A stretch of DNA of 64,000 nucleotides. It comes from a virus. Made by a program: the position numbers and the translations under genes. Positions 1 to 64,000 of the stretch are shown here, in pieces; within the stretch, counting starts at the first letter, position 1, and every line of letters begins with the position of its first letter. The notes beneath the pieces were generated by a model that ran no database searches, was not told the DNA's origin, and saw only the letters and a list, made by a program, of their open reading frames with translations. Location of the stretch: the IMG/VR virus record IMGVR_UViG_3300043427_001796. One strand, 5' to 3'.

Positions 1-11
1 CACAAGCCCCC

Positions 12-40
12 TTTACAATCCAACTCTTCTATCCTATATT
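12..40 (+). promoter_or_regulatory. sigma70-like promoter of the porin gene
   Basis: TTTACA-N17-TATATT upstream of the ORF at 107. Confidence 0.5.
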
Positions 41-106
41 ACCTATGTTGTGACTCACGCCTCAATTACTCGCAAGAGTCCAATAGTTGTTTAGTACTAC
101 ACATAT

Positions 107-1570
107 ATGAAACTACAATCTCTGATTGTTGCCGGTGCGGTTTCGGTCATTCCTACCGCATCTATGGCAGCAGAACTTAATCTTACTGATGTAAATCAGT
201 ATGCTTCGTCAGAGCAAGTCACAAGCATCAGTCAATTCTCTGATGTTCAACCTACCGACTGGGCGTATCAGGCACTCAGCAATCTCGTATCCCGTTATGG
301 TTGCGTTGCTGGTTATCCTAACGGCACCTATGGTGGTGGTAAGGCAATGACTCGTTTTGAGGCAGCAGCACTTCTCAATGCTTGCTTGGATCGTGTAACC
401 GAAACTACCGATGAACTGCGTAAACTTCTTGTTGAATTTGAACAAGAACTGATTGTTCTCAAGGGTCGTGTGGATGGTTTGGAAGCAAAGGTAGGTCAAC
501 TTGAGGCAACTCAATTCTCTACCACTACCAAACTGAAGGGTGAAGCAACCTTTGTTCTGGGTGGAGTTCCTGGACTTGAAACTAATGCTGGTGGAAACGT
601 TGGCAACACCGCATTTAATTATGATGTCCGTCTGAACTTTGACACCAGTTTCAGTGGTAAGGATCTCCTTCGCACTCGTCTGCGTTCTGGTAACTTCAGC
701 ACTGATCCTTTCAGCACTAGCTCTTCCCTGTTCAAATTGGACAAGGCAGAATCTACTGCTGATCAAGTCGTTCTTGATCGTCTCTACTATCAGTTCCCTG
801 TGAGTGATAGTGTGACCCTGACTGCTGGTGCTAAGGTCCGTAATACTGAGATGGCATGGGTTCCTTCTGCTTATAAGTCGGAAATCCTTGACTTCTTCCA
901 AGTTGCTGGTGCTCCTGGTGTCTATAACAAGGCAACTGGTGCTGGTGTTGGTGCTCAGTATGTCGGCAAAGGTGGATTCATTGCTGGTCTAAACTATGTT
1001 GCTCAAGAAGGTGATGATAGCTCCACTGGTGTCTTTGATTCTGATGGTGCTCTGAACTTCCTTGCTCAAGTTGGTTACAAAGGATCTAACTGGGGTGTTG
1101 GTGCTGGTTATCGTTACGGTTCTGAGGGCACCCGTCCTCGCTCCTACAACGGTCTACTAGGTGCCAATGGTGCCCTGGTAGATGGTCAGGAGTCTAATGC
1201 CATTGCTCTTAATGCTTATTGGCAACCTTCTGAATCTGGTTGGGTTCCTTCTGTCAGTGCTGGTTACGGATATAATTTCGTAAGTGGTGCTCCTGGTGCT
1301 ACTGATGCCACTGATTCCGATTCGTGGTTCGTTGGTCTTCAGTGGGCAGATGCTTTTGTTGCTGGTAATACCGCTGGTATTGCTGTCGGTCAAGCACCTT
1401 CTGCTGAAACCGTTGGTGTATCTGATGCTACGATGCTTGAGTTCTTCTACAAGTTCCAAGTTACCGACAACATCAGCATCACTCCCGCTCTGTTCTACGT
1501 TGAAAACAATCAGCGTTACCAGGACAGCAGCAAGTGGGGTGGTGTAATCCAGACCAAGTTCACGTTCTGA
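107..1570 (+). CDS. som: cyanobacterial porin (Som/OprB type, SLH domain)
   Basis: Signal peptide, SLH motif FSDVQPTDWAYQAL, coiled coil, QFSTTTKLKGE, beta-barrel ending in Phe (TKFTF). Confidence 0.92.
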   Translation: MKLQSLIVAGAVSVIPTASMAAELNLTDVNQYASSEQVTSISQFSDVQPTDWAYQALSNLVSRYGCVAGYPNGTYGGGKAMTRFEAAALLNACLDRVTETTDELRKLLVEFEQELIVLKGRVDGLEAKVGQLEATQFSTTTKLKGEATFVLGGVPGLETNAGGNVGNTAFNYDVRLNFDTSFSGKDLLRTRLRSGNFSTDPFSTSSSLFKLDKAESTADQVVLDRLYYQFPVSDSVTLTAGAKVRNTEMAWVPSAYKSEILDFFQVAGAPGVYNKATGAGVGAQYVGKGGFIAGLNYVAQEGDDSSTGVFDSDGALNFLAQVGYKGSNWGVGAGYRYGSEGTRPRSYNGLLGANGALVDGQESNAIALNAYWQPSESGWVPSVSAGYGYNFVSGAPGATDATDSDSWFVGLQWADAFVAGNTAGIAVGQAPSAETVGVSDATMLEFFYKFQVTDNISITPALFYVENNQRYQDSSKWGGVIQTKFTF

Positions 1571-1576
1571 TAGAAC

Positions 1577-1930
1577 ATGAAAAAACTCTTCAAGAGATCA
1601 ATTGATTTATATATTTCATACTTGAAGAGGATACCAGAGAGACAATACTTTCCAATCTTTGTATTGCTCTCTCTGTATTTCGTAGTTCCGTATAGTGAGT
1701 TTGTAGTCACTGCACTCATACCACTATACTTTCTCTTCGAGAAACAGGTTCGTTGGATCTTTACTAAGATTCCGATGCCGGACTATTTGAGGATAGGTGG
1801 ATCTATTATTTTCTTTTTGGTTATGATTGATGACTACCTATTCTACTTTGCTATCATGGCATTCGCTGCTTGGAGTGCAAAGCAAGTAAGGAAAAGAAAA
1901 CAATTAGAATCTCCTGACAGGGGGGGTTGA
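1577..1930 (+). CDS. hypothetical membrane protein
   Basis: 117 aa with several hydrophobic segments, directly after the porin. Confidence 0.6.
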   Translation: MKKLFKRSIDLYISYLKRIPERQYFPIFVLLSLYFVVPYSEFVVTALIPLYFLFEKQVRWIFTKIPMPDYLRIGGSIIFFLVMIDDYLFYFAIMAFAAWSAKQVRKRKQLESPDRGG

Positions 1931-1937
1931 CAAGACT

Positions 1938-1966
1938 CCCCCTTCACCTATATACTATTGTAACAC
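1938..1966 (+). promoter_or_regulatory. sigma70-like promoter of the hli-petF-hli operon
   Basis: TTGACA-N17-TATACT. Confidence 0.65.
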
Positions 1967-1983
1967 TTCGTAATAAAACGATA

Positions 1984-2187
1984 ATGACTGTAACGACTAA
2001 TGAACATGGACAAATGAACATGTTCGCCAAAGAACCTGAGATGGTCTATCAGGAATACAATCGCAAAGGTCTGATGACCCCAATGCAAACTACGGAGATG
2101 TATAATGGACGCTGGGCTATGGTCGGTATTATTGCTGGGCTCGTTTCTTATATTGGCACTGGCAAACTCTTTTTCGGCATCTTCTGA
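1984..2187 (+). CDS. hli: high-light inducible protein
   Basis: EMYNGRWAMVG chlorophyll-binding motif, TGKLFFGIF tail; ATG at 1984 preferred as start. Confidence 0.92.
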   Translation: MTVTTNEHGQMNMFAKEPEMVYQEYNRKGLMTPMQTTEMYNGRWAMVGIIAGLVSYIGTGKLFFGIF

Positions 2188-2200
2188 CAATTGATTGACA

Positions 2201-2287
2201 ATGACTGAAATCCTGTTTACAATTACTGGTGTCAGCTTTTTAGTTTTGCTGGCATACTCTGTAGAAAAACTTTCTGAAACATACTAA
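2201..2287 (+). CDS. 28-aa single-TM peptide (not in ORF track)
   Basis: [28 protein letters not shown]; stop overlaps the petF start (TAATG). Confidence 0.6.
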
Positions 2288-2577
2288 TGGCATTTAATAT
2301 TACCCTTCAATCACCTGACGGCACTGAACAATCTTTTGAGTGCCCTGATGACCAATACATTCTTGATGCTGCTGACGAGGCAGGAATTGATCTTCCCTAT
2401 TCCTGCCGTGCTGGCGCTTGCTCTACCTGTGCTGGTAAACTTATCAGTGGAACTGTAGATAATAGCGAGCAATCATTCTTGGATGATGAGCAAATGGAAG
2501 AGGGATTCATTCTCACTTGTGTTGCTTATCCTGTTAGCGATTGTGTAATTTTAACTGAACAAGAAGAAAACCTTTAA
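2287..2577 (+). CDS. petF: plant-type [2Fe-2S] ferredoxin
   Basis: [15 protein letters not shown]...LTCVAYP. Confidence 0.97.
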
Positions 2578-2596
2578 CTAATTTAGGAGAACTATT

Positions 2597-2716
2597 ATGA
2601 AATTCGGATTCACCCCTGAGGCAGAGATCCTCAATGCTCGTCTGGCAATGCTTGGTTTTGTCATTGCTATCGGCACTTACTTCACCACTGGTCAGATCAT
2701 CCCTGGCGTTTGGTGA
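2597..2716 (+). CDS. hli: high-light inducible protein, short form (not in ORF track)
   Basis: MKFGFTPEAEILNARLAMLGF...TGQIIPGVW; AGGAG RBS. Confidence 0.92.
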   Translation: MKFGFTPEAEILNARLAMLGFVIAIGTYFTTGQIIPGVW

Positions 2717-2724
2717 TATAAATA
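2717..2724 (+). promoter_or_regulatory. T4-type late promoter
   Basis: TATAAATA. Confidence 0.6.
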
Positions 2725-2747
2725 CAACTGAATATCGTCGGCCGCTT

Positions 2748-2785
2748 AAAGACTTCCCTGCCAAATAACAGGGAGGTCTTTTTTA
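2748..2785 (+). terminator. intrinsic terminator, probably bidirectional
   Basis: AAAGACTTCCCTG/CAGGGAGGTCTTT stem plus T-run, between convergent genes. Confidence 0.8.
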
Positions 2786-3952
2786 TTAGAAGGCACTTCT
2801 TACAACACGAATCCAGTTATTGTTTGCTACACAAAAATAAACAAACCCAGTATCCCATCTAACTTCTCCTGCCCTACCAATGGCACCATTTGTAGCAGGA
2901 GCTGCTGCTAAAGAACTATTTTGTGGGTTAGCTGCTGCTGGCATGATTGTAGTCACAGATGAGATTGTTCTTGCCTGTGCTACATCACCTTCCTCTACAA
3001 TCTTCCATCCCTTAGCACCAGTGGTGGCATCATAAATTAATCTTGTATCTGTGAGTGTCACACCCAGACCATTTGTTGTCTGTCTGACTACAATGTTTGC
3101 GTTACCACCAACTGTAAGAACTCCACCTCTGAGATTAAGAGAAGGAGATGGTGTTTCAGATCCAAAAGTTACATCTCCAGTTGTTCTGAGTGTGCTGCTG
3201 ATTTCTGTTGCTGAAGACAGAGTAATTAGTGATCCGGTATCTGTGATATTGCTATTCTGTAAACTGAATGATGTTCCATTCCATTTCAGAACTCTGTTGG
3301 TTGTAAAAGATCCTGAACCATTCAGAGAGAATGCCGATCCAGTTTGAGCAATACCACCACTAGCAAGTGCTGAGTATGTGGAGTTTGTATCTGTATCTGT
3401 GGATGAAATAGTAACTGTTTTTGATACTCCATTCCATGACACTGTAGTAGCACCAGATCCAACGAATCTAATTGTGCTGTCACCATTAGGAACAGGATTA
3501 GTTACAGTATTATTTTCAATATCATATGCTTGTAATTTGATACTGACTTGGTTAACAATTGATGTGCCACTAAATTCATACTTAGTATCAGTATCTAATC
3601 TTCCAATACTATCACCAAGGAAAACTTCTGTGCCATCAATAGTAATAGAATCATTTACCAGAGATGAGTTTGGAATATTTTGTAGAGTATTTGTTCCACC
3701 ATCAATAGTTTTGTTGGTAAGAGTCTGTGTTGTTGCTGTTCTAACTAGGTCTGGAACAACATTTAAAACAAAAGTATTTCCACTGATCCAAGAGAGGTCA
3801 GCACCATCGTATCTTGGAATCTGATTGGTGGCAGTTGGCAATCCATTCTTAAGTTCAATCAGACTATTGGATAGATTCAGATCATCTACACCCTTTAGCT
3901 CTTCTATTCTTGGAATTGCTGTGTTGACAACTAATGGATAGCGACTTGCCAT
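2786..3952 (-). CDS. tail fibre-like virion protein
   Basis: TQTLTNKTID fibre motif, Ser/Thr/Gly-rich, C-terminal GEVRWDTGFVYFCVANNNW; ATAAATA late box on the minus strand at 3981-3987. Confidence 0.7.
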   Translation of the reverse strand: MASRYPLVVNTAIPRIEELKGVDDLNLSNSLIELKNGLPTATNQIPRYDGADLSWISGNTFVLNVVPDLVRTATTQTLTNKTIDGGTNTLQNIPNSSLVNDSITIDGTEVFLGDSIGRLDTDTKYEFSGTSIVNQVSIKLQAYDIENNTVTNPVPNGDSTIRFVGSGATTVSWNGVSKTVTISSTDTDTNSTYSALASGGIAQTGSAFSLNGSGSFTTNRVLKWNGTSFSLQNSNITDTGSLITLSSATEISSTLRTTGDVTFGSETPSPSLNLRGGVLTVGGNANIVVRQTTNGLGVTLTDTRLIYDATTGAKGWKIVEEGDVAQARTISSVTTIMPAAANPQNSSLAAAPATNGAIGRAGEVRWDTGFVYFCVANNNWIRVVRSAF

Positions 3953-4038
3953 TATTATACCTATGTTTTCCTGATAAAACTATTTATTTATCTGGGGTGG
4001 ACACTTGGAGAACAGGCACAAATACCTATCTTTGGGGC

Positions 4039-4073
4039 TTGACAGACCAATTGGTGATGGGGTATACTAAATA
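4039..4073 (+). promoter_or_regulatory. psbA promoters (sigma70-like with overlapping late-type box)
   Basis: TTGACA-N18-TATACT overlapping CTAAATA. Confidence 0.65.
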
Positions 4074-4074
4074 T

Positions 4075-4102
4075 TGTTAAGGAATGGAAACATTTCTTCA
4101 CA
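4075..4102 (+). ncRNA. psbA 5'UTR hairpin (PhotoRC-II-like)
   Basis: TGTTAAGGAATG-GAAA-CATTTCTTCACA hairpin directly upstream of phage psbA. Confidence 0.55.
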
Positions 4103-4131
4103 TACTTTAAACCTTACGAACTTTTAAAACT

Positions 4132-5211
4132 ATGACTGCTACCATCGCTCAACAGCGACAAAGCAATGTTTGGAACGAGTTCTGTGAGTGGGTAACATCT
4201 ACCAACAACCGCCTCTATGTCGGTTGGTTTGGAACCCTGATGATTCCTACCCTTCTCGCTGCTACTATCTGTTTCATTGTTGCTTTTATTGCTGCTCCCC
4301 CCGTTGACATTGACGGGATCCGCGAACCTGTTGCTGGTTCTCTGATGTATGGTAACAACATCATTTCTGGTGCTGTTGTTCCTTCATCCAATGCTATTGG
4401 TCTTCACTTCTATCCCATCTGGGAAGCCAACTCTCTTGATGAATGGCTATATAATGGTGGACCTTTCCAACTGGTCGTCTTCCATTTTCTGATTGGTATC
4501 TATGCCTACATGGGACGCGAATGGGAACTTTCTTACAGACTGGGTATGCGTCCTTGGATTTGTGTTGCTTACAGCGCACCCGTTGCTGCTGCTAGCGCAG
4601 TGTTTCTGGTCTATCCCTTCGGTCAGGGATCCTTCTCTGATGCGATGCCTCTGGGGATTTCGGGAACTTTCAACTACATGCTTGTTTTCCAGGCGGAACA
4701 CAACATTCTTATGCATCCTTTCCACATGCTGGGAGTTGCTGGTGTCTTCGGTGGTTCTCTTTTCTCTGCTATGCACGGATCTCTTGTCACCTCTAGTCTC
4801 GTTCGTGAGACTACAGAAACCGAGTCCCAGAACTATGGATACAAGTTCGGACAAGAAGAAGAGACCTACAACATTGTAGCTGCTCATGGTTACTTCGGTC
4901 GTTTGATCTTCCAATATGCCTCGTTTAATAACTCTCGTAGCCTTCACTTCTTTCTGGCTGCTTGGCCTGTTGTTGGTATCTGGTTCACTGCTCTTGGCGT
5001 GTCTACTATGGCCTTTAACCTTAATGGTTTCAATTTCAACCAGAGTATTGTTGATAGTCAGAACCGTGTCATCCCGACTTGGGCCGATATCCTTAACCGA
5101 GGAGGACTTGGGATGGAAGTTATGCATGAACGAAATGCTCACAACTTCCCCTTGGATCTTGCCACCGCTGAATCCACTCCAGTGGCTCTCACCGCACCGG
5201 CAATCGGTTGA
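4132..5211 (+). CDS. psbA: photosystem II D1 protein
   Basis: Full-length D1, uninterrupted; GREWELS indicates the Glu130 high-light type. Confidence 0.99.
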
Positions 5212-5237
5212 CAAGCAGATTCAAATCTGATATACTG

Positions 5238-5262
5238 AGAGGGTCGCAAGGCCCTCTTTTTT
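5238..5262 (+). terminator. intrinsic terminator after psbA
   Basis: AGAGGGTC-GCAA-GGCCCTCT plus T-run. Confidence 0.85.
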
Positions 5263-5288
5263 ATTCTCTAAATATCTTTTTGATCAAA

Positions 5289-5543
5289 ATGAACATTGAA
5301 ATATATACTTCTCCTGGATGCTCTTGGTGCAAAAAAGCCTTAACTCTTATGGAGATGGCTAAGATCACTGACTATAAAAAATATGTTCTTAATGTGGACA
5401 TTACTTCCGATGAAATAAAGAAAAAATTTCCAAACATGGCAGGATATCCTATAATTATAATAGATGATGTTTCATATGATATAATAGAAACAGTAAAATT
5501 GTTTGTAGAAAAGGGTCTAGTATCTTCTAAAAAAAATGAGTGA
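5289..5543 (+). CDS. glutaredoxin (NrdC-like)
   Basis: IYTSPGCSWC CxxC motif and YPIIIID; ATG at 5289. Confidence 0.85.
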   Translation: MNIEIYTSPGCSWCKKALTLMEMAKITDYKKYVLNVDITSDEIKKKFPNMAGYPIIIIDDVSYDIIETVKLFVEKGLVSSKKNE

Positions 5544-5694
5544 GGATTTACAAATAAATAAAGGTGTGGAGCTCATGCTCAGGAGGTCAGAAAGGGAACC
5601 AGAAAGAAGTGGTCTCAAGGTTAGACAAACATTCACACTTCTGAGTAAAATCATCTCTTTTAGATTAGAGTTTACTTGGGAGGATCGTAAGTAA
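5536..5694 (+). CDS. small hypothetical protein (not in ORF track)
   Basis: MSEDLQINKGVELMLRR..., 52 aa, fills the gap in the operon. Confidence 0.6.
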   Translation: MSEDLQINKGVELMLRRSEREPERSGLKVRQTFTLLSKIISFRLEFTWEDRK

Positions 5695-5710
5695 ACTCCG
5701 GAGAAAGAAA

Positions 5711-5950
5711 ATGGATTCATCTTTAATGCTCTTGTTAACATCCTTTATGGTTCTAGGTTCATTAGTTTTGGGGACAACTATTGGATGGATAGCAAATGAT
5801 GTCTTCGCAATCTATCTCCAGGCACAGCAACCACAAGTTCAAATGCATCCCGAGATGTATGATGACGATGGTGTTATGATTCGTGAAGAGCTTTATTCTG
5901 TTCGCTTTATGGCAGACGAAGATGAGTATGATTACGAAGATGAGGACTAA
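5711..5950 (+). CDS. hypothetical membrane protein
   Basis: N-terminal TM segment, HPEMYD motif, acidic tail. Confidence 0.7.
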   Translation: MDSSLMLLLTSFMVLGSLVLGTTIGWIANDVFAIYLQAQQPQVQMHPEMYDDDGVMIREELYSVRFMADEDEYDYEDED

Positions 5951-5975
5951 ATATTAATACACACGATGAACTGAT

Positions 5976-6410
5976 ATGAAACTACTAATTTCAGAAATTC
6001 TACAGAAAGTCAGCAACGCAAAGACTAAAACTGAGAAAGTAAAACTTCTTCAAGAACACAACTCTCCAGCACTCAGAGCAGTTCTCATCGCAAACTTTGA
6101 TGAGAGTGTAGTTTGTGAGTTGCCTGAAGGTAATGTTCCTTACACTCCAAACGATGCTCCTGAAGAGACAGAACACACAACTCTCTATCAGGAGTATCGT
6201 AAACTCTATTATTTCTTTAAGGGCGGAGCACCACAACTCCAGCAAACTAGAAGAGAAATAATGTTCATTCAGTTGCTGGAGAATCTTCATTCCAAAGAGG
6301 CAGAACTTATCTGTCTCATGAAGGACAAGAAGATTGGTAAGCGTTGGAAGATCACTAAGCAATGTGTAGAAGAAGCGTTCCCCCAGATTGTATGGGGTGG
6401 ACGAAGCTAA
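5976..6410 (+). CDS. conserved T4-like cyanophage protein
   Basis: LLISEILQKV...LPEGNVPY...FIQLLENLH. Confidence 0.75.
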   Translation: MKLLISEILQKVSNAKTKTEKVKLLQEHNSPALRAVLIANFDESVVCELPEGNVPYTPNDAPEETEHTTLYQEYRKLYYFFKGGAPQLQQTRREIMFIQLLENLHSKEAELICLMKDKKIGKRWKITKQCVEEAFPQIVWGGRS

Positions 6411-6712
6411 TGAATTACAATGCTGAGCAAATTAAAATCCTAGAAAGTTATGCGATAAAAATTCTTTCACAAAATTGTTCTCCTGAGGCAGCAAAAGATA
6501 AGACTCTTCCTAGAGATAGTTATCTTATGACTTTGGACAACGGAGAAGTCTCTTGGTTTGATATTGCGAAAGGAACTCGTAGCGATATTTTTGATGCCTA
6601 TTACGATACGTTTGGTGGCGTCATTCAGTCTATGAAATGGACTGATGGAACTGTGCCAGCAAAGATATGGGGCAATCAAAATCAAACTAAAGAGGTCAAG
6701 AAGAAAAAATGA
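6410..6712 (+). CDS. hypothetical protein
   Basis: TAATG coupling with the upstream ORF. Confidence 0.65.
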   Translation: MNYNAEQIKILESYAIKILSQNCSPEAAKDKTLPRDSYLMTLDNGEVSWFDIAKGTRSDIFDAYYDTFGGVIQSMKWTDGTVPAKIWGNQNQTKEVKKKK

Positions 6713-7038
6713 TGGGCAAGCATTATCTATTGAACCTATACGGGTGCTCGTTGGACTTATTGGACAACGAGTTTTTCCTGTGTGATCTATTAGAAAATGC
6801 TGCTGAAGCATGTGGAGCACACGTATTACAAACAATGTCACATCAGTTTGATCCTCAAGGAGTCACTGCGATTTGTTTGCTGTCTGAATCACACATCTCT
6901 ATTCATACATGGCCAGAGAAAGGTGAGGCAGCAGTTGATGTTTTCACATGCGGAGAATCTAATCCAAAGATTGCTTGTGATATAATCATTGAGCAACTCT
7001 ATGCCACCAATTTTAACTTGGATTATGTAGAAAGGTAA
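6709..7038 (+). CDS. speD: S-adenosylmethionine decarboxylase proenzyme
   Basis: GKH...LLSESHISIHTWPE...DVFTCG. Confidence 0.93.
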   Translation: MMGKHYLLNLYGCSLDLLDNEFFLCDLLENAAEACGAHVLQTMSHQFDPQGVTAICLLSESHISIHTWPEKGEAAVDVFTCGESNPKIACDIIIEQLYATNFNLDYVER

Positions 7039-7042
7039 ATTC

Positions 7043-7058
7043 TGTATCTAAAGTTACA
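7043..7058 (+). promoter_or_regulatory. NtcA-type binding site
   Basis: TGTA-TCTAAAGT-TACA matches the GTA-N8-TAC consensus. Confidence 0.7.
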
Positions 7059-7080
7059 AAAATAATCTCATAGATACAAT

Positions 7081-7135
7081 ACGTTCATTCGCTATTCGGA
7101 AATAGCGAACGGAAGTAGGGAAACCGAAGGAACGC
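7081..7135 (+). ncRNA. glutamine riboswitch (glnA class)
   Basis: P1 CGTTC/GAACG, P2 TTCGCTATT/AATAGCGAA, E-loop GGAAGTA..GAAG, P3 GG-GAAA-CC. Confidence 0.88.
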
Positions 7136-7167
7136 CACCTAACCCACAAAGTAAAGGAGCAAACCTA

Positions 7168-7299
7168 ATGACAACAGCAACATATCGCGGTGTAAAATAT
7201 AACGTTGAGGAGCGTAAGTTAAACGTTCTTCAAATGATTAAAGAACAAATTGAAAAAGAGCAGCGTCTTAAAGAAGCACAGCTCGCATCAATTAATTAA
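7168..7299 (+). CDS. DUF4278-like small protein (not in ORF track)
   Basis: MTTATYRGVKYN..., YRGVxY motif, AAGGAG RBS, downstream of the riboswitch. Confidence 0.8.
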   Translation: MTTATYRGVKYNVEERKLNVLQMIKEQIEKEQRLKEAQLASIN

Positions 7300-7304
7300 T
7301 ATCA

Positions 7305-7327
7305 GGGGGCGTGAGCCCCCTTTTTTT
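7305..7327 (+). terminator. intrinsic terminator
   Basis: GGGGGC-GTGA-GCCCCC plus T7. Confidence 0.88.
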
Positions 7328-7360
7328 ATAGATATTAATGGAATGTTGCTATAGATACCA

Positions 7361-7507
7361 GTGGAAAGAAGACAACTCAAGGATATTCTAAACAAGTTAA
7401 AGGAAGTTGTAGAAGAATTGGAAGTAGAAATATACGCAGATACTGAATCGTATATGTCCGGACCCAGATACACATCCTGTGATGACGATGACGGGTATGC
7501 GGATTGA
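7361..7507 (+). CDS. small acidic hypothetical protein (not in ORF track)
   Basis: GTG start, MERRQLKDIL...DDDDGYAD. Confidence 0.55.
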   Translation: MERRQLKDILNKLKEVVEELEVEIYADTESYMSGPRYTSCDDDDGYAD

Positions 7508-7556
7508 CAAGCACTCCTGATGGTGCTACAATATGAACACATTGATTTGAAACACA

Positions 7557-7832
7557 ATGGCATTACAAACATTTGATGTAAAAAAGCATATTAAATTAAT
7601 CAAAAAAGCATTGAAGTCTGACTTTCTTTACAGCACTGAAGAGATTCATAAGCTTAAGACAGACCTTCGCAATCTAGAGAAGACTCAAGAACTGGTGAGG
7701 CAGTATCAAAGCAATGGTTTTGGTCAGTATGTCCGCCAACCAGTTGTGGTAGAGTCCACCATTGAACCTGTTGTGGAACCAGAGGTGGTAGAATCTGTTG
7801 ATGTTGAAGTCATGGAGAGCGCAGATGTATGA
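7557..7832 (+). CDS. hypothetical protein
   Basis: ORF after a TTGACA..TACAAT promoter at about 7504-7532. Confidence 0.65.
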   Translation: MALQTFDVKKHIKLIKKALKSDFLYSTEEIHKLKTDLRNLEKTQELVRQYQSNGFGQYVRQPVVVESTIEPVVEPEVVESVDVEVMESADV

Positions 7833-8013
7833 AACTTTGACTGAGTTTGAGAGAGCACTTGCTCGCTTCGGTGACAAGGTTCAATATATTGTTGGACTTG
7901 AGGTATCAAATAAAATGGAACCTGAAGTTGCCTATCAAGAGATCAAAGACATGATGAAGGAACTCAAGAAACTTCGTAAAAAAGAAAAAGAAAATTGGGA
8001 GACTGCTGAATGA
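7825..8013 (+). CDS. hypothetical protein
   Basis: MYETLTEFERALARFGDKV; overlaps both neighbours. Confidence 0.65.
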   Translation: MYETLTEFERALARFGDKVQYIVGLEVSNKMEPEVAYQEIKDMMKELKKLRKKEKENWETAE

Positions 8014-8672
8014 ATACAAAACTAATTGCTATCACTCAGGGTGCTGGTGATCTGATTGAACAGAATGCTCAAGAAGTAATTTCTTTCATTGCCCGTGTCA
8101 GCAACCCAAACAACCAACTAAACTTTGATACTGCTGCTGGATTGCTTCGGTATTGTATCAAGCATGAGCACTGGAGCATCTTTGAACACGCCTTCATGAC
8201 CCTTGAGATCAACACTACCAGGGGTATTGCTGCCCAGATCCTCAGGCATCGTTCCTTCACCTTCCAGGAGTTCTCACAGCGGTATGCTGACACGAATCTC
8301 CTGGCTGATTCTCCAAAGGTTCCTGATCTTCGTAGGCAGGACACAAAGAATCGTCAGAATTCTATTGATGACTTCGGTGATTACATAAAGTTGGGATTAC
8401 AGGGAGAGATTTCTGAATACTTTGCTCAAGGTCAGGTGCTTTATAATAGGTTGCTTGAGAAAGGAGTTGCTAAAGAGTGTGCTCGTTTCGTTCTTCCTCT
8501 TGCTACACCAACTCGTATCTACATGACTGGATCATGTCGTTCGTGGATTCACTATATACAATTACGTTCTGGTCACGGGACTCAGAAAGAACACATGGAT
8601 ATTGCTAAAGAATGTCAGTGTGTTTTTGCTGGTCAGTTTCCTAACGTTGCTGAAGCATTGGAGTGGATTTAA
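8010..8672 (+). CDS. thyX: FAD-dependent thymidylate synthase
   Basis: HWSIFEH and RHRSFTFQEFSQRY signature. Confidence 0.97.
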   Translation: MNTKLIAITQGAGDLIEQNAQEVISFIARVSNPNNQLNFDTAAGLLRYCIKHEHWSIFEHAFMTLEINTTRGIAAQILRHRSFTFQEFSQRYADTNLLADSPKVPDLRRQDTKNRQNSIDDFGDYIKLGLQGEISEYFAQGQVLYNRLLEKGVAKECARFVLPLATPTRIYMTGSCRSWIHYIQLRSGHGTQKEHMDIAKECQCVFAGQFPNVAEALEWI

Positions 8673-8944
8673 TGGCAACCTATCCCGTAATCAATAATAA
8701 GACTGGCGAACAAAAGGAAGTGACCATGAGTGTTACTGAATGGGACCAGTGGAAGATAGATAATCCTGAGTGGCAGAGAGACTGGAGTGATCCATCTACT
8801 TGTCCTGCTGCTGGTGAGGTGGGGGATTGGAGAGATAAGATGACAAAATCTCATCCAGGCTGGTCAGATATTATGAAAAACAAAATCAATCCAAAAGCGA
8901 AAGCAATTGGAAACACATCCATTACTTCAAAATACAATTACTAA
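8672..8944 (+). CDS. conserved hypothetical protein
   Basis: MATYPVIN..TGE, between thyX and phoH. Confidence 0.7.
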   Translation: MATYPVINNKTGEQKEVTMSVTEWDQWKIDNPEWQRDWSDPSTCPAAGEVGDWRDKMTKSHPGWSDIMKNKINPKAKAIGNTSITSKYNY

Positions 8945-8945
8945 T

Positions 8946-9707
8946 ATGCCAAGAGCCAGAAAGTCGCGCAGCGCACAACAACCAGTAGCAAATGGTTACA
9001 ATCGTAAGCAGATGAAGAGACGCAAGCCAATCTCTGCTGAGTATATTGAAACGATTGAACCTTTAACTCCAAGACAGGAGCAATTCTTTGAAGAGTATGG
9101 CAAAGGTCAGAATATCTATGCCTATGGTTGTGCCGGAACAGGTAAGACATTTCTGGCACTTTACTTAGCACTCAGAGAGATTCTGGATGAGTATAGTAAC
9201 TACGAGAAACTATACATCGTTCGCTCTCTTGTTGCTACCAGAGAGATTGGATTCCTACCAGGCACACACGAAGATAAGGCAGACATCTATCAGATTCCTT
9301 ACAAGAATATGGTAAGGAACATGTTTGATTTCTCTACTGATTCTGACTACGATAGTCTCTACGATAATCTTAAAGCACAAGAGACAATTAGTTTCTGGAG
9401 CACATCCTTCCTTCGCGGCACCACTCTAGATAATGCTATCATTATCGTAGATGAATGTCAGAACTTAAACTTCCACGAACTTGATTCAATCATCACCCGT
9501 GTTGGTCAAGACTCTAAGATTATTTTCTGCGGTGATGCTCGTCAGAGTGATCTGATCAAATCAAATGAACGCACAGGTATCGTAGACTTCCAGCGCATTC
9601 TGGATAATATGGATGAGTTCTCGTTGATTGAGTTTGGTGTGGAAGATATTGTCCGCTCCGGTCTCGTCAAGTCTTATCTCTTAAGTAAAATTTCCCTTGG
9701 TATGTAA
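8946..9707 (+). CDS. phoH: PhoH family ATPase
   Basis: GCAGTGKT, IGFLPG, LRGTT, DECQN, GDARQSD. Confidence 0.96.
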   Translation: MPRARKSRSAQQPVANGYNRKQMKRRKPISAEYIETIEPLTPRQEQFFEEYGKGQNIYAYGCAGTGKTFLALYLALREILDEYSNYEKLYIVRSLVATREIGFLPGTHEDKADIYQIPYKNMVRNMFDFSTDSDYDSLYDNLKAQETISFWSTSFLRGTTLDNAIIIVDECQNLNFHELDSIITRVGQDSKIIFCGDARQSDLIKSNERTGIVDFQRILDNMDEFSLIEFGVEDIVRSGLVKSYLLSKISLGM

Positions 9708-9712
9708 TTAGT

Positions 9713-10390
9713 ATGTTTAATCATGTAGTATTGCCGGATGTATTTGAAGTTGAATCTGTCACAGCAGATGGGTCTAGACATTACCCATGTCCCAAAGGTA
9801 ACTATCCGTCAGTTACTACAGTGATTAGTAACAATCCCACAAAGATTGCTGGCATTCAACGCTGGCGTAAACGAGTGGGTGAAGAGAAAGCAAATCGTAT
9901 TTCAAAGAGAGCAACGACAAGGGGGAATGACTTTCACCTGATGGCAGAGATGTATCTAAAAAATACATTGAACGAGCAGGACTTTACACATTCCCCATTG
10001 TCTGCTATGATGTTTGAGTCTGCGAAGGAAACTCTAAACAATATAAATAATATATACTTACAAGAGGCAGTTCTCTATTCTGACATACTACAAATCGCAG
10101 GTCGCGTTGATTGTATTGCTGAATATAATGGAGAACTGGCAATCATAGATTTCAAAACTTCTGGTTCACCTAAAAAAGAATCGTATCTCTATGACTATTA
10201 CGTTCAGGAACAAGCATACGCATGTATGTTCTATGAAATGTATGGTCTTGCTGTTAAGAAACTCGTAACCATTGTTGCTTGTGAAGATGGAGAAACACAA
10301 GTCAAAGTAAATCGTCCTCTTAAAGAATATTATTTAAAGTTACAAGAATACATCGCAGAATATCACAAAAATGCCAGAAGAAAATCTTGA
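9713..10390 (+). CDS. Cas4-like PD-(D/E)xK exonuclease
   Basis: YPSVTT, AGRVDCIAEY..IIDFKTS, QxxAY. Confidence 0.88.
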   Translation: MFNHVVLPDVFEVESVTADGSRHYPCPKGNYPSVTTVISNNPTKIAGIQRWRKRVGEEKANRISKRATTRGNDFHLMAEMYLKNTLNEQDFTHSPLSAMMFESAKETLNNINNIYLQEAVLYSDILQIAGRVDCIAEYNGELAIIDFKTSGSPKKESYLYDYYVQEQAYACMFYEMYGLAVKKLVTIVACEDGETQVKVNRPLKEYYLKLQEYIAEYHKNARRKS

Positions 10391-10622
10391 GGATAAATTT
10401 ATGAGTGCTGCGAAGTTTTCGCAGGATGTTGAACACCTCGTCTTACATAATCATGAAATGAATTATATTGATGCTGTTGTTCACTACTGCGAGTTAAATG
10501 AAATTGAATTGGAAAGTGTGTCCAAACTTATTTCTAAACCATTGAAAGAAAAACTAAAGATGGACGCACAAAAACTAAACTACATAAAGAAGACAAGTAG
10601 ATCAAAACTAATGCTAGTATGA
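10371..10622 (+). CDS. gp33: late transcription coactivator gp33
   Basis: YIDAVVHYCE...KLISKPLKEKLKMDA; synteny. Confidence 0.88.
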   Translation: MPEENLEDKFMSAAKFSQDVEHLVLHNHEMNYIDAVVHYCELNEIELESVSKLISKPLKEKLKMDAQKLNYIKKTSRSKLMLV

Positions 10623-10969
10623 GTGATTTTTTTACATCGGAAATGGTTCGCGGTGATCTACAAGAGATCACTGATCTCCAAATGTATTGTGTGCGGGCAT
10701 CTTCTATGCTGCCCGCACTTTCTCCAGAAAAACTACTAGAATATTATGATGTTCTAATGACATTGATTGACAAACAAAAAACATTTTATGCTAGACTTTC
10801 ATTAAGTGAAGATCCTGAAGCAAAAGAGATGGCAGATCTAATGAGAGACATGACGATTATGTTAGGAGCAAATCCAAACGAATCCATGTATGCTATGTTT
10901 GATGAACTCATTTCTCGCGTTCAGGAGATGAAGCAGCAGTTGCTTGACAAACTGGCACAGGATCCTTGA
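10619..10969 (+). CDS. DUF1825-like conserved protein
   Basis: FFTSEMV...KQKTFYARLSLSEDPEA. Confidence 0.65.
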   Translation: MSDFFTSEMVRGDLQEITDLQMYCVRASSMLPALSPEKLLEYYDVLMTLIDKQKTFYARLSLSEDPEAKEMADLMRDMTIMLGANPNESMYAMFDELISRVQEMKQQLLDKLAQDP

Positions 10970-11058
10970 CCCACCCCTGTGCCTGTGTTATGATGAATAA
11001 GTGAACGGGTCACACCAAACAAAATCCAAGTAACATCAAAGTAAATCCGAGGTATCAT

Positions 11059-11946
11059 ATGTCTTTTGCTGATCTTAAGCGCAGTTCTTCTAGCGACTTC
11101 TCTTTCCTTCAGAAGGAACTGGAGAAAGCATCTACCGATTCTAAAGGTGATGAGCGCATCTGGAAGCCTGCTCTTAACGAAACTGGTAACGGGTATGCCG
11201 TTATTCGTTTCCTCCCCCGTCCCGCTAACGAACCTAAGCCACTCGTTAAACTTTACTCTCACGCATTCCAAGGTCCAGAGAACGACTGGTTCATTGAGAA
11301 TTGTTTGACCACGAATGGTGAGAAGTGTCCCATCTGTAACTCCAACAGCGTTCTTTGGAAGAATGGTGATGAAGATACTGCCCGTGAACGCAAGCGTAAG
11401 CTGTCCTACTACTCCAACATCTATGTTGTGAAGGACACTGCTAACCCTGATAATGAAGGTAAAGTATTCCTCTACCGCTATGGCAAGATGATCTTTGATA
11501 AGATTGCTGCTGCCATGAAGCCTGAGTTTGATGATGAGAAACCCGTCAATGTGTTTGATCTTTGGGAAGGTGCTAACTTCAAACTGAAGATCAAGATCAA
11601 AGGTGGTTACTGGAACTACGAAGCATCCGAGTTTGATTCTCCTGCTGCTCTCAGCAACGATGATGATGAACTGGAAGCAGTCTACAACCAGTGCTATTCT
11701 CTTCAGGAACTTGTTTCTCCTGACCAATTCAAGTCCTTCAGTGATCTTGAGAAGCGTATGGATGAAGTTCTGAATCCTTCTAAGCGTCGTGCCTCTGCTG
11801 CTCAAGCAGAAGAGGAAGCAGATCCTATCTCGTCTGACGATGATGATCTGTTTGCTGAACCTGTAGCAGCACGTCCTGCTCGCTCGTCTAACATTCCGTC
11901 AGAGGATAAGGGAGCAGACTACTTTGCTTCCCTGCTTGAGGATTGA
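11059..11946 (+). CDS. gp32: single-stranded DNA-binding protein gp32
   Basis: MSFADLK, GNGYAVIRFLP, GANFKLKI, acidic tail. Confidence 0.96.
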   Translation: MSFADLKRSSSSDFSFLQKELEKASTDSKGDERIWKPALNETGNGYAVIRFLPRPANEPKPLVKLYSHAFQGPENDWFIENCLTTNGEKCPICNSNSVLWKNGDEDTARERKRKLSYYSNIYVVKDTANPDNEGKVFLYRYGKMIFDKIAAAMKPEFDDEKPVNVFDLWEGANFKLKIKIKGGYWNYEASEFDSPAALSNDDDELEAVYNQCYSLQELVSPDQFKSFSDLEKRMDEVLNPSKRRASAAQAEEEADPISSDDDDLFAEPVAARPARSSNIPSEDKGADYFASLLED

Positions 11947-11975
11947 GAATCCAAAATTGAATAACTGATTACATC

Positions 11976-12006
11976 AATCCCGGAAAAATTTTTCCGGGAT
12001 TTTTTT
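11976..12006. terminator. 26-bp perfect palindrome; probable terminator between convergent gp32 and gp53
   Basis: AATCCCGGAAAAATTTTTCCGGGATT plus T-run. Confidence 0.7.
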
Positions 12007-12021
12007 GTGTCAAAAGTCGCG

Positions 12022-12687
12022 TCAGATGGATGTGCGCTTTAACTTACTTGAGATAAAGTCAGAAGATACTTCATACTTATTGTTCTTTTTAAAATCGTTA
12101 ACAAAGGTATTCAGATATCTTTTTTTCAGAATATAAATTTCTCTCTTAGATTCATTCAATCGATATTCGTTTTCATAAACACTAATTGGTCTAGAAACTT
12201 CACTACCTGGGATAGTTACTTGATCCTCTCCATTGTAATACGTGAAAGGATTATCATGAAATTCTTGAGTCACTGATAGACCACCTTTCAATGCGATAAC
12301 ATCAATTCCATCAACTTTATATCCTGCTTTTAATTCTTCAGTCTCATAGTGATGAATTGTAGTGAATGGATTGATGACAAGTGAATCCATTTTTCTATCA
12401 AATGATTCTTTATCTAGAGGCCAATCGTAAGTAGCATTGATCATGTTATTTGTCAACACAATAATCCAATCATAAAAAGGATTATCATAGTATCTTTCGG
12501 CAATAGTATCTAATCTATCGCTATCTTTTATTGTGTATTTTTTAAAAAATACAGCATAGGAAAATACTTTTTCGTTTAAAGTGTATCGCTTAAAGAAATT
12601 TTTTGCAGTAACATAATCTGTTTCCGAGAATGGAAATCCGATTGGTTTTACTGAATATTTTATGTCTGGAATTAAATCGAAATACAT
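12022..12687 (-). CDS. gp53: baseplate wedge protein gp53
   Basis: MYFDLIP, DRLDTIAERYY...WIIVLTN, IHHYET. Confidence 0.88.
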   Translation of the reverse strand: MYFDLIPDIKYSVKPIGFPFSETDYVTAKNFFKRYTLNEKVFSYAVFFKKYTIKDSDRLDTIAERYYDNPFYDWIIVLTNNMINATYDWPLDKESFDRKMDSLVINPFTTIHHYETEELKAGYKVDGIDVIALKGGLSVTQEFHDNPFTYYNGEDQVTIPGSEVSRPISVYENEYRLNESKREIYILKKRYLNTFVNDFKKNNKYEVSSDFISSKLKRTSI

Positions 12688-13775
12688 TAGTATGTTGCCC
12701 CTCCCCAATAAATTTCTTCTCTATACACTAGTTTGGTTTCTGCAAAATTGATTTGCATATTTATTGCAACTGGTGCAAAATTTTCATATACTGCATATGA
12801 ACCATCAGGAGTATAGTTTACTGATAATCCAGTGATTGCACATGGTTTAAATTGTGTAAGATAGGGGTTTTCACTGGATCCTGCCATAAATTTTACATCA
12901 ACTAATGCCGGAACTTTTATAAAGGATGGCGCATTTTGTCCACCCAAAACACCTGTATCTGATTCAAAAGATGGCAACATTGCTTTCTTGAAGGTCGTTA
13001 TAATATTTCTTATTTCATCTGTTTCTGTTTGACTTCTTGCTACCATTTTAAAATTTAAACTAAATGTTCTCAAATCAAATCCATTGAATAGTAGCTCAGT
13101 ATTTGGATTTAAAACAACATTTCTAGTTGCTCCAAGAACATCATTAAGTCCTAGACCTTCTCCTTGACCTGTATTTTGTAGTGCTTCAAGTGCAGTTTTT
13201 GTCAATTCTACTAGTGCAGTATCTAGAACGGCACCACCACCAGATTTTAATTTTTCCATAAAACCCTGCCAATCATTGCCTCCAGCGGACCCTACAGCTC
13301 CTAAAATTCCAGCGGTAAAATTTTGAATTGATTTTCCTCCCCATTGTGCCCCATAATCAGCAGAAATATCTTCTGGCATGTAAAGAACTATATTTTGAAG
13401 AGTTCCATTAGTTCCATCTTTAACAGATACTCTTCTGTTGTTATAAAGGGAGGAATTGTATGCACTTAATGATCCTGTTTTTGTTCCTGCTGAAGCTTCA
13501 CTAGTATATGGACCGACATAATCAAAAAATGAAAATTTTACATAATTTGTTGTTCCTTCTGATGATTTTAATTCGGATGGATAATACAAGGTTGATGATG
13601 GACCATCTTTAGAAGAATTTCCGAAACTAAATGATGTTACATTAGTTCCTTCCGCTGCTTGATTAGCCGCGGTCAACGCTTTATTTTTTGCCTCAAGATC
13701 TGCATTTTTTTGTGCTTCTGCATTAGCAGCTCCGGATGTTTCCTGTCCTGTTGTCTCTTGTCCAGGGTTTCCCAT
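12687..13775 (-). CDS. gp48: baseplate tail-tube cap gp48
   Basis: LYMP, NPNTELLF..R.F...FKM, VNYTPDG, F.E. Confidence 0.85.
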   Translation of the reverse strand: MGNPGQETTGQETSGAANAEAQKNADLEAKNKALTAANQAAEGTNVTSFSFGNSSKDGPSSTLYYPSELKSSEGTTNYVKFSFFDYVGPYTSEASAGTKTGSLSAYNSSLYNNRRVSVKDGTNGTLQNIVLYMPEDISADYGAQWGGKSIQNFTAGILGAVGSAGGNDWQGFMEKLKSGGGAVLDTALVELTKTALEALQNTGQGEGLGLNDVLGATRNVVLNPNTELLFNGFDLRTFSLNFKMVARSQTETDEIRNIITTFKKAMLPSFESDTGVLGGQNAPSFIKVPALVDVKFMAGSSENPYLTQFKPCAITGLSVNYTPDGSYAVYENFAPVAINMQINFAETKLVYREEIYWGGATY

Positions 13776-14458
13776 TACTTCACCATCTCCTTACTTCCTT
13801 TGCTTCCATATCCCATCACCATTCGATGTCCCTTAATTTTGTCATAGAATTTTTCGTTTGTTTCCTTCCAAACATCTTCTTTTTTGTATGGAAATTTATG
13901 TCCGCTCACATCTTTGACAAAATTTTCAACTGGTAACAAAATAGCTGTATCCCATTCATCTTTGTGGAGATCAAGCATGTAACCTTGAACATGATTCAGA
14001 ATGTATTTATGGAAGCAATTTTTGGGTATGTCAATTTTATCTGACATTATATCCTGTATAACTTTGACTCTTTTCTTTGGTGCCATGTAGTGAAGATTTG
14101 CCCCAACAAATTCATTTTCATCAATAATTTTCATTACATAAACAAGGGGAAATGTGTCATAGTATGGCAACCATTTCATCTTTGCTTTATATTCAAAAAA
14201 GTAAAGATGTCCTTCAACTGGATATCTTCTCAATATGTTTCCATCCGCAAATTGAGATGCTCTATCTTGATTCTCTTGTCTTAGTAATTTTGCCGGATCT
14301 TTTTTATATTCTGAGGAAAGAGATGCTACTTTGCTGCGATACCAATCGTAACTTTTTCTTTCTCCTCCTGTTGCTTCACTTACCTTCTCAAATATAGTTT
14401 TGTATCCTGTCTTCTTTTTTGGATTATTTCTTTGTATTTCTGAGAAACCTGTGGCCAT
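13775..14458 (-). CDS. gp2: DNA end protector gp2
   Basis: YKAK..LPYYDTFPLV, GANLHY. Confidence 0.88.
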   Translation of the reverse strand: MATGFSEIQRNNPKKKTGYKTIFEKVSEATGGERKSYDWYRSKVASLSSEYKKDPAKLLRQENQDRASQFADGNILRRYPVEGHLYFFEYKAKMKWLPYYDTFPLVYVMKIIDENEFVGANLHYMAPKKRVKVIQDIMSDKIDIPKNCFHKYILNHVQGYMLDLHKDEWDTAILLPVENFVKDVSGHKFPYKKEDVWKETNEKFYDKIKGHRMVMGYGSKGSKEMVK

Positions 14459-14462
14459 TGTC

Positions 14463-14900
14463 CTATACCTTTAAGTGATCTTCGGTGAGTATCTTAAATT
14501 TCATCTGCCGATCCTCACAGAAGTCCTCAGCCGCATCCCATTTAGCGCGGTTCTTGATGTAAGTTAGAACTTCTCGTTTCCAAGTGGCAGTCTTACGTTT
14601 TGGTTTGTCATTCGGTTTGATTGTCTGTCGTTTTGGTTTAATTTCAATGATGTATTTCTCATACTTACCTTCCTTTGTTTTTACTTTGATGTAAAAATCA
14701 GGATAGTAACGATGAACTCTACCATCTATAGGAGACCTGTAAGGAATGATTACTTCCTCACTACCCCACTCTATAATTGATGTTGTATGATCACAGAAGA
14801 TCATAAATTTCTTCTCCCACATGGACCTATAAATGATCCGGGTGGGGTTTCCACGATACTTCTGTGGGTTCACTGGTTTATACAACCCAGAGTATGCCAT
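14463..14900 (-). CDS. gp4: head completion nuclease gp4
   Basis: KYRGNP..IIYRSMWE, WGSEE, RYYPDF, IEIKP. Confidence 0.92.
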   Translation of the reverse strand: MAYSGLYKPVNPQKYRGNPTRIIYRSMWEKKFMIFCDHTTSIIEWGSEEVIIPYRSPIDGRVHRYYPDFYIKVKTKEGKYEKYIIEIKPKRQTIKPNDKPKRKTATWKREVLTYIKNRAKWDAAEDFCEDRQMKFKILTEDHLKV

Positions 14901-14903
14901 AAA

Positions 14904-14934
14904 TATAAATATACACTTCACCAATCCTATTTAT
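14904..14934. promoter_or_regulatory. face-to-face late promoters for gp54 (+) and gp4 (-)
   Basis: TATAAATA at 14904 (+) and ATAAATA at 14934-14928 (-). Confidence 0.6.
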
Positions 14935-14935
14935 T

Positions 14936-15574
14936 GTGGGAAAATCCATATCGGAAGTAATCACTAAGATACAAAAGGGTATGTCGATGACTACCATGTA
15001 TGAAGTGACTTTTGAATTTCCGACGCAAGCATCAGAATTGAAAGGACAATTGCAGGCAGCAGTTGGAGATAGAACTTCTGGTTCTTTAACTGGTGATGGT
15101 TTAATTACTTTGATGTGCAATGAGGCACAATTACCAAATATTTCTTCACTTACTGGACAGACAAATGGAATTGTTATGGGAGAAGGTCAAGTAAATTATG
15201 CTTACGGAAGATTATATTCTGATATTGCTTTAGGTTGGCAATGTGATCATAATATGACACCACTCAGGTTTCTACAGACATGGCATGATTATACATTTAG
15301 TGACTCTAGAGTTGGTGGTGGATCTTTAGTGGAGACTAGATCAACTCCATCTAAAGTTAGATATCCAGAAAAATATCAAGGAACAATTATAATAACTAAA
15401 CTATCTCAAGGAAAGGGAACAAAAGATTTGAAACCAATGAAATACACTTTAATTGATGCATTTCCTTTTAGTATTGATGCCACTCCTTTGTCTTACGGGT
15501 CATCACAGATAGTAAATGTCTCCGCATCTTTTTACTACTCTAGATATTTTGTTGAGAACACTGATATTATTTGA
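14936..15574 (+). CDS. tail tube initiator, gp54/gp19-like
   Basis: CNEAQLP, YTLIDAFP..I....LSY; synteny. Confidence 0.7.
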   Translation: MGKSISEVITKIQKGMSMTTMYEVTFEFPTQASELKGQLQAAVGDRTSGSLTGDGLITLMCNEAQLPNISSLTGQTNGIVMGEGQVNYAYGRLYSDIALGWQCDHNMTPLRFLQTWHDYTFSDSRVGGGSLVETRSTPSKVRYPEKYQGTIIITKLSQGKGTKDLKPMKYTLIDAFPFSIDATPLSYGSSQIVNVSASFYYSRYFVENTDII

Positions 15575-15652
15575 AATTTCAAAATTGACTTTTAATTTAT
15601 AAAAAAGTCGAAAAATTTTTTTCGACAATTTTTTGCCCAAAAAGTTGAGATA

Positions 15653-15660
15653 TATAAATA
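15653..15660 (+). promoter_or_regulatory. T4-type late promoter
   Basis: TATAAATA upstream of gp26. Confidence 0.75.
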
Positions 15661-15678
15661 TAGGATTTTAATAATATT

Positions 15679-16392
15679 ATGTCATTACCTAGACCATCTA
15701 CGCCAACATACGAGTTGACTTTACCATCAACAGGAAAAGTTATCAAATTTAGACCATTTTTAGTCAAAGAAGAAAAAGTATTACTTCTTGCAGAGCAGTC
15801 TGAGGACGAAAAAGAGATTAAAAATGCTATCAGAGATGTCATCAAAAATTGTATGGTTTCTCGCGTTAAGATAGAAGATTTTACATATTTTGATTTGGAG
15901 TATGTGTTTTTACAATTAAGAGCTAGATCGGCAGAGGAACATCTGGATTTAGTAATTACATGTAAAGATGACAATAAAACGCAAGTAAATCATCGCATAA
16001 ATTTGCTTAATGTTGAAGTTAAGAAGAATTCCAAATCGAGCAATAAAATTATGCTGGAGGAAGATTTTGGTCTAATTTTGAAATATCCAGGAATGGATGA
16101 ATTTGTTAGATTTGCTATGATGGGAAATCAATTGCCAGATGAAGAAGTAATTGAATATGTTGCAACTAAAGTTGATCAAATTTTCCATGGTGAGGAAGTA
16201 TGGGATGCCGCAGATTTGAAAAAGCAAGAAATTATTGATTGGTTAGATAATTTAACTCAAAAGCAGTTTGTTAAAATTGGAGAATTTTTTGAAAATCTTC
16301 CAGTATTGAAGCATGAATTCAAACTCAAAAATCCAACAACTGGAGTAGAAAGTGAGTATGTATTGGAGGGATTACAGAATTTTTTCGCCTAG
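15679..16392 (+). CDS. gp26: baseplate hub assembly protein gp26
   Basis: LPSTGK.IKFRPFLVKEEK, FDLEYVFLQLRARS. Confidence 0.92.
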   Translation: MSLPRPSTPTYELTLPSTGKVIKFRPFLVKEEKVLLLAEQSEDEKEIKNAIRDVIKNCMVSRVKIEDFTYFDLEYVFLQLRARSAEEHLDLVITCKDDNKTQVNHRINLLNVEVKKNSKSSNKIMLEEDFGLILKYPGMDEFVRFAMMGNQLPDEEVIEYVATKVDQIFHGEEVWDAADLKKQEIIDWLDNLTQKQFVKIGEFFENLPVLKHEFKLKNPTTGVESEYVLEGLQNFFA

Positions 16393-16394
16393 TA

Positions 16395-16577
16395 ATGTCC
16401 TATAATAATCTGGAAAATTATTTTAGGACAAACTTCATGTTGATGGAGGAACATAAATACTCTTTGACAGAAATTGAAAATATGATGCCTTTTGAACGGC
16501 AAGTTTATGTCCTTCTTGTGAATGAATATATTAAGAAAAAAGAAGAAGAACTTAAGCAAAGGCAACAAGGTAAATGA
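16395..16577 (+). CDS. gp51: baseplate hub assembly catalyst gp51
   Basis: YFRTNFMLM..HKYSLTEIENMMPFER. Confidence 0.88.
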   Translation: MSYNNLENYFRTNFMLMEEHKYSLTEIENMMPFERQVYVLLVNEYIKKKEEELKQRQQGK

Positions 16578-19500
16578 TTCCGGAAAAGGCGATAAAAAAG
16601 TTTTCAAAACCTTCTCATAGAGAGATTGCTGTTGGAATTTTAGTATCGTATGGACTATTTCCACAAACTAATGATGGAATAGATCAAGCAAAAAAATTAA
16701 TTGCGGGAGCATCCAAATGGATATCTCCTTCCAATTTGCCTGAGTATTATGATGGAATTGATAGTGATCTCATTACAGGAAGAGAAACTCCAGGTATTCT
16801 GGCAATCAGAGAAACATTAAAGAATTTTTACTTTGGAACCCCAACAACTACAATTGATGAAACTCCAATAGAGGAAATTCCAGTTGAAGTAGAAATTATT
16901 GAAGTTGAAAAATTACCTGATCCTGTTCCTCAACCTGATCCAACGCCAGAACCAGTAAAGATTGAAATTGAGGTTCCTGTTGAGAAGCAGGCAAATGCTC
17001 CGCGAAGAATTAAACTTCCAAGAGCAAAAAATCGTTTTGTTCGCAAAAAAGTAAAACCACTTTCTCAAAGGATGGCAGAATCCTTTGATAAGAATTTACT
17101 AGATCCTCTTATAGAGGAAATCAAAAATCCAAAACCTCTTCCTACATCTAAGACTAAAAAAGGGGGAACAAAAAAGCAAGTATCTAAGAAAATTTTCCCA
17201 GGAAAACAATTTGCCGGAAAATTTTCTTCATCTTCTGGTAGCTTAGGTCCAAGAGTAATTTCCAAAATTGGAGCATCTTTTGGACTCGCTGCTGCGTCCA
17301 GAAAAGCATTCAAAGAGTCTGGTGGCGATCCTCGCTCTCTGAGACGCGGGTATTTCCTCTCCAAGGCACTTGGAGCAGAGTTCGGTGGGGATTTCCGTCG
17401 TAGGACCAGAGGCACCTTCTCAAGGGATCCAGACGCCACTCAGGATCCTGGCATGAGCAAGGAAGAAAGATTTGCTCAGGTGGTCAAACGTGATCTTGTC
17501 AATCGTCCTCAGATGATGAAGCAAGGTGAAATTCTTGATGTTGATTCATACACCAATAAAACTGCTTTACAATCAATCACAGATCTTGCCAAGAAGACAG
17601 CAGACAAGATTCTTGGTCTGGAACCAGGATTTGTTAGAATTGAAAAGAGTCAAAAAGAGACATCTAAGGCATTTGTTAAGATCACTCAGAGTTTGAGCGA
17701 GGTCAAAAATACATTTGTAAAGACAGCAGATAACTTTAAAGAATTTGTTGATAATAAAGAAGAAGTTATTAAGATCAAAACTAAAATACGAGAGGTTTTG
17801 AGGAAAGAGCAAGACGAAAATAAGAGATCTGCCACAGAAGCACAGGGAGAATTATTTCAGGATACTGCTGGCACTACTGATGTAGAAGAAACAGATCAAG
17901 GTCTTAATGAAGAAGAAGAACAACAGCAAGAAGATGGTGGCGGTGGATTTGATTTACCTGATTTCAGAAGACCTAGAATTAGAGGAAGACTTAGATTAGC
18001 AAGAAGAAGATTTAGTAGATTTGGACGTGGATTTGGTAGGAGATTAGGTGGTCTGGGAAGAGGATTGGGTAGAATTGGGAGTGGAATTGGTAGAGGATTA
18101 GGTGCTGCCGGTAAGTTTGTTGGTGGTCGTGTCTTAGGTCCAGTATTGGGAGATATGTTATTTCCTGAAGGTGCTGGAGTATCTGAGCCACAAATGGGAC
18201 CAGATGGTAAATTTAGAACTCCTGATGGCAAATTAGTTCCGGAACCAGGAGCATCTAAACCAAAATCAGTAGCAAGTAGAGTAGGAAATCTTGCTGAGTC
18301 TGGTAAAGGATTAATTGGTAAAGGAAAGGGAGCAATCGGTAAAGTTGCTGGCAAAGTTGGATCTAAACTAGGTGGTGGACTAGCAAAGTCTATTGGTAAG
18401 AAGATTCCTGGTGTTGGTTTAGTTATTGGTGGACTGGCAGCGGCAGATAGATTCAAATCTGGTGATATTCTAGGAGGAATTGGAGAGATTGGGTCTGGAA
18501 TTGCCTCTCTCGTTCCTGGTGTTGGAACAGCAATATCTCTCGGTATTGATGCTCTATTGATGGGTAAAGATGTTGCTGCTGAGGCATCCAAACCAGAAAC
18601 TAAATTGTCAGGTGGTGGTATTGTTGCTGGTGAGGCAGGAAATGAGGCAGTTATACCACTAACATCTTCTATTGGAAAGAAAGTTGTAGGAGGATTGGAA
18701 AATAGTGGTGGTGGATCTATCCTCAGTGCCATTGGTCCTTTATTATCTGCTACTGCCGGAATAGTTAGAAATCCTTTATACGGATCGATACTAGGACCAG
18801 TTGTAAATCCAATTATCCAACCGATGCTGGCACAATATAAAGTTCCAGTTTATTCTGGCGATTTTGGATCATTTAAAATATCTAAACTTCAAGCAGCAAC
18901 TACTCAAGCAAAAGGAAAGACAAAATCTATTGAACAAGCATCAAAAAATCCTCTCACTTCTGGTATGGGGTGGTTGGGAACTATGTTTAGTGGCATTGGC
19001 GGTATGGTTTCTGGAGCATTTGGCGGCATAAAGAATTTCTTTGGTGGATTATTTGGAGGTGGTCGCCAGAAACGTGGTAAAGGAAGTAATGTTAGTGGCA
19101 TTCCTTTAGGGGATGGTGAGACAGCTACTGGTTCAACAATTATGAATGGACTTGTAAAAAGAGGATTTACGAAAGAGGAAGCAGCAGCAATTGTAGGAAA
19201 TTTATGGGCAGAGTCTTCATTTAGAACCGGAGCTGTAAATCCAAAATCAGGAGCATTTGGTTTAATGCAATGGGCATATGGTAGGAAAGATACGCTCATG
19301 AGAAGGGCAGCAGAATCTGGCAAAAGCGCAACTGATTTGGAGTTCCAATTGGACCATATTGCTTGGGAACTTCGTGGTGGGGATAGATATGAAACTTCGC
19401 AATTCAAAAAAGCAATGGCATATGGATCTGATGTTCCCTCAAAAACTAGGGGATTTGCTAATGAAGTTGAAAGAGCAAGTGATAGTGAATTATCGTCTTC

Positions 19501-19942
19501 AATGGCAAAAAGAATTGGAGCAGCTGAATCTGTATATAAAAAAGGATCATCATCTATTTCTGGAAATAACAGAAGATCTTCTCCATCTTCATCTAATAAT
19601 CAAGATAAAAAAACAGAAGAAACACAAAAAATATCTGCTAAATCTACTGGTGCGTCCGCTGCTCCAAAAGTTGCTGCCGCCCCAATGGCAAAATCGGATG
19701 ATTCAAATTTAATGGCATCTGCAGCACAATTGCCGACTAAATCTCTAGCACCATCTGTGATGCAAGATCCTGATCCAGATAATGAAGGTTATGGAAATAA
19801 TCTTGCTATCGTTGCACCATCAGCAGGTAAGGTAAGTCCCCAAATGCCTAGACAAACTGGCGGTGGAGGTTTTGTTGTAATGGATCAAGATCCAGGTTTA
19901 ACGATAGGTGGTATCATTAATGCTAGGTTGTATAATGCCTAA
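16574..19942 (+). CDS. hub/tape-measure-like protein with phage tail lysozyme domain
   Basis: Gly-rich amphipathic repeats, GEAGNEAVIPL, AAAIVGNLWAES...GAFGLMQW. Confidence 0.75.
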   Translation: MIPEKAIKKFSKPSHREIAVGILVSYGLFPQTNDGIDQAKKLIAGASKWISPSNLPEYYDGIDSDLITGRETPGILAIRETLKNFYFGTPTTTIDETPIEEIPVEVEIIEVEKLPDPVPQPDPTPEPVKIEIEVPVEKQANAPRRIKLPRAKNRFVRKKVKPLSQRMAESFDKNLLDPLIEEIKNPKPLPTSKTKKGGTKKQVSKKIFPGKQFAGKFSSSSGSLGPRVISKIGASFGLAAASRKAFKESGGDPRSLRRGYFLSKALGAEFGGDFRRRTRGTFSRDPDATQDPGMSKEERFAQVVKRDLVNRPQMMKQGEILDVDSYTNKTALQSITDLAKKTADKILGLEPGFVRIEKSQKETSKAFVKITQSLSEVKNTFVKTADNFKEFVDNKEEVIKIKTKIREVLRKEQDENKRSATEAQGELFQDTAGTTDVEETDQGLNEEEEQQQEDGGGGFDLPDFRRPRIRGRLRLARRRFSRFGRGFGRRLGGLGRGLGRIGSGIGRGLGAAGKFVGGRVLGPVLGDMLFPEGAGVSEPQMGPDGKFRTPDGKLVPEPGASKPKSVASRVGNLAESGKGLIGKGKGAIGKVAGKVGSKLGGGLAKSIGKKIPGVGLVIGGLAAADRFKSGDILGGIGEIGSGIASLVPGVGTAISLGIDALLMGKDVAAEASKPETKLSGGGIVAGEAGNEAVIPLTSSIGKKVVGGLENSGGGSILSAIGPLLSATAGIVRNPLYGSILGPVVNPIIQPMLAQYKVPVYSGDFGSFKISKLQAATTQAKGKTKSIEQASKNPLTSGMGWLGTMFSGIGGMVSGAFGGIKNFFGGLFGGGRQKRGKGSNVSGIPLGDGETATGSTIMNGLVKRGFTKEEAAAIVGNLWAESSFRTGAVNPKSGAFGLMQWAYGRKDTLMRRAAESGKSATDLEFQLDHIAWELRGGDRYETSQFKKAMAYGSDVPSKTRGFANEVERASDSELSSSMAKRIGAAESVYKKGSSSISGNNRRSSPSSSNNQDKKTEETQKISAKSTGASAAPKVAAAPMAKSDDSNLMASAAQLPTKSLAPSVMQDPDPDNEGYGNNLAIVAPSAGKVSPQMPRQTGGGGFVVMDQDPGLTIGGIINARLYNA

Positions 19943-19968
19943 TAAATAATCTAGGAGGATATTATTAA

Positions 19969-22350
19969 ATGGCTTCTGGAACTAGTTCTGTTGCACCAGT
20001 TGGACAAAATCCAGGTGGTCCAGGTTTATTTAAGTTAATTGGCGAGAAAGTCAAGAAGGCCAAAGAGCAAGCGGTAGAAGCTCGTCAAGAAGCAGATCAA
20101 CGTATCAAAAATCTTGAAGAAATTCCAGATGATGAAAAAACTCAAGATGATATCATTGAGTTAGATTCACTCAAGCAAAAGAGAAGTGAGAACGCATATT
20201 TTTTCAAGAAAGCACTGAAGTTTCAGGCAACTGACAAAATTAGAACAACAATGGGTAAGTTCCAGAGAGATCCGGAACTACAGAATGATCCAGCAGCAAC
20301 GGAAAAAGAAAGATTTTATGCTAAGTCTGGAATGTTTAGACCTGGCGAGATGCCAGATACATCTGATAGAGAAGGCGGTAAAGACGTAGTGAGTTATGTT
20401 GGAAAGGGATTCCAACTTATCATGGATGCGATTGATAAAATTAAATCAAGAGTTAACAAAACAGCATCCAGTAGCGAGCAAACAGCATCTACTGCTTCAT
20501 CAACAGAATCCAAAACTGATGGTGTAAAAAATTCTACAGAAAATTTAAATAAGACAACCGAAACAATATCAAATGTTTCAAAAGAGGAAGTTAATGTTCA
20601 ACAAATGGAGTTGGACTTTGAACAAAAGGCAGAGCAAGAGAGAAATAGAGCAGAGTCTGAAGCAAGATCAGAAGCACAATCCGATACCGCTGGTGTTACG
20701 GATGTTAAAGAAACAGATCAGGGAATAAAACCAAAGGGCAAAGGATTATTTTCTTCCATACTAAACATAGGAGGTCAATTACTTAGTGGTAGAGGTGGTG
20801 GAAGATTGGGTGGTCTTGGGGGCAGAGGTGGAGCATTAGGAAGATTGGGTAGAATGAGAGCAGGAAGGATGATGAATCCTGCCAGAAGAAATAGACAATA
20901 CACTGCTCCAATTGGTCCACAACCAATGAATTCGCCTACACCATGGGCAGCAGAGGGTGGTGGATTTACTCCAAGAATGCCATCCAGTAATATAAACCTG
21001 TCCGATGGTGGAATTATTGCCCCAATTAAAGCACAAAAACAGAAGAAATTAGCAGATGGTGGAATTACTGGTCTAGTTTCTAAATTCTTACCACCACCAT
21101 TGGGTCCAATGCTCAATATGATGATTAACCCAGGTGGAGCAATGGGTGGCATTGGTAATGCAGTTAAAGGTGCTGCCGGTGGAGCATTCCAAATGCTTAC
21201 CAATCCAACAAAACTCATTGGAGATGGATTGAGAGCAGTGTTACCAATGAATCGTAATGTTGGTAAGCAAGTTATGGGAAATAAAAAGGAAACTGAAAAT
21301 ATTTCTCAATTATTTAAATTACCGAATATAATTGGTGGCGGTATTATGTTTTCAAGTATTGCTCAAATTGCTAATGCGGTCCCATTCTTAGGTGCAATTA
21401 TCAATGCTGCCAAACCAATTATAAAACCATTAGTTGAAGCATTCGGTTTACCTGCATCTGTTCTGGGAATTATTTTTGGTGGAGGATCTGCTAGTGCCGC
21501 TACAATGCCGGAACCAGTAGATTTCGGTGCTCAAGATGATGGTGGAGATGGTGGTGGAGGTGATGGTGGCGGTGGAGGAGGAGGATTAGGAGCGGTTGGT
21601 CCATCAATGACATCTAGTGGTGGATCAACTGCTTCGCAATATGTAACATCCGGATTTGGACCAAGAAATACTGGAATCGCTGGTGCGTCCACAAATCATG
21701 GTGGTATTGACATTGCTGGTGGACCATGGCAAGCAGGAACAGCAATTTCTGTTATTAAACCGGGAGTTGTGGAGGAAACTGGTGATCTTGGTAGAAGTGG
21801 ATGGGGAAGATATGTAGTTGTTAAACATGATGATGGAACTTTTAGTTTATATGGTCACTTAAGTCAGATCAATGTGAAAAAAGGAGATAAGATAGAAAAT
21901 AAATCTGGAGAAGCTAAAGTGATAGGAAAAGTTGGAAGTACTGGAGTTTCAAATGGTCCGCATTTGCATTTTGAATTAGGAAAAGGTTGGAATGGAACTA
22001 TCACAGGAAAAGTTGATCCTAGAGGATATGTTGATTCTTATATTAGAGGTGGAGGAGATGTGAAGGTTAAGCAGACTGATGCACCACAAGTAGCAGCAAA
22101 ACCGACTGCTAGTCCAACTGGTGTTGCTGCTGCCTCATCCAATGCTGCTCCAACTCCTGCATCCAAACCTAGATCAGGATCTGGTAGTGGAGGAAAACCT
22201 TCTTCTAATGTTGCTGTTCTTCCCAATAATACATTAGCAGGTAAAGCAGTAAATCAAGTAGTTAATTCGGCAATTGATTCCGTGACACAATTTCCTGTAT
22301 CTCCTGGAGCAGCATTTACCAATCTTTGGCCATCTCCTCTTAAAAATTAA
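19969..22350 (+). CDS. hub/tape-measure-like protein with M23 peptidase domain
   Basis: HGGIDI, YGHL, GSTGVSNGPHLHFE. Confidence 0.8.
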   Translation: MASGTSSVAPVGQNPGGPGLFKLIGEKVKKAKEQAVEARQEADQRIKNLEEIPDDEKTQDDIIELDSLKQKRSENAYFFKKALKFQATDKIRTTMGKFQRDPELQNDPAATEKERFYAKSGMFRPGEMPDTSDREGGKDVVSYVGKGFQLIMDAIDKIKSRVNKTASSSEQTASTASSTESKTDGVKNSTENLNKTTETISNVSKEEVNVQQMELDFEQKAEQERNRAESEARSEAQSDTAGVTDVKETDQGIKPKGKGLFSSILNIGGQLLSGRGGGRLGGLGGRGGALGRLGRMRAGRMMNPARRNRQYTAPIGPQPMNSPTPWAAEGGGFTPRMPSSNINLSDGGIIAPIKAQKQKKLADGGITGLVSKFLPPPLGPMLNMMINPGGAMGGIGNAVKGAAGGAFQMLTNPTKLIGDGLRAVLPMNRNVGKQVMGNKKETENISQLFKLPNIIGGGIMFSSIAQIANAVPFLGAIINAAKPIIKPLVEAFGLPASVLGIIFGGGSASAATMPEPVDFGAQDDGGDGGGGDGGGGGGGLGAVGPSMTSSGGSTASQYVTSGFGPRNTGIAGASTNHGGIDIAGGPWQAGTAISVIKPGVVEETGDLGRSGWGRYVVVKHDDGTFSLYGHLSQINVKKGDKIENKSGEAKVIGKVGSTGVSNGPHLHFELGKGWNGTITGKVDPRGYVDSYIRGGGDVKVKQTDAPQVAAKPTASPTGVAAASSNAAPTPASKPRSGSGSGGKPSSNVAVLPNNTLAGKAVNQVVNSAIDSVTQFPVSPGAAFTNLWPSPLKN

Positions 22351-22364
22351 TATAGTAAATTAAC

Positions 22365-23801
22365 ATGGCAGATAAGAGTAGCGTAAAATCTTTTACCCCA
22401 AATTCTATTAATATCATATCTCTTTCAGGAAAAGTTTATGATATTACATCTTTATGCACCACATTTTCTTATTATGAAGATGTTGATAAACCATTTGTAA
22501 TGGCGAAATTGCAGGTAATTGATAGTGGTTTAAATTTAATTAAGACATTACCTATTCAGGGTGGAGAAGATGTTGAAATTGATTTTGATGCTCCAGGAAG
22601 CACTGGAAAAAATACTGCCAAATTGGATAAAATTTTATACAAATTTAAAGTTTGGAAAGTTTACAATAGGCAATTTGATGCAAAAGTTCAGATATATCAT
22701 CTTGCATTAATTTCAGAGGAAGCATTCTTAAATGAAATCGTGAGGGTGACAAAAAGATTAGAAGGTTCCCCGGATGAAATAGTAGAAAAATTACTAAGCA
22801 AATATCTTAAAACAGAAAAAACACTTTCTAAAGAAAGAGCAGGTAACAAATTAATTTTCTATCCATCGCGTAGAAATATAACATCTATTATTTCATCTAT
22901 TCAATTAAGATCTCGTTCCGAAAAAGCAACTCCAATTAATGTAAAACCAAAGACAAGCACAACAACAGAAACAAAATTTACTTCTGATAATGGCAATAGT
23001 GATGCTTTTATAGCAGGAACTGCAGGATACTTGTTTTTTGAAAATAAGAATGGATTTGTTTTTAAATCTATTGATACATTATGTGCTGTTGGGACCAAAG
23101 GTAATTTTACTGGTAGTGATGTCATTGCTTCGTATTATTCTAGACCTGTAAGTAAAGAAGATGGAGACATTGGTAACTTCTTTGTCATACAAAAATATAG
23201 ATTCATCGATGAAATTGATATTGTAGAGAAATTTAGACGTGGAGTATATTCCACAAAAATGGTATTCTATAATGTCTCTACTGGAGATTATGAAGAGTTT
23301 AATTATAGTTTAAAGGAAACTTTTGATAGTATGGTTAAACTTGGATATCAAGATAGTTTACCAGAATACCAAATAAGACATGGCGATTACCCATCTAGGG
23401 TAATGTCTATGATTGTTGATCATGAGACATGGCATAATAAAGAAAGCGTTGCAGATCCAGTTCAGGGTGGAGATGCAGATTATCCAGATGAGTCTAGATA
23501 TCTGATTGCTCAAGGACTTTCGCGTAGAGATGCACTAGAGTTTCAAAAATTAGAAATTACTATTCCTGGTAATAGTAATCTAGTTGTTGGTGAGAAAATT
23601 AAAGTCTATCTACCAAACATGGCAGAGGCATCGATCAGAAAAACAGACCCATGGGATAAGGAATCAAGTGGAAATTATTTGATAGCAAAATTATCACATA
23701 ATTATGTTATGGCAAACGAGCCCGGTCCTGCCATGACGACAGTTTTAGAACTGATACGTGATACATATGGTATGGAAGAAGAACCAAGTGGTGTAAAGTA
23801 A
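22365..23801 (+). CDS. baseplate hub protein (gp27-like)
   Basis: LPIQGGE, YLFFENKNGFVFKSID, SGNYLI; position before gp5. Confidence 0.65.
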   Translation: MADKSSVKSFTPNSINIISLSGKVYDITSLCTTFSYYEDVDKPFVMAKLQVIDSGLNLIKTLPIQGGEDVEIDFDAPGSTGKNTAKLDKILYKFKVWKVYNRQFDAKVQIYHLALISEEAFLNEIVRVTKRLEGSPDEIVEKLLSKYLKTEKTLSKERAGNKLIFYPSRRNITSIISSIQLRSRSEKATPINVKPKTSTTTETKFTSDNGNSDAFIAGTAGYLFFENKNGFVFKSIDTLCAVGTKGNFTGSDVIASYYSRPVSKEDGDIGNFFVIQKYRFIDEIDIVEKFRRGVYSTKMVFYNVSTGDYEEFNYSLKETFDSMVKLGYQDSLPEYQIRHGDYPSRVMSMIVDHETWHNKESVADPVQGGDADYPDESRYLIAQGLSRRDALEFQKLEITIPGNSNLVVGEKIKVYLPNMAEASIRKTDPWDKESSGNYLIAKLSHNYVMANEPGPAMTTVLELIRDTYGMEEEPSGVK

Positions 23802-23802
23802 T

Positions 23803-26800
23803 ATGGATCCTGTATTATCAAGTCTATTTCCAACATATAAAATTGGAAACGATGGATTTTCTTGGTGGATTGGTCAGGTTGAAAATAATAAAGACCCAAA
23901 AAATAGCGGAAGAATTCAAGTAAGAATAGTTGGTCAGCATAATCGTGAGGGCGATATAACTCCAACTGCAGACTTACCATGGGCAAATGTGACAATGCCT
24001 CTTAATGTTCCATTTACTACAGGTGGAACAACTGGCGCAACCAACAATATACAAATTGGTGGATGGGTAATTGGATTCTTTATGGACAATGAATGCCAGC
24101 GTCCATTAGTTATTGGATCAATTGCTCACACTAAGGCATCAACATACAAAGATTTACAAGAGTATACACCAGATTTAAAGAGTTTGGGATTCAAACCAAC
24201 TAAAGCAGTTGATTTAAAATCGGAAAAGCATAGATCAGCAGATGAGCAAAGTGGTAAAGATAAAAAAGGAGCTATAACTGATGGTGGTATTCCTGCTGTA
24301 GGAACATCCAATTTAAATAAAAAAGTTCCTCCTGCAGTTGGAGCACTCAAAGGAAAAGAAAGTGACTTAAATCCTACTGGTGGACAAATGTGTGTTGCAA
24401 TTGCAGATCCAAATTGCGATGCAAAAGATTTAGGTGATGATATCAAAAAAATAGTTGGAGAACTTCTTGCAAATACACAAGCATCTGGTGGAAATATTGG
24501 AAGTTACTATGTTAGTAAAATTAATGGTGAATTGTATAGTGCTGTAGACATACCAAGGAGTTATGTAACTAAAATTAATAGGGTAGTTTCTTCGTTTGGA
24601 TCTAGAGTAAAGAAGGAGATTATATATGGAATTCGTGAAGCAATTGATGAGTTAATTCAACTTATCATGGGAGTTCAGAGTGCCAAGGATTTGGCAGATC
24701 AGGGCGCAGATAAGACAAAAAATCCAAAAGAATCTTATATTCCAGTAACAGAAAGAGGTAACTTTTTAAAAGATGTTATTAATACAATTAATACAGTTTT
24801 AAATGAAGTTGGTTGTTCATTCAAGAAAACTTTAGATGATTTAATTAATTTCATCATTGACTTATTGATGGAATATTTGATCGATGCAATTTCAGCAGCA
24901 TTCTGTTTGATTGATAACATTGTTGATAGTATTGTATCGTATATTGATTCTGCTTTTTCAACATTAGTTGAAACAGTTTTAGGACCACTGCAAGATTTAT
25001 TGGGAACCGCTGGAAGTTATCTAGATATCATAGGTGGAGTTGTAAGTAGAGTTTTAAATATACTTGGAATTAGTTGCACTGGCGTTGAAGATAAGTGTAA
25101 TAAAGACAAAACTAGATGCACGGATGGTGGAAGTGATGACAAGAAAGAAGATGAAAAGGATTTTCTTGATAAATTGATTGATGAAATTGAAAAAGGAAGT
25201 TTAACTGGTGGAGATCTTTCAGTTGGAGATAAGTATTCTAGAGGTGTTTGTGAAGATGCAAAGGCAAATGCTCCAGAAGAAGAAACTGAAGTATTTTTTG
25301 TTGGTGGAGTTGAGACAACGCCAGCAAATAGTTCCTATGTTGCAGAGACAACTACGATTCCTGATATTCCAATAGAAACAATAGATTTTCCAACGGATCT
25401 ACCAAATCCACTCACTGATTATAGAAAAGATACAGATCCATTTATTGAGTATAAAATTGTTGCTAGAGAAGACGTAATTGAATCTGGGGGAATCGTAACA
25501 TTTGATATTACTGGTCCAGAAAGAAATGGTGTTTTGGAAGTTGAAGTTATAAGTGCCACAACAGGTATAGCGCAAGAAGAACCATATGAAGAATGTGTGG
25601 TGAATACAGATGATGGACTAGGTGTTGGATTTACCGTACTTCCAGCTAGAGGTGTAATTGATGGCGAAGAAGTGGTCGTTATTGAAATACTTGCACCAGG
25701 AAAGGGATATCTAGTTGGAATGGTATTTACAATCAGTGGTAGTAAAGTTGGTGGTCAAGACGGTGTTGATGATGTAACCTTTGTAATTACTAAGGTAGGT
25801 GAATTAATTAATTATAAAATTTTTGGAGATGTTTACGAAAAGGGATTAGTAAATCCATCAACTTATCCAGAATATGGCGAACTTCTTTACTCAGAACCGA
25901 CTACATTTCCAATAGCGACAAATAAACTCACTGATTGGGATGTTCCTGGTTATGTTGGACTTGAATTTACATCAAAAAGAGCAGCAGATTCAGCAACAAT
26001 ATGGGACGAAGATCCTAAGACTACATTCCCAGAAGAAATTCCTGATGTTAAATTTGTTAGTTTGACTACAGACAAAGAATCATATATTGAGGGAGAAACT
26101 ATAAATTATGCAGTCAATACAATTGGTTATAATAATGGAACAATATTTAATTACAAAATTTTTGGAGGGGTAAGCGAATCAGACTATAAACTTTCGGATG
26201 AAGATAAAAAAGTATTGATAAATGATTCATTGGGAGAATTTTACATCTATGTAATTGAAGATGACGATGACACTGAACTTACAGAAACATTAACTGTTCT
26301 ACTATTTGAAGATGGAACTGACAAACCAGTTGCATCTAAAACTATTTTTATTGTTGCGGAAGAGAAAGATGAAGAAGAGACTCCATTTACATTATCTCCA
26401 GACACTACACAAGAACAACTTGAAGAGTATTTGAATAATATTGTTATAACTAAGGAAAAAGATTTTGCGGATCAAAAGACAAAAACACCACCAGAATTAG
26501 GAGTTAAGAATCCATTAACTCCTAATGTTCCTAGCAATATACCAAAAGATCCCCCCACTGCGGGAACTCCAGTTACTGATGATGTTGGATCTATTATTAG
26601 CATTTCGATTGATAATCCAGGGGGCAAAACATATCAAATTCCTCCAAAAGTGATTATCCGTGGAAAGGGATCAGGTGCTGCTGGCATTGCTCTACTTGAT
26701 AGAAATGGATTTGTTTCTGAAATTAGAGTGACTAGAATTGGTTCTGGTTATAAAAGAAACGTTTCTGGACAAAATACTGATTCAATCTGTGTCATAGATT

Positions 26801-27087
26801 CATTTACTCTCATTAGACCAGGATTTGGATATACAGAACAACCAACATTATACATCGATGGTGATCCTAACATAGGTGAAATTATTATTGATGATAATGG
26901 ATTTATCACTGGAGCAAGAGTGTTAAATAGAAGTAAGTCTTTTACTACTATTCCTGATATTTTGATTGCTGGTGGTGGAGGAGTTGGAGGATTTGTTCTT
27001 CCCAGTTTAGTATGCTTACCACAGGAAGAATTAGAGCGTAAGGGATATGTGAAGATTGGAACTGGTTCTTATATTGATTGCCCATAA
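23803..27087 (+). CDS. gp5: baseplate hub/central spike gp5 (OB-fold N-terminus, extended C-terminus)
   Basis: WWIGQVE..DP..GRIQVRI.G.H...LPWA...WVIGFFMD. Confidence 0.85.
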   Translation: MDPVLSSLFPTYKIGNDGFSWWIGQVENNKDPKNSGRIQVRIVGQHNREGDITPTADLPWANVTMPLNVPFTTGGTTGATNNIQIGGWVIGFFMDNECQRPLVIGSIAHTKASTYKDLQEYTPDLKSLGFKPTKAVDLKSEKHRSADEQSGKDKKGAITDGGIPAVGTSNLNKKVPPAVGALKGKESDLNPTGGQMCVAIADPNCDAKDLGDDIKKIVGELLANTQASGGNIGSYYVSKINGELYSAVDIPRSYVTKINRVVSSFGSRVKKEIIYGIREAIDELIQLIMGVQSAKDLADQGADKTKNPKESYIPVTERGNFLKDVINTINTVLNEVGCSFKKTLDDLINFIIDLLMEYLIDAISAAFCLIDNIVDSIVSYIDSAFSTLVETVLGPLQDLLGTAGSYLDIIGGVVSRVLNILGISCTGVEDKCNKDKTRCTDGGSDDKKEDEKDFLDKLIDEIEKGSLTGGDLSVGDKYSRGVCEDAKANAPEEETEVFFVGGVETTPANSSYVAETTTIPDIPIETIDFPTDLPNPLTDYRKDTDPFIEYKIVAREDVIESGGIVTFDITGPERNGVLEVEVISATTGIAQEEPYEECVVNTDDGLGVGFTVLPARGVIDGEEVVVIEILAPGKGYLVGMVFTISGSKVGGQDGVDDVTFVITKVGELINYKIFGDVYEKGLVNPSTYPEYGELLYSEPTTFPIATNKLTDWDVPGYVGLEFTSKRAADSATIWDEDPKTTFPEEIPDVKFVSLTTDKESYIEGETINYAVNTIGYNNGTIFNYKIFGGVSESDYKLSDEDKKVLINDSLGEFYIYVIEDDDDTELTETLTVLLFEDGTDKPVASKTIFIVAEEKDEEETPFTLSPDTTQEQLEEYLNNIVITKEKDFADQKTKTPPELGVKNPLTPNVPSNIPKDPPTAGTPVTDDVGSIISISIDNPGGKTYQIPPKVIIRGKGSGAAGIALLDRNGFVSEIRVTRIGSGYKRNVSGQNTDSICVIDSFTLIRPGFGYTEQPTLYIDGDPNIGEIIIDDNGFITGARVLNRSKSFTTIPDILIAGGGGVGGFVLPSLVCLPQEELERKGYVKIGTGSYIDCP

Positions 27088-28172
27088 TGTCACAAAGTTA
27101 TAATCAACCTACTAATATTCCAAGTGCCATAGGAGCTAATGCTTCGGCAGTTCCAACTGATGGAAGAACATCGGTTGAGGATGATTCCATTCTCTTTTGC
27201 ACTAAGGACATTCAAATTATAGGTGTGCATCTTGGATATGCCATAGGAACATTCTCAAACAAAGATGGTTCTGGTGGTTTATTCATAAGTGATGGTCAAA
27301 GCACATTCAACATCGATGAAAATAAAACAATACACTTACAGACTGGTAAAAGTGCAATAGATGGTGCCACTGGAGGAGGACTTCAATTAAGAAGTGATTG
27401 GTTGCACTCAAAGATTAAAGAGATGACCTTAGAGGTCACTGGAGTAGACGATGAATCTACGCAAGATGCATCCGGATCCGAAGAAAGAAATCCGGCATTT
27501 TCTTTAAAAATATATGGAGATGCAGCAATTAATTGTGTGGGTGGAGATTTAAAAATTGGTGGAAATAATATACTAATTAAGGCAGAAGATCAACTTAAAT
27601 TAGTTGCCGGATCGCAAATACTAGCAGTCTCATCTGATGGAACTGGAAAAATAGATTTATTGGGTGGAGAAGTAAAGACAACTGCAAAATTTGCAAAGTT
27701 CGATCTTACTGGATCCTTTTATGTTGATGGACCATCTGAAATAACCTTTAACCAAAAATTAAGTGTTGATCCAGTTACGAGCAAAGTAACTCTGGCTCCA
27801 ACGTCTTCTAGTAATGCTACTAACAGCATCGGTAATATTACTAACGTTGTTACTGGACAAGTTGCTACTACAACTATAGGTAATACTCAAATTGATGCTA
27901 ATAAATTTTTAACTAGAGATAATCAAGGATCTTCAACCATTTCACTTGGACCTAATTACCTCTATAGTCTAGCACAGATTGAGGTAGAAGCTGTAGGAAC
28001 TCCAAGAGAGAATTCAAGAGGATTGAATGCATATCAATTGACAGTTGGTGGATCTATAGGAACATCCTATGATTTAGCTGCAGGAGCAATCAATCAAAAT
28101 GCTGTAGGAAGTATAACATCCACTTCAGTATCATATACATCTCTAATTGGTCTCACAATTCAACTGAACTAA
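27087..28172 (+). CDS. gp5 C-terminal-like spike protein
   Basis: Beta-strand repeats ending IQLN, coupled to gp5. Confidence 0.55.
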   Translation: MSQSYNQPTNIPSAIGANASAVPTDGRTSVEDDSILFCTKDIQIIGVHLGYAIGTFSNKDGSGGLFISDGQSTFNIDENKTIHLQTGKSAIDGATGGGLQLRSDWLHSKIKEMTLEVTGVDDESTQDASGSEERNPAFSLKIYGDAAINCVGGDLKIGGNNILIKAEDQLKLVAGSQILAVSSDGTGKIDLLGGEVKTTAKFAKFDLTGSFYVDGPSEITFNQKLSVDPVTSKVTLAPTSSSNATNSIGNITNVVTGQVATTTIGNTQIDANKFLTRDNQGSSTISLGPNYLYSLAQIEVEAVGTPRENSRGLNAYQLTVGGSIGTSYDLAAGAINQNAVGSITSTSVSYTSLIGLTIQLN

Positions 28173-28232
28173 GGGGCTTGACAAACCTCAGAAAGTGACC
28201 TAGGATAAGCTTGTCCGGTAAAGATGAGACAT

Positions 28233-28382
28233 ATGAAGCTTAAAGTAACCAAGAGAAACTTCACTGATTCTAATGGAAATAGTTGGGAATGGGAAGAGAC
28301 TGCTGAGACTCTTCAAGCACTCAACGTCCTCCATGGGGTCAGTCCGAAAACTGCCACACCCCCCTTGACAAGACCCACCTAA
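28233..28382 (+). CDS. small hypothetical protein (not in ORF track)
   Basis: MKLKVTKRNFTDSNGNSWEWEET, after a TTGACA..TAGGAT promoter. Confidence 0.45.
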   Translation: MKLKVTKRNFTDSNGNSWEWEETAETLQALNVLHGVSPKTATPPLTRPT

Positions 28383-28427
28383 CCTGTTATTATACATACA
28401 TACAAACGACGAGGTTAAACGGGAGCG

Positions 28428-28550
28428 ATGAAAGTTCCAAACTGGCAACACCACTCCAAGAAAGAACAGAAACGCTCCCTTAAACCTCAGATGTTGAGGG
28501 CAGCAAAACAGAGGCGTCAAGCACTTAAGAAAAAATTGCTATTTCAATGA
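28428..28550 (+). CDS. small basic hypothetical protein (not in ORF track)
   Basis: MKVPNWQHHSKKEQKRSLKPQ, after a dyad-motif promoter; GGAG RBS. Confidence 0.65.
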   Translation: MKVPNWQHHSKKEQKRSLKPQMLRAAKQRRQALKKKLLFQ

Positions 28551-29071
28551 ATCATAAATTATTGCCCAATAATGCCAATAATTTAATAATTTGGGAAGAA
28601 TTATTTGAATACATTCAAATGTATTGCGATAATCACAATTTACACAAATACTCCCAAATTGCAGGAAATGGTATTGATCCTATCGATTTTAATAATCTAA
28701 CATATAGATTAAGAATTTTGGGTGAGCATGAAAATATTCCTTTTATGCAAGAAAAATTCAATGCATTTTTTTCTATTTTTGATTTGCAAAATTTTGTAGC
28801 AGAGAAAGAAAAGCAAAATTTGTTTCCTCACTTTGCTATATATTTTTCATTTTTTCCACATGCAAAATCTCACGGAAATCATTGTGATGAAACCGATTTA
28901 TTTCATTGGCAACAAGTTGGTAAAACGGAGTGGACAATCACGGAATCTGGTGAAACATACAAATATGTTTTAAACCCCGGAGATTGTATTTTTCTACCAG
29001 AAGGAACATATCATGATGTTGTTCCTTTAACTCCAAGAATTGGATTATCATTTGGATTTTGGACAAAGTAA
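28547..29071 (+). CDS. JmjC/cupin-like oxygenase
   Basis: HCD..D...Q..GKTEW, LNPGDCIFLPEGTYH. Confidence 0.8.
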   Translation: MNHKLLPNNANNLIIWEELFEYIQMYCDNHNLHKYSQIAGNGIDPIDFNNLTYRLRILGEHENIPFMQEKFNAFFSIFDLQNFVAEKEKQNLFPHFAIYFSFFPHAKSHGNHCDETDLFHWQQVGKTEWTITESGETYKYVLNPGDCIFLPEGTYHDVVPLTPRIGLSFGFWTK

Positions 29072-29649
29072 TGAAACCTATTATACATAGCAACTTTATA
29101 TACGAGTATAAAAATTTTGTGCCTGTAGAAGTTTGTGAAGAAATTATCAATTATAGTAAATATTTTGGTAATTTTTTAACTGACGACAGTAGAAATAAGA
29201 TTAGAAATAACCAAGCATTTAATCTAACGACGATGGCACCCCAAAATCCATATGTCAAATATATTGATGATATTGCTCACAAATATTTTACTGAGGTTCA
29301 TCAAAGATTTAACGTTGATAATCATTTAATTAAAATTAATTATCCACATGGTAAAAGCAGCTCATTTCAATCTGAATACATATATAGAAAATATGATGTA
29401 AATGATTACTACAATTGGCACGCAGATTTAGATCCAAAGAAAAATTTTGTTCTTTCTTATGTTCTTTATTTAAATGAAGATTACACAGGTGGAAATTTAC
29501 TTTTTCATAATGATAGAGTAAAAATATCTCCTAGTGTTGGCACTTTTATATGCTTTCCTACAGGATATAGTATGCTTCACAAAGCAACTAAAGTTCATTC
29601 TGGTAATAAACATATTATATGGAGTTGTTTTGAGTTGGTTGAATTTTAA
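29071..29649 (+). CDS. 2OG-Fe(II) oxygenase
   Basis: WHAD, LYLNEDYTGG, H....V.SG.K. Confidence 0.88.
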   Translation: MKPIIHSNFIYEYKNFVPVEVCEEIINYSKYFGNFLTDDSRNKIRNNQAFNLTTMAPQNPYVKYIDDIAHKYFTEVHQRFNVDNHLIKINYPHGKSSSFQSEYIYRKYDVNDYYNWHADLDPKKNFVLSYVLYLNEDYTGGNLLFHNDRVKISPSVGTFICFPTGYSMLHKATKVHSGNKHIIWSCFELVEF

Positions 29650-29655
29650 TTTTTC

Positions 29656-29728
29656 GCTGGTTTAGCTATCTGGTGAAAGCACCCGACTCATAATCGGATA
29701 TAGGTGGGTTCAATCCCCTCAACCAGCA
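29656..29728 (+). tRNA. tRNA-Met (CAT); Ile2 not excluded
   Basis: Cloverleaf, anticodon loop CT-CAT-AA. Confidence 0.85.
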
Positions 29729-29815
29729 TTTGGACTCCAGCAAGGTGCTTGCTAGGATATAAACAACTGACGCCTCCCTCTGCGGAAAGAGTAACCATCA
29801 GGTCAGTGTCCAAAT
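29728..29815 (+). ncRNA. candidate structured ncRNA between tRNAs
   Basis: ATTTGGAC/GTCCAAAT closing stem with AGCAAG/CTTGCT and ACTGAC/GTCAGT arms. Confidence 0.55.
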
Positions 29816-29820
29816 TATAT

Positions 29821-29902
29821 GTCGCTGTGGCGGAATTGGTAGACGCGCTGGGTTTAGGTTCCAGTGAATTAATTCGTGGAGGTTCAAGTCCTCTCAGCGA
29901 CA
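29821..29902 (+). tRNA. tRNA-Leu (TAG)
   Basis: Cloverleaf with long variable arm. Confidence 0.92.
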
Positions 29903-29905
29903 TTT

Positions 29906-29997
29906 GGAGGATTGGCAGAGTTAGGTTTAATGCAGGAGATTGCTAATCTCCCGATGTCTTCTATGGGCATCCGTTGGTTCAAATCCAACATCCTCCG
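29906..29997 (+). tRNA. tRNA-Ser (GCT)
   Basis: GGAGA-TTGCTAA-TCTCC, long variable arm. Confidence 0.92.
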
Positions 29998-30003
29998 CCT
30001 CAT

Positions 30004-30078
30004 TCTGAGGTAGCCAAGTGGTAAGGCAGCGGGTTTTGGTCCCGCCATTCGTGGGTCCGAATCCTACCCTCAGAACCA
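30004..30078 (+). tRNA. tRNA-Gln (TTG)
   Basis: GCGGG-TTTTGGT-CCCGC, encoded CCA, variant T-loop TCCGAAT. Confidence 0.85.
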
Positions 30079-30079
30079 A

Positions 30080-30151
30080 GGGTCTGTAACTCAACGGTAG
30101 AGTAACGGGCTTTTAACCTGGAAGTTGTGGGTTCAAATCCCACCAGACCCA
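30080..30151 (+). tRNA. tRNA-Lys (TTT)
   Basis: Cloverleaf, loop CT-TTT-AA. Confidence 0.9.
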
Positions 30152-30153
30152 TT

Positions 30154-30225
30154 GGAACCGTAGCTCAGTGGTAGAGCACTCGGCTGATAACCGAGCGGTC
30201 ACAAGTTCAAATCTTGTCGGTTCCA
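30154..30225 (+). tRNA. tRNA-Ile (GAT)
   Basis: CTCGG-CTGATAA-CCGAG. Confidence 0.93.
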
Positions 30226-30226
30226 C

Positions 30227-30255
30227 TTGACAACCATCCATCCTTATGGTATGAT
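30227..30255 (+). promoter_or_regulatory. sigma70-like promoter inside the tRNA array
   Basis: TTGACA-N17-TATGAT. Confidence 0.65.
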
Positions 30256-30270
30256 TGTCTTATCCCGAAA

Positions 30271-30345
30271 GGGACTGTCGCCTATAGGTTAAGGCCCACT
30301 GCTTATAACGGTGTGAACGGAGTTCAAGTCTCCGCAGTCCTACCA
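30271..30345 (+). tRNA. tRNA-Ile (TAT)
   Basis: CACTG-CTTATAA-CGGTG, encoded CCA. Confidence 0.88.
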
Positions 30346-30346
30346 A

Positions 30347-30430
30347 GCGAGTATGGTGGAATCGGTAGACACACCAGACTTAAAATCTGTTGGGGGCAAC
30401 CCCGTGGGAGTTCAAGTCTCCCTGCTCGCA
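30347..30430 (+). tRNA. tRNA-Leu (TAA)
   Basis: Loop CT-TAA-AA, long variable arm, no intron. Confidence 0.92.
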
Positions 30431-30464
30431 TCCACACTAAATAACCTTGTGTGGAAATTCAAAC

Positions 30465-30734
30465 ATGAAATACCATCTATCACAATCTTATGTCTTCTAC
30501 ATGGGGGAAGTGGTGAGAATGTATTTCATACAGGGTATTCCTTATACATTTGATGAACTTCCTCAAATTATACAGGATCACCCATCAGTTCAAACACAAG
30601 CATTGTCCAATCGTGACTATGATGATGAAGACATGTATTTGGCATCTAATTATTTGGTGACAGAAGCAGCACATCCACTTATGTTTGAACTGGAAGTAGA
30701 CGATCCAGAACTTTTACCTAAAGATGATTCATGA
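30465..30734 (+). CDS. conserved hypothetical protein
   Basis: VVRMYFIQGIPYTFDELP; CTAAATA late-type box upstream. Confidence 0.7.
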   Translation: MKYHLSQSYVFYMGEVVRMYFIQGIPYTFDELPQIIQDHPSVQTQALSNRDYDDEDMYLASNYLVTEAAHPLMFELEVDDPELLPKDDS

Positions 30735-31224
30735 ATTTCGTAATCGCTTAATTGGCACATTTGAGAACAAACGTCAAGCATTTCGTAATCCTTCTCGGTT
30801 TGCGTATGTTAGAATTGTTCACAAGGATGTGGATGGATCTCTGATCTATGGCGAGCAAGCATACCACTATATGCTAAACTCTCCATATCGGAAGTTTGTC
30901 CTAGAACCAGTTGAAGATAACGGAAGACTAGTAATTAAAAATTACTCAGTGATTGATCATAATCTTCCCATCACGAAAGATAATCTCTCCTATCGTGATG
31001 GTTGTGACATCTATTTTAATCTAATTGATGATGTCTTTGTTGGATCCTCAGAAGGATGTAATTGCGTCGTGATGAGAGGAGGTAAGGAAACTTACTTCAC
31101 AACAAAAGCACAGATTGGACCAAACTATTATCATGTTATTGATCGTGGTTTTGATCCAGTCAGCAAGAAACAAATCTGGGGAACTGAATATGGTCCCTTT
31201 GAATTTTCTAAACTCTCTATATAA
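30724..31224 (+). CDS. cpeT: CpeT/CpcT-type bilin lyase
   Basis: F.N.RQAF.NP, EQAY....PYR, DRGFD...QIWG...GPFEF. Confidence 0.88.
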   Translation: MIHEFRNRLIGTFENKRQAFRNPSRFAYVRIVHKDVDGSLIYGEQAYHYMLNSPYRKFVLEPVEDNGRLVIKNYSVIDHNLPITKDNLSYRDGCDIYFNLIDDVFVGSSEGCNCVVMRGGKETYFTTKAQIGPNYYHVIDRGFDPVSKKQIWGTEYGPFEFSKLSI

Positions 31225-31244
31225 TTTGGAAGACGGTAAAAGTT

Positions 31245-31715
31245 ATGGACTACCCAGACCCGTATAAACCAGTTCTAGTATTGAATAGTTCTTACGAACC
31301 AATCAACATCACAAATTGGAAACGAGCAATCGTTCTACTTCTCAAAAATAAAGCACATATGCTCTCTAAGAGAGTTATCAGACTAGTTAATTACATTGCT
31401 CTCCCTCTTAAAAAGATGAGAGTAACACAACCAACTCGTAAGATGATTTACCAACGAGATGACAACAAATGTCAGTATTGTGGATCAACCAGACATCTTA
31501 CAATTGATCATGTAATTCCTAGATCTAAAGGTGGCGGGGATACGTGGGAAAACATGGTGGTTGCCTGTTCGTCATGTAATACGAAAAAAGGTGATAAATA
31601 TCTTGAACAAACTGGTATGAAATTGGCGAAAAATCCTAGAGCACCCATCAACACCATGTTTTTATCTTTAGAAAAATCTAAGGATCCAGAGTGGACAGAA
31701 TACGTCTTCATGTGA
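31245..31715 (+). CDS. HNH endonuclease (McrA-like)
   Basis: VLVLNSSYEP, RDDNKCQYCG..TIDHVIPRSKGG..WEN.V.AC..CN..K. Confidence 0.92.
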   Translation: MDYPDPYKPVLVLNSSYEPINITNWKRAIVLLLKNKAHMLSKRVIRLVNYIALPLKKMRVTQPTRKMIYQRDDNKCQYCGSTRHLTIDHVIPRSKGGGDTWENMVVACSSCNTKKGDKYLEQTGMKLAKNPRAPINTMFLSLEKSKDPEWTEYVFM

Positions 31716-31768
31716 TATAATATGAGAGGGAATACAAAAGGTCCGAATAGCAGGACGCCCTCTTTCTT

Positions 31769-31840
31769 GCCTAATTAGCTCAGTGGTAGAGCACTCGCCT
31801 TGTAAGCGAGCGGTCGTCAGTTCAAGTCTGACATTAGGCT
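31769..31840 (+). tRNA. tRNA-Thr (TGT)
   Basis: CTCGC-CTTGTAA-GCGAG. Confidence 0.93.
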
Positions 31841-31842
31841 CT

Positions 31843-32018
31843 TGGTAGTCCTTAGCGATTAACCATGATCTCCAGATGCCATTTGGTAGTTTCCTTAGTC
31901 TGGGGTGATATAAAGGGTCAAACTACCTGTAGGAACCAAAACCTCTCCTTGGTCTTAGTATTCTGTGACCAAGTGAAGTAAAGAGGGGGGCTTAAGGTGA
32001 TGCTCCCCCCTCCTACCA
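31843..32018 (+). ncRNA. candidate structured ncRNA(s) between tRNA-Thr and tRNA-Ala
   Basis: Stems GGTAGTTT/AAACTACC, GTAGGA/TCCTAC, CTTGGTC/GACCAAG, CCTCT/AGAGG; no ORF. Confidence 0.6.
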
Positions 32019-32021
32019 CAA

Positions 32022-32094
32022 GGGGAATTAACTCAGTTGGTAGAGTATCTGCTTTGCAAGCAGGCTGTCAGCGGTTCAAGTCCGCTATTCTCCA
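32022..32094 (+). tRNA. tRNA-Ala (TGC)
   Basis: G3:U70 pair, loop TT-TGC-AA. Confidence 0.93.
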
Positions 32095-32095
32095 T

Positions 32096-32137
32096 GGGTA
32101 GTTTGCGCCGGAAAGATAAACCGGAATGCCGCTACCC
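32096..32137 (+). ncRNA. candidate small structured RNA
   Basis: GGGTAG/CTACCC stem enclosing a CCGG/CCGG hairpin. Confidence 0.45.
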
Positions 32138-32142
32138 TTTAA

Positions 32143-32214
32143 TCCTCTGTAGCTCAGCGGTAGAGCGAGCGGCTGTTAACCGCTTGGTCGCAAGTTCGAT
32201 CCTTGCCGGGGGAG
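32143..32214 (+). tRNA. tRNA-Asn (GTT)
   Basis: AGCGG-CTGTTAA-CCGCT. Confidence 0.93.
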
Positions 32215-32230
32215 TTGTTAACAATTTATT

Positions 32231-32404
32231 ATGAAAATTAATCTTTGGTATTGCGAATCTTTTAAAGAATGGAGATGGACTTTAACTGATGATCATCGTC
32301 CTATTGTAAAACAGGAATCTGGTAGCAGACCTTTTTTGAGAGACGCTATGAATGATATCGCAAACACTGTAGAATACATGATATCATCTCAGCAAAATAT
32401 TTGA
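32231..32404 (+). CDS. small hypothetical protein (not in ORF track)
   Basis: MKINLWYCESFKEWRWTL..., 57 aa. Confidence 0.6.
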   Translation: MKINLWYCESFKEWRWTLTDDHRPIVKQESGSRPFLRDAMNDIANTVEYMISSQQNI

Positions 32405-32410
32405 CACTGG

Positions 32411-32418
32411 TATAAATA
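32411..32418 (+). promoter_or_regulatory. T4-type late promoter
   Basis: TATAAATA upstream of the giant structural gene. Confidence 0.75.
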
Positions 32419-32449
32419 ACTCAGAAGAATTACCAGTAGCGCAATAATT

Positions 32450-35400
32450 ATGTCTCTTACAAGACTTGATAATCTGTATTCCAGCAAAACTGGAAAGTAT
32501 CTGTATGTCTCTCCCGACGACTTTAACGCTACGGATACATTAGATAACAGAGGAAACTCACCACTCCGTCCATTCAAGACCATTCAAAGAGCATTCTTAG
32601 AAGTATCTCGCTTCTCATATCAGCCTGGTGCTAATAATGATCGTTTTGATCAATTCAGCATCATGCTTATGCCTGGTGATCACTATATTGATAATAGACC
32701 AGGACTAGTTAATTACAGTATCAATGGTAGTAATCAAAATAAAAATAGATATTACGATGCTGGTAATTTAATTGAATTAAACAGAGAATTTATTGCAAAT
32801 GAAGCATATGCAAAGATGCTCAATGCAAATCCTGGATTTCTACCATCTACTGGAACCGTAGAAAATTTTATTAATAATGTTGCTGAAGTAATTGACTCGA
32901 TCATTTACAATATTAAATTTGGCGGCAACGATAAAACTTTTGATGCATCTTTAGTATATCAAGATAACGCCACTTTATTTCAAAATGAACAGGCAGAATT
33001 ATTAGAAATTTATGAAAATGCAGCTGAAATTGCTACCTCAATAATTAAGCAAGAAATTATTATAACGTTATATCAAACTACATACACACAATCTTTCGAC
33101 CCATCAATTTCTGTGGGACCATCTGAATCCGGAGCAACGACACCGGATATTCCTTATGGTCAATTAGAAACATGTGCTGATGTTACAAGTGATTTAAATA
33201 CATTATTTGATATTATTGCTTCTGGTATTAATCAAATTTTAGATTTAGGTGATCGCACAGAACCAGAAACTTTTGGTGAACTTCCTATCTTTAATTTTAA
33301 CCAGGCAACTGGACAGTGGGAAGATAATTCCATCATAGATTTAAGAAGTCCAGACAATATCTATTGGAAGTTCAATGCTTCTACTGGTGGTGCAATTGTT
33401 CCTAGAGGTTGCTCACTGGTTGGATATGATCTTCGTAGAACTATTGTAAGACCACTCTATGTTCCTGATCCATCTGATGGAACACAAGAAAGAACATCAA
33501 TATTTAATTTAACTGGTGGTTGTTATATTTGGCAGTTTACAATTAAAGACGGAGACCTCTCTTCAAATTCTCCATTGTATGATTCTGCCGATAAAGTTGG
33601 TAAAGTATATTACCAAAAAGGAAATGTTACTAATTTAGCTGTTCCTGAATATTCACACCACAAAATCTGCATTATGGAATATGCAGAAAATTTTGAATTA
33701 GATGCTTATTATAAAAAAGTTGCCGTTGCGTTTTCAAAATATCAACCAACTATTGATGATCCTGGTGAATTTGATGTATTGGTTCAGGAAAATAGAATTG
33801 TTGGACCTCTTTCGGATACAACTTTTATCGAAAGTATTAAACCAGTAGATACCAACTTAGGTGAACCCAATCAAAAATTAGTATTAAATGTAACAACTAA
33901 AGTTAATCATGGTTATTTTAAGGATCAGTATGTTGCAGTATTAAATCTTGGTTTAGACGAAGAGTTAAACGGCACATTTAAAGTAGCAAGCATTGATGCT
34001 AATAATCCCAAAGTATTCACTTACGAAATTCCTGGAAAGGTAGCAGCTGGATTAGGACTTACAAATAATGCTGTATATACATCAGGTTCCTCACTCAATT
34101 CAAATGCTGTAGTTCAAGCTGAAATTGACTCTGTTGAATCTGCATCTCCATATGTATTCAACTGTTCGATTCGTTCGATCTGGGGTCTATGCGGTATGTG
34201 GGCAAATGGATCCAAGTCAACTGGATTTAGATCCATGGTTGTCGCTCAATATACTGGTGTATCCCTGCAGAAAGACGATAGAGCATTCATTCGCTACGAT
34301 GAATTTACTAACACTTGGAATCAAGCATCGTTAACAGATGCCTTTGCTTCTGTTCCTTATCATGCAAAGGGCGATTCTTACTGGAAGGATGAATGGAGAA
34401 ACTTCCACATTCGTGCTTCAGATGATGCATTCGTTCAGTGTGTGTCTGTGTTTGCTGTGGGATTCTTTGACCACTTCTTGATGGAATCTGGTGGCGACAT
34501 GTCCATCACCAACTCCAACTCAAACTTCGGTAACACTTCACTTCACTCTGTAGGTCATAAAGGATACTCATTTAACCAGGATAAGGGTGGATATATTACT
34601 CATATTATCCCACCTCAGCAAATTGTTGGTGGATATCGCCCTACTATTTTTGGTGATTCTATTAATTCAACTGAAATTCCATACTATCCAATTGATGTTC
34701 CAACTTCAAACGATCCTGGTAATTTTACTCGTCTTTACTTAGGAACCAACGAAGCATATGATCCATCTAAAAAACCAGCCTCAACATTAAGTGGATACCG
34801 ACTTGGTGCTAGACCGGGAGAAAAATTATATGTTGAATTGGAACCAATTACTCCAGGTGGAAATAATTTATTTGAAGCAACTTTAACTCCAACAGGAATT
34901 GAAACGTATAATGTTTCTGTAAATTTCTTAAATCCTACTGGAATTACCATTAATCAGAGAGCACAGGATGCTTCTAATTTAATTGGATATAATAAACAAT
35001 TCATTCAAGATGAAGTGTATGGATATATTACCGCAAAATATCCCGATCTTTTGAATAATTCAAATATTGACATCCTTACATGTAAAAGAGATATTGGTTA
35101 TTATGTAGATGCTGTAGTTAAAGATTTGAGACTTGGGGGAAATGTTAATAGCGTTCAGACAGCAGAAGGATATTTTTCTGCAAATGAATTAATTTACATT
35201 GAAAATGAGTTAAGTGAAACAATTGATGCTCTTGGCGTAACAAAAGATTTTTGCCTCGCAGCAATGCGTAACTGGAATTACCTACTGACTGGATGCAAAA
35301 CTGAAACAAGCAGTAGTATTATTGAAGTCCCATCAACAAAGGGATTAGTTGTTGGTATGAAGGTTACTTCATACTCTTCTTACGATTCATTAACTCAGAC

Positions 35401-38400
35401 GGAACCAACTGGATCTCCAACTGCAACAATTCCACCCGGTTCTTATATTAGATCTATTATTGATGATACAAATATTGAAATTGGCGTAAAAGGATCTTAT
35501 AATTTTGGCGTGGATCCAGGTCAATATTTTAATCCATCCTCACAAACTAAGGTAGCAACACAGGAGTTAACTGGTGCAATTCTTTATTTTACATTAAGAG
35601 ACGAAACTGAATTTACATCATATCCAAATGGACCTGTTGCCGTAAGAGATGGTATTTTCTCAACTGAAAGAACTATCTATGATGATACTATCCCTAAAGA
35701 TACAGTTAATGTATTAAATAATGAAACTGAATACGACGACATTGAAACAATTATTGATGGATATTTTGTAGACATTACAAGTATTTTATCTTCAGATCCA
35801 GAAAATGCTGGTGTCGATAAAATTGAACCAACTACAGACTTCTCGGTTCTTTCTAGGAGAGCAACACTCTTCACTATAGTTGGTGGACAAGCTCACCAAA
35901 TGGAAACAGGAACAGCTGTTCGTCTTTCTCCAAAACCTGCTCCAGGAACTAATCCAGATCCTAGAGTTATTCGCCTACCAAAAGGATTTAATACTAATAC
36001 AACATATTATGTAATTGCTCCAGGAAGAAAAACTTCTCCGGAAGATTTCTCAAGCACCACAATTTTCGATGGATCTGATCAACAGGTCTTCTTACTTGCA
36101 ACAACTTTAGAAAATGCAAAAGCAGGTAATTATATTTACTCTCCAGAAACTGATTCAATAAATCCTGATGTAGTAATTGAAGTAAACAAATATATTTTAG
36201 ATGCACAATATGATTTATATCAATATATAACTTCTGTATCTACAGATGCAGGAACTGGTGTATTAAAAACTTCAGTCTCACACTCATTTGATATTCCTTC
36301 TGACTCTATTGATCCAATTGATCACCAAAAAGTATTCTTTAGACCAATTAATGGATCAAATTTACCTGTAAGAACTATTTCTGTTGCTGGTGTAACTACT
36401 CAAGTAACTTTAGATCCCCAAGATGAATTTTGGGTTAGATATTATAGTCCAAATGAATTTACAATTTATACATCATACGATGATTCCAAAAATGATGTAA
36501 ATCGTGTTGTTTTAAATGGAAATCTTACATTTTTAACATATTCAAATAAGAGATTTTCTCCACTGAGATTTGAACCAAAACCAACTAGTAATCAATCTGT
36601 CAGAAATTCAACTGGACAGTGGTATTTACGTTGTGTGGACGAAATTAGTGATGAAGATAATGAAAATACAAATCATATTTTGTATAGATTTAATTCTGGC
36701 AATGTATATTCCGGACCAAATCCTGGAGAGGTCAGGACATCCGATACATTCTTTGAAAGAGTTAATGATGATAGAATTAAAGAAGATAGAATTTACAAAC
36801 TTAGATATGTAATTCCAAAATATCTAGAGACAGTTAGAGATCCATTAAATGGATTTGTATTAAAAATCAGAACAGACAACAAACGAAGATTATTACCACA
36901 AAAAATTGTACTCAAACCAATTATTTCCGATAGTCACTTAGAGGAAGCTGGGTATTCTTCTTCGTCAATTGCCAAATTTTTAAATAATTCTGGCATAAAT
37001 CCAGATTTTGATAATACAGATGAGCAAATTGGTTGGGATAGAAAAACATATGGGAGTATTATAGAACCTAAATATGATCCATATAGTAATCCAAAAGTTG
37101 TAGAGACTAAAAACGGAAAAATTGCTTTTACTATTCAATCAGCAAAAATTATTTCCCAAGATAATGGAAGCGGAACAAACTTTAGTTACTTAGAAGTTGT
37201 TGCTTTTGACCACACTATTTTAAATCAAGCAATTAAGAATGAAAAATTTACAATAGTTAAAATTGAACCCCCACAGGGTTCAGTTGGAATTTTCTCCGCA
37301 AATGCCACTTCAAATACCAATGGAAATTTAATTCAATGGTCTGGGCATAGTTCTGGCACTGGTTATTTACACGGATATTTTACAACATCTGATAAACCAT
37401 TTACATCAAGTTCTGTAACTAATCAAGATCATTATTTAATAATTAAAAATATTACTGATGGTGAAATCAATTTCAGTAAAATAAATCAAACGACGTTTTT
37501 CCAGGGAGGTTCTACACCTCTTGGATCTACAGTGTTTGCAAAACTTCTAGCAAAACCAGATAGCGTGGGTGATGCAAATGGAAATAGTAAGTCATTAAAG
37601 AGTGATTATCTTTACTCCCTTAAAGGATCAAATGTATTCACTCTAGTGCCCGGCGACATTGTTTCCGATGACACTGGAGCAGAATTTTATATTGATAGTG
37701 TAGAAGATGTTGGAGAAATTGAAGATACATTCTACATTTTTGATATTGAAGAAATTAAGGAAAGAATTCCCGGACAACAAGATGGTATTTACTATCTAAC
37801 TTGTCTGAAAGGAAATGTTTCTCCGTTCCCAACAGGTCCAGGTGTTGGAAATAATTTCAGAAACTTTAAATTCTCGCAACCAGTAGCATACATTTATCCA
37901 CAAAATTACAAAGATGATCCTTTATGGTATGAAAAATTAGATTCTGATTATTATGGTGATGAAATTAATGATCCTCCAGCATCATACTCTGCTGCCGATA
38001 ATTATGTTCATGGATTAGTTACTGTTAACAACTCAAAATTCAGTTCCACGAAGGAAGCAGTAACATTTTTAGTTAATAGTCCAGCACTTAATGAATATGA
38101 ATATGATGAATATGTTGATGTTGCTCCAGAATATTCTGTTGACGCTAGATTGAGGGCACAAGTTGGAAATGCTGAATCTGGATCTGAAGATAGACTCATT
38201 CCAATTAGAGGAACCTCGCTGTTTCCAACAGAAGAAAGACTCTATGTAGAACTTCGTAGACCATCTATTGCTCGTTCTGGAAACCACACCTTTGAGTATC
38301 TTGGATTTGGTCCTGGTAACTACTCAACTGGTTTCCCACTACGTCAGGAAGTTATTCTTACTGATAAGCAAGACTTCTATGCTCAGGCAAAGAGAGAGGA

Positions 38401-41400
38401 TGGTGGTATCGTATTCTACACTGGATTAAACTCCAATGGAGACCTTTACATCGGTAACAAGAAGATTAATGGTATTACTGGTGAAGAATCATTCTTAGAA
38501 TCTGCAGAATTAGTTGGATTTGGCGAAGAAGATGATGATCTTGGATCTGCTTTGGTAACTACGTTTACTTCACCAGTTACATTTAGAGAAAAAATTACTG
38601 TTAAAGGAACTGCGGATTTTTCACAACCAGTTACAATAAGAGTTCAACCAAATGATGCCAAAGAACCAGTTGCTGCTCTGTCAATTCTAAGTCTAGTTGA
38701 TCCAAGTGTTCTTGGTGAAGATCCAACATTAGATAGAACTGCATTTCCGGATGAAAAATTAGGGGATATTCGTTTATCGAAAAATAGAATTAATTCTGCA
38801 ATATTTGCAATTAATCCTAGAGGAAATGGTGCATCGGGAGCTTCTGGTCAAGATTATTCAATCAGGACTCACTATAATTTCCAGGAAAGTGGGGGATCTC
38901 CATCAAATACAACTCCAGAGCAATCTCCGGAAATTTATTCACCTACAAATTTAAATTCAAATAAACTATTTTCAGATCAAGATGTTTATTATGGAAATAC
39001 TGGAAATCAACCTATCCCCGGTGATATACTATTTAAAGGTAAAGAAGTAGGTAAATCCGGATCTTTAGGTTGGATTTATGCCAATACTTTTGAAATTATT
39101 CCAAATTCATTGATTCAAACTGTAGCAACTCCAAAAATTAATGATGCAACATTAAATTTAGAAGTTGGAACTGGTGGCGGAGAAGGATACACTGCAACTA
39201 ATCTGATTCGTTTAATCTGGTCTGTATCTGGTGGAGTTGGTGGATCTCCCATCACAAATAGAGAATTAAATCTATCATATGGTCTTACTTTAGATTCTAT
39301 TATTCGCACCATTAATGTTGATGGTCAAGAATTGGAACAAAGATTTAATGGAAGATTTACAATTCACGAAGATACTTGGGATATTGATGGCGAATTTATT
39401 GATATTGAAGTCAATGGATTAGTTACATTTGATTTAGTAGAAAATTGGAATGCGGTTGGAATTGGACAGGGTGCTCAAGTATCTGTTACCAATTCAAACT
39501 GGAAAGAACTGGGAGTTATTGGTTCTGAATCAATTAGAACCTTTACTTCAACACTTGGAGATTATAGAGTAGGCATTAACACAGTTGCTAGATCACCTCA
39601 TAGTGCCTACAGTAACTCTTATGTTGACTCGGCAACAACTGATCCTAGAGCAAATCTTGACGTTGTTGGTAATGTTTTTATTACTGGTAAGGCAGTTCCT
39701 GATTATAGAAGTCAGTCTAATCCTTCTAATAGAGTTGCACAATCATTAAATAATGCATTTGTCCTTGGTTACAATTTCCTCAATTCTACTGATACTTTAA
39801 TTTCGCAAAATGCTGCTACATTCAGAATAGCAACTACAGATGCAACAACACCTGGCACTACTTATCAAAGTGGCGGCAGAGTTGGAATCAACACTCAATT
39901 GAGCGACCTTGATAGAAATTTTGTAGTCAAAGGAAATGCTAGAATTACTGGAGACTTCTTATTTGAAAATGATATTGACATTAATGGAGGAGGTGGAACT
40001 AACACTGCTGATGTAAGAACTAGTATTACTACTGGAACTTTCAATTTCATCTCAAATAGTGGATTTGTTGGAACAGCAAATCTTACAACTTGGGCAGAAG
40101 TAGTTAATTTTGCCAGCAGAGCTTCTACAATCGCAATTGGTAATGTTGAATCCACAACTCAGGTTATCAATATTGGTAATCTTGCTGCCACACAAACAAT
40201 TGATATTGGAAATACCTCGGATACATTCACTATTACGCTAGGAAACGCTAGCACAACTTCTGCAGTATCTAGAGTTAATATTGGTGGAGCATACAGCAGA
40301 AATCAATCATTGAGCTTTACCACAATAAAGACAAAGCAAACCAATATTTGGGGAGATCTGTCAATTGGATTAAACAAAGCATTTAGTGATACATTAGATG
40401 TTACTGGATCTGCTGGCACTGTTAATTTCTTTAGTAATTCTGGAGCAACCTCAACATTAAATTTTGCAACAAACGCAGCACTTGTTACTATGGGTGCTCA
40501 GGGTGGAACAACAACTATCCGCAATAGTTTGACGGTTGATGCAACTCTAAGTGTAAAAGGAAATTCTATAGTTGTTGGTGGAACAGCAGCATTTTCATTT
40601 AATGCAACACGATCTAGATTGGGATCAACTCAGACAACACATACAGGAACACCATCCGGCATTCCTGCTGATAAAAATGTTGATTTTGTTATAATTACAA
40701 CTACTACAAATGTGTTGGATACTGCTGGTGCAGGAACTTGGGGAGGAACTTTCTTCCAGCAAGCAATTCCTACCTATACAGCAGATGATGGGACAGCACT
40801 TGCTGCTTTAACTGGAAATCAATACTATTTACCAATTGTTAATGCACCAGTTGGTATTTCGGAAGGAAATGATCTTTTAATTGATACTGCAGTTTCTGGT
40901 TCTAGTCACCCTGAAATTGTTAGAGTTTCTATAGGAGGATTGAGAAGAGTTAATGCTTCTCCATATTATCTTATTGTTGAGAGACAACCATACGGAACAT
41001 TCTTACCTACAAGAACTGATCACCCAGACGCAACTACAATTAGAAAAGTAATTACGTCATTTGATAGCACTTGGTTAACTTCTAACGTTGACGGAACTGG
41101 AACAACCGATGTAGTCTCTCTTGCTGAATTTGGTGGAGAACTATCACAAGGAAGTTACTTATTCCTGTCTAGAAATACTTCTGGAACTACAGGAGAAGCT
41201 ATATTAGTTGGAGCATCCACATCAGCAATTAATAAAAAGTTTCAGGTTTATAACGGTGCAAACGTCTTAAAATTTGAAATTGATACAATTACTGGTGCTA
41301 CCTTAATTAGTGATAATATTACTAATGGAGGATTGACGGTTTATGGACCAATTGATTTTAATGGATCTTTAAATGTTGACGGAAATGCAACATTTAATAC

Positions 41401-42229
41401 GCCAAATAATTTAACTATAAATGGCGGAAACTTCATCATTAACGATTCTGCAGGAACTTCCAATAAATTAACGCTTACTAATTCTACTGGAAATCTGTTT
41501 ATTTCTGGCGACCTGACAGTTGCTGGAAATGACATTAGTTCAAGCACAAATGTTGCTTTAACTTTATCTGGCGCAAATGTTACTGTTGCTGGAGATCTAC
41601 AGATCAATGGAAATGATATTAAATCCAGCACTGGTGCTACAGTTCTTAGTCTTAGTGCTAATGATGCAACATTTGCTGATAATGTAACAATTGGGGGAGA
41701 CCTAACATTAGATGGTGGCGACTTTACTATTAATTCTGGTGGTATCGAAAAATTTGCTATTAACTCTACTGGATCTATTGATTTTGCCGGAATCACTAAT
41801 TACATTACAAATACTGGAGGATTTAAGTGGGTATTCATTAGCACTGATTCAAATAGTGAAGCATCAATTGGACCAAGTGAACTTTTAAAATCAAATACAA
41901 ATTATTTCGTTAGACCTTCTGGATCCAATGCTGCCTTGATATTAAAACTACCAACAACAGCACAAACTGGAGATATGATTAGAATCGTTGACGTTGGAGG
42001 AAGTTTAAAATATAATACACAATTGGTTCTCAGAGCACCATCTGGTGTTGCAATACAGGGAGATACAACAGGAACAAATATTGGTCTTACTTCAGGAATA
42101 TATAGTGGTGGGGAATTAATTATTAATACGCCAAATGCTGCATTTGGACTTATCTACGCAGGTGCTACTGATGGAGATGGTAATTCAATTCCATCTTCAA
42201 ACAGAGGGTGGCATTTAATGGAGATTTGA
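32450..42229 (+). CDS. giant virion structural/tail fibre protein (3259 aa)
   Basis: RPFKTIQRA beta-helix start, helical repeats, GDL.V.G fibre repeats, C-terminal gp9/10-like LP..A..GD.I.IVD..GW.L.E. Confidence 0.8.
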   Translation: MSLTRLDNLYSSKTGKYLYVSPDDFNATDTLDNRGNSPLRPFKTIQRAFLEVSRFSYQPGANNDRFDQFSIMLMPGDHYIDNRPGLVNYSINGSNQNKNRYYDAGNLIELNREFIANEAYAKMLNANPGFLPSTGTVENFINNVAEVIDSIIYNIKFGGNDKTFDASLVYQDNATLFQNEQAELLEIYENAAEIATSIIKQEIIITLYQTTYTQSFDPSISVGPSESGATTPDIPYGQLETCADVTSDLNTLFDIIASGINQILDLGDRTEPETFGELPIFNFNQATGQWEDNSIIDLRSPDNIYWKFNASTGGAIVPRGCSLVGYDLRRTIVRPLYVPDPSDGTQERTSIFNLTGGCYIWQFTIKDGDLSSNSPLYDSADKVGKVYYQKGNVTNLAVPEYSHHKICIMEYAENFELDAYYKKVAVAFSKYQPTIDDPGEFDVLVQENRIVGPLSDTTFIESIKPVDTNLGEPNQKLVLNVTTKVNHGYFKDQYVAVLNLGLDEELNGTFKVASIDANNPKVFTYEIPGKVAAGLGLTNNAVYTSGSSLNSNAVVQAEIDSVESASPYVFNCSIRSIWGLCGMWANGSKSTGFRSMVVAQYTGVSLQKDDRAFIRYDEFTNTWNQASLTDAFASVPYHAKGDSYWKDEWRNFHIRASDDAFVQCVSVFAVGFFDHFLMESGGDMSITNSNSNFGNTSLHSVGHKGYSFNQDKGGYITHIIPPQQIVGGYRPTIFGDSINSTEIPYYPIDVPTSNDPGNFTRLYLGTNEAYDPSKKPASTLSGYRLGARPGEKLYVELEPITPGGNNLFEATLTPTGIETYNVSVNFLNPTGITINQRAQDASNLIGYNKQFIQDEVYGYITAKYPDLLNNSNIDILTCKRDIGYYVDAVVKDLRLGGNVNSVQTAEGYFSANELIYIENELSETIDALGVTKDFCLAAMRNWNYLLTGCKTETSSSIIEVPSTKGLVVGMKVTSYSSYDSLTQTEPTGSPTATIPPGSYIRSIIDDTNIEIGVKGSYNFGVDPGQYFNPSSQTKVATQELTGAILYFTLRDETEFTSYPNGPVAVRDGIFSTERTIYDDTIPKDTVNVLNNETEYDDIETIIDGYFVDITSILSSDPENAGVDKIEPTTDFSVLSRRATLFTIVGGQAHQMETGTAVRLSPKPAPGTNPDPRVIRLPKGFNTNTTYYVIAPGRKTSPEDFSSTTIFDGSDQQVFLLATTLENAKAGNYIYSPETDSINPDVVIEVNKYILDAQYDLYQYITSVSTDAGTGVLKTSVSHSFDIPSDSIDPIDHQKVFFRPINGSNLPVRTISVAGVTTQVTLDPQDEFWVRYYSPNEFTIYTSYDDSKNDVNRVVLNGNLTFLTYSNKRFSPLRFEPKPTSNQSVRNSTGQWYLRCVDEISDEDNENTNHILYRFNSGNVYSGPNPGEVRTSDTFFERVNDDRIKEDRIYKLRYVIPKYLETVRDPLNGFVLKIRTDNKRRLLPQKIVLKPIISDSHLEEAGYSSSSIAKFLNNSGINPDFDNTDEQIGWDRKTYGSIIEPKYDPYSNPKVVETKNGKIAFTIQSAKIISQDNGSGTNFSYLEVVAFDHTILNQAIKNEKFTIVKIEPPQGSVGIFSANATSNTNGNLIQWSGHSSGTGYLHGYFTTSDKPFTSSSVTNQDHYLIIKNITDGEINFSKINQTTFFQGGSTPLGSTVFAKLLAKPDSVGDANGNSKSLKSDYLYSLKGSNVFTLVPGDIVSDDTGAEFYIDSVEDVGEIEDTFYIFDIEEIKERIPGQQDGIYYLTCLKGNVSPFPTGPGVGNNFRNFKFSQPVAYIYPQNYKDDPLWYEKLDSDYYGDEINDPPASYSAADNYVHGLVTVNNSKFSSTKEAVTFLVNSPALNEYEYDEYVDVAPEYSVDARLRAQVGNAESGSEDRLIPIRGTSLFPTEERLYVELRRPSIARSGNHTFEYLGFGPGNYSTGFPLRQEVILTDKQDFYAQAKREDGGIVFYTGLNSNGDLYIGNKKINGITGEESFLESAELVGFGEEDDDLGSALVTTFTSPVTFREKITVKGTADFSQPVTIRVQPNDAKEPVAALSILSLVDPSVLGEDPTLDRTAFPDEKLGDIRLSKNRINSAIFAINPRGNGASGASGQDYSIRTHYNFQESGGSPSNTTPEQSPEIYSPTNLNSNKLFSDQDVYYGNTGNQPIPGDILFKGKEVGKSGSLGWIYANTFEIIPNSLIQTVATPKINDATLNLEVGTGGGEGYTATNLIRLIWSVSGGVGGSPITNRELNLSYGLTLDSIIRTINVDGQELEQRFNGRFTIHEDTWDIDGEFIDIEVNGLVTFDLVENWNAVGIGQGAQVSVTNSNWKELGVIGSESIRTFTSTLGDYRVGINTVARSPHSAYSNSYVDSATTDPRANLDVVGNVFITGKAVPDYRSQSNPSNRVAQSLNNAFVLGYNFLNSTDTLISQNAATFRIATTDATTPGTTYQSGGRVGINTQLSDLDRNFVVKGNARITGDFLFENDIDINGGGGTNTADVRTSITTGTFNFISNSGFVGTANLTTWAEVVNFASRASTIAIGNVESTTQVINIGNLAATQTIDIGNTSDTFTITLGNASTTSAVSRVNIGGAYSRNQSLSFTTIKTKQTNIWGDLSIGLNKAFSDTLDVTGSAGTVNFFSNSGATSTLNFATNAALVTMGAQGGTTTIRNSLTVDATLSVKGNSIVVGGTAAFSFNATRSRLGSTQTTHTGTPSGIPADKNVDFVIITTTTNVLDTAGAGTWGGTFFQQAIPTYTADDGTALAALTGNQYYLPIVNAPVGISEGNDLLIDTAVSGSSHPEIVRVSIGGLRRVNASPYYLIVERQPYGTFLPTRTDHPDATTIRKVITSFDSTWLTSNVDGTGTTDVVSLAEFGGELSQGSYLFLSRNTSGTTGEAILVGASTSAINKKFQVYNGANVLKFEIDTITGATLISDNITNGGLTVYGPIDFNGSLNVDGNATFNTPNNLTINGGNFIINDSAGTSNKLTLTNSTGNLFISGDLTVAGNDISSSTNVALTLSGANVTVAGDLQINGNDIKSSTGATVLSLSANDATFADNVTIGGDLTLDGGDFTINSGGIEKFAINSTGSIDFAGITNYITNTGGFKWVFISTDSNSEASIGPSELLKSNTNYFVRPSGSNAALILKLPTTAQTGDMIRIVDVGGSLKYNTQLVLRAPSGVAIQGDTTGTNIGLTSGIYSGGELIINTPNAAFGLIYAGATDGDGNSIPSSNRGWHLMEI

Positions 42230-42232
42230 TAA

Positions 42233-43306
42233 ATGGCAACGCATTACAATAATGTCAAATCGATGAAATCTTGCTCCATAGGAACTATAATTCCATGGGC
42301 TGGTAACATAAGTAGCATTCCACCTGGGTGGTTAAAATGTGATGGTGCTACAATCTCACCACAAGATTTTCCTCTGTTGTATGAAATAATCGGTACTCGC
42401 TACGGTGGTGATGGTATCACATTCAATTTACCTCAACTTTTATCTAAAGCAATTGCTGACTTCCATCCAAATCATCAGAATATATCTGGATTGGGAATGT
42501 CCAGTAACTTTGCGGCAAGAATAGGTACGGATACTGCTAATAGCACTGCTGGCACTGTATCTAATATAGATTTAAGATTTGGTATTTCTACGAGAAATAC
42601 TTTTAGTGCGTCTGTAACTGGAATAGGTATTAATCCTCCGTCTTATGGAGAAAGTGTATCTATTATTCCTAGATTGATGGGAGATCACCATATGGGTGGT
42701 CATAGTCATACATCTCAAAATGGATATAGTTCCGTTGGTCCGGCTTCTCAATGGGTTGAGCGTTGTCAAGGTGGTGAATTGACTAATTGTGGATTCTTTT
42801 GTCCTGATGATTGTGAAAATGTTTCTTTCTATACTTCCGAATCAAACTCAAACGCTGAATTTGATCGATCATCATATGTCATCCCGGAATCAGCATCTGG
42901 TAATAATTTGGGGTATAATTTACAATCTGGCGGAGCTAGTAGAAATGAATACGCTACTGGTCAATTAGAAGCATCAAATATTTCTGGAGTTAGAAATTTT
43001 TTACAACCTTCAGATGATACATTAGAGTCAAATAATACTGGAAATGGTGGTAGATTTGGATATCCAGTTGCATTAAATCATCCAGAAGTTAATTTTGTTA
43101 GTAGGGCATTAGGACATACACATGATTCTGTTGATTTTACAATAACTATTGGCAGTGTAAGGACTCCAAATACTATAAGTATTAACACTATTGGAACTGG
43201 AAATGTTACTCCAATCAATGAGGGCACAGAACAAATAGCAACAATACGAGTAGATAATATAGACACACCTTCATTATCCATAATCCACATTATAAGGGCA
43301 TACTAA
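42233..43306 (+). CDS. tail collar domain fibre protein
   Basis: IGTIIPWAG...PPGWLKCDG..FPLLYEIIG..YGG..FNLP; H.H motifs. Confidence 0.85.
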   Translation: MATHYNNVKSMKSCSIGTIIPWAGNISSIPPGWLKCDGATISPQDFPLLYEIIGTRYGGDGITFNLPQLLSKAIADFHPNHQNISGLGMSSNFAARIGTDTANSTAGTVSNIDLRFGISTRNTFSASVTGIGINPPSYGESVSIIPRLMGDHHMGGHSHTSQNGYSSVGPASQWVERCQGGELTNCGFFCPDDCENVSFYTSESNSNAEFDRSSYVIPESASGNNLGYNLQSGGASRNEYATGQLEASNISGVRNFLQPSDDTLESNNTGNGGRFGYPVALNHPEVNFVSRALGHTHDSVDFTITIGSVRTPNTISINTIGTGNVTPINEGTEQIATIRVDNIDTPSLSIIHIIRAY

Positions 43307-43308
43307 AA

Positions 43309-44184
43309 ATGGCAAAAAATTATTCGTTTGAGAAGGGAAAATACGGAATAGTTACTGGAACCATAATGCCATTTGGTAGATATCTAGATGGAACAAATCC
43401 TGAAGGAACTGATTGGGTTAATTATGTCCCCGCAGGATTTTTAAGGTGCAATGGATTAATTTACAAGGCCAGAGATTTTAGAGCTCTAGCAGAAATATTG
43501 GGAATTGGATCTGATTGTAAATTTGCTAAAGAAGGATTCTCATTAGAAGAGGCTAATGATGATTTAACTTTGGGACAATTTCAGTTGCCAGATTTGGGAT
43601 CAAAATATGTAAAAGCATCTAATGCAAGTGGAATTTATGATAATTTGGTAATTTTAAATCCAAATACTGGTGTTGAAACTACTAGAGTTGGTTTGGAAGT
43701 TGAAATGAGTTTAAATAGAGGTGAAGAAATTGAAACTTTTTTCTCTGGTGAGTTTGCTGTTCCTCAGACAGAAGTTCCATTCCCTGCTACTCAAAATTTC
43801 GGAACAACACTTTCCGGTCAAGTTCCTGCTACTGCATTTCAGCAAGATAATCTTCTACCACATGGACATTATTCTAACGCTGCTGTTGTTCGTAGCGGTC
43901 CATTTTCGGCCCAAGTGGCAACATGGCCTGGCGATTTAAAAGCTGGATACTATTCTGATCAAGTAGAGACTCAAACTGCACTAGGAGGAAGTGCTACTGG
44001 TGTAAGTCATAATCATAGTCTACAGAGATCTACAGTTAGCAGATCCACCACTCATAATATAAGCGCATTTGATCTTTCTGCTGATCAGATCGTTACGACA
44101 ACACGGATAAATATGGATAATACATTCAAAATGGATGATCTACAGCACAAATATATTCTAGTTGAATATTTAATTAAAACTTAA
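43309..44184 (+). CDS. tail collar domain protein
   Basis: PAGFLRCNG, FQLPDLG, EYLIK. Confidence 0.82.
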   Translation: MAKNYSFEKGKYGIVTGTIMPFGRYLDGTNPEGTDWVNYVPAGFLRCNGLIYKARDFRALAEILGIGSDCKFAKEGFSLEEANDDLTLGQFQLPDLGSKYVKASNASGIYDNLVILNPNTGVETTRVGLEVEMSLNRGEEIETFFSGEFAVPQTEVPFPATQNFGTTLSGQVPATAFQQDNLLPHGHYSNAAVVRSGPFSAQVATWPGDLKAGYYSDQVETQTALGGSATGVSHNHSLQRSTVSRSTTHNISAFDLSADQIVTTTRINMDNTFKMDDLQHKYILVEYLIKT

Positions 44185-44185
44185 A

Positions 44186-45304
44186 ATGGCAGTAAGATAT
44201 TCTAAACAGACACAAAAAACTGGTGCATCGATTGGAACTGTGATTTCAGTTCCAAAACCATCTACCTGGACAAATAGTAGTAATTTAGCAACTGAATCTT
44301 CAAATTGGAATATAGAAACACTGTATCCTGGGTGGTTAGAATGCGATGGTAGATTACTTAATGTTTCTGATTATCGAGCATTATATCAAGTCCTTGGTAA
44401 TACTTATGGTGGAACACAAAATTCTACATTTAGATTACCAGATTATAGATCTAAAAAATTAATGGGAACTGGAGTTCTTGATGGTAATATTGGTGCTGGA
44501 TTATCTTTAACTCCCGTCACCAATCCAACTGGAACTCCTGGAGGATCTATAGATACTCCAGGAACTCAAGGGGGATTATATAATGTAAGCACGGTCAGGC
44601 AATTACCTCCAGGGTCTGAAATTACTCCTGGAAGTCCTGGCAATCCAGTATCTATTGGTGGAAGTTCAGAAGATACTTTTGAATTGGGTAGTTTTTTTAC
44701 AACTGGATTTGATAAAACAACTACTGAAGTTGAGCCAAACTATAGTGGAACTGCATCTTTCAGTGCCGGAAGCTCAAATGGCACAGAACCTAGACTAGTA
44801 TCTGCAGCTCCAGTGCATGATCATGTTATGAGACATGTTCTCAGGAGTGATGATCAAGCATCTTCTGGTAGTCCCTACTATTCTGATGCTAGAGTTGGAT
44901 TTGTTAATAAAACTAATGGCACACCACTGACTTTTAGTAGAAGCGGATCTCCATTACGAGCTCATTCTCATTACATCACTTGGGGAACGGCAGCACCAGT
45001 ATCTTCATATGGTCATGATGAAGGTCCAGGTGGAGCTCTGTATAATGGAAATTTAAACCCAGCAAATCAGACTGCACACGATACTTTTGTTGCAAATCCA
45101 AGTAATAATTTAGGCACAACCATCAACAAAACAATTAATTTAGTTAATGATGCTGGTGTAAATTTGAATCCTGGTAATATAGTTATGAAAACTTCTTCCA
45201 GATCAGAGTTTGATGCTGCATTGAGTGTAAGGTTACAGGCCGCGGAAGAAATTCTGTTGATGAGTCCATATTTTCGTCTTAAATATATAATAAAAGCATA
45301 CTGA
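44186..45304 (+). CDS. tail collar domain fibre protein
   Basis: PGWLECDG..LYQVLGNTYGG..FRLPDYR, YIIKAY. Confidence 0.85.
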   Translation: MAVRYSKQTQKTGASIGTVISVPKPSTWTNSSNLATESSNWNIETLYPGWLECDGRLLNVSDYRALYQVLGNTYGGTQNSTFRLPDYRSKKLMGTGVLDGNIGAGLSLTPVTNPTGTPGGSIDTPGTQGGLYNVSTVRQLPPGSEITPGSPGNPVSIGGSSEDTFELGSFFTTGFDKTTTEVEPNYSGTASFSAGSSNGTEPRLVSAAPVHDHVMRHVLRSDDQASSGSPYYSDARVGFVNKTNGTPLTFSRSGSPLRAHSHYITWGTAAPVSSYGHDEGPGGALYNGNLNPANQTAHDTFVANPSNNLGTTINKTINLVNDAGVNLNPGNIVMKTSSRSEFDAALSVRLQAAEEILLMSPYFRLKYIIKAY

Positions 45305-45311
45305 AAATACT

Positions 45312-45965
45312 ATGTCTATAATACCAATTAAACCTCCCGAGTTAATGGAGGGAAAATTTGATGATTTCATTGGAGTTTGGGAAGATCATGTTCCTAAATT
45401 TGTTTGTGATAAAGCCATTAAACATATCGATGAAGTTTTACTGAATTGTTCGACCAATCAATTACAACTTAACGATTCAATGGATATTGAACCCATGGAG
45501 GGGGACCGTCAATTCAAAACTAAAAATCTCGGTCGTCAAGATTATAGTGTAATGATTAATCATACTGCTGCGGCATTATGTAATGAATTTAATCAATATT
45601 TACACTCTTGCTTTCTAGATTATATTGATCAATATGGACAACTTGCAAATACACCATTAATTGCTACAGATTCTAAACTACAAAGAACTGAACCTATGGG
45701 TGGGTATCATGTTTGGCATTATGAAGATACTGGATATGATATGGCACAAAGAGTTTTGGTTTGGATGATATATTTAAATGATCTTCCGGAAGGTGAGGGC
45801 GAGACAGAGTTTTTATATCAAAAAAGAAGGATCAGACCCAAAAGAGGAACATGTGTAATTTGGCCTGCAGGATATACTCATGTGCATAGAGGTTTAACTG
45901 TTTATTCTCAGAATAAATATATATTGACGGGTTGGTATATAAACGCCCCAGTATTACGTTACTAA
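45312..45965 (+). CDS. 2OG-Fe(II) oxygenase
   Basis: GGYHVWHYE, WMIYLND..GETEFL, THVHRG..KYILTGW. Confidence 0.9.
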   Translation: MSIIPIKPPELMEGKFDDFIGVWEDHVPKFVCDKAIKHIDEVLLNCSTNQLQLNDSMDIEPMEGDRQFKTKNLGRQDYSVMINHTAAALCNEFNQYLHSCFLDYIDQYGQLANTPLIATDSKLQRTEPMGGYHVWHYEDTGYDMAQRVLVWMIYLNDLPEGEGETEFLYQKRRIRPKRGTCVIWPAGYTHVHRGLTVYSQNKYILTGWYINAPVLRY

Positions 45966-45979
45966 TAAACAAAATTAAT

Positions 45980-46945
45980 ATGGAAAACCCAGAAAGAGCA
46001 CCAGTTCTACAATTTTATCTTCGTGAAAAGAAGATATATTGGGGTGGAAATATGCATTTAGTTGACGAAGAATCTCTGAAAGAATTTATATCATCTATTG
46101 ATAAATCTATTTGGTCTGAAGATGACCAAATTGTATTCTTTAATTGGTATAATGACGAAACTTTTTCTTGTGAAAAGGAAAAAAATGCCTATGATTATAG
46201 GTTACAGAAAAAGGTTCCAGTAATGTATAATGCAAATCTTACTCCAGAACAGGGATTTAATTTATATAATAAATTTTTGAATCTTTATGAAGAAGTAAGA
46301 ATAAAATTTTTACGAAATTCTAAAGAAGAAGTAAAAAAACAAATTGTTCAGCAATTCGATTTTATTGTTGCAAATTTGAGAGGATTAAGATCAAGTTTGC
46401 TCTCAAAATCAGATTGGACTCAGATTCCAGATGTCCCGTTGGATGAAGACGTTAAAATTATGTGGTCAAAATATAGACAAACTCTTAGGGATGTTACAAA
46501 AAATCCTAATTGGAGTAATGAAAATATCCTAAACATTGAGTTTCCAATAGATCCAGAAAATTATTTACTAAGATATCCAAATAAAGATGTTGAGTATCTT
46601 TCTACTCCAGATCAGTTTGAAAATCATGCTTTAATGCTAACAAAAGTAAAACTTTTAAAATTTGCTACGTATATATCTTTACCCATGGACGAAGATCTTA
46701 ATTTACTTTCTTATAGTGAATTGAAGGAAAAAATTACCAAAGCAATTCAAAAAATTGATAAAAATTTGGAACTTACAATTAATTATAAAACTGGATACAT
46801 GGGAGCTTGTTCAGATAGTGCAACTAACTTACAATCTGGATTAACTGATGAAGCTAGGGAAGTTCTATCTGAATTACTTCAAAAAAATCCAGAGGTTTAC
46901 TACCACGACGCTGCAACACAAGCACTAAATAAAATTTCGGAATAA
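45980..46945 (+). CDS. tail fibre assembly chaperone-like protein
   Basis: R..LL..SDWTQ.PD.P....W..YRQ.LRD. Confidence 0.75.
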   Translation: MENPERAPVLQFYLREKKIYWGGNMHLVDEESLKEFISSIDKSIWSEDDQIVFFNWYNDETFSCEKEKNAYDYRLQKKVPVMYNANLTPEQGFNLYNKFLNLYEEVRIKFLRNSKEEVKKQIVQQFDFIVANLRGLRSSLLSKSDWTQIPDVPLDEDVKIMWSKYRQTLRDVTKNPNWSNENILNIEFPIDPENYLLRYPNKDVEYLSTPDQFENHALMLTKVKLLKFATYISLPMDEDLNLLSYSELKEKITKAIQKIDKNLELTINYKTGYMGACSDSATNLQSGLTDEAREVLSELLQKNPEVYYHDAATQALNKISE

Positions 46946-46954
46946 CTAATCATT

Positions 46955-47638
46955 ATGTTTCATACATTAACTCTTTTGAATGAACAGAATATTCAAAAAT
47001 TAAATTCTCTTTATGATGCTGCTGAATTTAAAGCAGGTCTTATGACAAAGGTTGAATTTGTGCCACAAATTAAAAATAATCTAGAAATGACAAGAGGTGA
47101 AGGATATTTTACCGAAAGTGAAAAAATTATAGTATCATCAGTTGCTGAAAATTATGATTTTCAGGAGTATACAGCACTGAGAAAATACGGACCCATTTTA
47201 TTTTCTCAGTATACTAGCGGTATGTATTATCACAAGCACAATGATTATTACAAAATGGGATCTGTTAGAACAGATTATAGTTGTACAGTTTTTCTGTCTA
47301 ATCCAGATGAGTATTCTGGTGGTGAGTTGATGATTGATATCGGCAATAAAGAAATCCCTTTTAAATTGGATGCCGGAGATGCTATAATATACCCAACTGG
47401 TTATACACATAGAGTAAATGAAGTTACATCTGGAGTAAGACGTGTTTGCGTATTTTGGATCGAATCTACTATTCAAAACAGTGTTTTGAGGCAAATTAAT
47501 TCAGATATGCATGGTATTATGAAAAATTACGCTGTTCCTGATAATTGGAAGGAAAAGCAACCAGAATTGTATGAAAATTTTGTTAAAATTAAATTTAATT
47601 TACTAAGAAACTTTGGAAATTTTGAGGGAATGAACTAA
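46955..47638 (+). CDS. PKHD-type (PiuC/YbiX-like) Fe/2OG hydroxylase
   Basis: HND...RTDYSCTVFLSNPDEYSGGEL...H.V.EVTSG.R. Confidence 0.88.
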   Translation: MFHTLTLLNEQNIQKLNSLYDAAEFKAGLMTKVEFVPQIKNNLEMTRGEGYFTESEKIIVSSVAENYDFQEYTALRKYGPILFSQYTSGMYYHKHNDYYKMGSVRTDYSCTVFLSNPDEYSGGELMIDIGNKEIPFKLDAGDAIIYPTGYTHRVNEVTSGVRRVCVFWIESTIQNSVLRQINSDMHGIMKNYAVPDNWKEKQPELYENFVKIKFNLLRNFGNFEGMN

Positions 47639-47976
47639 TGGAAAATTTAAGAATTTCTGATCTAATCAGCGATTATTGCATCAAAAATAGAGTAAGTTTA
47701 GTCTATTATGAAATTAAATATTCAACGATAGAAGAAAGGGAAAAGATATGTGATTTCTATGACGATAAAGTTGATATGGAATTTATCAATGCAATGAGAA
47801 ATGATGATGATTGTTTTTTCTCTTTCTCTAATGCATTAACAGCTGTTGAAATTGCGGAAATGAATTTCCCAACCAAGAGAGAAATATTGGGAATGACCAA
47901 TGACTTACTTTTATATGTTTTTTGTTGTGTTTATGATGAAAATGGTAATTTCCTCTGGGATAACTCTTTAGAATGA
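47638..47976 (+). CDS. hypothetical protein
   Basis: Translationally coupled ORF. Confidence 0.65.
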   Translation: MENLRISDLISDYCIKNRVSLVYYEIKYSTIEEREKICDFYDDKVDMEFINAMRNDDDCFFSFSNALTAVEIAEMNFPTKREILGMTNDLLLYVFCCVYDENGNFLWDNSLE

Positions 47977-48467
47977 TAAAAGCTTTTGAAAATGTATTTT
48001 GTGACCAGCAACGTGATGAAATACAAAATTATTTGAGATCATCTTCCTGGCGTTATGGACATGTCAGTAAATCGGGAGATGACAACAAGAAATTTTGGAT
48101 TATGAATCTAAATGATCATGATTTTTTCACTAAACATTTGTTTGGATGCATAAAAGATCTAATTCAAATGGATGTTACTCTCTTGAATGTTTATGCTAAT
48201 GGTCAAACATACGGACAATCTGGATCGTGGCATTTAGATTCTAATTCAAGCAATGAATATACTTTTTTGTTTTATGCAAATCCTCACTGGAACGTTAGTT
48301 GGGGAGGGGAGACGGTGTTTAATTTAAATAATGCATTATATTATTTTATACCAAAACCAAATACTGGACTATTATTTCCTGCAAATATTTGGCACTATGC
48401 AAAGTCTCCAGAAAAAGATTTTTTTGATCTGAGAACTACAATAGCTTTTAAGCTGAAATTAGCGTAA
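47973..48467 (+). CDS. 2OG-Fe(II) oxygenase
   Basis: NGQT.GQ.G.WHLD, WGGET.F, H....P...RTTIAFK. Confidence 0.85.
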   Translation: MIKAFENVFCDQQRDEIQNYLRSSSWRYGHVSKSGDDNKKFWIMNLNDHDFFTKHLFGCIKDLIQMDVTLLNVYANGQTYGQSGSWHLDSNSSNEYTFLFYANPHWNVSWGGETVFNLNNALYYFIPKPNTGLLFPANIWHYAKSPEKDFFDLRTTIAFKLKLA

Positions 48468-48474
48468 TGGGATA

Positions 48475-48533
48475 GTGTGCAGTCTGCAAACTGGCACACA
48501 CCCCTTGACGTGGGCGGCAAATGACCCTATAGT
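48475..48533 (+). promoter_or_regulatory. dyad motif plus sigma70-like promoter
   Basis: GTGTGCAG-N8-CTGGCAC-N7-TTGACG-N17-TATAGT. Confidence 0.75.
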
Positions 48534-48555
48534 ATGAAGACAAACGTGATTCGTT

Positions 48556-49809
48556 ATGAACCTCCGTCCCCACCAGCAACGTGCTCTCGCCGCTATGGAG
48601 AAGCATAACACGGGTCGTATTATCATCCCTACGGGTGGTGGTAAGACTCTGATTGCTATTGAGGATCTCAAGCGTCGTCTGCTCGCTTCTGATGCCCCTA
48701 AGACTGCTGTAATCGTTGCTCCCCGCATTCTGCTTGCTAACCAACTCTGCGAAGAGTTCTGGTCTGCTCTGAATGGTGATGTTCATGCTGCTGTGGGTCA
48801 CGTTCACAGCGGTGAGACTGATCACTTTCACAGCACCAAACCTGCTGTAATTCGTGGTTTCAACGATGTCACTCTGAACGCTGGTCTTCACTGCCTGCTG
48901 TTCACCACCTATCAGTCTCTCAATCGTATTGTTGAGAGTGAGATTGATGTGGACTTCGTTTACTTTGACGAGGCACATAACAGCGTTCGTCGTGATTTCT
49001 TCCCGACTGTTGCTGACGTTGCTGGTAACGCCACCAACGCTTATTTCTTCACTGCTACGCCTAAGTATCACAACAATCCTTATGCCAATGGTATGAACAA
49101 TACCATGGTGTATGGTGAGGAACTGATCAGTGTGCCTGCTCCTGAACTGATTGAGAACGGCAGCATTCTTCCTCCTACCATCAAGTCGCACAAAGTAGAC
49201 TTTGCTCGCCAAAAGTCTCTTGCCGCAGCTGACAATGACAAGCAAGTTCTGCTTGACATTATTGACGAACTGGATGACGAACATGCCCAGAAGATTCTGG
49301 TTGCTGCTCCTAACACTAAAGTTCTGTGGCGTCTGCTGACCAAGACTGATGTGATCTCTCACTTCACTGCTCATGGTTACAACGTGCTTCATATCACTGC
49401 GAAGCATGGTGCCTATGTCAATGGTCAGAAAGTTGGTCGTGAGGTGTTTTTTAACACTATGACCAAGTGGGGCGAAGATCCTACTATCAAGATGATCATC
49501 TTCCACTACAGCATTCTTGCTGAGGGTATCAATTGCCCTGGTCTCACTCACACCATCCTGCTGCGTTGTCTGCCCGTCATTGAGATGGCACAGACCATTG
49601 GGCGTGTGATTCGTCTTGACCGCCGTGATGCTGCTGATATTGCCTCTGGCAAGATTGCTGCTGGTGCGTGTGAGTTCTATCGTAAGAAGACTGGTTTCGT
49701 GACTGTGCCTGTGTTCGCCAACTATGGTCAGCGCACTGAGAAGCGTCTTCAAGCGATCATTGAGAACATCTTCATCAAAGGTATCGCTGCTACCGAATAT
49801 TCCATCTGA
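48556..49809 (+). CDS. superfamily 2 helicase (ResIII/DEAH-like)
   Basis: LRPHQ, PTGGGKT, DEAH, TATP, EGIN, QTIGRVIR. Confidence 0.92.
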   Translation: MNLRPHQQRALAAMEKHNTGRIIIPTGGGKTLIAIEDLKRRLLASDAPKTAVIVAPRILLANQLCEEFWSALNGDVHAAVGHVHSGETDHFHSTKPAVIRGFNDVTLNAGLHCLLFTTYQSLNRIVESEIDVDFVYFDEAHNSVRRDFFPTVADVAGNATNAYFFTATPKYHNNPYANGMNNTMVYGEELISVPAPELIENGSILPPTIKSHKVDFARQKSLAAADNDKQVLLDIIDELDDEHAQKILVAAPNTKVLWRLLTKTDVISHFTAHGYNVLHITAKHGAYVNGQKVGREVFFNTMTKWGEDPTIKMIIFHYSILAEGINCPGLTHTILLRCLPVIEMAQTIGRVIRLDRRDAADIASGKIAAGACEFYRKKTGFVTVPVFANYGQRTEKRLQAIIENIFIKGIAATEYSI

Positions 49810-49819
49810 TTTTATCACC

Positions 49820-50014
49820 ATGACATACTACAAACCATATACACCTGAGTGGAATCGTCAGAGGTATCTGCGAGAAGCACTTTACACATACATTGAGGAT
49901 GGTGTTGATACTGATACTATTCTTCAAGAGATCTGTGATATTGTTTATGAACGCTCTGAGCAATCATATCAGGACTTTGCTAAGTGTAATGATCTAGCAG
50001 AACGATTTAAGTGA
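49820..50014 (+). CDS. hypothetical protein
   Basis: MTYYKPYTPEW.R.RYL. Confidence 0.6.
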   Translation: MTYYKPYTPEWNRQRYLREALYTYIEDGVDTDTILQEICDIVYERSEQSYQDFAKCNDLAERFK

Positions 50015-50047
50015 CCCGTGCTAAATAACCCTATATGGAGATTACAT

Positions 50048-50368
50048 ATGCTCTCTACGCAATATCGCCTTCGTCTGGAAGGTATTGGTAAGAAGATTGC
50101 GCTTCATGAGGAAGTCAGTCTGGAAGACATGATCTGGGCAGAGAAATTGGCAAAAGCAAATCGCTCTGCTGCTACCATACTCCGTCAGGCAAGAAGAAGG
50201 GCAGAGAATCCTGATATGGTGGAGGGTGATCTAGATGACTTTCTAAATCAGCTGGATATTGGTGGAACAGGACATGAATCCAAGGGAATTAGTGGATTCA
50301 ATAGTGTAGATGAGATTGCCGATTGGTTCAAGCAAGATAAACCCGAAGACTGGAGGCAGCGTGACTGA
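50048..50368 (+). CDS. conserved hypothetical protein
   Basis: MLSTQYRLRLE...DMIWAEKL; GGAG RBS. Confidence 0.7.
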   Translation: MLSTQYRLRLEGIGKKIALHEEVSLEDMIWAEKLAKANRSAATILRQARRRAENPDMVEGDLDDFLNQLDIGGTGHESKGISGFNSVDEIADWFKQDKPEDWRQRD

Positions 50369-50588
50369 ATTTTACTACTACGCATTACTCACCATATTTG
50401 CTGTTGTAGTGTATATGATGGCAGTTGATGAGAATGTTGGTAAGTGGATTCTGTTACAAGTTCAGTTGATCCGTATCAATATCATCAAACGCTGGTTTGT
50501 CTTGACATTAGGCATCCGTATACGCTATGATAACTACAAACTCAAACGTGCTCTAGAGAAGATACGAAAAGACTACAACATTAAGTAA
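50361..50588 (+). CDS. hypothetical membrane protein
   Basis: N-terminal TM segment; GTG start overlaps the upstream stop. Confidence 0.5.
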   Translation: MTEFYYYALLTIFAVVVYMMAVDENVGKWILLQVQLIRINIIKRWFVLTLGIRIRYDNYKLKRALEKIRKDYNIK

Positions 50589-50589
50589 T

Positions 50590-50805
50590 ATGAATGAAGA
50601 AGATTTTTGGATTGATGATTGCTTTCGTGTCCAGCAGAGTAGATGGGGAACATGGAACAGCTATCTTAAAGATGGCACAGCAGTGATTCTTTCTCTCACC
50701 AAGCATCATTGTGTTCATGCTACACGATGGTATCTGAAGGGCAAGCAAGAAGGATTTAACGAGCCGCTCAAAACTCATGATGGAATTGTAGGAGGTAAAC
50801 TCTAA
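50590..50805 (+). CDS. hypothetical protein
   Basis: Tightly packed ORF ending VGGKL. Confidence 0.6.
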   Translation: MNEEDFWIDDCFRVQQSRWGTWNSYLKDGTAVILSLTKHHCVHATRWYLKGKQEGFNEPLKTHDGIVGGKL

Positions 50806-51011
50806 TGGCGTTATCACAATCAGTTACCGATTCTTTAAAGGAAGCAGAGTATTCTCTGAGAAATGCTCTAGCATATGCTGCGAGAACAGAGAGACCGTCA
50901 ACAGCAAAAAACATTGCTGAGTTGATACATAATATTGATATGTTGATTCGCACTGATGAATTACTAGATCATATTGATGACATGAAGCAATCACTTAAAG
51001 ACAATAACTAA
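50805..51011 (+). CDS. hypothetical protein
   Basis: MALSQSV.DSL.EA...LRNALAYAAR.E. Confidence 0.65.
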   Translation: MALSQSVTDSLKEAEYSLRNALAYAARTERPSTAKNIAELIHNIDMLIRTDELLDHIDDMKQSLKDNN

Positions 51012-51012
51012 A

Positions 51013-51222
51013 ATGGACATCCATACACATATTGAAAAAGACAGACAAATTTTAGGAGATCCTATGGTATCTTCTCAGTCTCGCCGTCATGTTGAAGAAG
51101 AATTAGAGTCTCTGGAGCGTTATGCTGCTTCTCATCCAGACGATGAGCATGACCCAACTGCTCTAGAACTCTATTGTAACGATAATCCGGAAGCATTGGA
51201 ATGTAAAGTTTATGACGTGTGA
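51013..51222 (+). CDS. cp12: Calvin cycle inhibitor CP12
   Basis: VEEEL...LELYCNDNPEALECKVYD. Confidence 0.93.
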   Translation: MDIHTHIEKDRQILGDPMVSSQSRRHVEEELESLERYAASHPDDEHDPTALELYCNDNPEALECKVYDV

Positions 51223-51526
51223 AATTGATCCATCTTTGAACACTTACCCACATAATTACATGGAAAAGACTTATCAATCTGTTCGCAAAGATCGTCTTGT
51301 TGATGTCATTGGTGATTATCTCACTGATGAAGAATGTTCAGCAGAACAATTCTATAACGAATTAGTTGGTGAAATTGATACCTGGATTGAATATCATCGT
51401 AAATTCCTTGAGAAGGCTAAACTTGTCAAGAAAATGGTAAATGGTCATCGCCCACTGACTTTTGAAGATGACACCATCACCAACTATAGTCCACAATATC
51501 TTGCTGAAGATATTCTCGCGCTGTGA
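51212..51526 (+). CDS. hypothetical protein
   Basis: ORF between cp12 and pebS; start uncertain. Confidence 0.55.
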   Translation: MTCEIDPSLNTYPHNYMEKTYQSVRKDRLVDVIGDYLTDEECSAEQFYNELVGEIDTWIEYHRKFLEKAKLVKKMVNGHRPLTFEDDTITNYSPQYLAEDILAL

Positions 51527-52143
51527 AAAACCTCTGGAAAAACTATAAGCAAGCAATTCACGATACCTTCCCAGAACTCAAACAAGTAGAACTCTGGAAT
51601 CACTGGGAAGGTAAGATGACGATGGATGCTTATGTCTATCGTGGTGGTCATTTCATGCGAACTAGAGAAGCACTGGTCCGCAATGATACTACAGACATTT
51701 ACAATCATGTGCTGTATCCCTACACTGGCAAGAATACACCATGCTTCAGTGTAGACTTGATGGGATTCTTTGAGAACAAAGTGATCATCGTATTTGATTT
51801 CCAGCATCCTGTAGAGAACTATAAGTTCAGTGTTGGTGATAGACTACCCAAAGACACTGGTAAATATAGATTTTTTGAGATGGGAAATCATTTTAGTGAG
51901 CATATCTTTGTTCGCAAATGTACAATGTCAGAGGTTGATAACTATCTGGATGATTTTGTATCTTATTTGTCAGTATACAAGGAAATAGTTTATAACGATG
52001 CTCCTTTTAGTATAGATACATCAGCATACAAAGATTTTGACTCATATATGCGTAAACTTGACCCCATTTCTGGGTATATGAATAACATTTACGACAAAGA
52101 TAAGTCTAAATCATTTGTTGAAGAGTTCCTATTCATTTACTAG
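51523..52143 (+). CDS. pebS: phycoerythrobilin synthase (ferredoxin-dependent bilin reductase)
   Basis: DIYN.VLYP.TG...PCF.VDLM.F...KVIIVFDFQHP, YRFFEMGNHFS, LDP..GYM. Confidence 0.9.
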   Translation: MKNLWKNYKQAIHDTFPELKQVELWNHWEGKMTMDAYVYRGGHFMRTREALVRNDTTDIYNHVLYPYTGKNTPCFSVDLMGFFENKVIIVFDFQHPVENYKFSVGDRLPKDTGKYRFFEMGNHFSEHIFVRKCTMSEVDNYLDDFVSYLSVYKEIVYNDAPFSIDTSAYKDFDSYMRKLDPISGYMNNIYDKDKSKSFVEEFLFIY

Positions 52144-52144
52144 T

Positions 52145-52306
52145 ATGACTAAACCAAACTGGGATCAACTTAAAAGTGTACTATCCACAGAAGAATGTGG
52201 AATGATGAAAGAATTATACAAACGACTAGAAGACTTAGAAGACAAGATTGACATATCTTGCGATGATATTAAAAAGTATGGTGGCAGTTCGCAAACTGGC
52301 ACATAA
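52145..52306 (+). CDS. hypothetical protein
   Basis: Short ORF ending in the dyad motif. Confidence 0.45.
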   Translation: MTKPNWDQLKSVLSTEECGMMKELYKRLEDLEDKIDISCDDIKKYGGSSQTGT

Positions 52307-52359
52307 AACCTCCAATTCACCAAATAATGATGTATTATTGATTTATTGATGCAATTTAC

Positions 52360-52656
52360 ATGAGTAAAGTTACACTACCTAAGGCACCAGATGGATACAA
52401 ATTTGTTGTTCAGCGGGATTTTGATGCTAAGCATCATGCTATCTGGTTACATCATTCTTTTCCGTATAGTTACACAACTGAAGAAGTAAAGACTATCTGG
52501 GGATTTCTTCGCAAGAAGGATATGAAGATTGTATCCCCAGTCAATGCTAAGAAACCCGGTAAACTTGCTGAATTTGTAACACCATATTCTGCCATGCCGC
52601 CGCCGCAGGGTGCCAGTTGTTTTAGTGTCACACACCTCGTCGTCAGCACCACCTGA
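52360..52656 (+). CDS. hypothetical early protein
   Basis: Follows a dyad-motif promoter; AIWL.H...V.TIWGF. Confidence 0.65.
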   Translation: MSKVTLPKAPDGYKFVVQRDFDAKHHAIWLHHSFPYSYTTEEVKTIWGFLRKKDMKIVSPVNAKKPGKLAEFVTPYSAMPPPQGASCFSVTHLVVSTT

Positions 52657-52689
52657 GACCCTATAATAAAGAGATCAAGAGGACAGACC

Positions 52690-53124
52690 ATGACCAGCGC
52701 CACCTTCGATCAATTTGTTGCTCAGCAAGACGCTAAGAATACCATTCAATTGAATGTTACTAAGTGGACTTGGGAACTATGTGAGGCACTGCGTCAGAAC
52801 TTTATTGATTACTCTATTCGGTCTCACGCACTTCGCACATCTGATGTGGAGTATCATGATGCCTGTATTGCTGAATTGAGGCAAGGTAAGTGTAACTATG
52901 ACTTCACTTTTGAGTCGGGTCGTAAGTATCACAAGATCATCATGACTGCGGATGGTTCCCGTTCTGTTCACGCATTTGTGGACAAGAAGACTGGTGAAGT
53001 CTATAAATCTGCCTCCTGGCAGTCTCCTGCTAAGGGTGTTCGTTACGATCTCCGCGTCATTAGTGAGCGTGAATGGTTGTTTGAGAATGCTGACTGGGCA
53101 GGTTCTTATCTGTATGCCCGTTGA
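52690..53124 (+). CDS. conserved hypothetical early protein
   Basis: GRKYHKI...SVHAFVDKKTGEVYK.ASW..PAKGVRY; GAGG RBS. Confidence 0.8.
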   Translation: MTSATFDQFVAQQDAKNTIQLNVTKWTWELCEALRQNFIDYSIRSHALRTSDVEYHDACIAELRQGKCNYDFTFESGRKYHKIIMTADGSRSVHAFVDKKTGEVYKSASWQSPAKGVRYDLRVISEREWLFENADWAGSYLYAR

Positions 53125-53168
53125 CAAGCGGAGATTTCTCTGCTAAATTATAGTAATCCTTCATTCCG

Positions 53169-55298
53169 GTGTTCAAAATGCTTCACGAAGACGATCTCTA
53201 CATTGTTATTGGTCCTCTCGGTATTGCTGTAAGTCTTGATCACACTGGTGGTGTCTATCAGATGCCTATGTGTCAAGATGGCACTCCCGATTGGGATAGT
53301 GAATGGGATATTGAGTGGGATGAGCTAAATCCTACTGAATATGCTCTGTATAAGACCGCATACGATTGTCTGGTTCGTATGTATGAACTCTCTGTAAAAC
53401 CTAACGTGGTATTTGTCAAATGAAAGCACAAAAACTCTCTCAATTTGTAGTGTCTGATCTCCGTCAATGGATGGAGGTTAATTACGACAACATGAGTGTT
53501 CGCCCCAAGGATACTACTTCTACGCGAGAGAAGAAAGTCTTCTGGATCTATCATCACAAGTTTCCCCTGGAGTTTGTGAACGCGATTCAAGAGAAACTTG
53601 ACGGATACAAGTTAGTATCCTATGATCACCTTAACAACAAACTGGAGTGTACACCCATTGAGTAAAGCACAGAAATTATCAGATCAAGTTGAGACTATCA
53701 TGAAGAATCGTGAGCGTAGGTTCATGTATCTGATTCGTAATGGTCGTAATGATGATGCCATTGCTGTAGGCGATGAGTTCATGGAATGGTTGAATCCTGA
53801 TGTAGAAGATCCCATTGTGTGGTATGATGAGGATGAACTGGTAGATCTGTACGAACAACTCAAGAAAGAACAGAAGCGTCGTCGTAGAGGTAAAAGTCAA
53901 TGAAACTCATTAAATTTAATCACCGCTATGATTATGGTCATGACTGGTTTGTTCAAATTTTGAACACTGGTAGACATGTTCCTAGTCCATTCAAAGATTG
54001 GTCACTGATTCAACTATCAGTAAGTTGGAATGATTATGCTTCATGGCCCTATATTCAGATCAAATCTGGAACTGGAACTCTCTTCAGTGTAATGTTTTGG
54101 TGCTACAAATTTGGCATTGACATTGGATTCTTTGAACGCACTTGGAACTTTGATTATTTGGAGAATGTAAATGATGAAAGCGAAGACTAGAGTAATTCTT
54201 GAGGAAGCACTTGAAGAAGGTATCCGCATTGGATATCGTAGATCATTCAAGCATACTGATACTCCAGAAGAACATTGGGTGATAGAAAACATCCAGAATG
54301 AGATTATGAATTGTATTGATTTGCGTTTTGATTTTGAGGAGAACTATCAATGAGCGGCGGGCACTTTGGAAATTATGACTACTACAAAGTAGATCAGTTT
54401 GCTGATGAGTTGGAAGTAGAGATTGAGAATAATGGTAAAGCAAAAGATGATAGTGGATACTATGGTGAGAAATGGTATCCTAGCCATGATCCTGATGTGA
54501 TTGATGTGTTGCGAGAGCAAATCCCCAAACTGCGTAAGATGGCAACGATTATGAGAGACATTGATTATCTCTATAGTGGTGACATTGGCGATGATGGTTT
54601 CCTGCTGCGTATGAAAGAAACTGAGGTGAAGTATGACTTTTGACATGCCTTGGGTTAATCTAACTCAAAAAGAAATCAATGAACTTCGTAATAAGAAGTT
54701 TGAACTTACTGAATATGGTAAAGACAAATTGAGAGAACTTATGAACAATCAAGAACCATATCCTGATGCTATGTTTGAAGAAGCAATGTCTGATCAAGTA
54801 ATGAAAACTGCTCTAGAAGGTATTCATCAGTATGATGGAGCACTGAAAGAACTTGCTGCTTCCGAGAAAGAAGAGTTGTATGAACAACTTGAAGCACTAA
54901 AGAAAGAGAACTTTCAAAAGGTTGCTGAGTGTTGTATAGAAGAATACAATCAAAAGTATGGTGATCATAAAGAAGATCCATATTGGGTCTATATGATTTC
55001 TGAATACTTTGCTACTGGTGAAGGACAAACTATTTGTCTAATGATCACACAAGGACTACCATATGGCAATGACTTTGGACCTGATGACAATTACAATCCA
55101 GTTACCACAAAACAATATCGTGCTGTGAGGGAGTTTCATGAAAAGTTTGGGACATGGCATTTACATGGTCTTCGCTTTCTATCTAAAGAAGCATTCTATA
55201 CTGAGTGTGCTTATTTCATCCCACCTGTGATGATGAAACTCTCCAATGCCAAGTGCTATAAAAACTTCTATAGTCAAGTTCATTATAACTTTGGATAA
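53169..55298 (+). other. run of short co-oriented hypothetical genes (53169, 53420, ~53640, 53900, 54171, 54350, 54633)
   Basis: Overlapping ATGA/TAATG junctions after a TTGACA promoter at 53122. Confidence 0.6.
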
Positions 55299-55304
55299 TT
55301 AAAA

Positions 55305-55868
55305 ATGAAAGACAATCTACCTGACACCACAATCAAACCTATTGATCTTTCACCTGGACGCCACGAGGGACGAGGAGTGCAAGTAGAAGTTTACGAACTT
55401 TCAGATTGTTATAAAAAAATATGGAAATTTTTGCCCGAAATTCCTGATTTTCAAATAGAGCAAGGATTATCACATCATGTTGAAATTATGAAAATAGTTA
55501 ATCCTGATTATATAAAAAGATATGGTTGGGATAAGGATGAAAAAACTGTCTGGATGGAACTTAAAAAAATATCAGGAGATACTGCTGATAAGTTCCCCCA
55601 CACTCCCGAATTTATAAAAAAAGTATATCAATTTTGTTTAGATAATATTAAACAGACTTTTCCTTATGCTCATCAAGATTGGCACTTGGATAATATTATA
55701 GTTGATGGTGATAACATGTCTATGGTAGATTGGGATAATGTAGATTTATATAGCTATCATGAATCAGTAAATAGACTACATGATAATCTTCGCAATTCTG
55801 AACGTGGATTCGGGGAAAAATTTGAACAATACTTACGATCAGAATTACCCGATTCTGAACAATCATGA
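55305..55868 (+). CDS. protein-kinase-like (APH/RIO fold) protein
   Basis: HQDWHLDNII catalytic loop, VDWD Mg-binding motif. Confidence 0.7.
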   Translation: MKDNLPDTTIKPIDLSPGRHEGRGVQVEVYELSDCYKKIWKFLPEIPDFQIEQGLSHHVEIMKIVNPDYIKRYGWDKDEKTVWMELKKISGDTADKFPHTPEFIKKVYQFCLDNIKQTFPYAHQDWHLDNIIVDGDNMSMVDWDNVDLYSYHESVNRLHDNLRNSERGFGEKFEQYLRSELPDSEQS

Positions 55869-57529
55869 CTGACAAAGAACTCTATAATCCAGACGAGTTT
55901 CTTCTGGATGATATTAAATCGTATCACTATGAGGTGATGGATGAAGGGCATCATGTTTGGATGGCATTCTATTTTGAGGATGGTCGCACAGGACACTTGA
56001 ATATCTTCACCAATGATGGTAAGATCAATACGAGATACGAGGAATGGAATGAGATTTGAAACTCAATCAAAGTGGCAAGACTTCCTAGATGGATTTCGTA
56101 ATGTCTTGTGTATTGTAGATTGTTATAATGATGGTGATGAATGGGGTTATGGTGAGTTCTGGGAATCCTTAAGTATTGGATGGTTTCAAGAATACATCTA
56201 TCCATATGATGATCCATACAATTTAACTATCAGTCCAGAACGCAAGTTGAGATTGTCGCAAGAACTACCAAAGATTCTACTCTCAGTAGAGGATTACAAT
56301 GAACTTGTGAGACGAATCAATGAACCACCAGATCCTGCTGTAGCAGAAAGAATAAAAGAACTGATAAATCGTAAAGCACCATGGGACTAAACAAATGAAA
56401 GAACTTCCGGACAAACGTAACCTAGACCTTATGTGGACAGTAGCAACCAGTGGAGCTTTAGAAACTGGCACACGTCCCCACCATGGATTTGCTGAGCTGC
56501 TGTATGATTATCTCACAGACGGAACACTCAACAAATACAACATCAAACTCGATGATGAGAAAAGTCCTAGTCAAACCTAAGAGTAGCAAGGCAAAGAATC
56601 GTCTTGCTAATATAATGGAAAACAATCCTGTTTGTATTGTAGAACAGGATACTGGCGGTGAGTTGTTCCTTGCATCCGAGAATCGTAAATACTTCTTTTG
56701 GGTCAGCACTCGGACTGGAACTAATCGTTTTGGTGATAAATCTGATGCACACTGGGAGATAGTATGATTGATTGTAAAGAAACACAAGATGGTTTTGAAA
56801 TTACATGGGATCCTGATGATCCTGTGGAGTCTGTGTTCAATACCTGGACCGAACAAGACTTTATAAATGTCATTATGGCAGAGTGTAACCGAGTAATTGA
56901 GGAACATGAGAAAAACAAAGAGCAATCTGAAAACTGAAGATCTATTTCCACACTCAAACTTTGGGTATCGCCTAGAGCATAAGGATAGGAATGACAATAA
57001 GATCTGTTGGTTCTGTCATCCTACTCATGTTGGTAAGTATCTTGAAAAATACAAGATTGATGTGAGTCAGTGTAAGATTGATGTGCATCCAGATTATCCA
57101 CCACTAGAGGAAAAACAAGAGAAAGTTAAGAAACCACGCACTACAAAGAAAGACAAGGTATTTGCTGATCTTGACACCTATGTTAAGATCACTGATGTAG
57201 AAGAGAAACCAAAGCGGACACGCAAGAAGACTGCTGAGGCACCGCCAGCAGCGCCCAGGAGCGGCAGGAAGACCCCTGCTAAGACTCCTAAGCAGTCTGC
57301 TGCTGCTCCCGCTGCCAAGACCCCTACAGCGTCCCCTAGGAGCAAGAAAAAATGATTGTATCAACTGATGTGGTTCTGAATAACAAAGAGATTGCATTTA
57401 TTATTGATTTGATGTGGGCAACTGATGAGCGTATTGCTAAACAGATTGCTAACAGGCATGGCGTGAGCGATCAAGAGCTAGAGTGCCACTTGTCAAGGTG
57501 TCTGGGTGCTGCCCTATCGGGCGACTGAC
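55865..57529 (+). other. run of short hypothetical genes (55865, ~56050, 56395, 56552, 56764, ~56906, ~57352)
   Basis: Tightly packed co-oriented ORFs; the ~56906-57355 ORF has a Lys/Ala/Pro-rich histone-like tail. Confidence 0.55.
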
Positions 57530-57560
57530 CTGCTACAATTAATTCATAATCAAACAAACC

Positions 57561-57995
57561 ATGATTCAACTCAATCAAGTTTATAACTTTGAGTGCCCAG
57601 CAGCATTTGGAACTCTCTCGCAAGAGCGTGTGAATAAACTATTCACTGATGGTCGTCGTGCATCTGGTTTTCTTGAATTGCAACTTGAAGAATGGTTTCC
57701 TGAATTGATGTTTGTTGATGGCAAGGGATACGATCATGTAGATCCCAATGGTGTCAAGTATGATGCCAAATGTTTCACTAAAGGTGGTGCCAAATTCTGT
57801 GCATCCAAATATCTTGGTGTTGGTCGGTCTGTTGATATTGATGAGCATCGTGAACATTCTATGAAGATGATCTACATCTTCTGTGATGTGGTAGAATTCC
57901 CTAAGGTTCGCGTTGTATTCAAACGTGGATCTGATCTGACTCAATATACTAAGGGTTCTATTCCATTTGGTGATCGTAATGCTCTATTTGCTTGA
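57561..57995 (+). CDS. putative PD-(D/E)xK restriction-type endonuclease
   Basis: E..L...F...GYDHVD....YDAKCF; overlaps the MTase gene. Confidence 0.55.
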   Translation: MIQLNQVYNFECPAAFGTLSQERVNKLFTDGRRASGFLELQLEEWFPELMFVDGKGYDHVDPNGVKYDAKCFTKGGAKFCASKYLGVGRSVDIDEHREHSMKMIYIFCDVVEFPKVRVVFKRGSDLTQYTKGSIPFGDRNALFA

Positions 57996-58758
57996 TTGTT
58001 TGACTGGTATGAAGCAATTGGAGAACGAGAGTGTTGATGCTATCATCACCTCTCCTCCATATAATCTTAATATCAAATATGGTAAATATTCTGATGACAA
58101 ACCACGCCAAGAGTATATTGATTGGTTGGTAGAGATATTTCGTGAAGGTAAGCGTGTGCTCAAGGATAATGGGCATTTGTTTGTGAACATGGGATATTCT
58201 AATGTTGATCCATGGGTGGGCATGGAGGTCGGTCTTGCACTCAGAAATGATTGGATTTTGCAAAATCACATTAACTGGGTGAAATCTATTCATGTAAATG
58301 ACAAGACAAGCGGACATTTCAAACCAATTAATAGTAAAAGATTTCTATGTCCTACATGGGAGCATCTCTTTCACTTCACAAAAGATGGTAATGTAAATGT
58401 AGATCGTCTTGCAGTTGGTGTTAAGTATGAATACTACGAAGCAAACATTCGTGGTAAGAATACTATTGACACCAAACCAAATTTGAGAGACAAGGGCAAT
58501 TGCTGGTTTATACCATACGAAACTATTAATAGTAAAGAACTCAGAGGCAAGCATCCAGCTACATTTCCAGTTAAATTGGTTGCGGATTGTATTAAACTGA
58601 CTGGTATTGAGAATGGTATAGTTCTTGATCCATTCATGGGCACAGGGACTACAGCAGTTGCCGCAATTAATCTTGATTGGGATTATATTGGTTACGATAT
58701 TGATGCAGACTATATTGATTATGCCAGGCAGCGGATCGAGGCGTGTGCCACCTCATGA
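57979..58758 (+). CDS. DNA amino-methyltransferase, beta class (m4C/m6A)
   Basis: TSPPYN, HPATFP, VLDPFMGTGTT. Confidence 0.93.
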   Translation: MLYLLDCLTGMKQLENESVDAIITSPPYNLNIKYGKYSDDKPRQEYIDWLVEIFREGKRVLKDNGHLFVNMGYSNVDPWVGMEVGLALRNDWILQNHINWVKSIHVNDKTSGHFKPINSKRFLCPTWEHLFHFTKDGNVNVDRLAVGVKYEYYEANIRGKNTIDTKPNLRDKGNCWFIPYETINSKELRGKHPATFPVKLVADCIKLTGIENGIVLDPFMGTGTTAVAAINLDWDYIGYDIDADYIDYARQRIEACATS

Positions 58759-58828
58759 GCTGTCCACCATTCTCCCCACTGCCCACCAGATGCCCTATAC
58801 TGATTACATCAGCGAAAGACACGCACTC

Positions 58829-59101
58829 ATGACTGACTACCTGCTCATCACTTTCGGTCCTGCTGAGGATGTAGAGCGTAACGGATGGTATAACTGCAAA
58901 GAGCGTTTCAACTCCAAACGTGCTGCTATTCGTAAAGGTCTTGACTCTCTCTGTATTGCTGGTTGCTTCGGTTATGTTGTGATTGAAGATGGTGAGGACT
59001 GGTGGCAGATCATTGATGAGTCTGGCACTGAGAATGCTACTATCACTGCCAAGCGTTTCACTTTCCAAGTCTCTCCTGCTCCTAAACTCCAACTGGTCTG
59101 A
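58829..59101 (+). CDS. hypothetical early protein
   Basis: ATG at 58829 after a dyad-motif promoter. Confidence 0.65.
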   Translation: MTDYLLITFGPAEDVERNGWYNCKERFNSKRAAIRKGLDSLCIAGCFGYVVIEDGEDWWQIIDESGTENATITAKRFTFQVSPAPKLQLV

Positions 59102-59304
59102 TGACACTCTCATTCAAATCTAAAGAAGAGCATATTGCTGCTCTGTATGATGCTCTCATGCTGATTGCTGAGACATACTATGCTACTGATCTGCTAGATG
59201 GTGCGGATTTCGGACTCACAACTCCGTATCACTTTGCTAAGTCTGCGCGAGCAGCATTAGATTCTATTGCTAAACAACAAGATGGACAACAAGAAACTGC
59301 TTAA
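59101..59304 (+). CDS. hypothetical protein
   Basis: TGATG coupling. Confidence 0.6.
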   Translation: MTLSFKSKEEHIAALYDALMLIAETYYATDLLDGADFGLTTPYHFAKSARAALDSIAKQQDGQQETA

Positions 59305-59494
59305 GAAACTGGAGAATGCTTACACCTCATGTTTTGATTGTGGTGCTGAGTATGGTGTGTATTCTGTAGGATGCTCATCTGTGTGGAATGGTAAATGTGA
59401 TGTCTGTGGTGAGACCAAACCTATCACAGAATCGCGTGACTTTGGATATTTTATTACTGGTATTCGTAAACTCAAACTGGAGATGAACAAATGA
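59282..59494 (+). CDS. small zinc-ribbon protein
   Basis: CFDC...CDVC. Confidence 0.55.
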   Translation: MDNKKLLKKLENAYTSCFDCGAEYGVYSVGCSSVWNGKCDVCGETKPITESRDFGYFITGIRKLKLEMNK

Positions 59495-59898
59495 AACAAC
59501 AAAACGGATTTATTGACCCTGCCATTGCTCTCATTGCTGTTGGTGTTGTGGTAGTTGGTGGTCTCATCTTTATTGGTGGTCCACAATATAATGTGTGGCA
59601 ACAATCGCTTGCTGGTAAGGCAGAACTTCAGAAAGCAGAGTATACTCGTCAGGTAGCAGTGTTGGAAGCACAAGCAAAGAAAGATAGTGCTCAACAACTA
59701 GCTGATGCTGAGATCATTCGTGCTACTGGTGTTGCTAAAGCAAACCAGATCATTGGTGATAGTCTGAAGGACAATCGTGAGTATCTTCAGTATCTGTATA
59801 TCACTGGACTTGAAGAGGGTGCTAACAAAGGTAACGTGACCATCTACGTTCCTACCGAGGGTGGTATGCCTGTGCCCACACTTCAGATGAATAAGTAA
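59491..59898 (+). CDS. membrane-anchored coiled-coil protein (SPFH/band-7 C-terminal-like)
   Basis: TM segment, AEIIRATGVAKANQII..SL, YLQYL, IYVPTEGGMPV. Confidence 0.65.
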   Translation: MKQQNGFIDPAIALIAVGVVVVGGLIFIGGPQYNVWQQSLAGKAELQKAEYTRQVAVLEAQAKKDSAQQLADAEIIRATGVAKANQIIGDSLKDNREYLQYLYITGLEEGANKGNVTIYVPTEGGMPVPTLQMNK

Positions 59899-60008
59899 CA
59901 CTAATTGATTATGGGGTTGCCAGATCCCCTCAAAACTGGTATGATAACCATATCAGAGAAAGTGATTGGCACTTGATCTGATGTTCATAACACATTGAAT
60001 TAACTATC

Positions 60009-61016
60009 ATGAAACAAAAACTTAAAGTCAAGGACTTCACCTACAAATTTGTAGCAACTCCTGGTATCTCCGCTGCCCTTGGTGGTAGATCTGAGGAACG
60101 GGGTGGTGGTGGATCTGGTCGGGCATCTATCACACTTGCTGATATCTATACTGGACAAACTGAAACCAATCCTGGTCGTGTTCATGGCGCATTGCGTAAG
60201 AATGTGTCTAAGATTGAGAACTCTTTGCGTGATCGTGGTGTTGATTACTCTCTTCCCGTTCCTGTAGTTGAACGATTGAAAGATCCCATTGTTGCTAATG
60301 GCAGGAAGTATTACTATCGTTTGATTGATGGTATGAATCGCTTCAAGGCATTTCTCAACATCGGATACACTGAATGGGTATTTGATGTAGTCAACATCGG
60401 TGTGAATGGTGTGAGTCGTGAGTATGCCCTAGAGACATTTGCTCAGATTCGTAATGATCATGCTCCCAGTGAAGCACATAGCGTGGAAGATGTTCATGCT
60501 TCTGCGACTCGTTTGATTGGATCTGGTGATCTAGAAGATAACGAAGATTCTATCCGTGAATGGGTGTATTTGGTATGCCAGAACATGCCCACACAGACTA
60601 AGAATCAGATTGTGGCAGAGATCATCAAGAACAACGATATTCCTACTGCTACGATTAGCTGGACTGATAAGAGTGCTACTGCTTGGGCACAGCAACCTGA
60701 TACGAATTTGCCTGTAGAACCAGATTACTTTTTCCCTGGTCATTACTTCCAAGATCGTATCTACTCTCTCATGAAGCAATATTCTGATACTAAGAAAGTC
60801 CAGAATGTTTATCTTCATGTTGATGGCAAAGATGAGAAGTCTATCGTGAAGCAACGAGAGGATACTATGGACAAATTTGATAACTTTGAACAGATCGTTC
60901 GTGATGTTGCTGGTTATCTTTTTGTGAATGGTAGTCTTCCCTTTAACTTCATTGGTTTTGCTCCGCAGATCAATGATAAAGAGGATCCCACTACTTGCGT
61001 TCCTATTGCCTCATGA
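60009..61016 (+). CDS. ParB/Srx-like N-terminal domain protein
   Basis: I..SL...G...P.PVV...YRLIDGMNRFKA; own promoter at about 59917-59945. Confidence 0.6.
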   Translation: MKQKLKVKDFTYKFVATPGISAALGGRSEERGGGGSGRASITLADIYTGQTETNPGRVHGALRKNVSKIENSLRDRGVDYSLPVPVVERLKDPIVANGRKYYYRLIDGMNRFKAFLNIGYTEWVFDVVNIGVNGVSREYALETFAQIRNDHAPSEAHSVEDVHASATRLIGSGDLEDNEDSIREWVYLVCQNMPTQTKNQIVAEIIKNNDIPTATISWTDKSATAWAQQPDTNLPVEPDYFFPGHYFQDRIYSLMKQYSDTKKVQNVYLHVDGKDEKSIVKQREDTMDKFDNFEQIVRDVAGYLFVNGSLPFNFIGFAPQINDKEDPTTCVPIAS

Positions 61017-61101
61017 TGTGCCACTAGGCAAGCTGTCCACCTCACCCCCCGGTGGGGTGGATTCTCCTGTATATTACATAGGTAATCAAGGAAACGCCCC
61101 G

Positions 61102-63445
61102 ATGGTCTTCCACTACACTGCTGGTCACGGCAAGCAAGGCACCCTAACTCTGGTTCCTTCCATGTCTATGCTCAAGTCTGAATATATTTGTGTTGCTCAG
61201 GTTGGTGACAACATGATGGTTGTTTCTAATCCTCGCCCTCTTGATGAAGCACTCAACTGGGCACAAAACTACTGCGGTTCTTTCTGCCTGATCTGAAAAT
61301 GGTATTCCTCATCTCTGAAGTTAACGGTTGCACTTACACTCTGGATGCTAACAATCAGCGTGTGCTGATGTATGCTCCACTGCTGTCTGATGGTTCATAC
61401 GAAACTGCTGGTTCTGCTTATGATTATGTGGAGTGGGATTGTCTAGATGAAGATGTCTTGATGGAGGCAGATCGTTGTCACAAACTCTTGCTTGCTGAAG
61501 TATGAACTACCTGTGTTTGATTGATGGTGTTGTTGAGTTTGGCAGCACCAGTTTACATGAGTTTGCTCGTTACTTTGTCATGTATGATGAAGAAGTAAGA
61601 CAGGCAGAAGAGAATAATACATTAGAGATTCTCAATCTCACTGATGAAGAGCTTGCCGCTATGTTTCCTGTAGAGGATGAAGAAGAATGAAACATGTGAA
61701 GTTTGTATCAGTCACCCGTGTGATTGATCCTAAGACACGCATACACTATCTGGATGCTATTGATGTAGATGGCATTCACTGGACAGCAGAGATGGATCAT
61801 CTACAAGAGCCATGGTTGTGCTATAATGAGATGTGGCGTCAAGATCCCCAACAACCAAAGAATTATGACTGACACTAAAATTCTACTTCAACGAATTTCT
61901 ACGGCAATCTCTACTGCTCCACAAGGAGAAACTTATGAGGATTGTCGTAATAATGAGGCAAAGGCAGCACTTTTGGAGATTACTGATTGGTTAGAACAAG
62001 TTAATGATGGTGATTTTGATTTTATCCTTTGGAGATTGAAAGAGGAATTAAAATGACTGAATTTCAACCAAAACCACAAACACCAGATGAAGTAGATGCT
62101 GGTCTCCGTGATGCTATGAAACAAGCAAAACTAGAGGGTGTATTCAAAATACCAGATGATCCCTATAGTAAAATCAATTTTCCAAAGCATTCCAAATGGA
62201 CATGCTATATGTTTGGCAATCGTCCTGGTGCTAATTATGGTATTGCTTATACACCACAAGAAGGAAGAGTTCCTAATCGTTTTGTGAGGTGGATGATGTA
62301 TCTGTGTTTTGATTGTATGTGGGTGAAGAAATGAAACTGAATGCTGGTGATTTGATGGTCATTGTGGACACTCTCAATCATAGTTTGAAAGTTATGAACT
62401 ATGAAGGATTCACAGACGCAACGAGAGAGCGTGTGAGAGATCATGTGCTGAATATGATGAGTCAAATTGAGGTTGAAGTTGTGTGTGGTAATGTAGAGCC
62501 TGTTGTGATTAGTGGTGATGTTGGAGGTTGACCATGACTAAGCAACCTAAAAAAATTCAAGTCAAAGAAACTCAACGATACTGGGGGGACTTTGATGGTA
62601 CTCTTAAGAGTATTATTTCTTCACTTCAAGCAGAATTAGATGCTGGTTGGGAAGGTATAGAGATTGATTATGAACGAGGTTATGGTGATTGTCACGACCA
62701 CGAAGTTCCTTATCTCTACAAGCATCGTGAAGAAACCGACAAAGAGTATGAGAAACGGATGAAGCAACTGGAGAAAGAAAAAGCAGAGAAAGCAAAGGCA
62801 AAGGAACAAAAACTTAAGCAACTCAAGAAAGACCTTGCTTCCTTGACTGATGAAGAAAAAGAACTTCTGGGGTTAAAATGACTAAACTCTATGATAAGAT
62901 ATGGAAGATTGTGGGCACCAGAGTAGGATATGGTATTGAGTGTGATGTGGTTACAGATCAACTCATTGATGCTGTAGATGAATGGTTGCCTCAGGAACAT
63001 GATACAAACTCCTATAAATGGAATCAATGCGTAAACACAATGAGAGGTAACTTACGATGAACATGACAATGGATCAACTCTTTGAGTATGTGACCAAGAC
63101 GATTGCTTCACCACATACTTCTATCACTGAACATGATAAACGTCGTGCGGCGCTCATCTTTACATACTTTGATGAGTATATGATTGATGTTGATGCTGCT
63201 GCTGGACGTTGTGATGTAGGTGATGAACTTGACTTTAGTTCTTATGCTACACAAGTGATTGATGAATTAGAAGGTAAGACCAATGAATCGTAATCAGTAT
63301 CTAGCACAAGAACTACGCTATCACGCACAGAATAATGAAATGATTGATCAATGGTATACTGAATTTGGTGCTCTATGTAATGAGATAGCAGATGTCCTAG
63401 ATCAATTACCAGTATCAGTGGACAGCTCAGATACTGGCACATGAC
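61102..63445 (+). other. run of short hypothetical early genes (61102, 61299, 61502, 61687, ~61865, ~62053, ~62331, ~62534, 62878, 63057, 63283)
   Basis: Co-oriented overlapping ORFs after the dyad-motif promoter at 61018. Confidence 0.6.
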
Positions 63446-63501
63446 CTGTTGCGAATCACCGCACACCATGCCATAATACATTCATACAAACGAACGAGAC
63501 C

Positions 63502-63669
63502 ATGAGCGACCAAGAGTTTCACATCTTTCAGACAATGGAAGATGGCACGACTGAATTGCTTTATGTCACCTATAGTGAAGAGGGAGCACAAGATGAGGTA
63601 GATCGTATTAACTCTCTTCTTGCCTCTGCTGGTATTCCTTCCTCTGTCTCCTGTGCTTATTACAACTGA
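63502..63669 (+). CDS. hypothetical early protein (not in ORF track)
   Basis: MSDQEFHIFQTMEDG..., after a dyad-motif promoter. Confidence 0.55.
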   Translation: MSDQEFHIFQTMEDGTTELLYVTYSEEGAQDEVDRINSLLASAGIPSSVSCAYYN

Positions 63670-63670
63670 T

Positions 63671-63820
63671 ATGAAAGTTACCTACATCTTTCTTGCTTTT
63701 ATTGCCATTCTCATGTATAATGTAGCATTGGCAAAGCGTGATCAACAACTCTTTAAAGCATATGATCATGCCTGTCAACAACTCCCACAACCACATCCTG
63801 ATTGCCGTTACGCTAAATGA
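63671..63820 (+). CDS. small secreted or membrane protein
   Basis: MKVTYIFLAFIAILMYN..RDQQLFKAY. Confidence 0.55.
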   Translation: MKVTYIFLAFIAILMYNVALAKRDQQLFKAYDHACQQLPQPHPDCRYAK

Positions 63821-64000
63821 CTATTTTATTCTGGTATTTCGGTGGTATGGTGACAGCATTAGTAGTTAACTATGTGATACATCAACCAAACAAAGAACAA
63901 GAAGATAATCTCTATCGTAACACTCATCACAACTACGACGATTAAATGAATTACATCTACGAATCTCCTGATAAAGGACAGACAATCTATCGTAGACTAC

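What the first reader, a model, noticed from the sequence alone, without database searches (positions are those of the whole stretch)
48475..63477. Dispersed dyad element at near-fixed distance from -10 boxes: a candidate phage activator regulon
Seen: an imperfect palindrome GTGGACAG-N8-CTGGCAC, or its reverse complement GTGCCA(C/G)-N8-CTGTCCAC, occurs at 3997, 10936, 28335, 48475, 52280, 52610, 56450, 57483, 58745, 61018 and 63418. The left arm is degenerate at 10936 and 56450. In 10 of 11 copies the start of the right arm lies 36-38 nt before a -10 hexamer: TATGAT 10989, TATTAT 28388, TATAGT 48528, TATTAT 52333, TATAAT 52662, TATGAT 56503, TACAAT 57534, TATACT 58796, TATATT 61070, CATAAT 63472. 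Where a -35 box exists (10966, 28365, 48505) it is exactly 7 nt after the motif, and several copies have no recognisable -35 at all. The psbA copy is the exception (50 nt). Inference: a dimeric protein binds next to, or substitutes for, the -35 element, a functional analogue of T4 MotA, which is not evident in this window. Similar upstream motifs may already be reported for other cyanomyophages; no cognate factor is identified here.
Basis: partly seen in the sequence, partly recalled or inferred. Interest (0 to 1): 0.8.

Follow-up and report, generated by a model that had tools for sequence, protein, structure and literature searches.

The report
Cyanophage early-type promoters copying host site
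Eleven promoters in this T4-like cyanophage carry the same two-armed DNA site about 30 bases before the -10 box; this promoter type is shared by T4-like cyanophages, and it copies the site that cyanobacteria place before their Yfr2 small-RNA genes, so the host regulator PlmA is a testable candidate for switching these phage genes on.

Summary
All 11 dyads and all 10 listed -10 hexamers are at the stated coordinates. The gap from dyad end to -10 is 28-31 nt in 10 of 11 copies (P about 1e-9); psbA is the exception.

The element is not private to this phage. More than 100 uncultured viral contigs carry the exact arms with the same geometry, on one or both sides. Nine reference T4-like cyanophages each gave 3-11 matches, and Syn9 has it at orthologous genes (gp32, helicase). 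T4, KVP40, a Methylophilales phage, and T7-like, sipho- and S-TIM5-type cyanophages gave none.

I believe this is the "novel early-gene regulatory element" of Doron et al. 2016. That rests on my memory, because the paper was not readable here.

Following a lead from earlier notes of this scan, which found this cassette before on other DNA, I tested the host link myself. A matrix built only from host Yfr2 promoter sites ranks the phage sites 1, 2, 3, 4, 6, 7 and 11 of 128,000 positions. The shared half-site lies about 50 nt before the -10 in both host and phage. The host element (CGRE1) binds the GntR-type regulator PMM1637/PlmA (Lambrecht 2018).

The most likely reading is activator-dependent early promoters that use host PlmA. 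It is not a MotA analogue. Binding and timing are untested.

The parts
3997..4068 (+). Dyad (3997-4019) upstream of the psbA promoter. The -35 TTGACA is at 4039-4044 and the -10 TATACT at 4063-4068. Spacing is atypical (43-nt gap). psbA is 4132-5211.
   Evidence: (rank 4 with the host-derived matrix)
10936..10994 (+). Dyad with a degenerate left arm (10936-10958), -35 TTGACC at 10966 and -10 TATGAT at 10989. It drives the gp32 ssDNA-binding protein gene (11059-11946).
   Evidence: Syn9 has a dyad at the orthologous place before its gp32.
28335..28393 (+). Dyad (28335-28357), -35 TTGACA at 28365 and -10 TATTAT at 28388. The downstream gene is uncertain: a short ORF, then 28547-29071.
48475..48533 (+). 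Dyad (48475-48497), -35 TTGACG at 48505 and -10 TATAGT at 48528. It drives a DNA helicase gene (48556-49809).
   Evidence: Syn9 has a dyad before its helicase gp75.
52280..52338 (+). Dyad (52280-52302), no -35, -10 TATTAT at 52333. It drives a 98-aa gene (52360-52656, PHROG 573).
52610..52667 (+). Dyad in the opposite orientation (52610-52632), no -35, -10 TATAAT at 52662. It drives a DUF7717 gene (52690-53124).
56449..56508 (+). Dyad with a weak left arm (56449-56471), no -35, -10 TATGAT at 56503. It is followed by a small gene (about 56552-56767, PHROG 1653; start uncertain).
57483..57539 (+). Dyad in the opposite orientation (57483-57505), no -35, -10 TACAAT at 57534. It drives a 144-aa gene (57561-57995).
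58745..58801 (+). Dyad in the opposite orientation (58745-58767), no -35, -10 TATACT at 58796. It drives a small gene (58829-59101).
   Evidence: (rank 2)
61018..61075 (+). Dyad in the opposite orientation (61018-61040), a C-rich spacer with a short inverted repeat, and -10 TATATT at 61070. It drives a small gene (61102-61296).
   Evidence: (rank 1)
63418..63477 (+). Perfect dyad (63418-63440), no -35, -10 CATAAT at 63472. It drives a small gene starting at 63502.
   Evidence: (rank 3)

Best explanation
Shown: these are 11 copies of the promoter cassette that T4-like cyanophages place before small early-type genes and some replication genes. Each cassette has four parts:
- a 23-bp imperfect dyad, consensus GTGGACAGTT-N4-AACTGGCAC, centred about 54 nt before the predicted start;
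- a C-rich spacer of 28-31 nt, which only sometimes holds a -35 box;
- a sigma-70-type -10 box;
- a short leader.

Also shown: the dyad copies, in sequence and in position, the CGRE1 element of the host's own yfr2 small-RNA promoters.

Inferred: a dimer of the host GntR-type regulator PlmA (PMM1637 in Prochlorococcus MED4), which is present before infection, binds the dyad. It helps host RNA polymerase start at promoters that lack a -35 box. The phage could then express these genes at once, without a factor of its own. PlmA binding, the activating direction and early timing are all inferred.
For: Real and promoter-linked:
- The dyad is enriched, and the gap to the -10 is fixed at 28-31 nt in 10 of 11 copies.
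- Each copy is followed by a gene start about 20-50 nt after the -10, and psbA's 64 nt after it.

Widespread with the same geometry:
- 100 unique low-GC viral contig instances carry the exact arms.
- 70 of them have TAnnnT 36-39 nt from the inner CTG on the GTGGACAG side, 47 on the other side, 25 on both and only 8 on neither.
- Positions not required by the search pattern are also conserved: T after CAG, and A after CAC.

Lineage and host range:
- Model R1 finds 3-11 matches in each of 9 T4-like cyanophages and 1 in P-HM2.
- It finds none in T4, KVP40, the Methylophilales phage Melnitz, P-SSP7, Syn5, P-SS2 or S-TIM5.

Syn9:
- All 9 sites have a -10 27-32 nt after the dyad and a C-rich spacer.
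- Two of them precede gp32 and the helicase, as in this window.

Host link:
- Rfam Cyano-1 (Yfr2-type) genes in picocyanobacterial genomes carry related dyads upstream.
- A matrix from six of those host sites ranks the phage sites 1, 2, 3, 4, 6, 7 and 11 of 127,956 positions.
- The 7-mer GnCAGTT occurs in 21 of 41 host Yfr2 promoters, against 0.036 expected per 80 nt. In 17 of them it lies 47-51 nt before the conserved -10; in the phage the distance is 50 nt.

Published work: Lambrecht et al. 2018 (PMC6191309) showed by pull-down and gel shift that PMM1637 binds yfr2 promoters through this conserved palindrome. They report that it starts 55-57 nt before the start site and that PMM1637 homologues occur in all cyanobacteria.
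Against: - No binding or expression data exist for this phage.
- Model R1 found no strong copy of the phage-type dyad in five candidate host-type genomes. Host sites are weaker, with a degenerate promoter-proximal arm, so the likeness is at half-site level.
- I chose and oriented the six host sites knowing the phage motif.
- The real host of this phage is unknown.
- Some host promoters also carry the half-sites in an abutted, everted arrangement, so I am not sure which arrangement the published CGRE1 logo shows.
- T7-like and other cyanophages of the same hosts lack the dyad. A factor specific to the phage lineage therefore remains possible.
- Whether PlmA activates or represses is not settled in the paper.
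Confidence: 0.5

Rival explanations
1. The dyad is a real promoter-upstream binding site, but the protein is not PlmA. It could be another host protein, or a phage protein delivered with the DNA or made very early. The likeness to yfr2 promoters would then reflect a shared but different factor, or convergence.
For: - The dyad is confined to T4-like cyanophages among the phages tested. It is absent from T7-like, sipho- and S-TIM5-type cyanophages of the same hosts.
- Phage sites are full dyads, while host sites are mostly one good half-site.
- No strong phage-type dyad was found in five host-type genomes.
Against: - The half-site and its distance to the -10 match the host element for which PMM1637 binding was shown.
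- No DNA-binding domain was found among the ten window ORFs scanned against Pfam.
- The related phage of a non-cyanobacterial host lacks the dyad.
Confidence: 0.27
2. The dyad is an operator for repression rather than activation. A host or early phage protein would bind it to shut these promoters off, for example at the early-to-middle switch, and the promoters would fire unaided.
For: - Three copies have good -35 boxes and could work without help.
- GntR-family proteins are often repressors (general knowledge).
Against: - Most copies lack any -35 box.
- The site lies upstream of the polymerase footprint, near -54. That is a typical activator position and a poor one for simple occlusion.
- In the host, promoters with an intact motif are the more strongly expressed ones (PMC6191309).
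Confidence: 0.12
3. One reading: a phage-encoded, MotA-like activator made after infection drives a middle-class regulon through this dyad.
For: The promoters look activator-dependent and lack a -35, as T4 middle promoters do.
Against: - The site position (about -54) and its sequence differ from the MotA box at -30.
- Cyanophages are reported to lack motA/asiA and T4-type middle promoters (PMC5780444).
- The genes served are mostly small early-type ORFs.
- From memory, Doron 2016 assigns the novel element to early genes and host-like promoters to middle genes.
- The 60009 candidate has no recognisable DNA-binding family.
Confidence: 0.08
4. The repeats are mainly recombination or gene-shuffling modules, like the promoter-early stem-loop (PeSL) cassettes of T4-type phages, or they act as RNA. 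They would have no dedicated DNA-binding factor.
For: - The cassettes flank small accessory ORFs in a variable region.
- An earlier scan note raised PeSL.
Against: - The distance to the -10 is fixed, and both orientations are used at the same distance.
- The dyad lies upstream of the predicted start, so it is not transcribed from its own promoter.
- As RNA it would fold only into two 3-bp stems (reading of the sequence).
- The host counterpart is a protein-binding site.
Confidence: 0.03

Closest known systems
'Novel regulatory element' of early genes in T4-like cyanophages (Doron et al. 2016, ISME J 10:1437; Syn9 and P-TIM40)
   Same: It occurs in T4-like cyanophages, upstream of small early-type genes. 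It is conserved and abundant across isolates and metagenomes. Syn9 itself carries nine copies with the same dyad-spacer-(-10) layout.
   Different: I could not read the paper. The identity of this dyad with the published logo, and the early timing, rest on my memory of the abstract. As far as I know the paper names no binding factor.
CGRE1 element of yfr2 promoters, bound by the GntR-family regulator PMM1637/PlmA (Lambrecht et al. 2018, PMC6191309)
   Same: It has the same half-site (GnCAGTT, within GTGnCAGTT) at the same distance from the -10 (about 50 nt). Its length is similar (21-22 against 23 bp). The spacer is C-rich and there is no -35 box.
   Different: Host sites usually have one strong arm and one weak arm, and some have an extra everted copy. 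Phage sites are fuller dyads and occur in both orientations, sometimes serving divergent promoters. Binding of PlmA to phage DNA has not been tested. No paper in the searchable library links the two.
T4 MotA/AsiA-dependent middle promoters
   Same: Promoters with a good -10 and no -35, which depend on an extra DNA-bound factor.
   Different: The MotA box is a 9-bp asymmetric site centred at -30, recognised by a phage protein together with AsiA-remodelled sigma-70. Here the site is a 23-bp dyad near -54, no motA/asiA is known in this phage group, and the probable factor is host-encoded.
NtcA-activated (class II) cyanobacterial promoters, also reported in cyanomyophages (Sullivan et al. 2010, PMC3037559)
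   Same: A host dimeric regulator site replaces the -35 box at a fixed distance from a -10. Cyanophages use it to tap host regulation.
   Different: The NtcA box is GTA-N8-TAC, centred at -41.5. This dyad has other arms and lies about 12 nt further upstream.
PeSL (promoter-early stem-loop) cassettes of T4-type phages (lead from an earlier scan note)
   Same: A repeated early-promoter unit that punctuates clusters of small accessory genes.
   Different: PeSL is defined by a sigma-70 early promoter plus a stem-loop, without an upstream dyad. I did not test for stem-loops systematically.

Membership tests
Early-gene regulatory element of T4-like cyanophages (Doron 2016) | Conserved motif at a fixed distance upstream of a -10 box, shared among T4-like cyanophages and metagenomic contigs | tested here: met
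   over 100 viral contigs and 9 reference phages carry it; 92 of 100 instances have a -10 at the fixed offset.
Early-gene regulatory element of T4-like cyanophages (Doron 2016) | Present in Syn9 at the promoters described in the paper | tested here: inconclusive
   Nine Syn9 sites have the same layout. The paper is not held, so they cannot be matched to its promoter list or logo.
Early-gene regulatory element of T4-like cyanophages (Doron 2016) | Drives transcripts of the early temporal class | not testable with these tools
CGRE1 / PlmA-dependent promoters (Lambrecht 2018) | Sequence of the conserved palindromic element | tested here: met
   The host-only matrix ranks the phage sites 1, 2, 3, 4, 6, 7 and 11 of 127,956 positions. 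The half-site GnCAGTT occurs in 21 of 41 host promoters.
CGRE1 / PlmA-dependent promoters (Lambrecht 2018) | Position: the element starts about 55-57 nt before the start site, upstream of a -10, with no -35 | tested here: met
   The half-site lies 47-51 nt before the -10 in hosts and 50 nt in the phage. The phage dyad starts about 65 nt before the predicted start because its outer GTG extends further.
CGRE1 / PlmA-dependent promoters (Lambrecht 2018) | Bound by the GntR-type regulator PMM1637/PlmA | not testable with these tools
   This needs a gel shift or pull-down. Only the host element has been tested (PMC6191309).
T4 MotA-dependent middle promoters | MotA box centred at -30 in place of the -35, with motA and asiA genes | tested here: not met
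   The dyad ends 28-31 nt before the -10, so it is centred near -54. Cyanophages are reported to lack motA/asiA (PMC5780444). I did not scan the whole window for motA.
NtcA-activated promoters | GTA-N8-TAC centred about 22 nt before the -10 | tested here: not met
   The arms are GTGGACAG and CTGGCAC, and the site lies about 12 nt further upstream.
Sigma-54 promoters (TGGCAC-N5-TTGCW) | A -12 element TTGC 5 nt after TGGCAC | tested here: not met
   The sequences after the TGGCAC arm are C-rich and show no TTGC at that offset. Cyanobacteria lack sigma-54 (general knowledge).

The most novel reading that the evidence does not exclude
T4-like cyanophages start their infection programme by hijacking PlmA, the one GntR-type regulator common to all cyanobacteria. 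They do so by placing improved copies of the host yfr2 promoter site in front of their early genes. This would explain how broad-host-range phages run the same early programme in different hosts. It would also tie early phage transcription to the host's nitrogen, light and energy signalling, in which PlmA takes part. No paper in the searchable library makes this link, although earlier notes of this scan reached it on other phage DNA.
Probability: 0.45. Interest if true: 0.75.

Novelty: new member of a known kind. Interest (0 to 1): 0.45.

Why it matters
How T4-like cyanophages start transcription without MotA/AsiA is only partly understood. As far as I know, the early-gene element has been described but its factor has not.

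This window adds a clean set of 11 cassettes from a divergent phage whose psbA is closest to Cyanobium and freshwater or brackish Synechococcus. With the host comparison, it points to a specific, purifiable candidate protein, PlmA. That turns an open question into a gel-shift and reporter experiment.

If PlmA is the factor, then host range, the light dependence of infection and the host's nutrient state could all act on the very first step of phage gene expression.

Tried and rejected
- Reading Doron et al. 2016 by DOI and by PMC id: not held. Papers that cite it do not give the motif.
- Whole genome of the window: none is held.
- Mismatch search for the phage pattern in five picocyanobacterial genomes: counts sat near the reversed-pattern control and were uninformative in GC-rich DNA. 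Four of those hits were followed up and gave no Rfam match and no phage-like geometry.
- Model R1 on the same five genomes: nothing below E = 1.
- Guessing the Rfam accession for Yfr2: RF01116 is Yfr1, RF01117 is unrelated and RF01115 is absent. RF01701 (Cyano-1) gave the Yfr2-type genes.
- Upstream regions of the host plmA gene in four genomes showed an ordinary -35/-10 promoter and no clear dyad.
- Sigma-54, NtcA and RNA-hairpin readings were rejected on sequence and position.
- The ParB-like label for the 60009 protein has no Pfam support.

Full report
**Observation**

The pattern GTGGACAG-N8-CTGGCAC with up to three mismatches occurs 7 times in the 64-kb window, against 0.70 expected; none of 100 shuffles reached 7.

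On a matrix made from the 11 sites they score 22-33 bits. The next window position scores 14 bits, and Markov shuffles reach at most 17.5 bits.

All ten -10 hexamers are at the coordinates given. The gap between dyad end and hexamer is 28-31 nt. A TAnnnT at that offset is found at 6.4% of random positions, which gives P of about 9e-10 for at least 9 of 11.

Seven copies have the CTGGCAC arm next to the promoter and four have the GTGGACAG arm there. Ten copies are followed by a plus-strand gene start about 20-50 nt after the -10, and psbA begins 64 nt after it. The genes served are psbA, gp32 (ssDNA-binding protein), a helicase and eight small or unknown ORFs.

**It is a shared cassette, not a private regulon**

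Nearly all have 35-50% G+C. Positions the search did not require are conserved too, giving the consensus TA-GTGGACAGTT-N4-AACTGGCACA.

Among 100 unique low-GC instances the -10 offsets were as follows:

| TAnnnT 36-39 nt from the inner CTG | Instances |
|---|---|
| On the GTGGACAG side (total) | 70 |
| On the CTGGCAC side (total) | 47 |
| On both sides | 25 |
| On neither side | 8 |

One dyad can therefore serve one promoter or two divergent promoters, which fits a two-fold symmetric binding protein.

A sequence-only model of the dyad (R1) gave these results on reference phages:

| Phage group | Matches at E <= 1 |
|---|---|
| Syn9, S-H9-1, S-CAM1, S-PRM1, S-H35, S-PM2, P-SSM2, P-SSM4, S-CRM01 | 3-11 each |
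| P-HM2 | 1 |
| T4, KVP40, Methylophilales phage Melnitz | 0 |
| P-SSP7, Syn5 (T7-like cyanophages) | 0 |
| P-SS2 (siphovirus), S-TIM5 | 0 |

In Syn9 all nine best sites are followed, 27-32 nt later, by a -10 box, with the same C-rich spacer and short leader. Two of them precede gp32 and the helicase gp75, the same genes as in this window.

From memory, Doron et al. 2016 reported that a novel regulatory element controls early genes of Syn9 and P-TIM40 and is abundant among T4-like cyanophages. I could not open the paper, and no accessible citing paper gives the motif. The identification is therefore probable but unverified.

**The host counterpart**

Earlier notes of this scan, made on other phage DNA, pointed to the host regulator PlmA and the yfr2 promoters. 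I treated this as a lead and tested it.

Lambrecht et al. 2018 (PMC6191309) describe CGRE1. [quoted passage not shown] I located Yfr2-type genes with Rfam Cyano-1 in five picocyanobacterial genomes chosen by psbA similarity to the phage, and in 56 further genomes of the same family. Their 5' sequence matches the published Yfr2 primers.

Their upstream regions hold dyads of the phage type at a fixed place. One arm is GTGnCAGTT or GGACAGTT. A weaker second arm follows, then a C-rich spacer and a conserved -10.

Three tests support the match:
- A matrix built only from six host sites ranks the phage window's sites 1, 2, 3, 4, 6, 7 and 11 of 127,956 positions, and all eleven fall within the top 92.
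- The 7-mer GnCAGTT or its complement is present in 21 of 41 host promoters, against 0.036 expected per 80 nt. In 17 of them it lies at -61 to -55 from the RNA model start. That is 47-51 nt before the -10, against 50 nt in the phage.
- With the phage matrix, the best hit in the 140 nt upstream falls at the same place (-60 to -63) in 10 of 12 host promoters.

Caveats:
- I picked and oriented the six host sites knowing the phage motif.
- Host sites are weaker than phage sites, and model R1 finds no strong phage-type copy in the five genomes.
- Some host promoters also carry the half-sites abutted in an everted arrangement, so I cannot say which arrangement the published logo depicts.
- The true host of this phage is unknown.

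**Mechanism**

Shown: the cassette has a fixed geometry, works in both orientations, is conserved across T4-like cyanophages, and resembles a host site that binds a known regulator.

Inferred:
- A PlmA dimer, already present in the uninfected cell, binds the dyad near -54 and helps host polymerase start at promoters that mostly lack a -35 box.
- This would let the phage transcribe these genes immediately.
- The inner palindrome CAGTT-N4-AACTG places two recognition sites about one helical turn apart, as expected for a winged-helix dimer. The outer GTG and CAC could be wing contacts.
- The three copies that also have a -35 box precede gp32, the helicase and one unassigned gene. They may be active both with and without the factor.

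I put this explanation at about 0.5. The rivals and their weights are:

| Rival | Weight |
|---|---|
| A different factor binds the dyad | 0.27 |
| The dyad is an operator for repression | 0.12 |
| A MotA-like, phage-encoded middle activator | 0.08 |
| Recombination module or RNA role only | 0.03 |

The MotA reading fits poorly for three reasons. The site is at -54 rather than -30. Cyanophages are reported to lack motA/asiA. The proposed 60009 protein has no recognisable DNA-binding family.

**Novelty and verdict**

The element is a further example of a known kind, so the finding as stated is not new. The link to CGRE1/PlmA appears in no paper of the searchable library, but earlier notes of this scan reached it on other phage DNA.

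The link is worth a direct experiment.

Noticed in passing
window 28394-28412, 48534-48552, 57540-57560, 63478-63501, 10995-11030: About 12-16 nt after the -10, several leaders contain CAAAC(G/A)A just before the start codon. The same word follows the -10 in many viral-contig copies and in Syn9. It may be a conserved 5'-leader or translation signal.
   Followed up: no
window spacers after each dyad, e.g. 58768-58795, 61041-61069: The spacer between the dyad and the -10 is C-rich: a CCCC run soon after the dyad, and CC(C/T) just before the -10. In 61041-61069 it forms a short inverted repeat. Host yfr2 promoters and Syn9 show the same composition.
   Followed up: partly
window 2786-3952 (-) and 4132-5211 (+): The psbA dyad lies between divergent genes. 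The minus-strand 388-aa ORF starts only 45 nt from the dyad, and I saw no -10 at the usual offset on that side.
   Followed up: partly
window 51523-52143; 57967-58758; 55305-55868: The region carries a ferredoxin-dependent bilin reductase homologue, an N6/N4 DNA methylase and a weak phosphotransferase-family match among the small genes.
   Followed up: no
window 32450-42229: A single 3259-aa ORF on the plus strand. It was not examined.
   Followed up: no
L233 (G001:C1:1830016-1830032), L231, L232, L261, L250: Many host Yfr2 promoters carry a second arrangement in which the half-sites abut as a perfect everted palindrome (ACTGGCAC-A-GTGCCAGT). In five genomes it is found essentially only before Yfr2-type genes.
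   Followed up: partly
record MZ577097 (Methylophilales phage Melnitz): This phage is classified with the cyanophage family but infects a non-cyanobacterial host. It has no match to the dyad model. This is a single case, but it fits a host-linked element.
   Followed up: partly
L208 and L209 (two Cyanobium genomes): Two Cyanobium genomes share a conserved intergenic word, G(T/A)GACAGTTGT-CGA-CGTCAC. It has no Rfam match and no phage-like promoter geometry. Its role is unexplained.
   Followed up: partly
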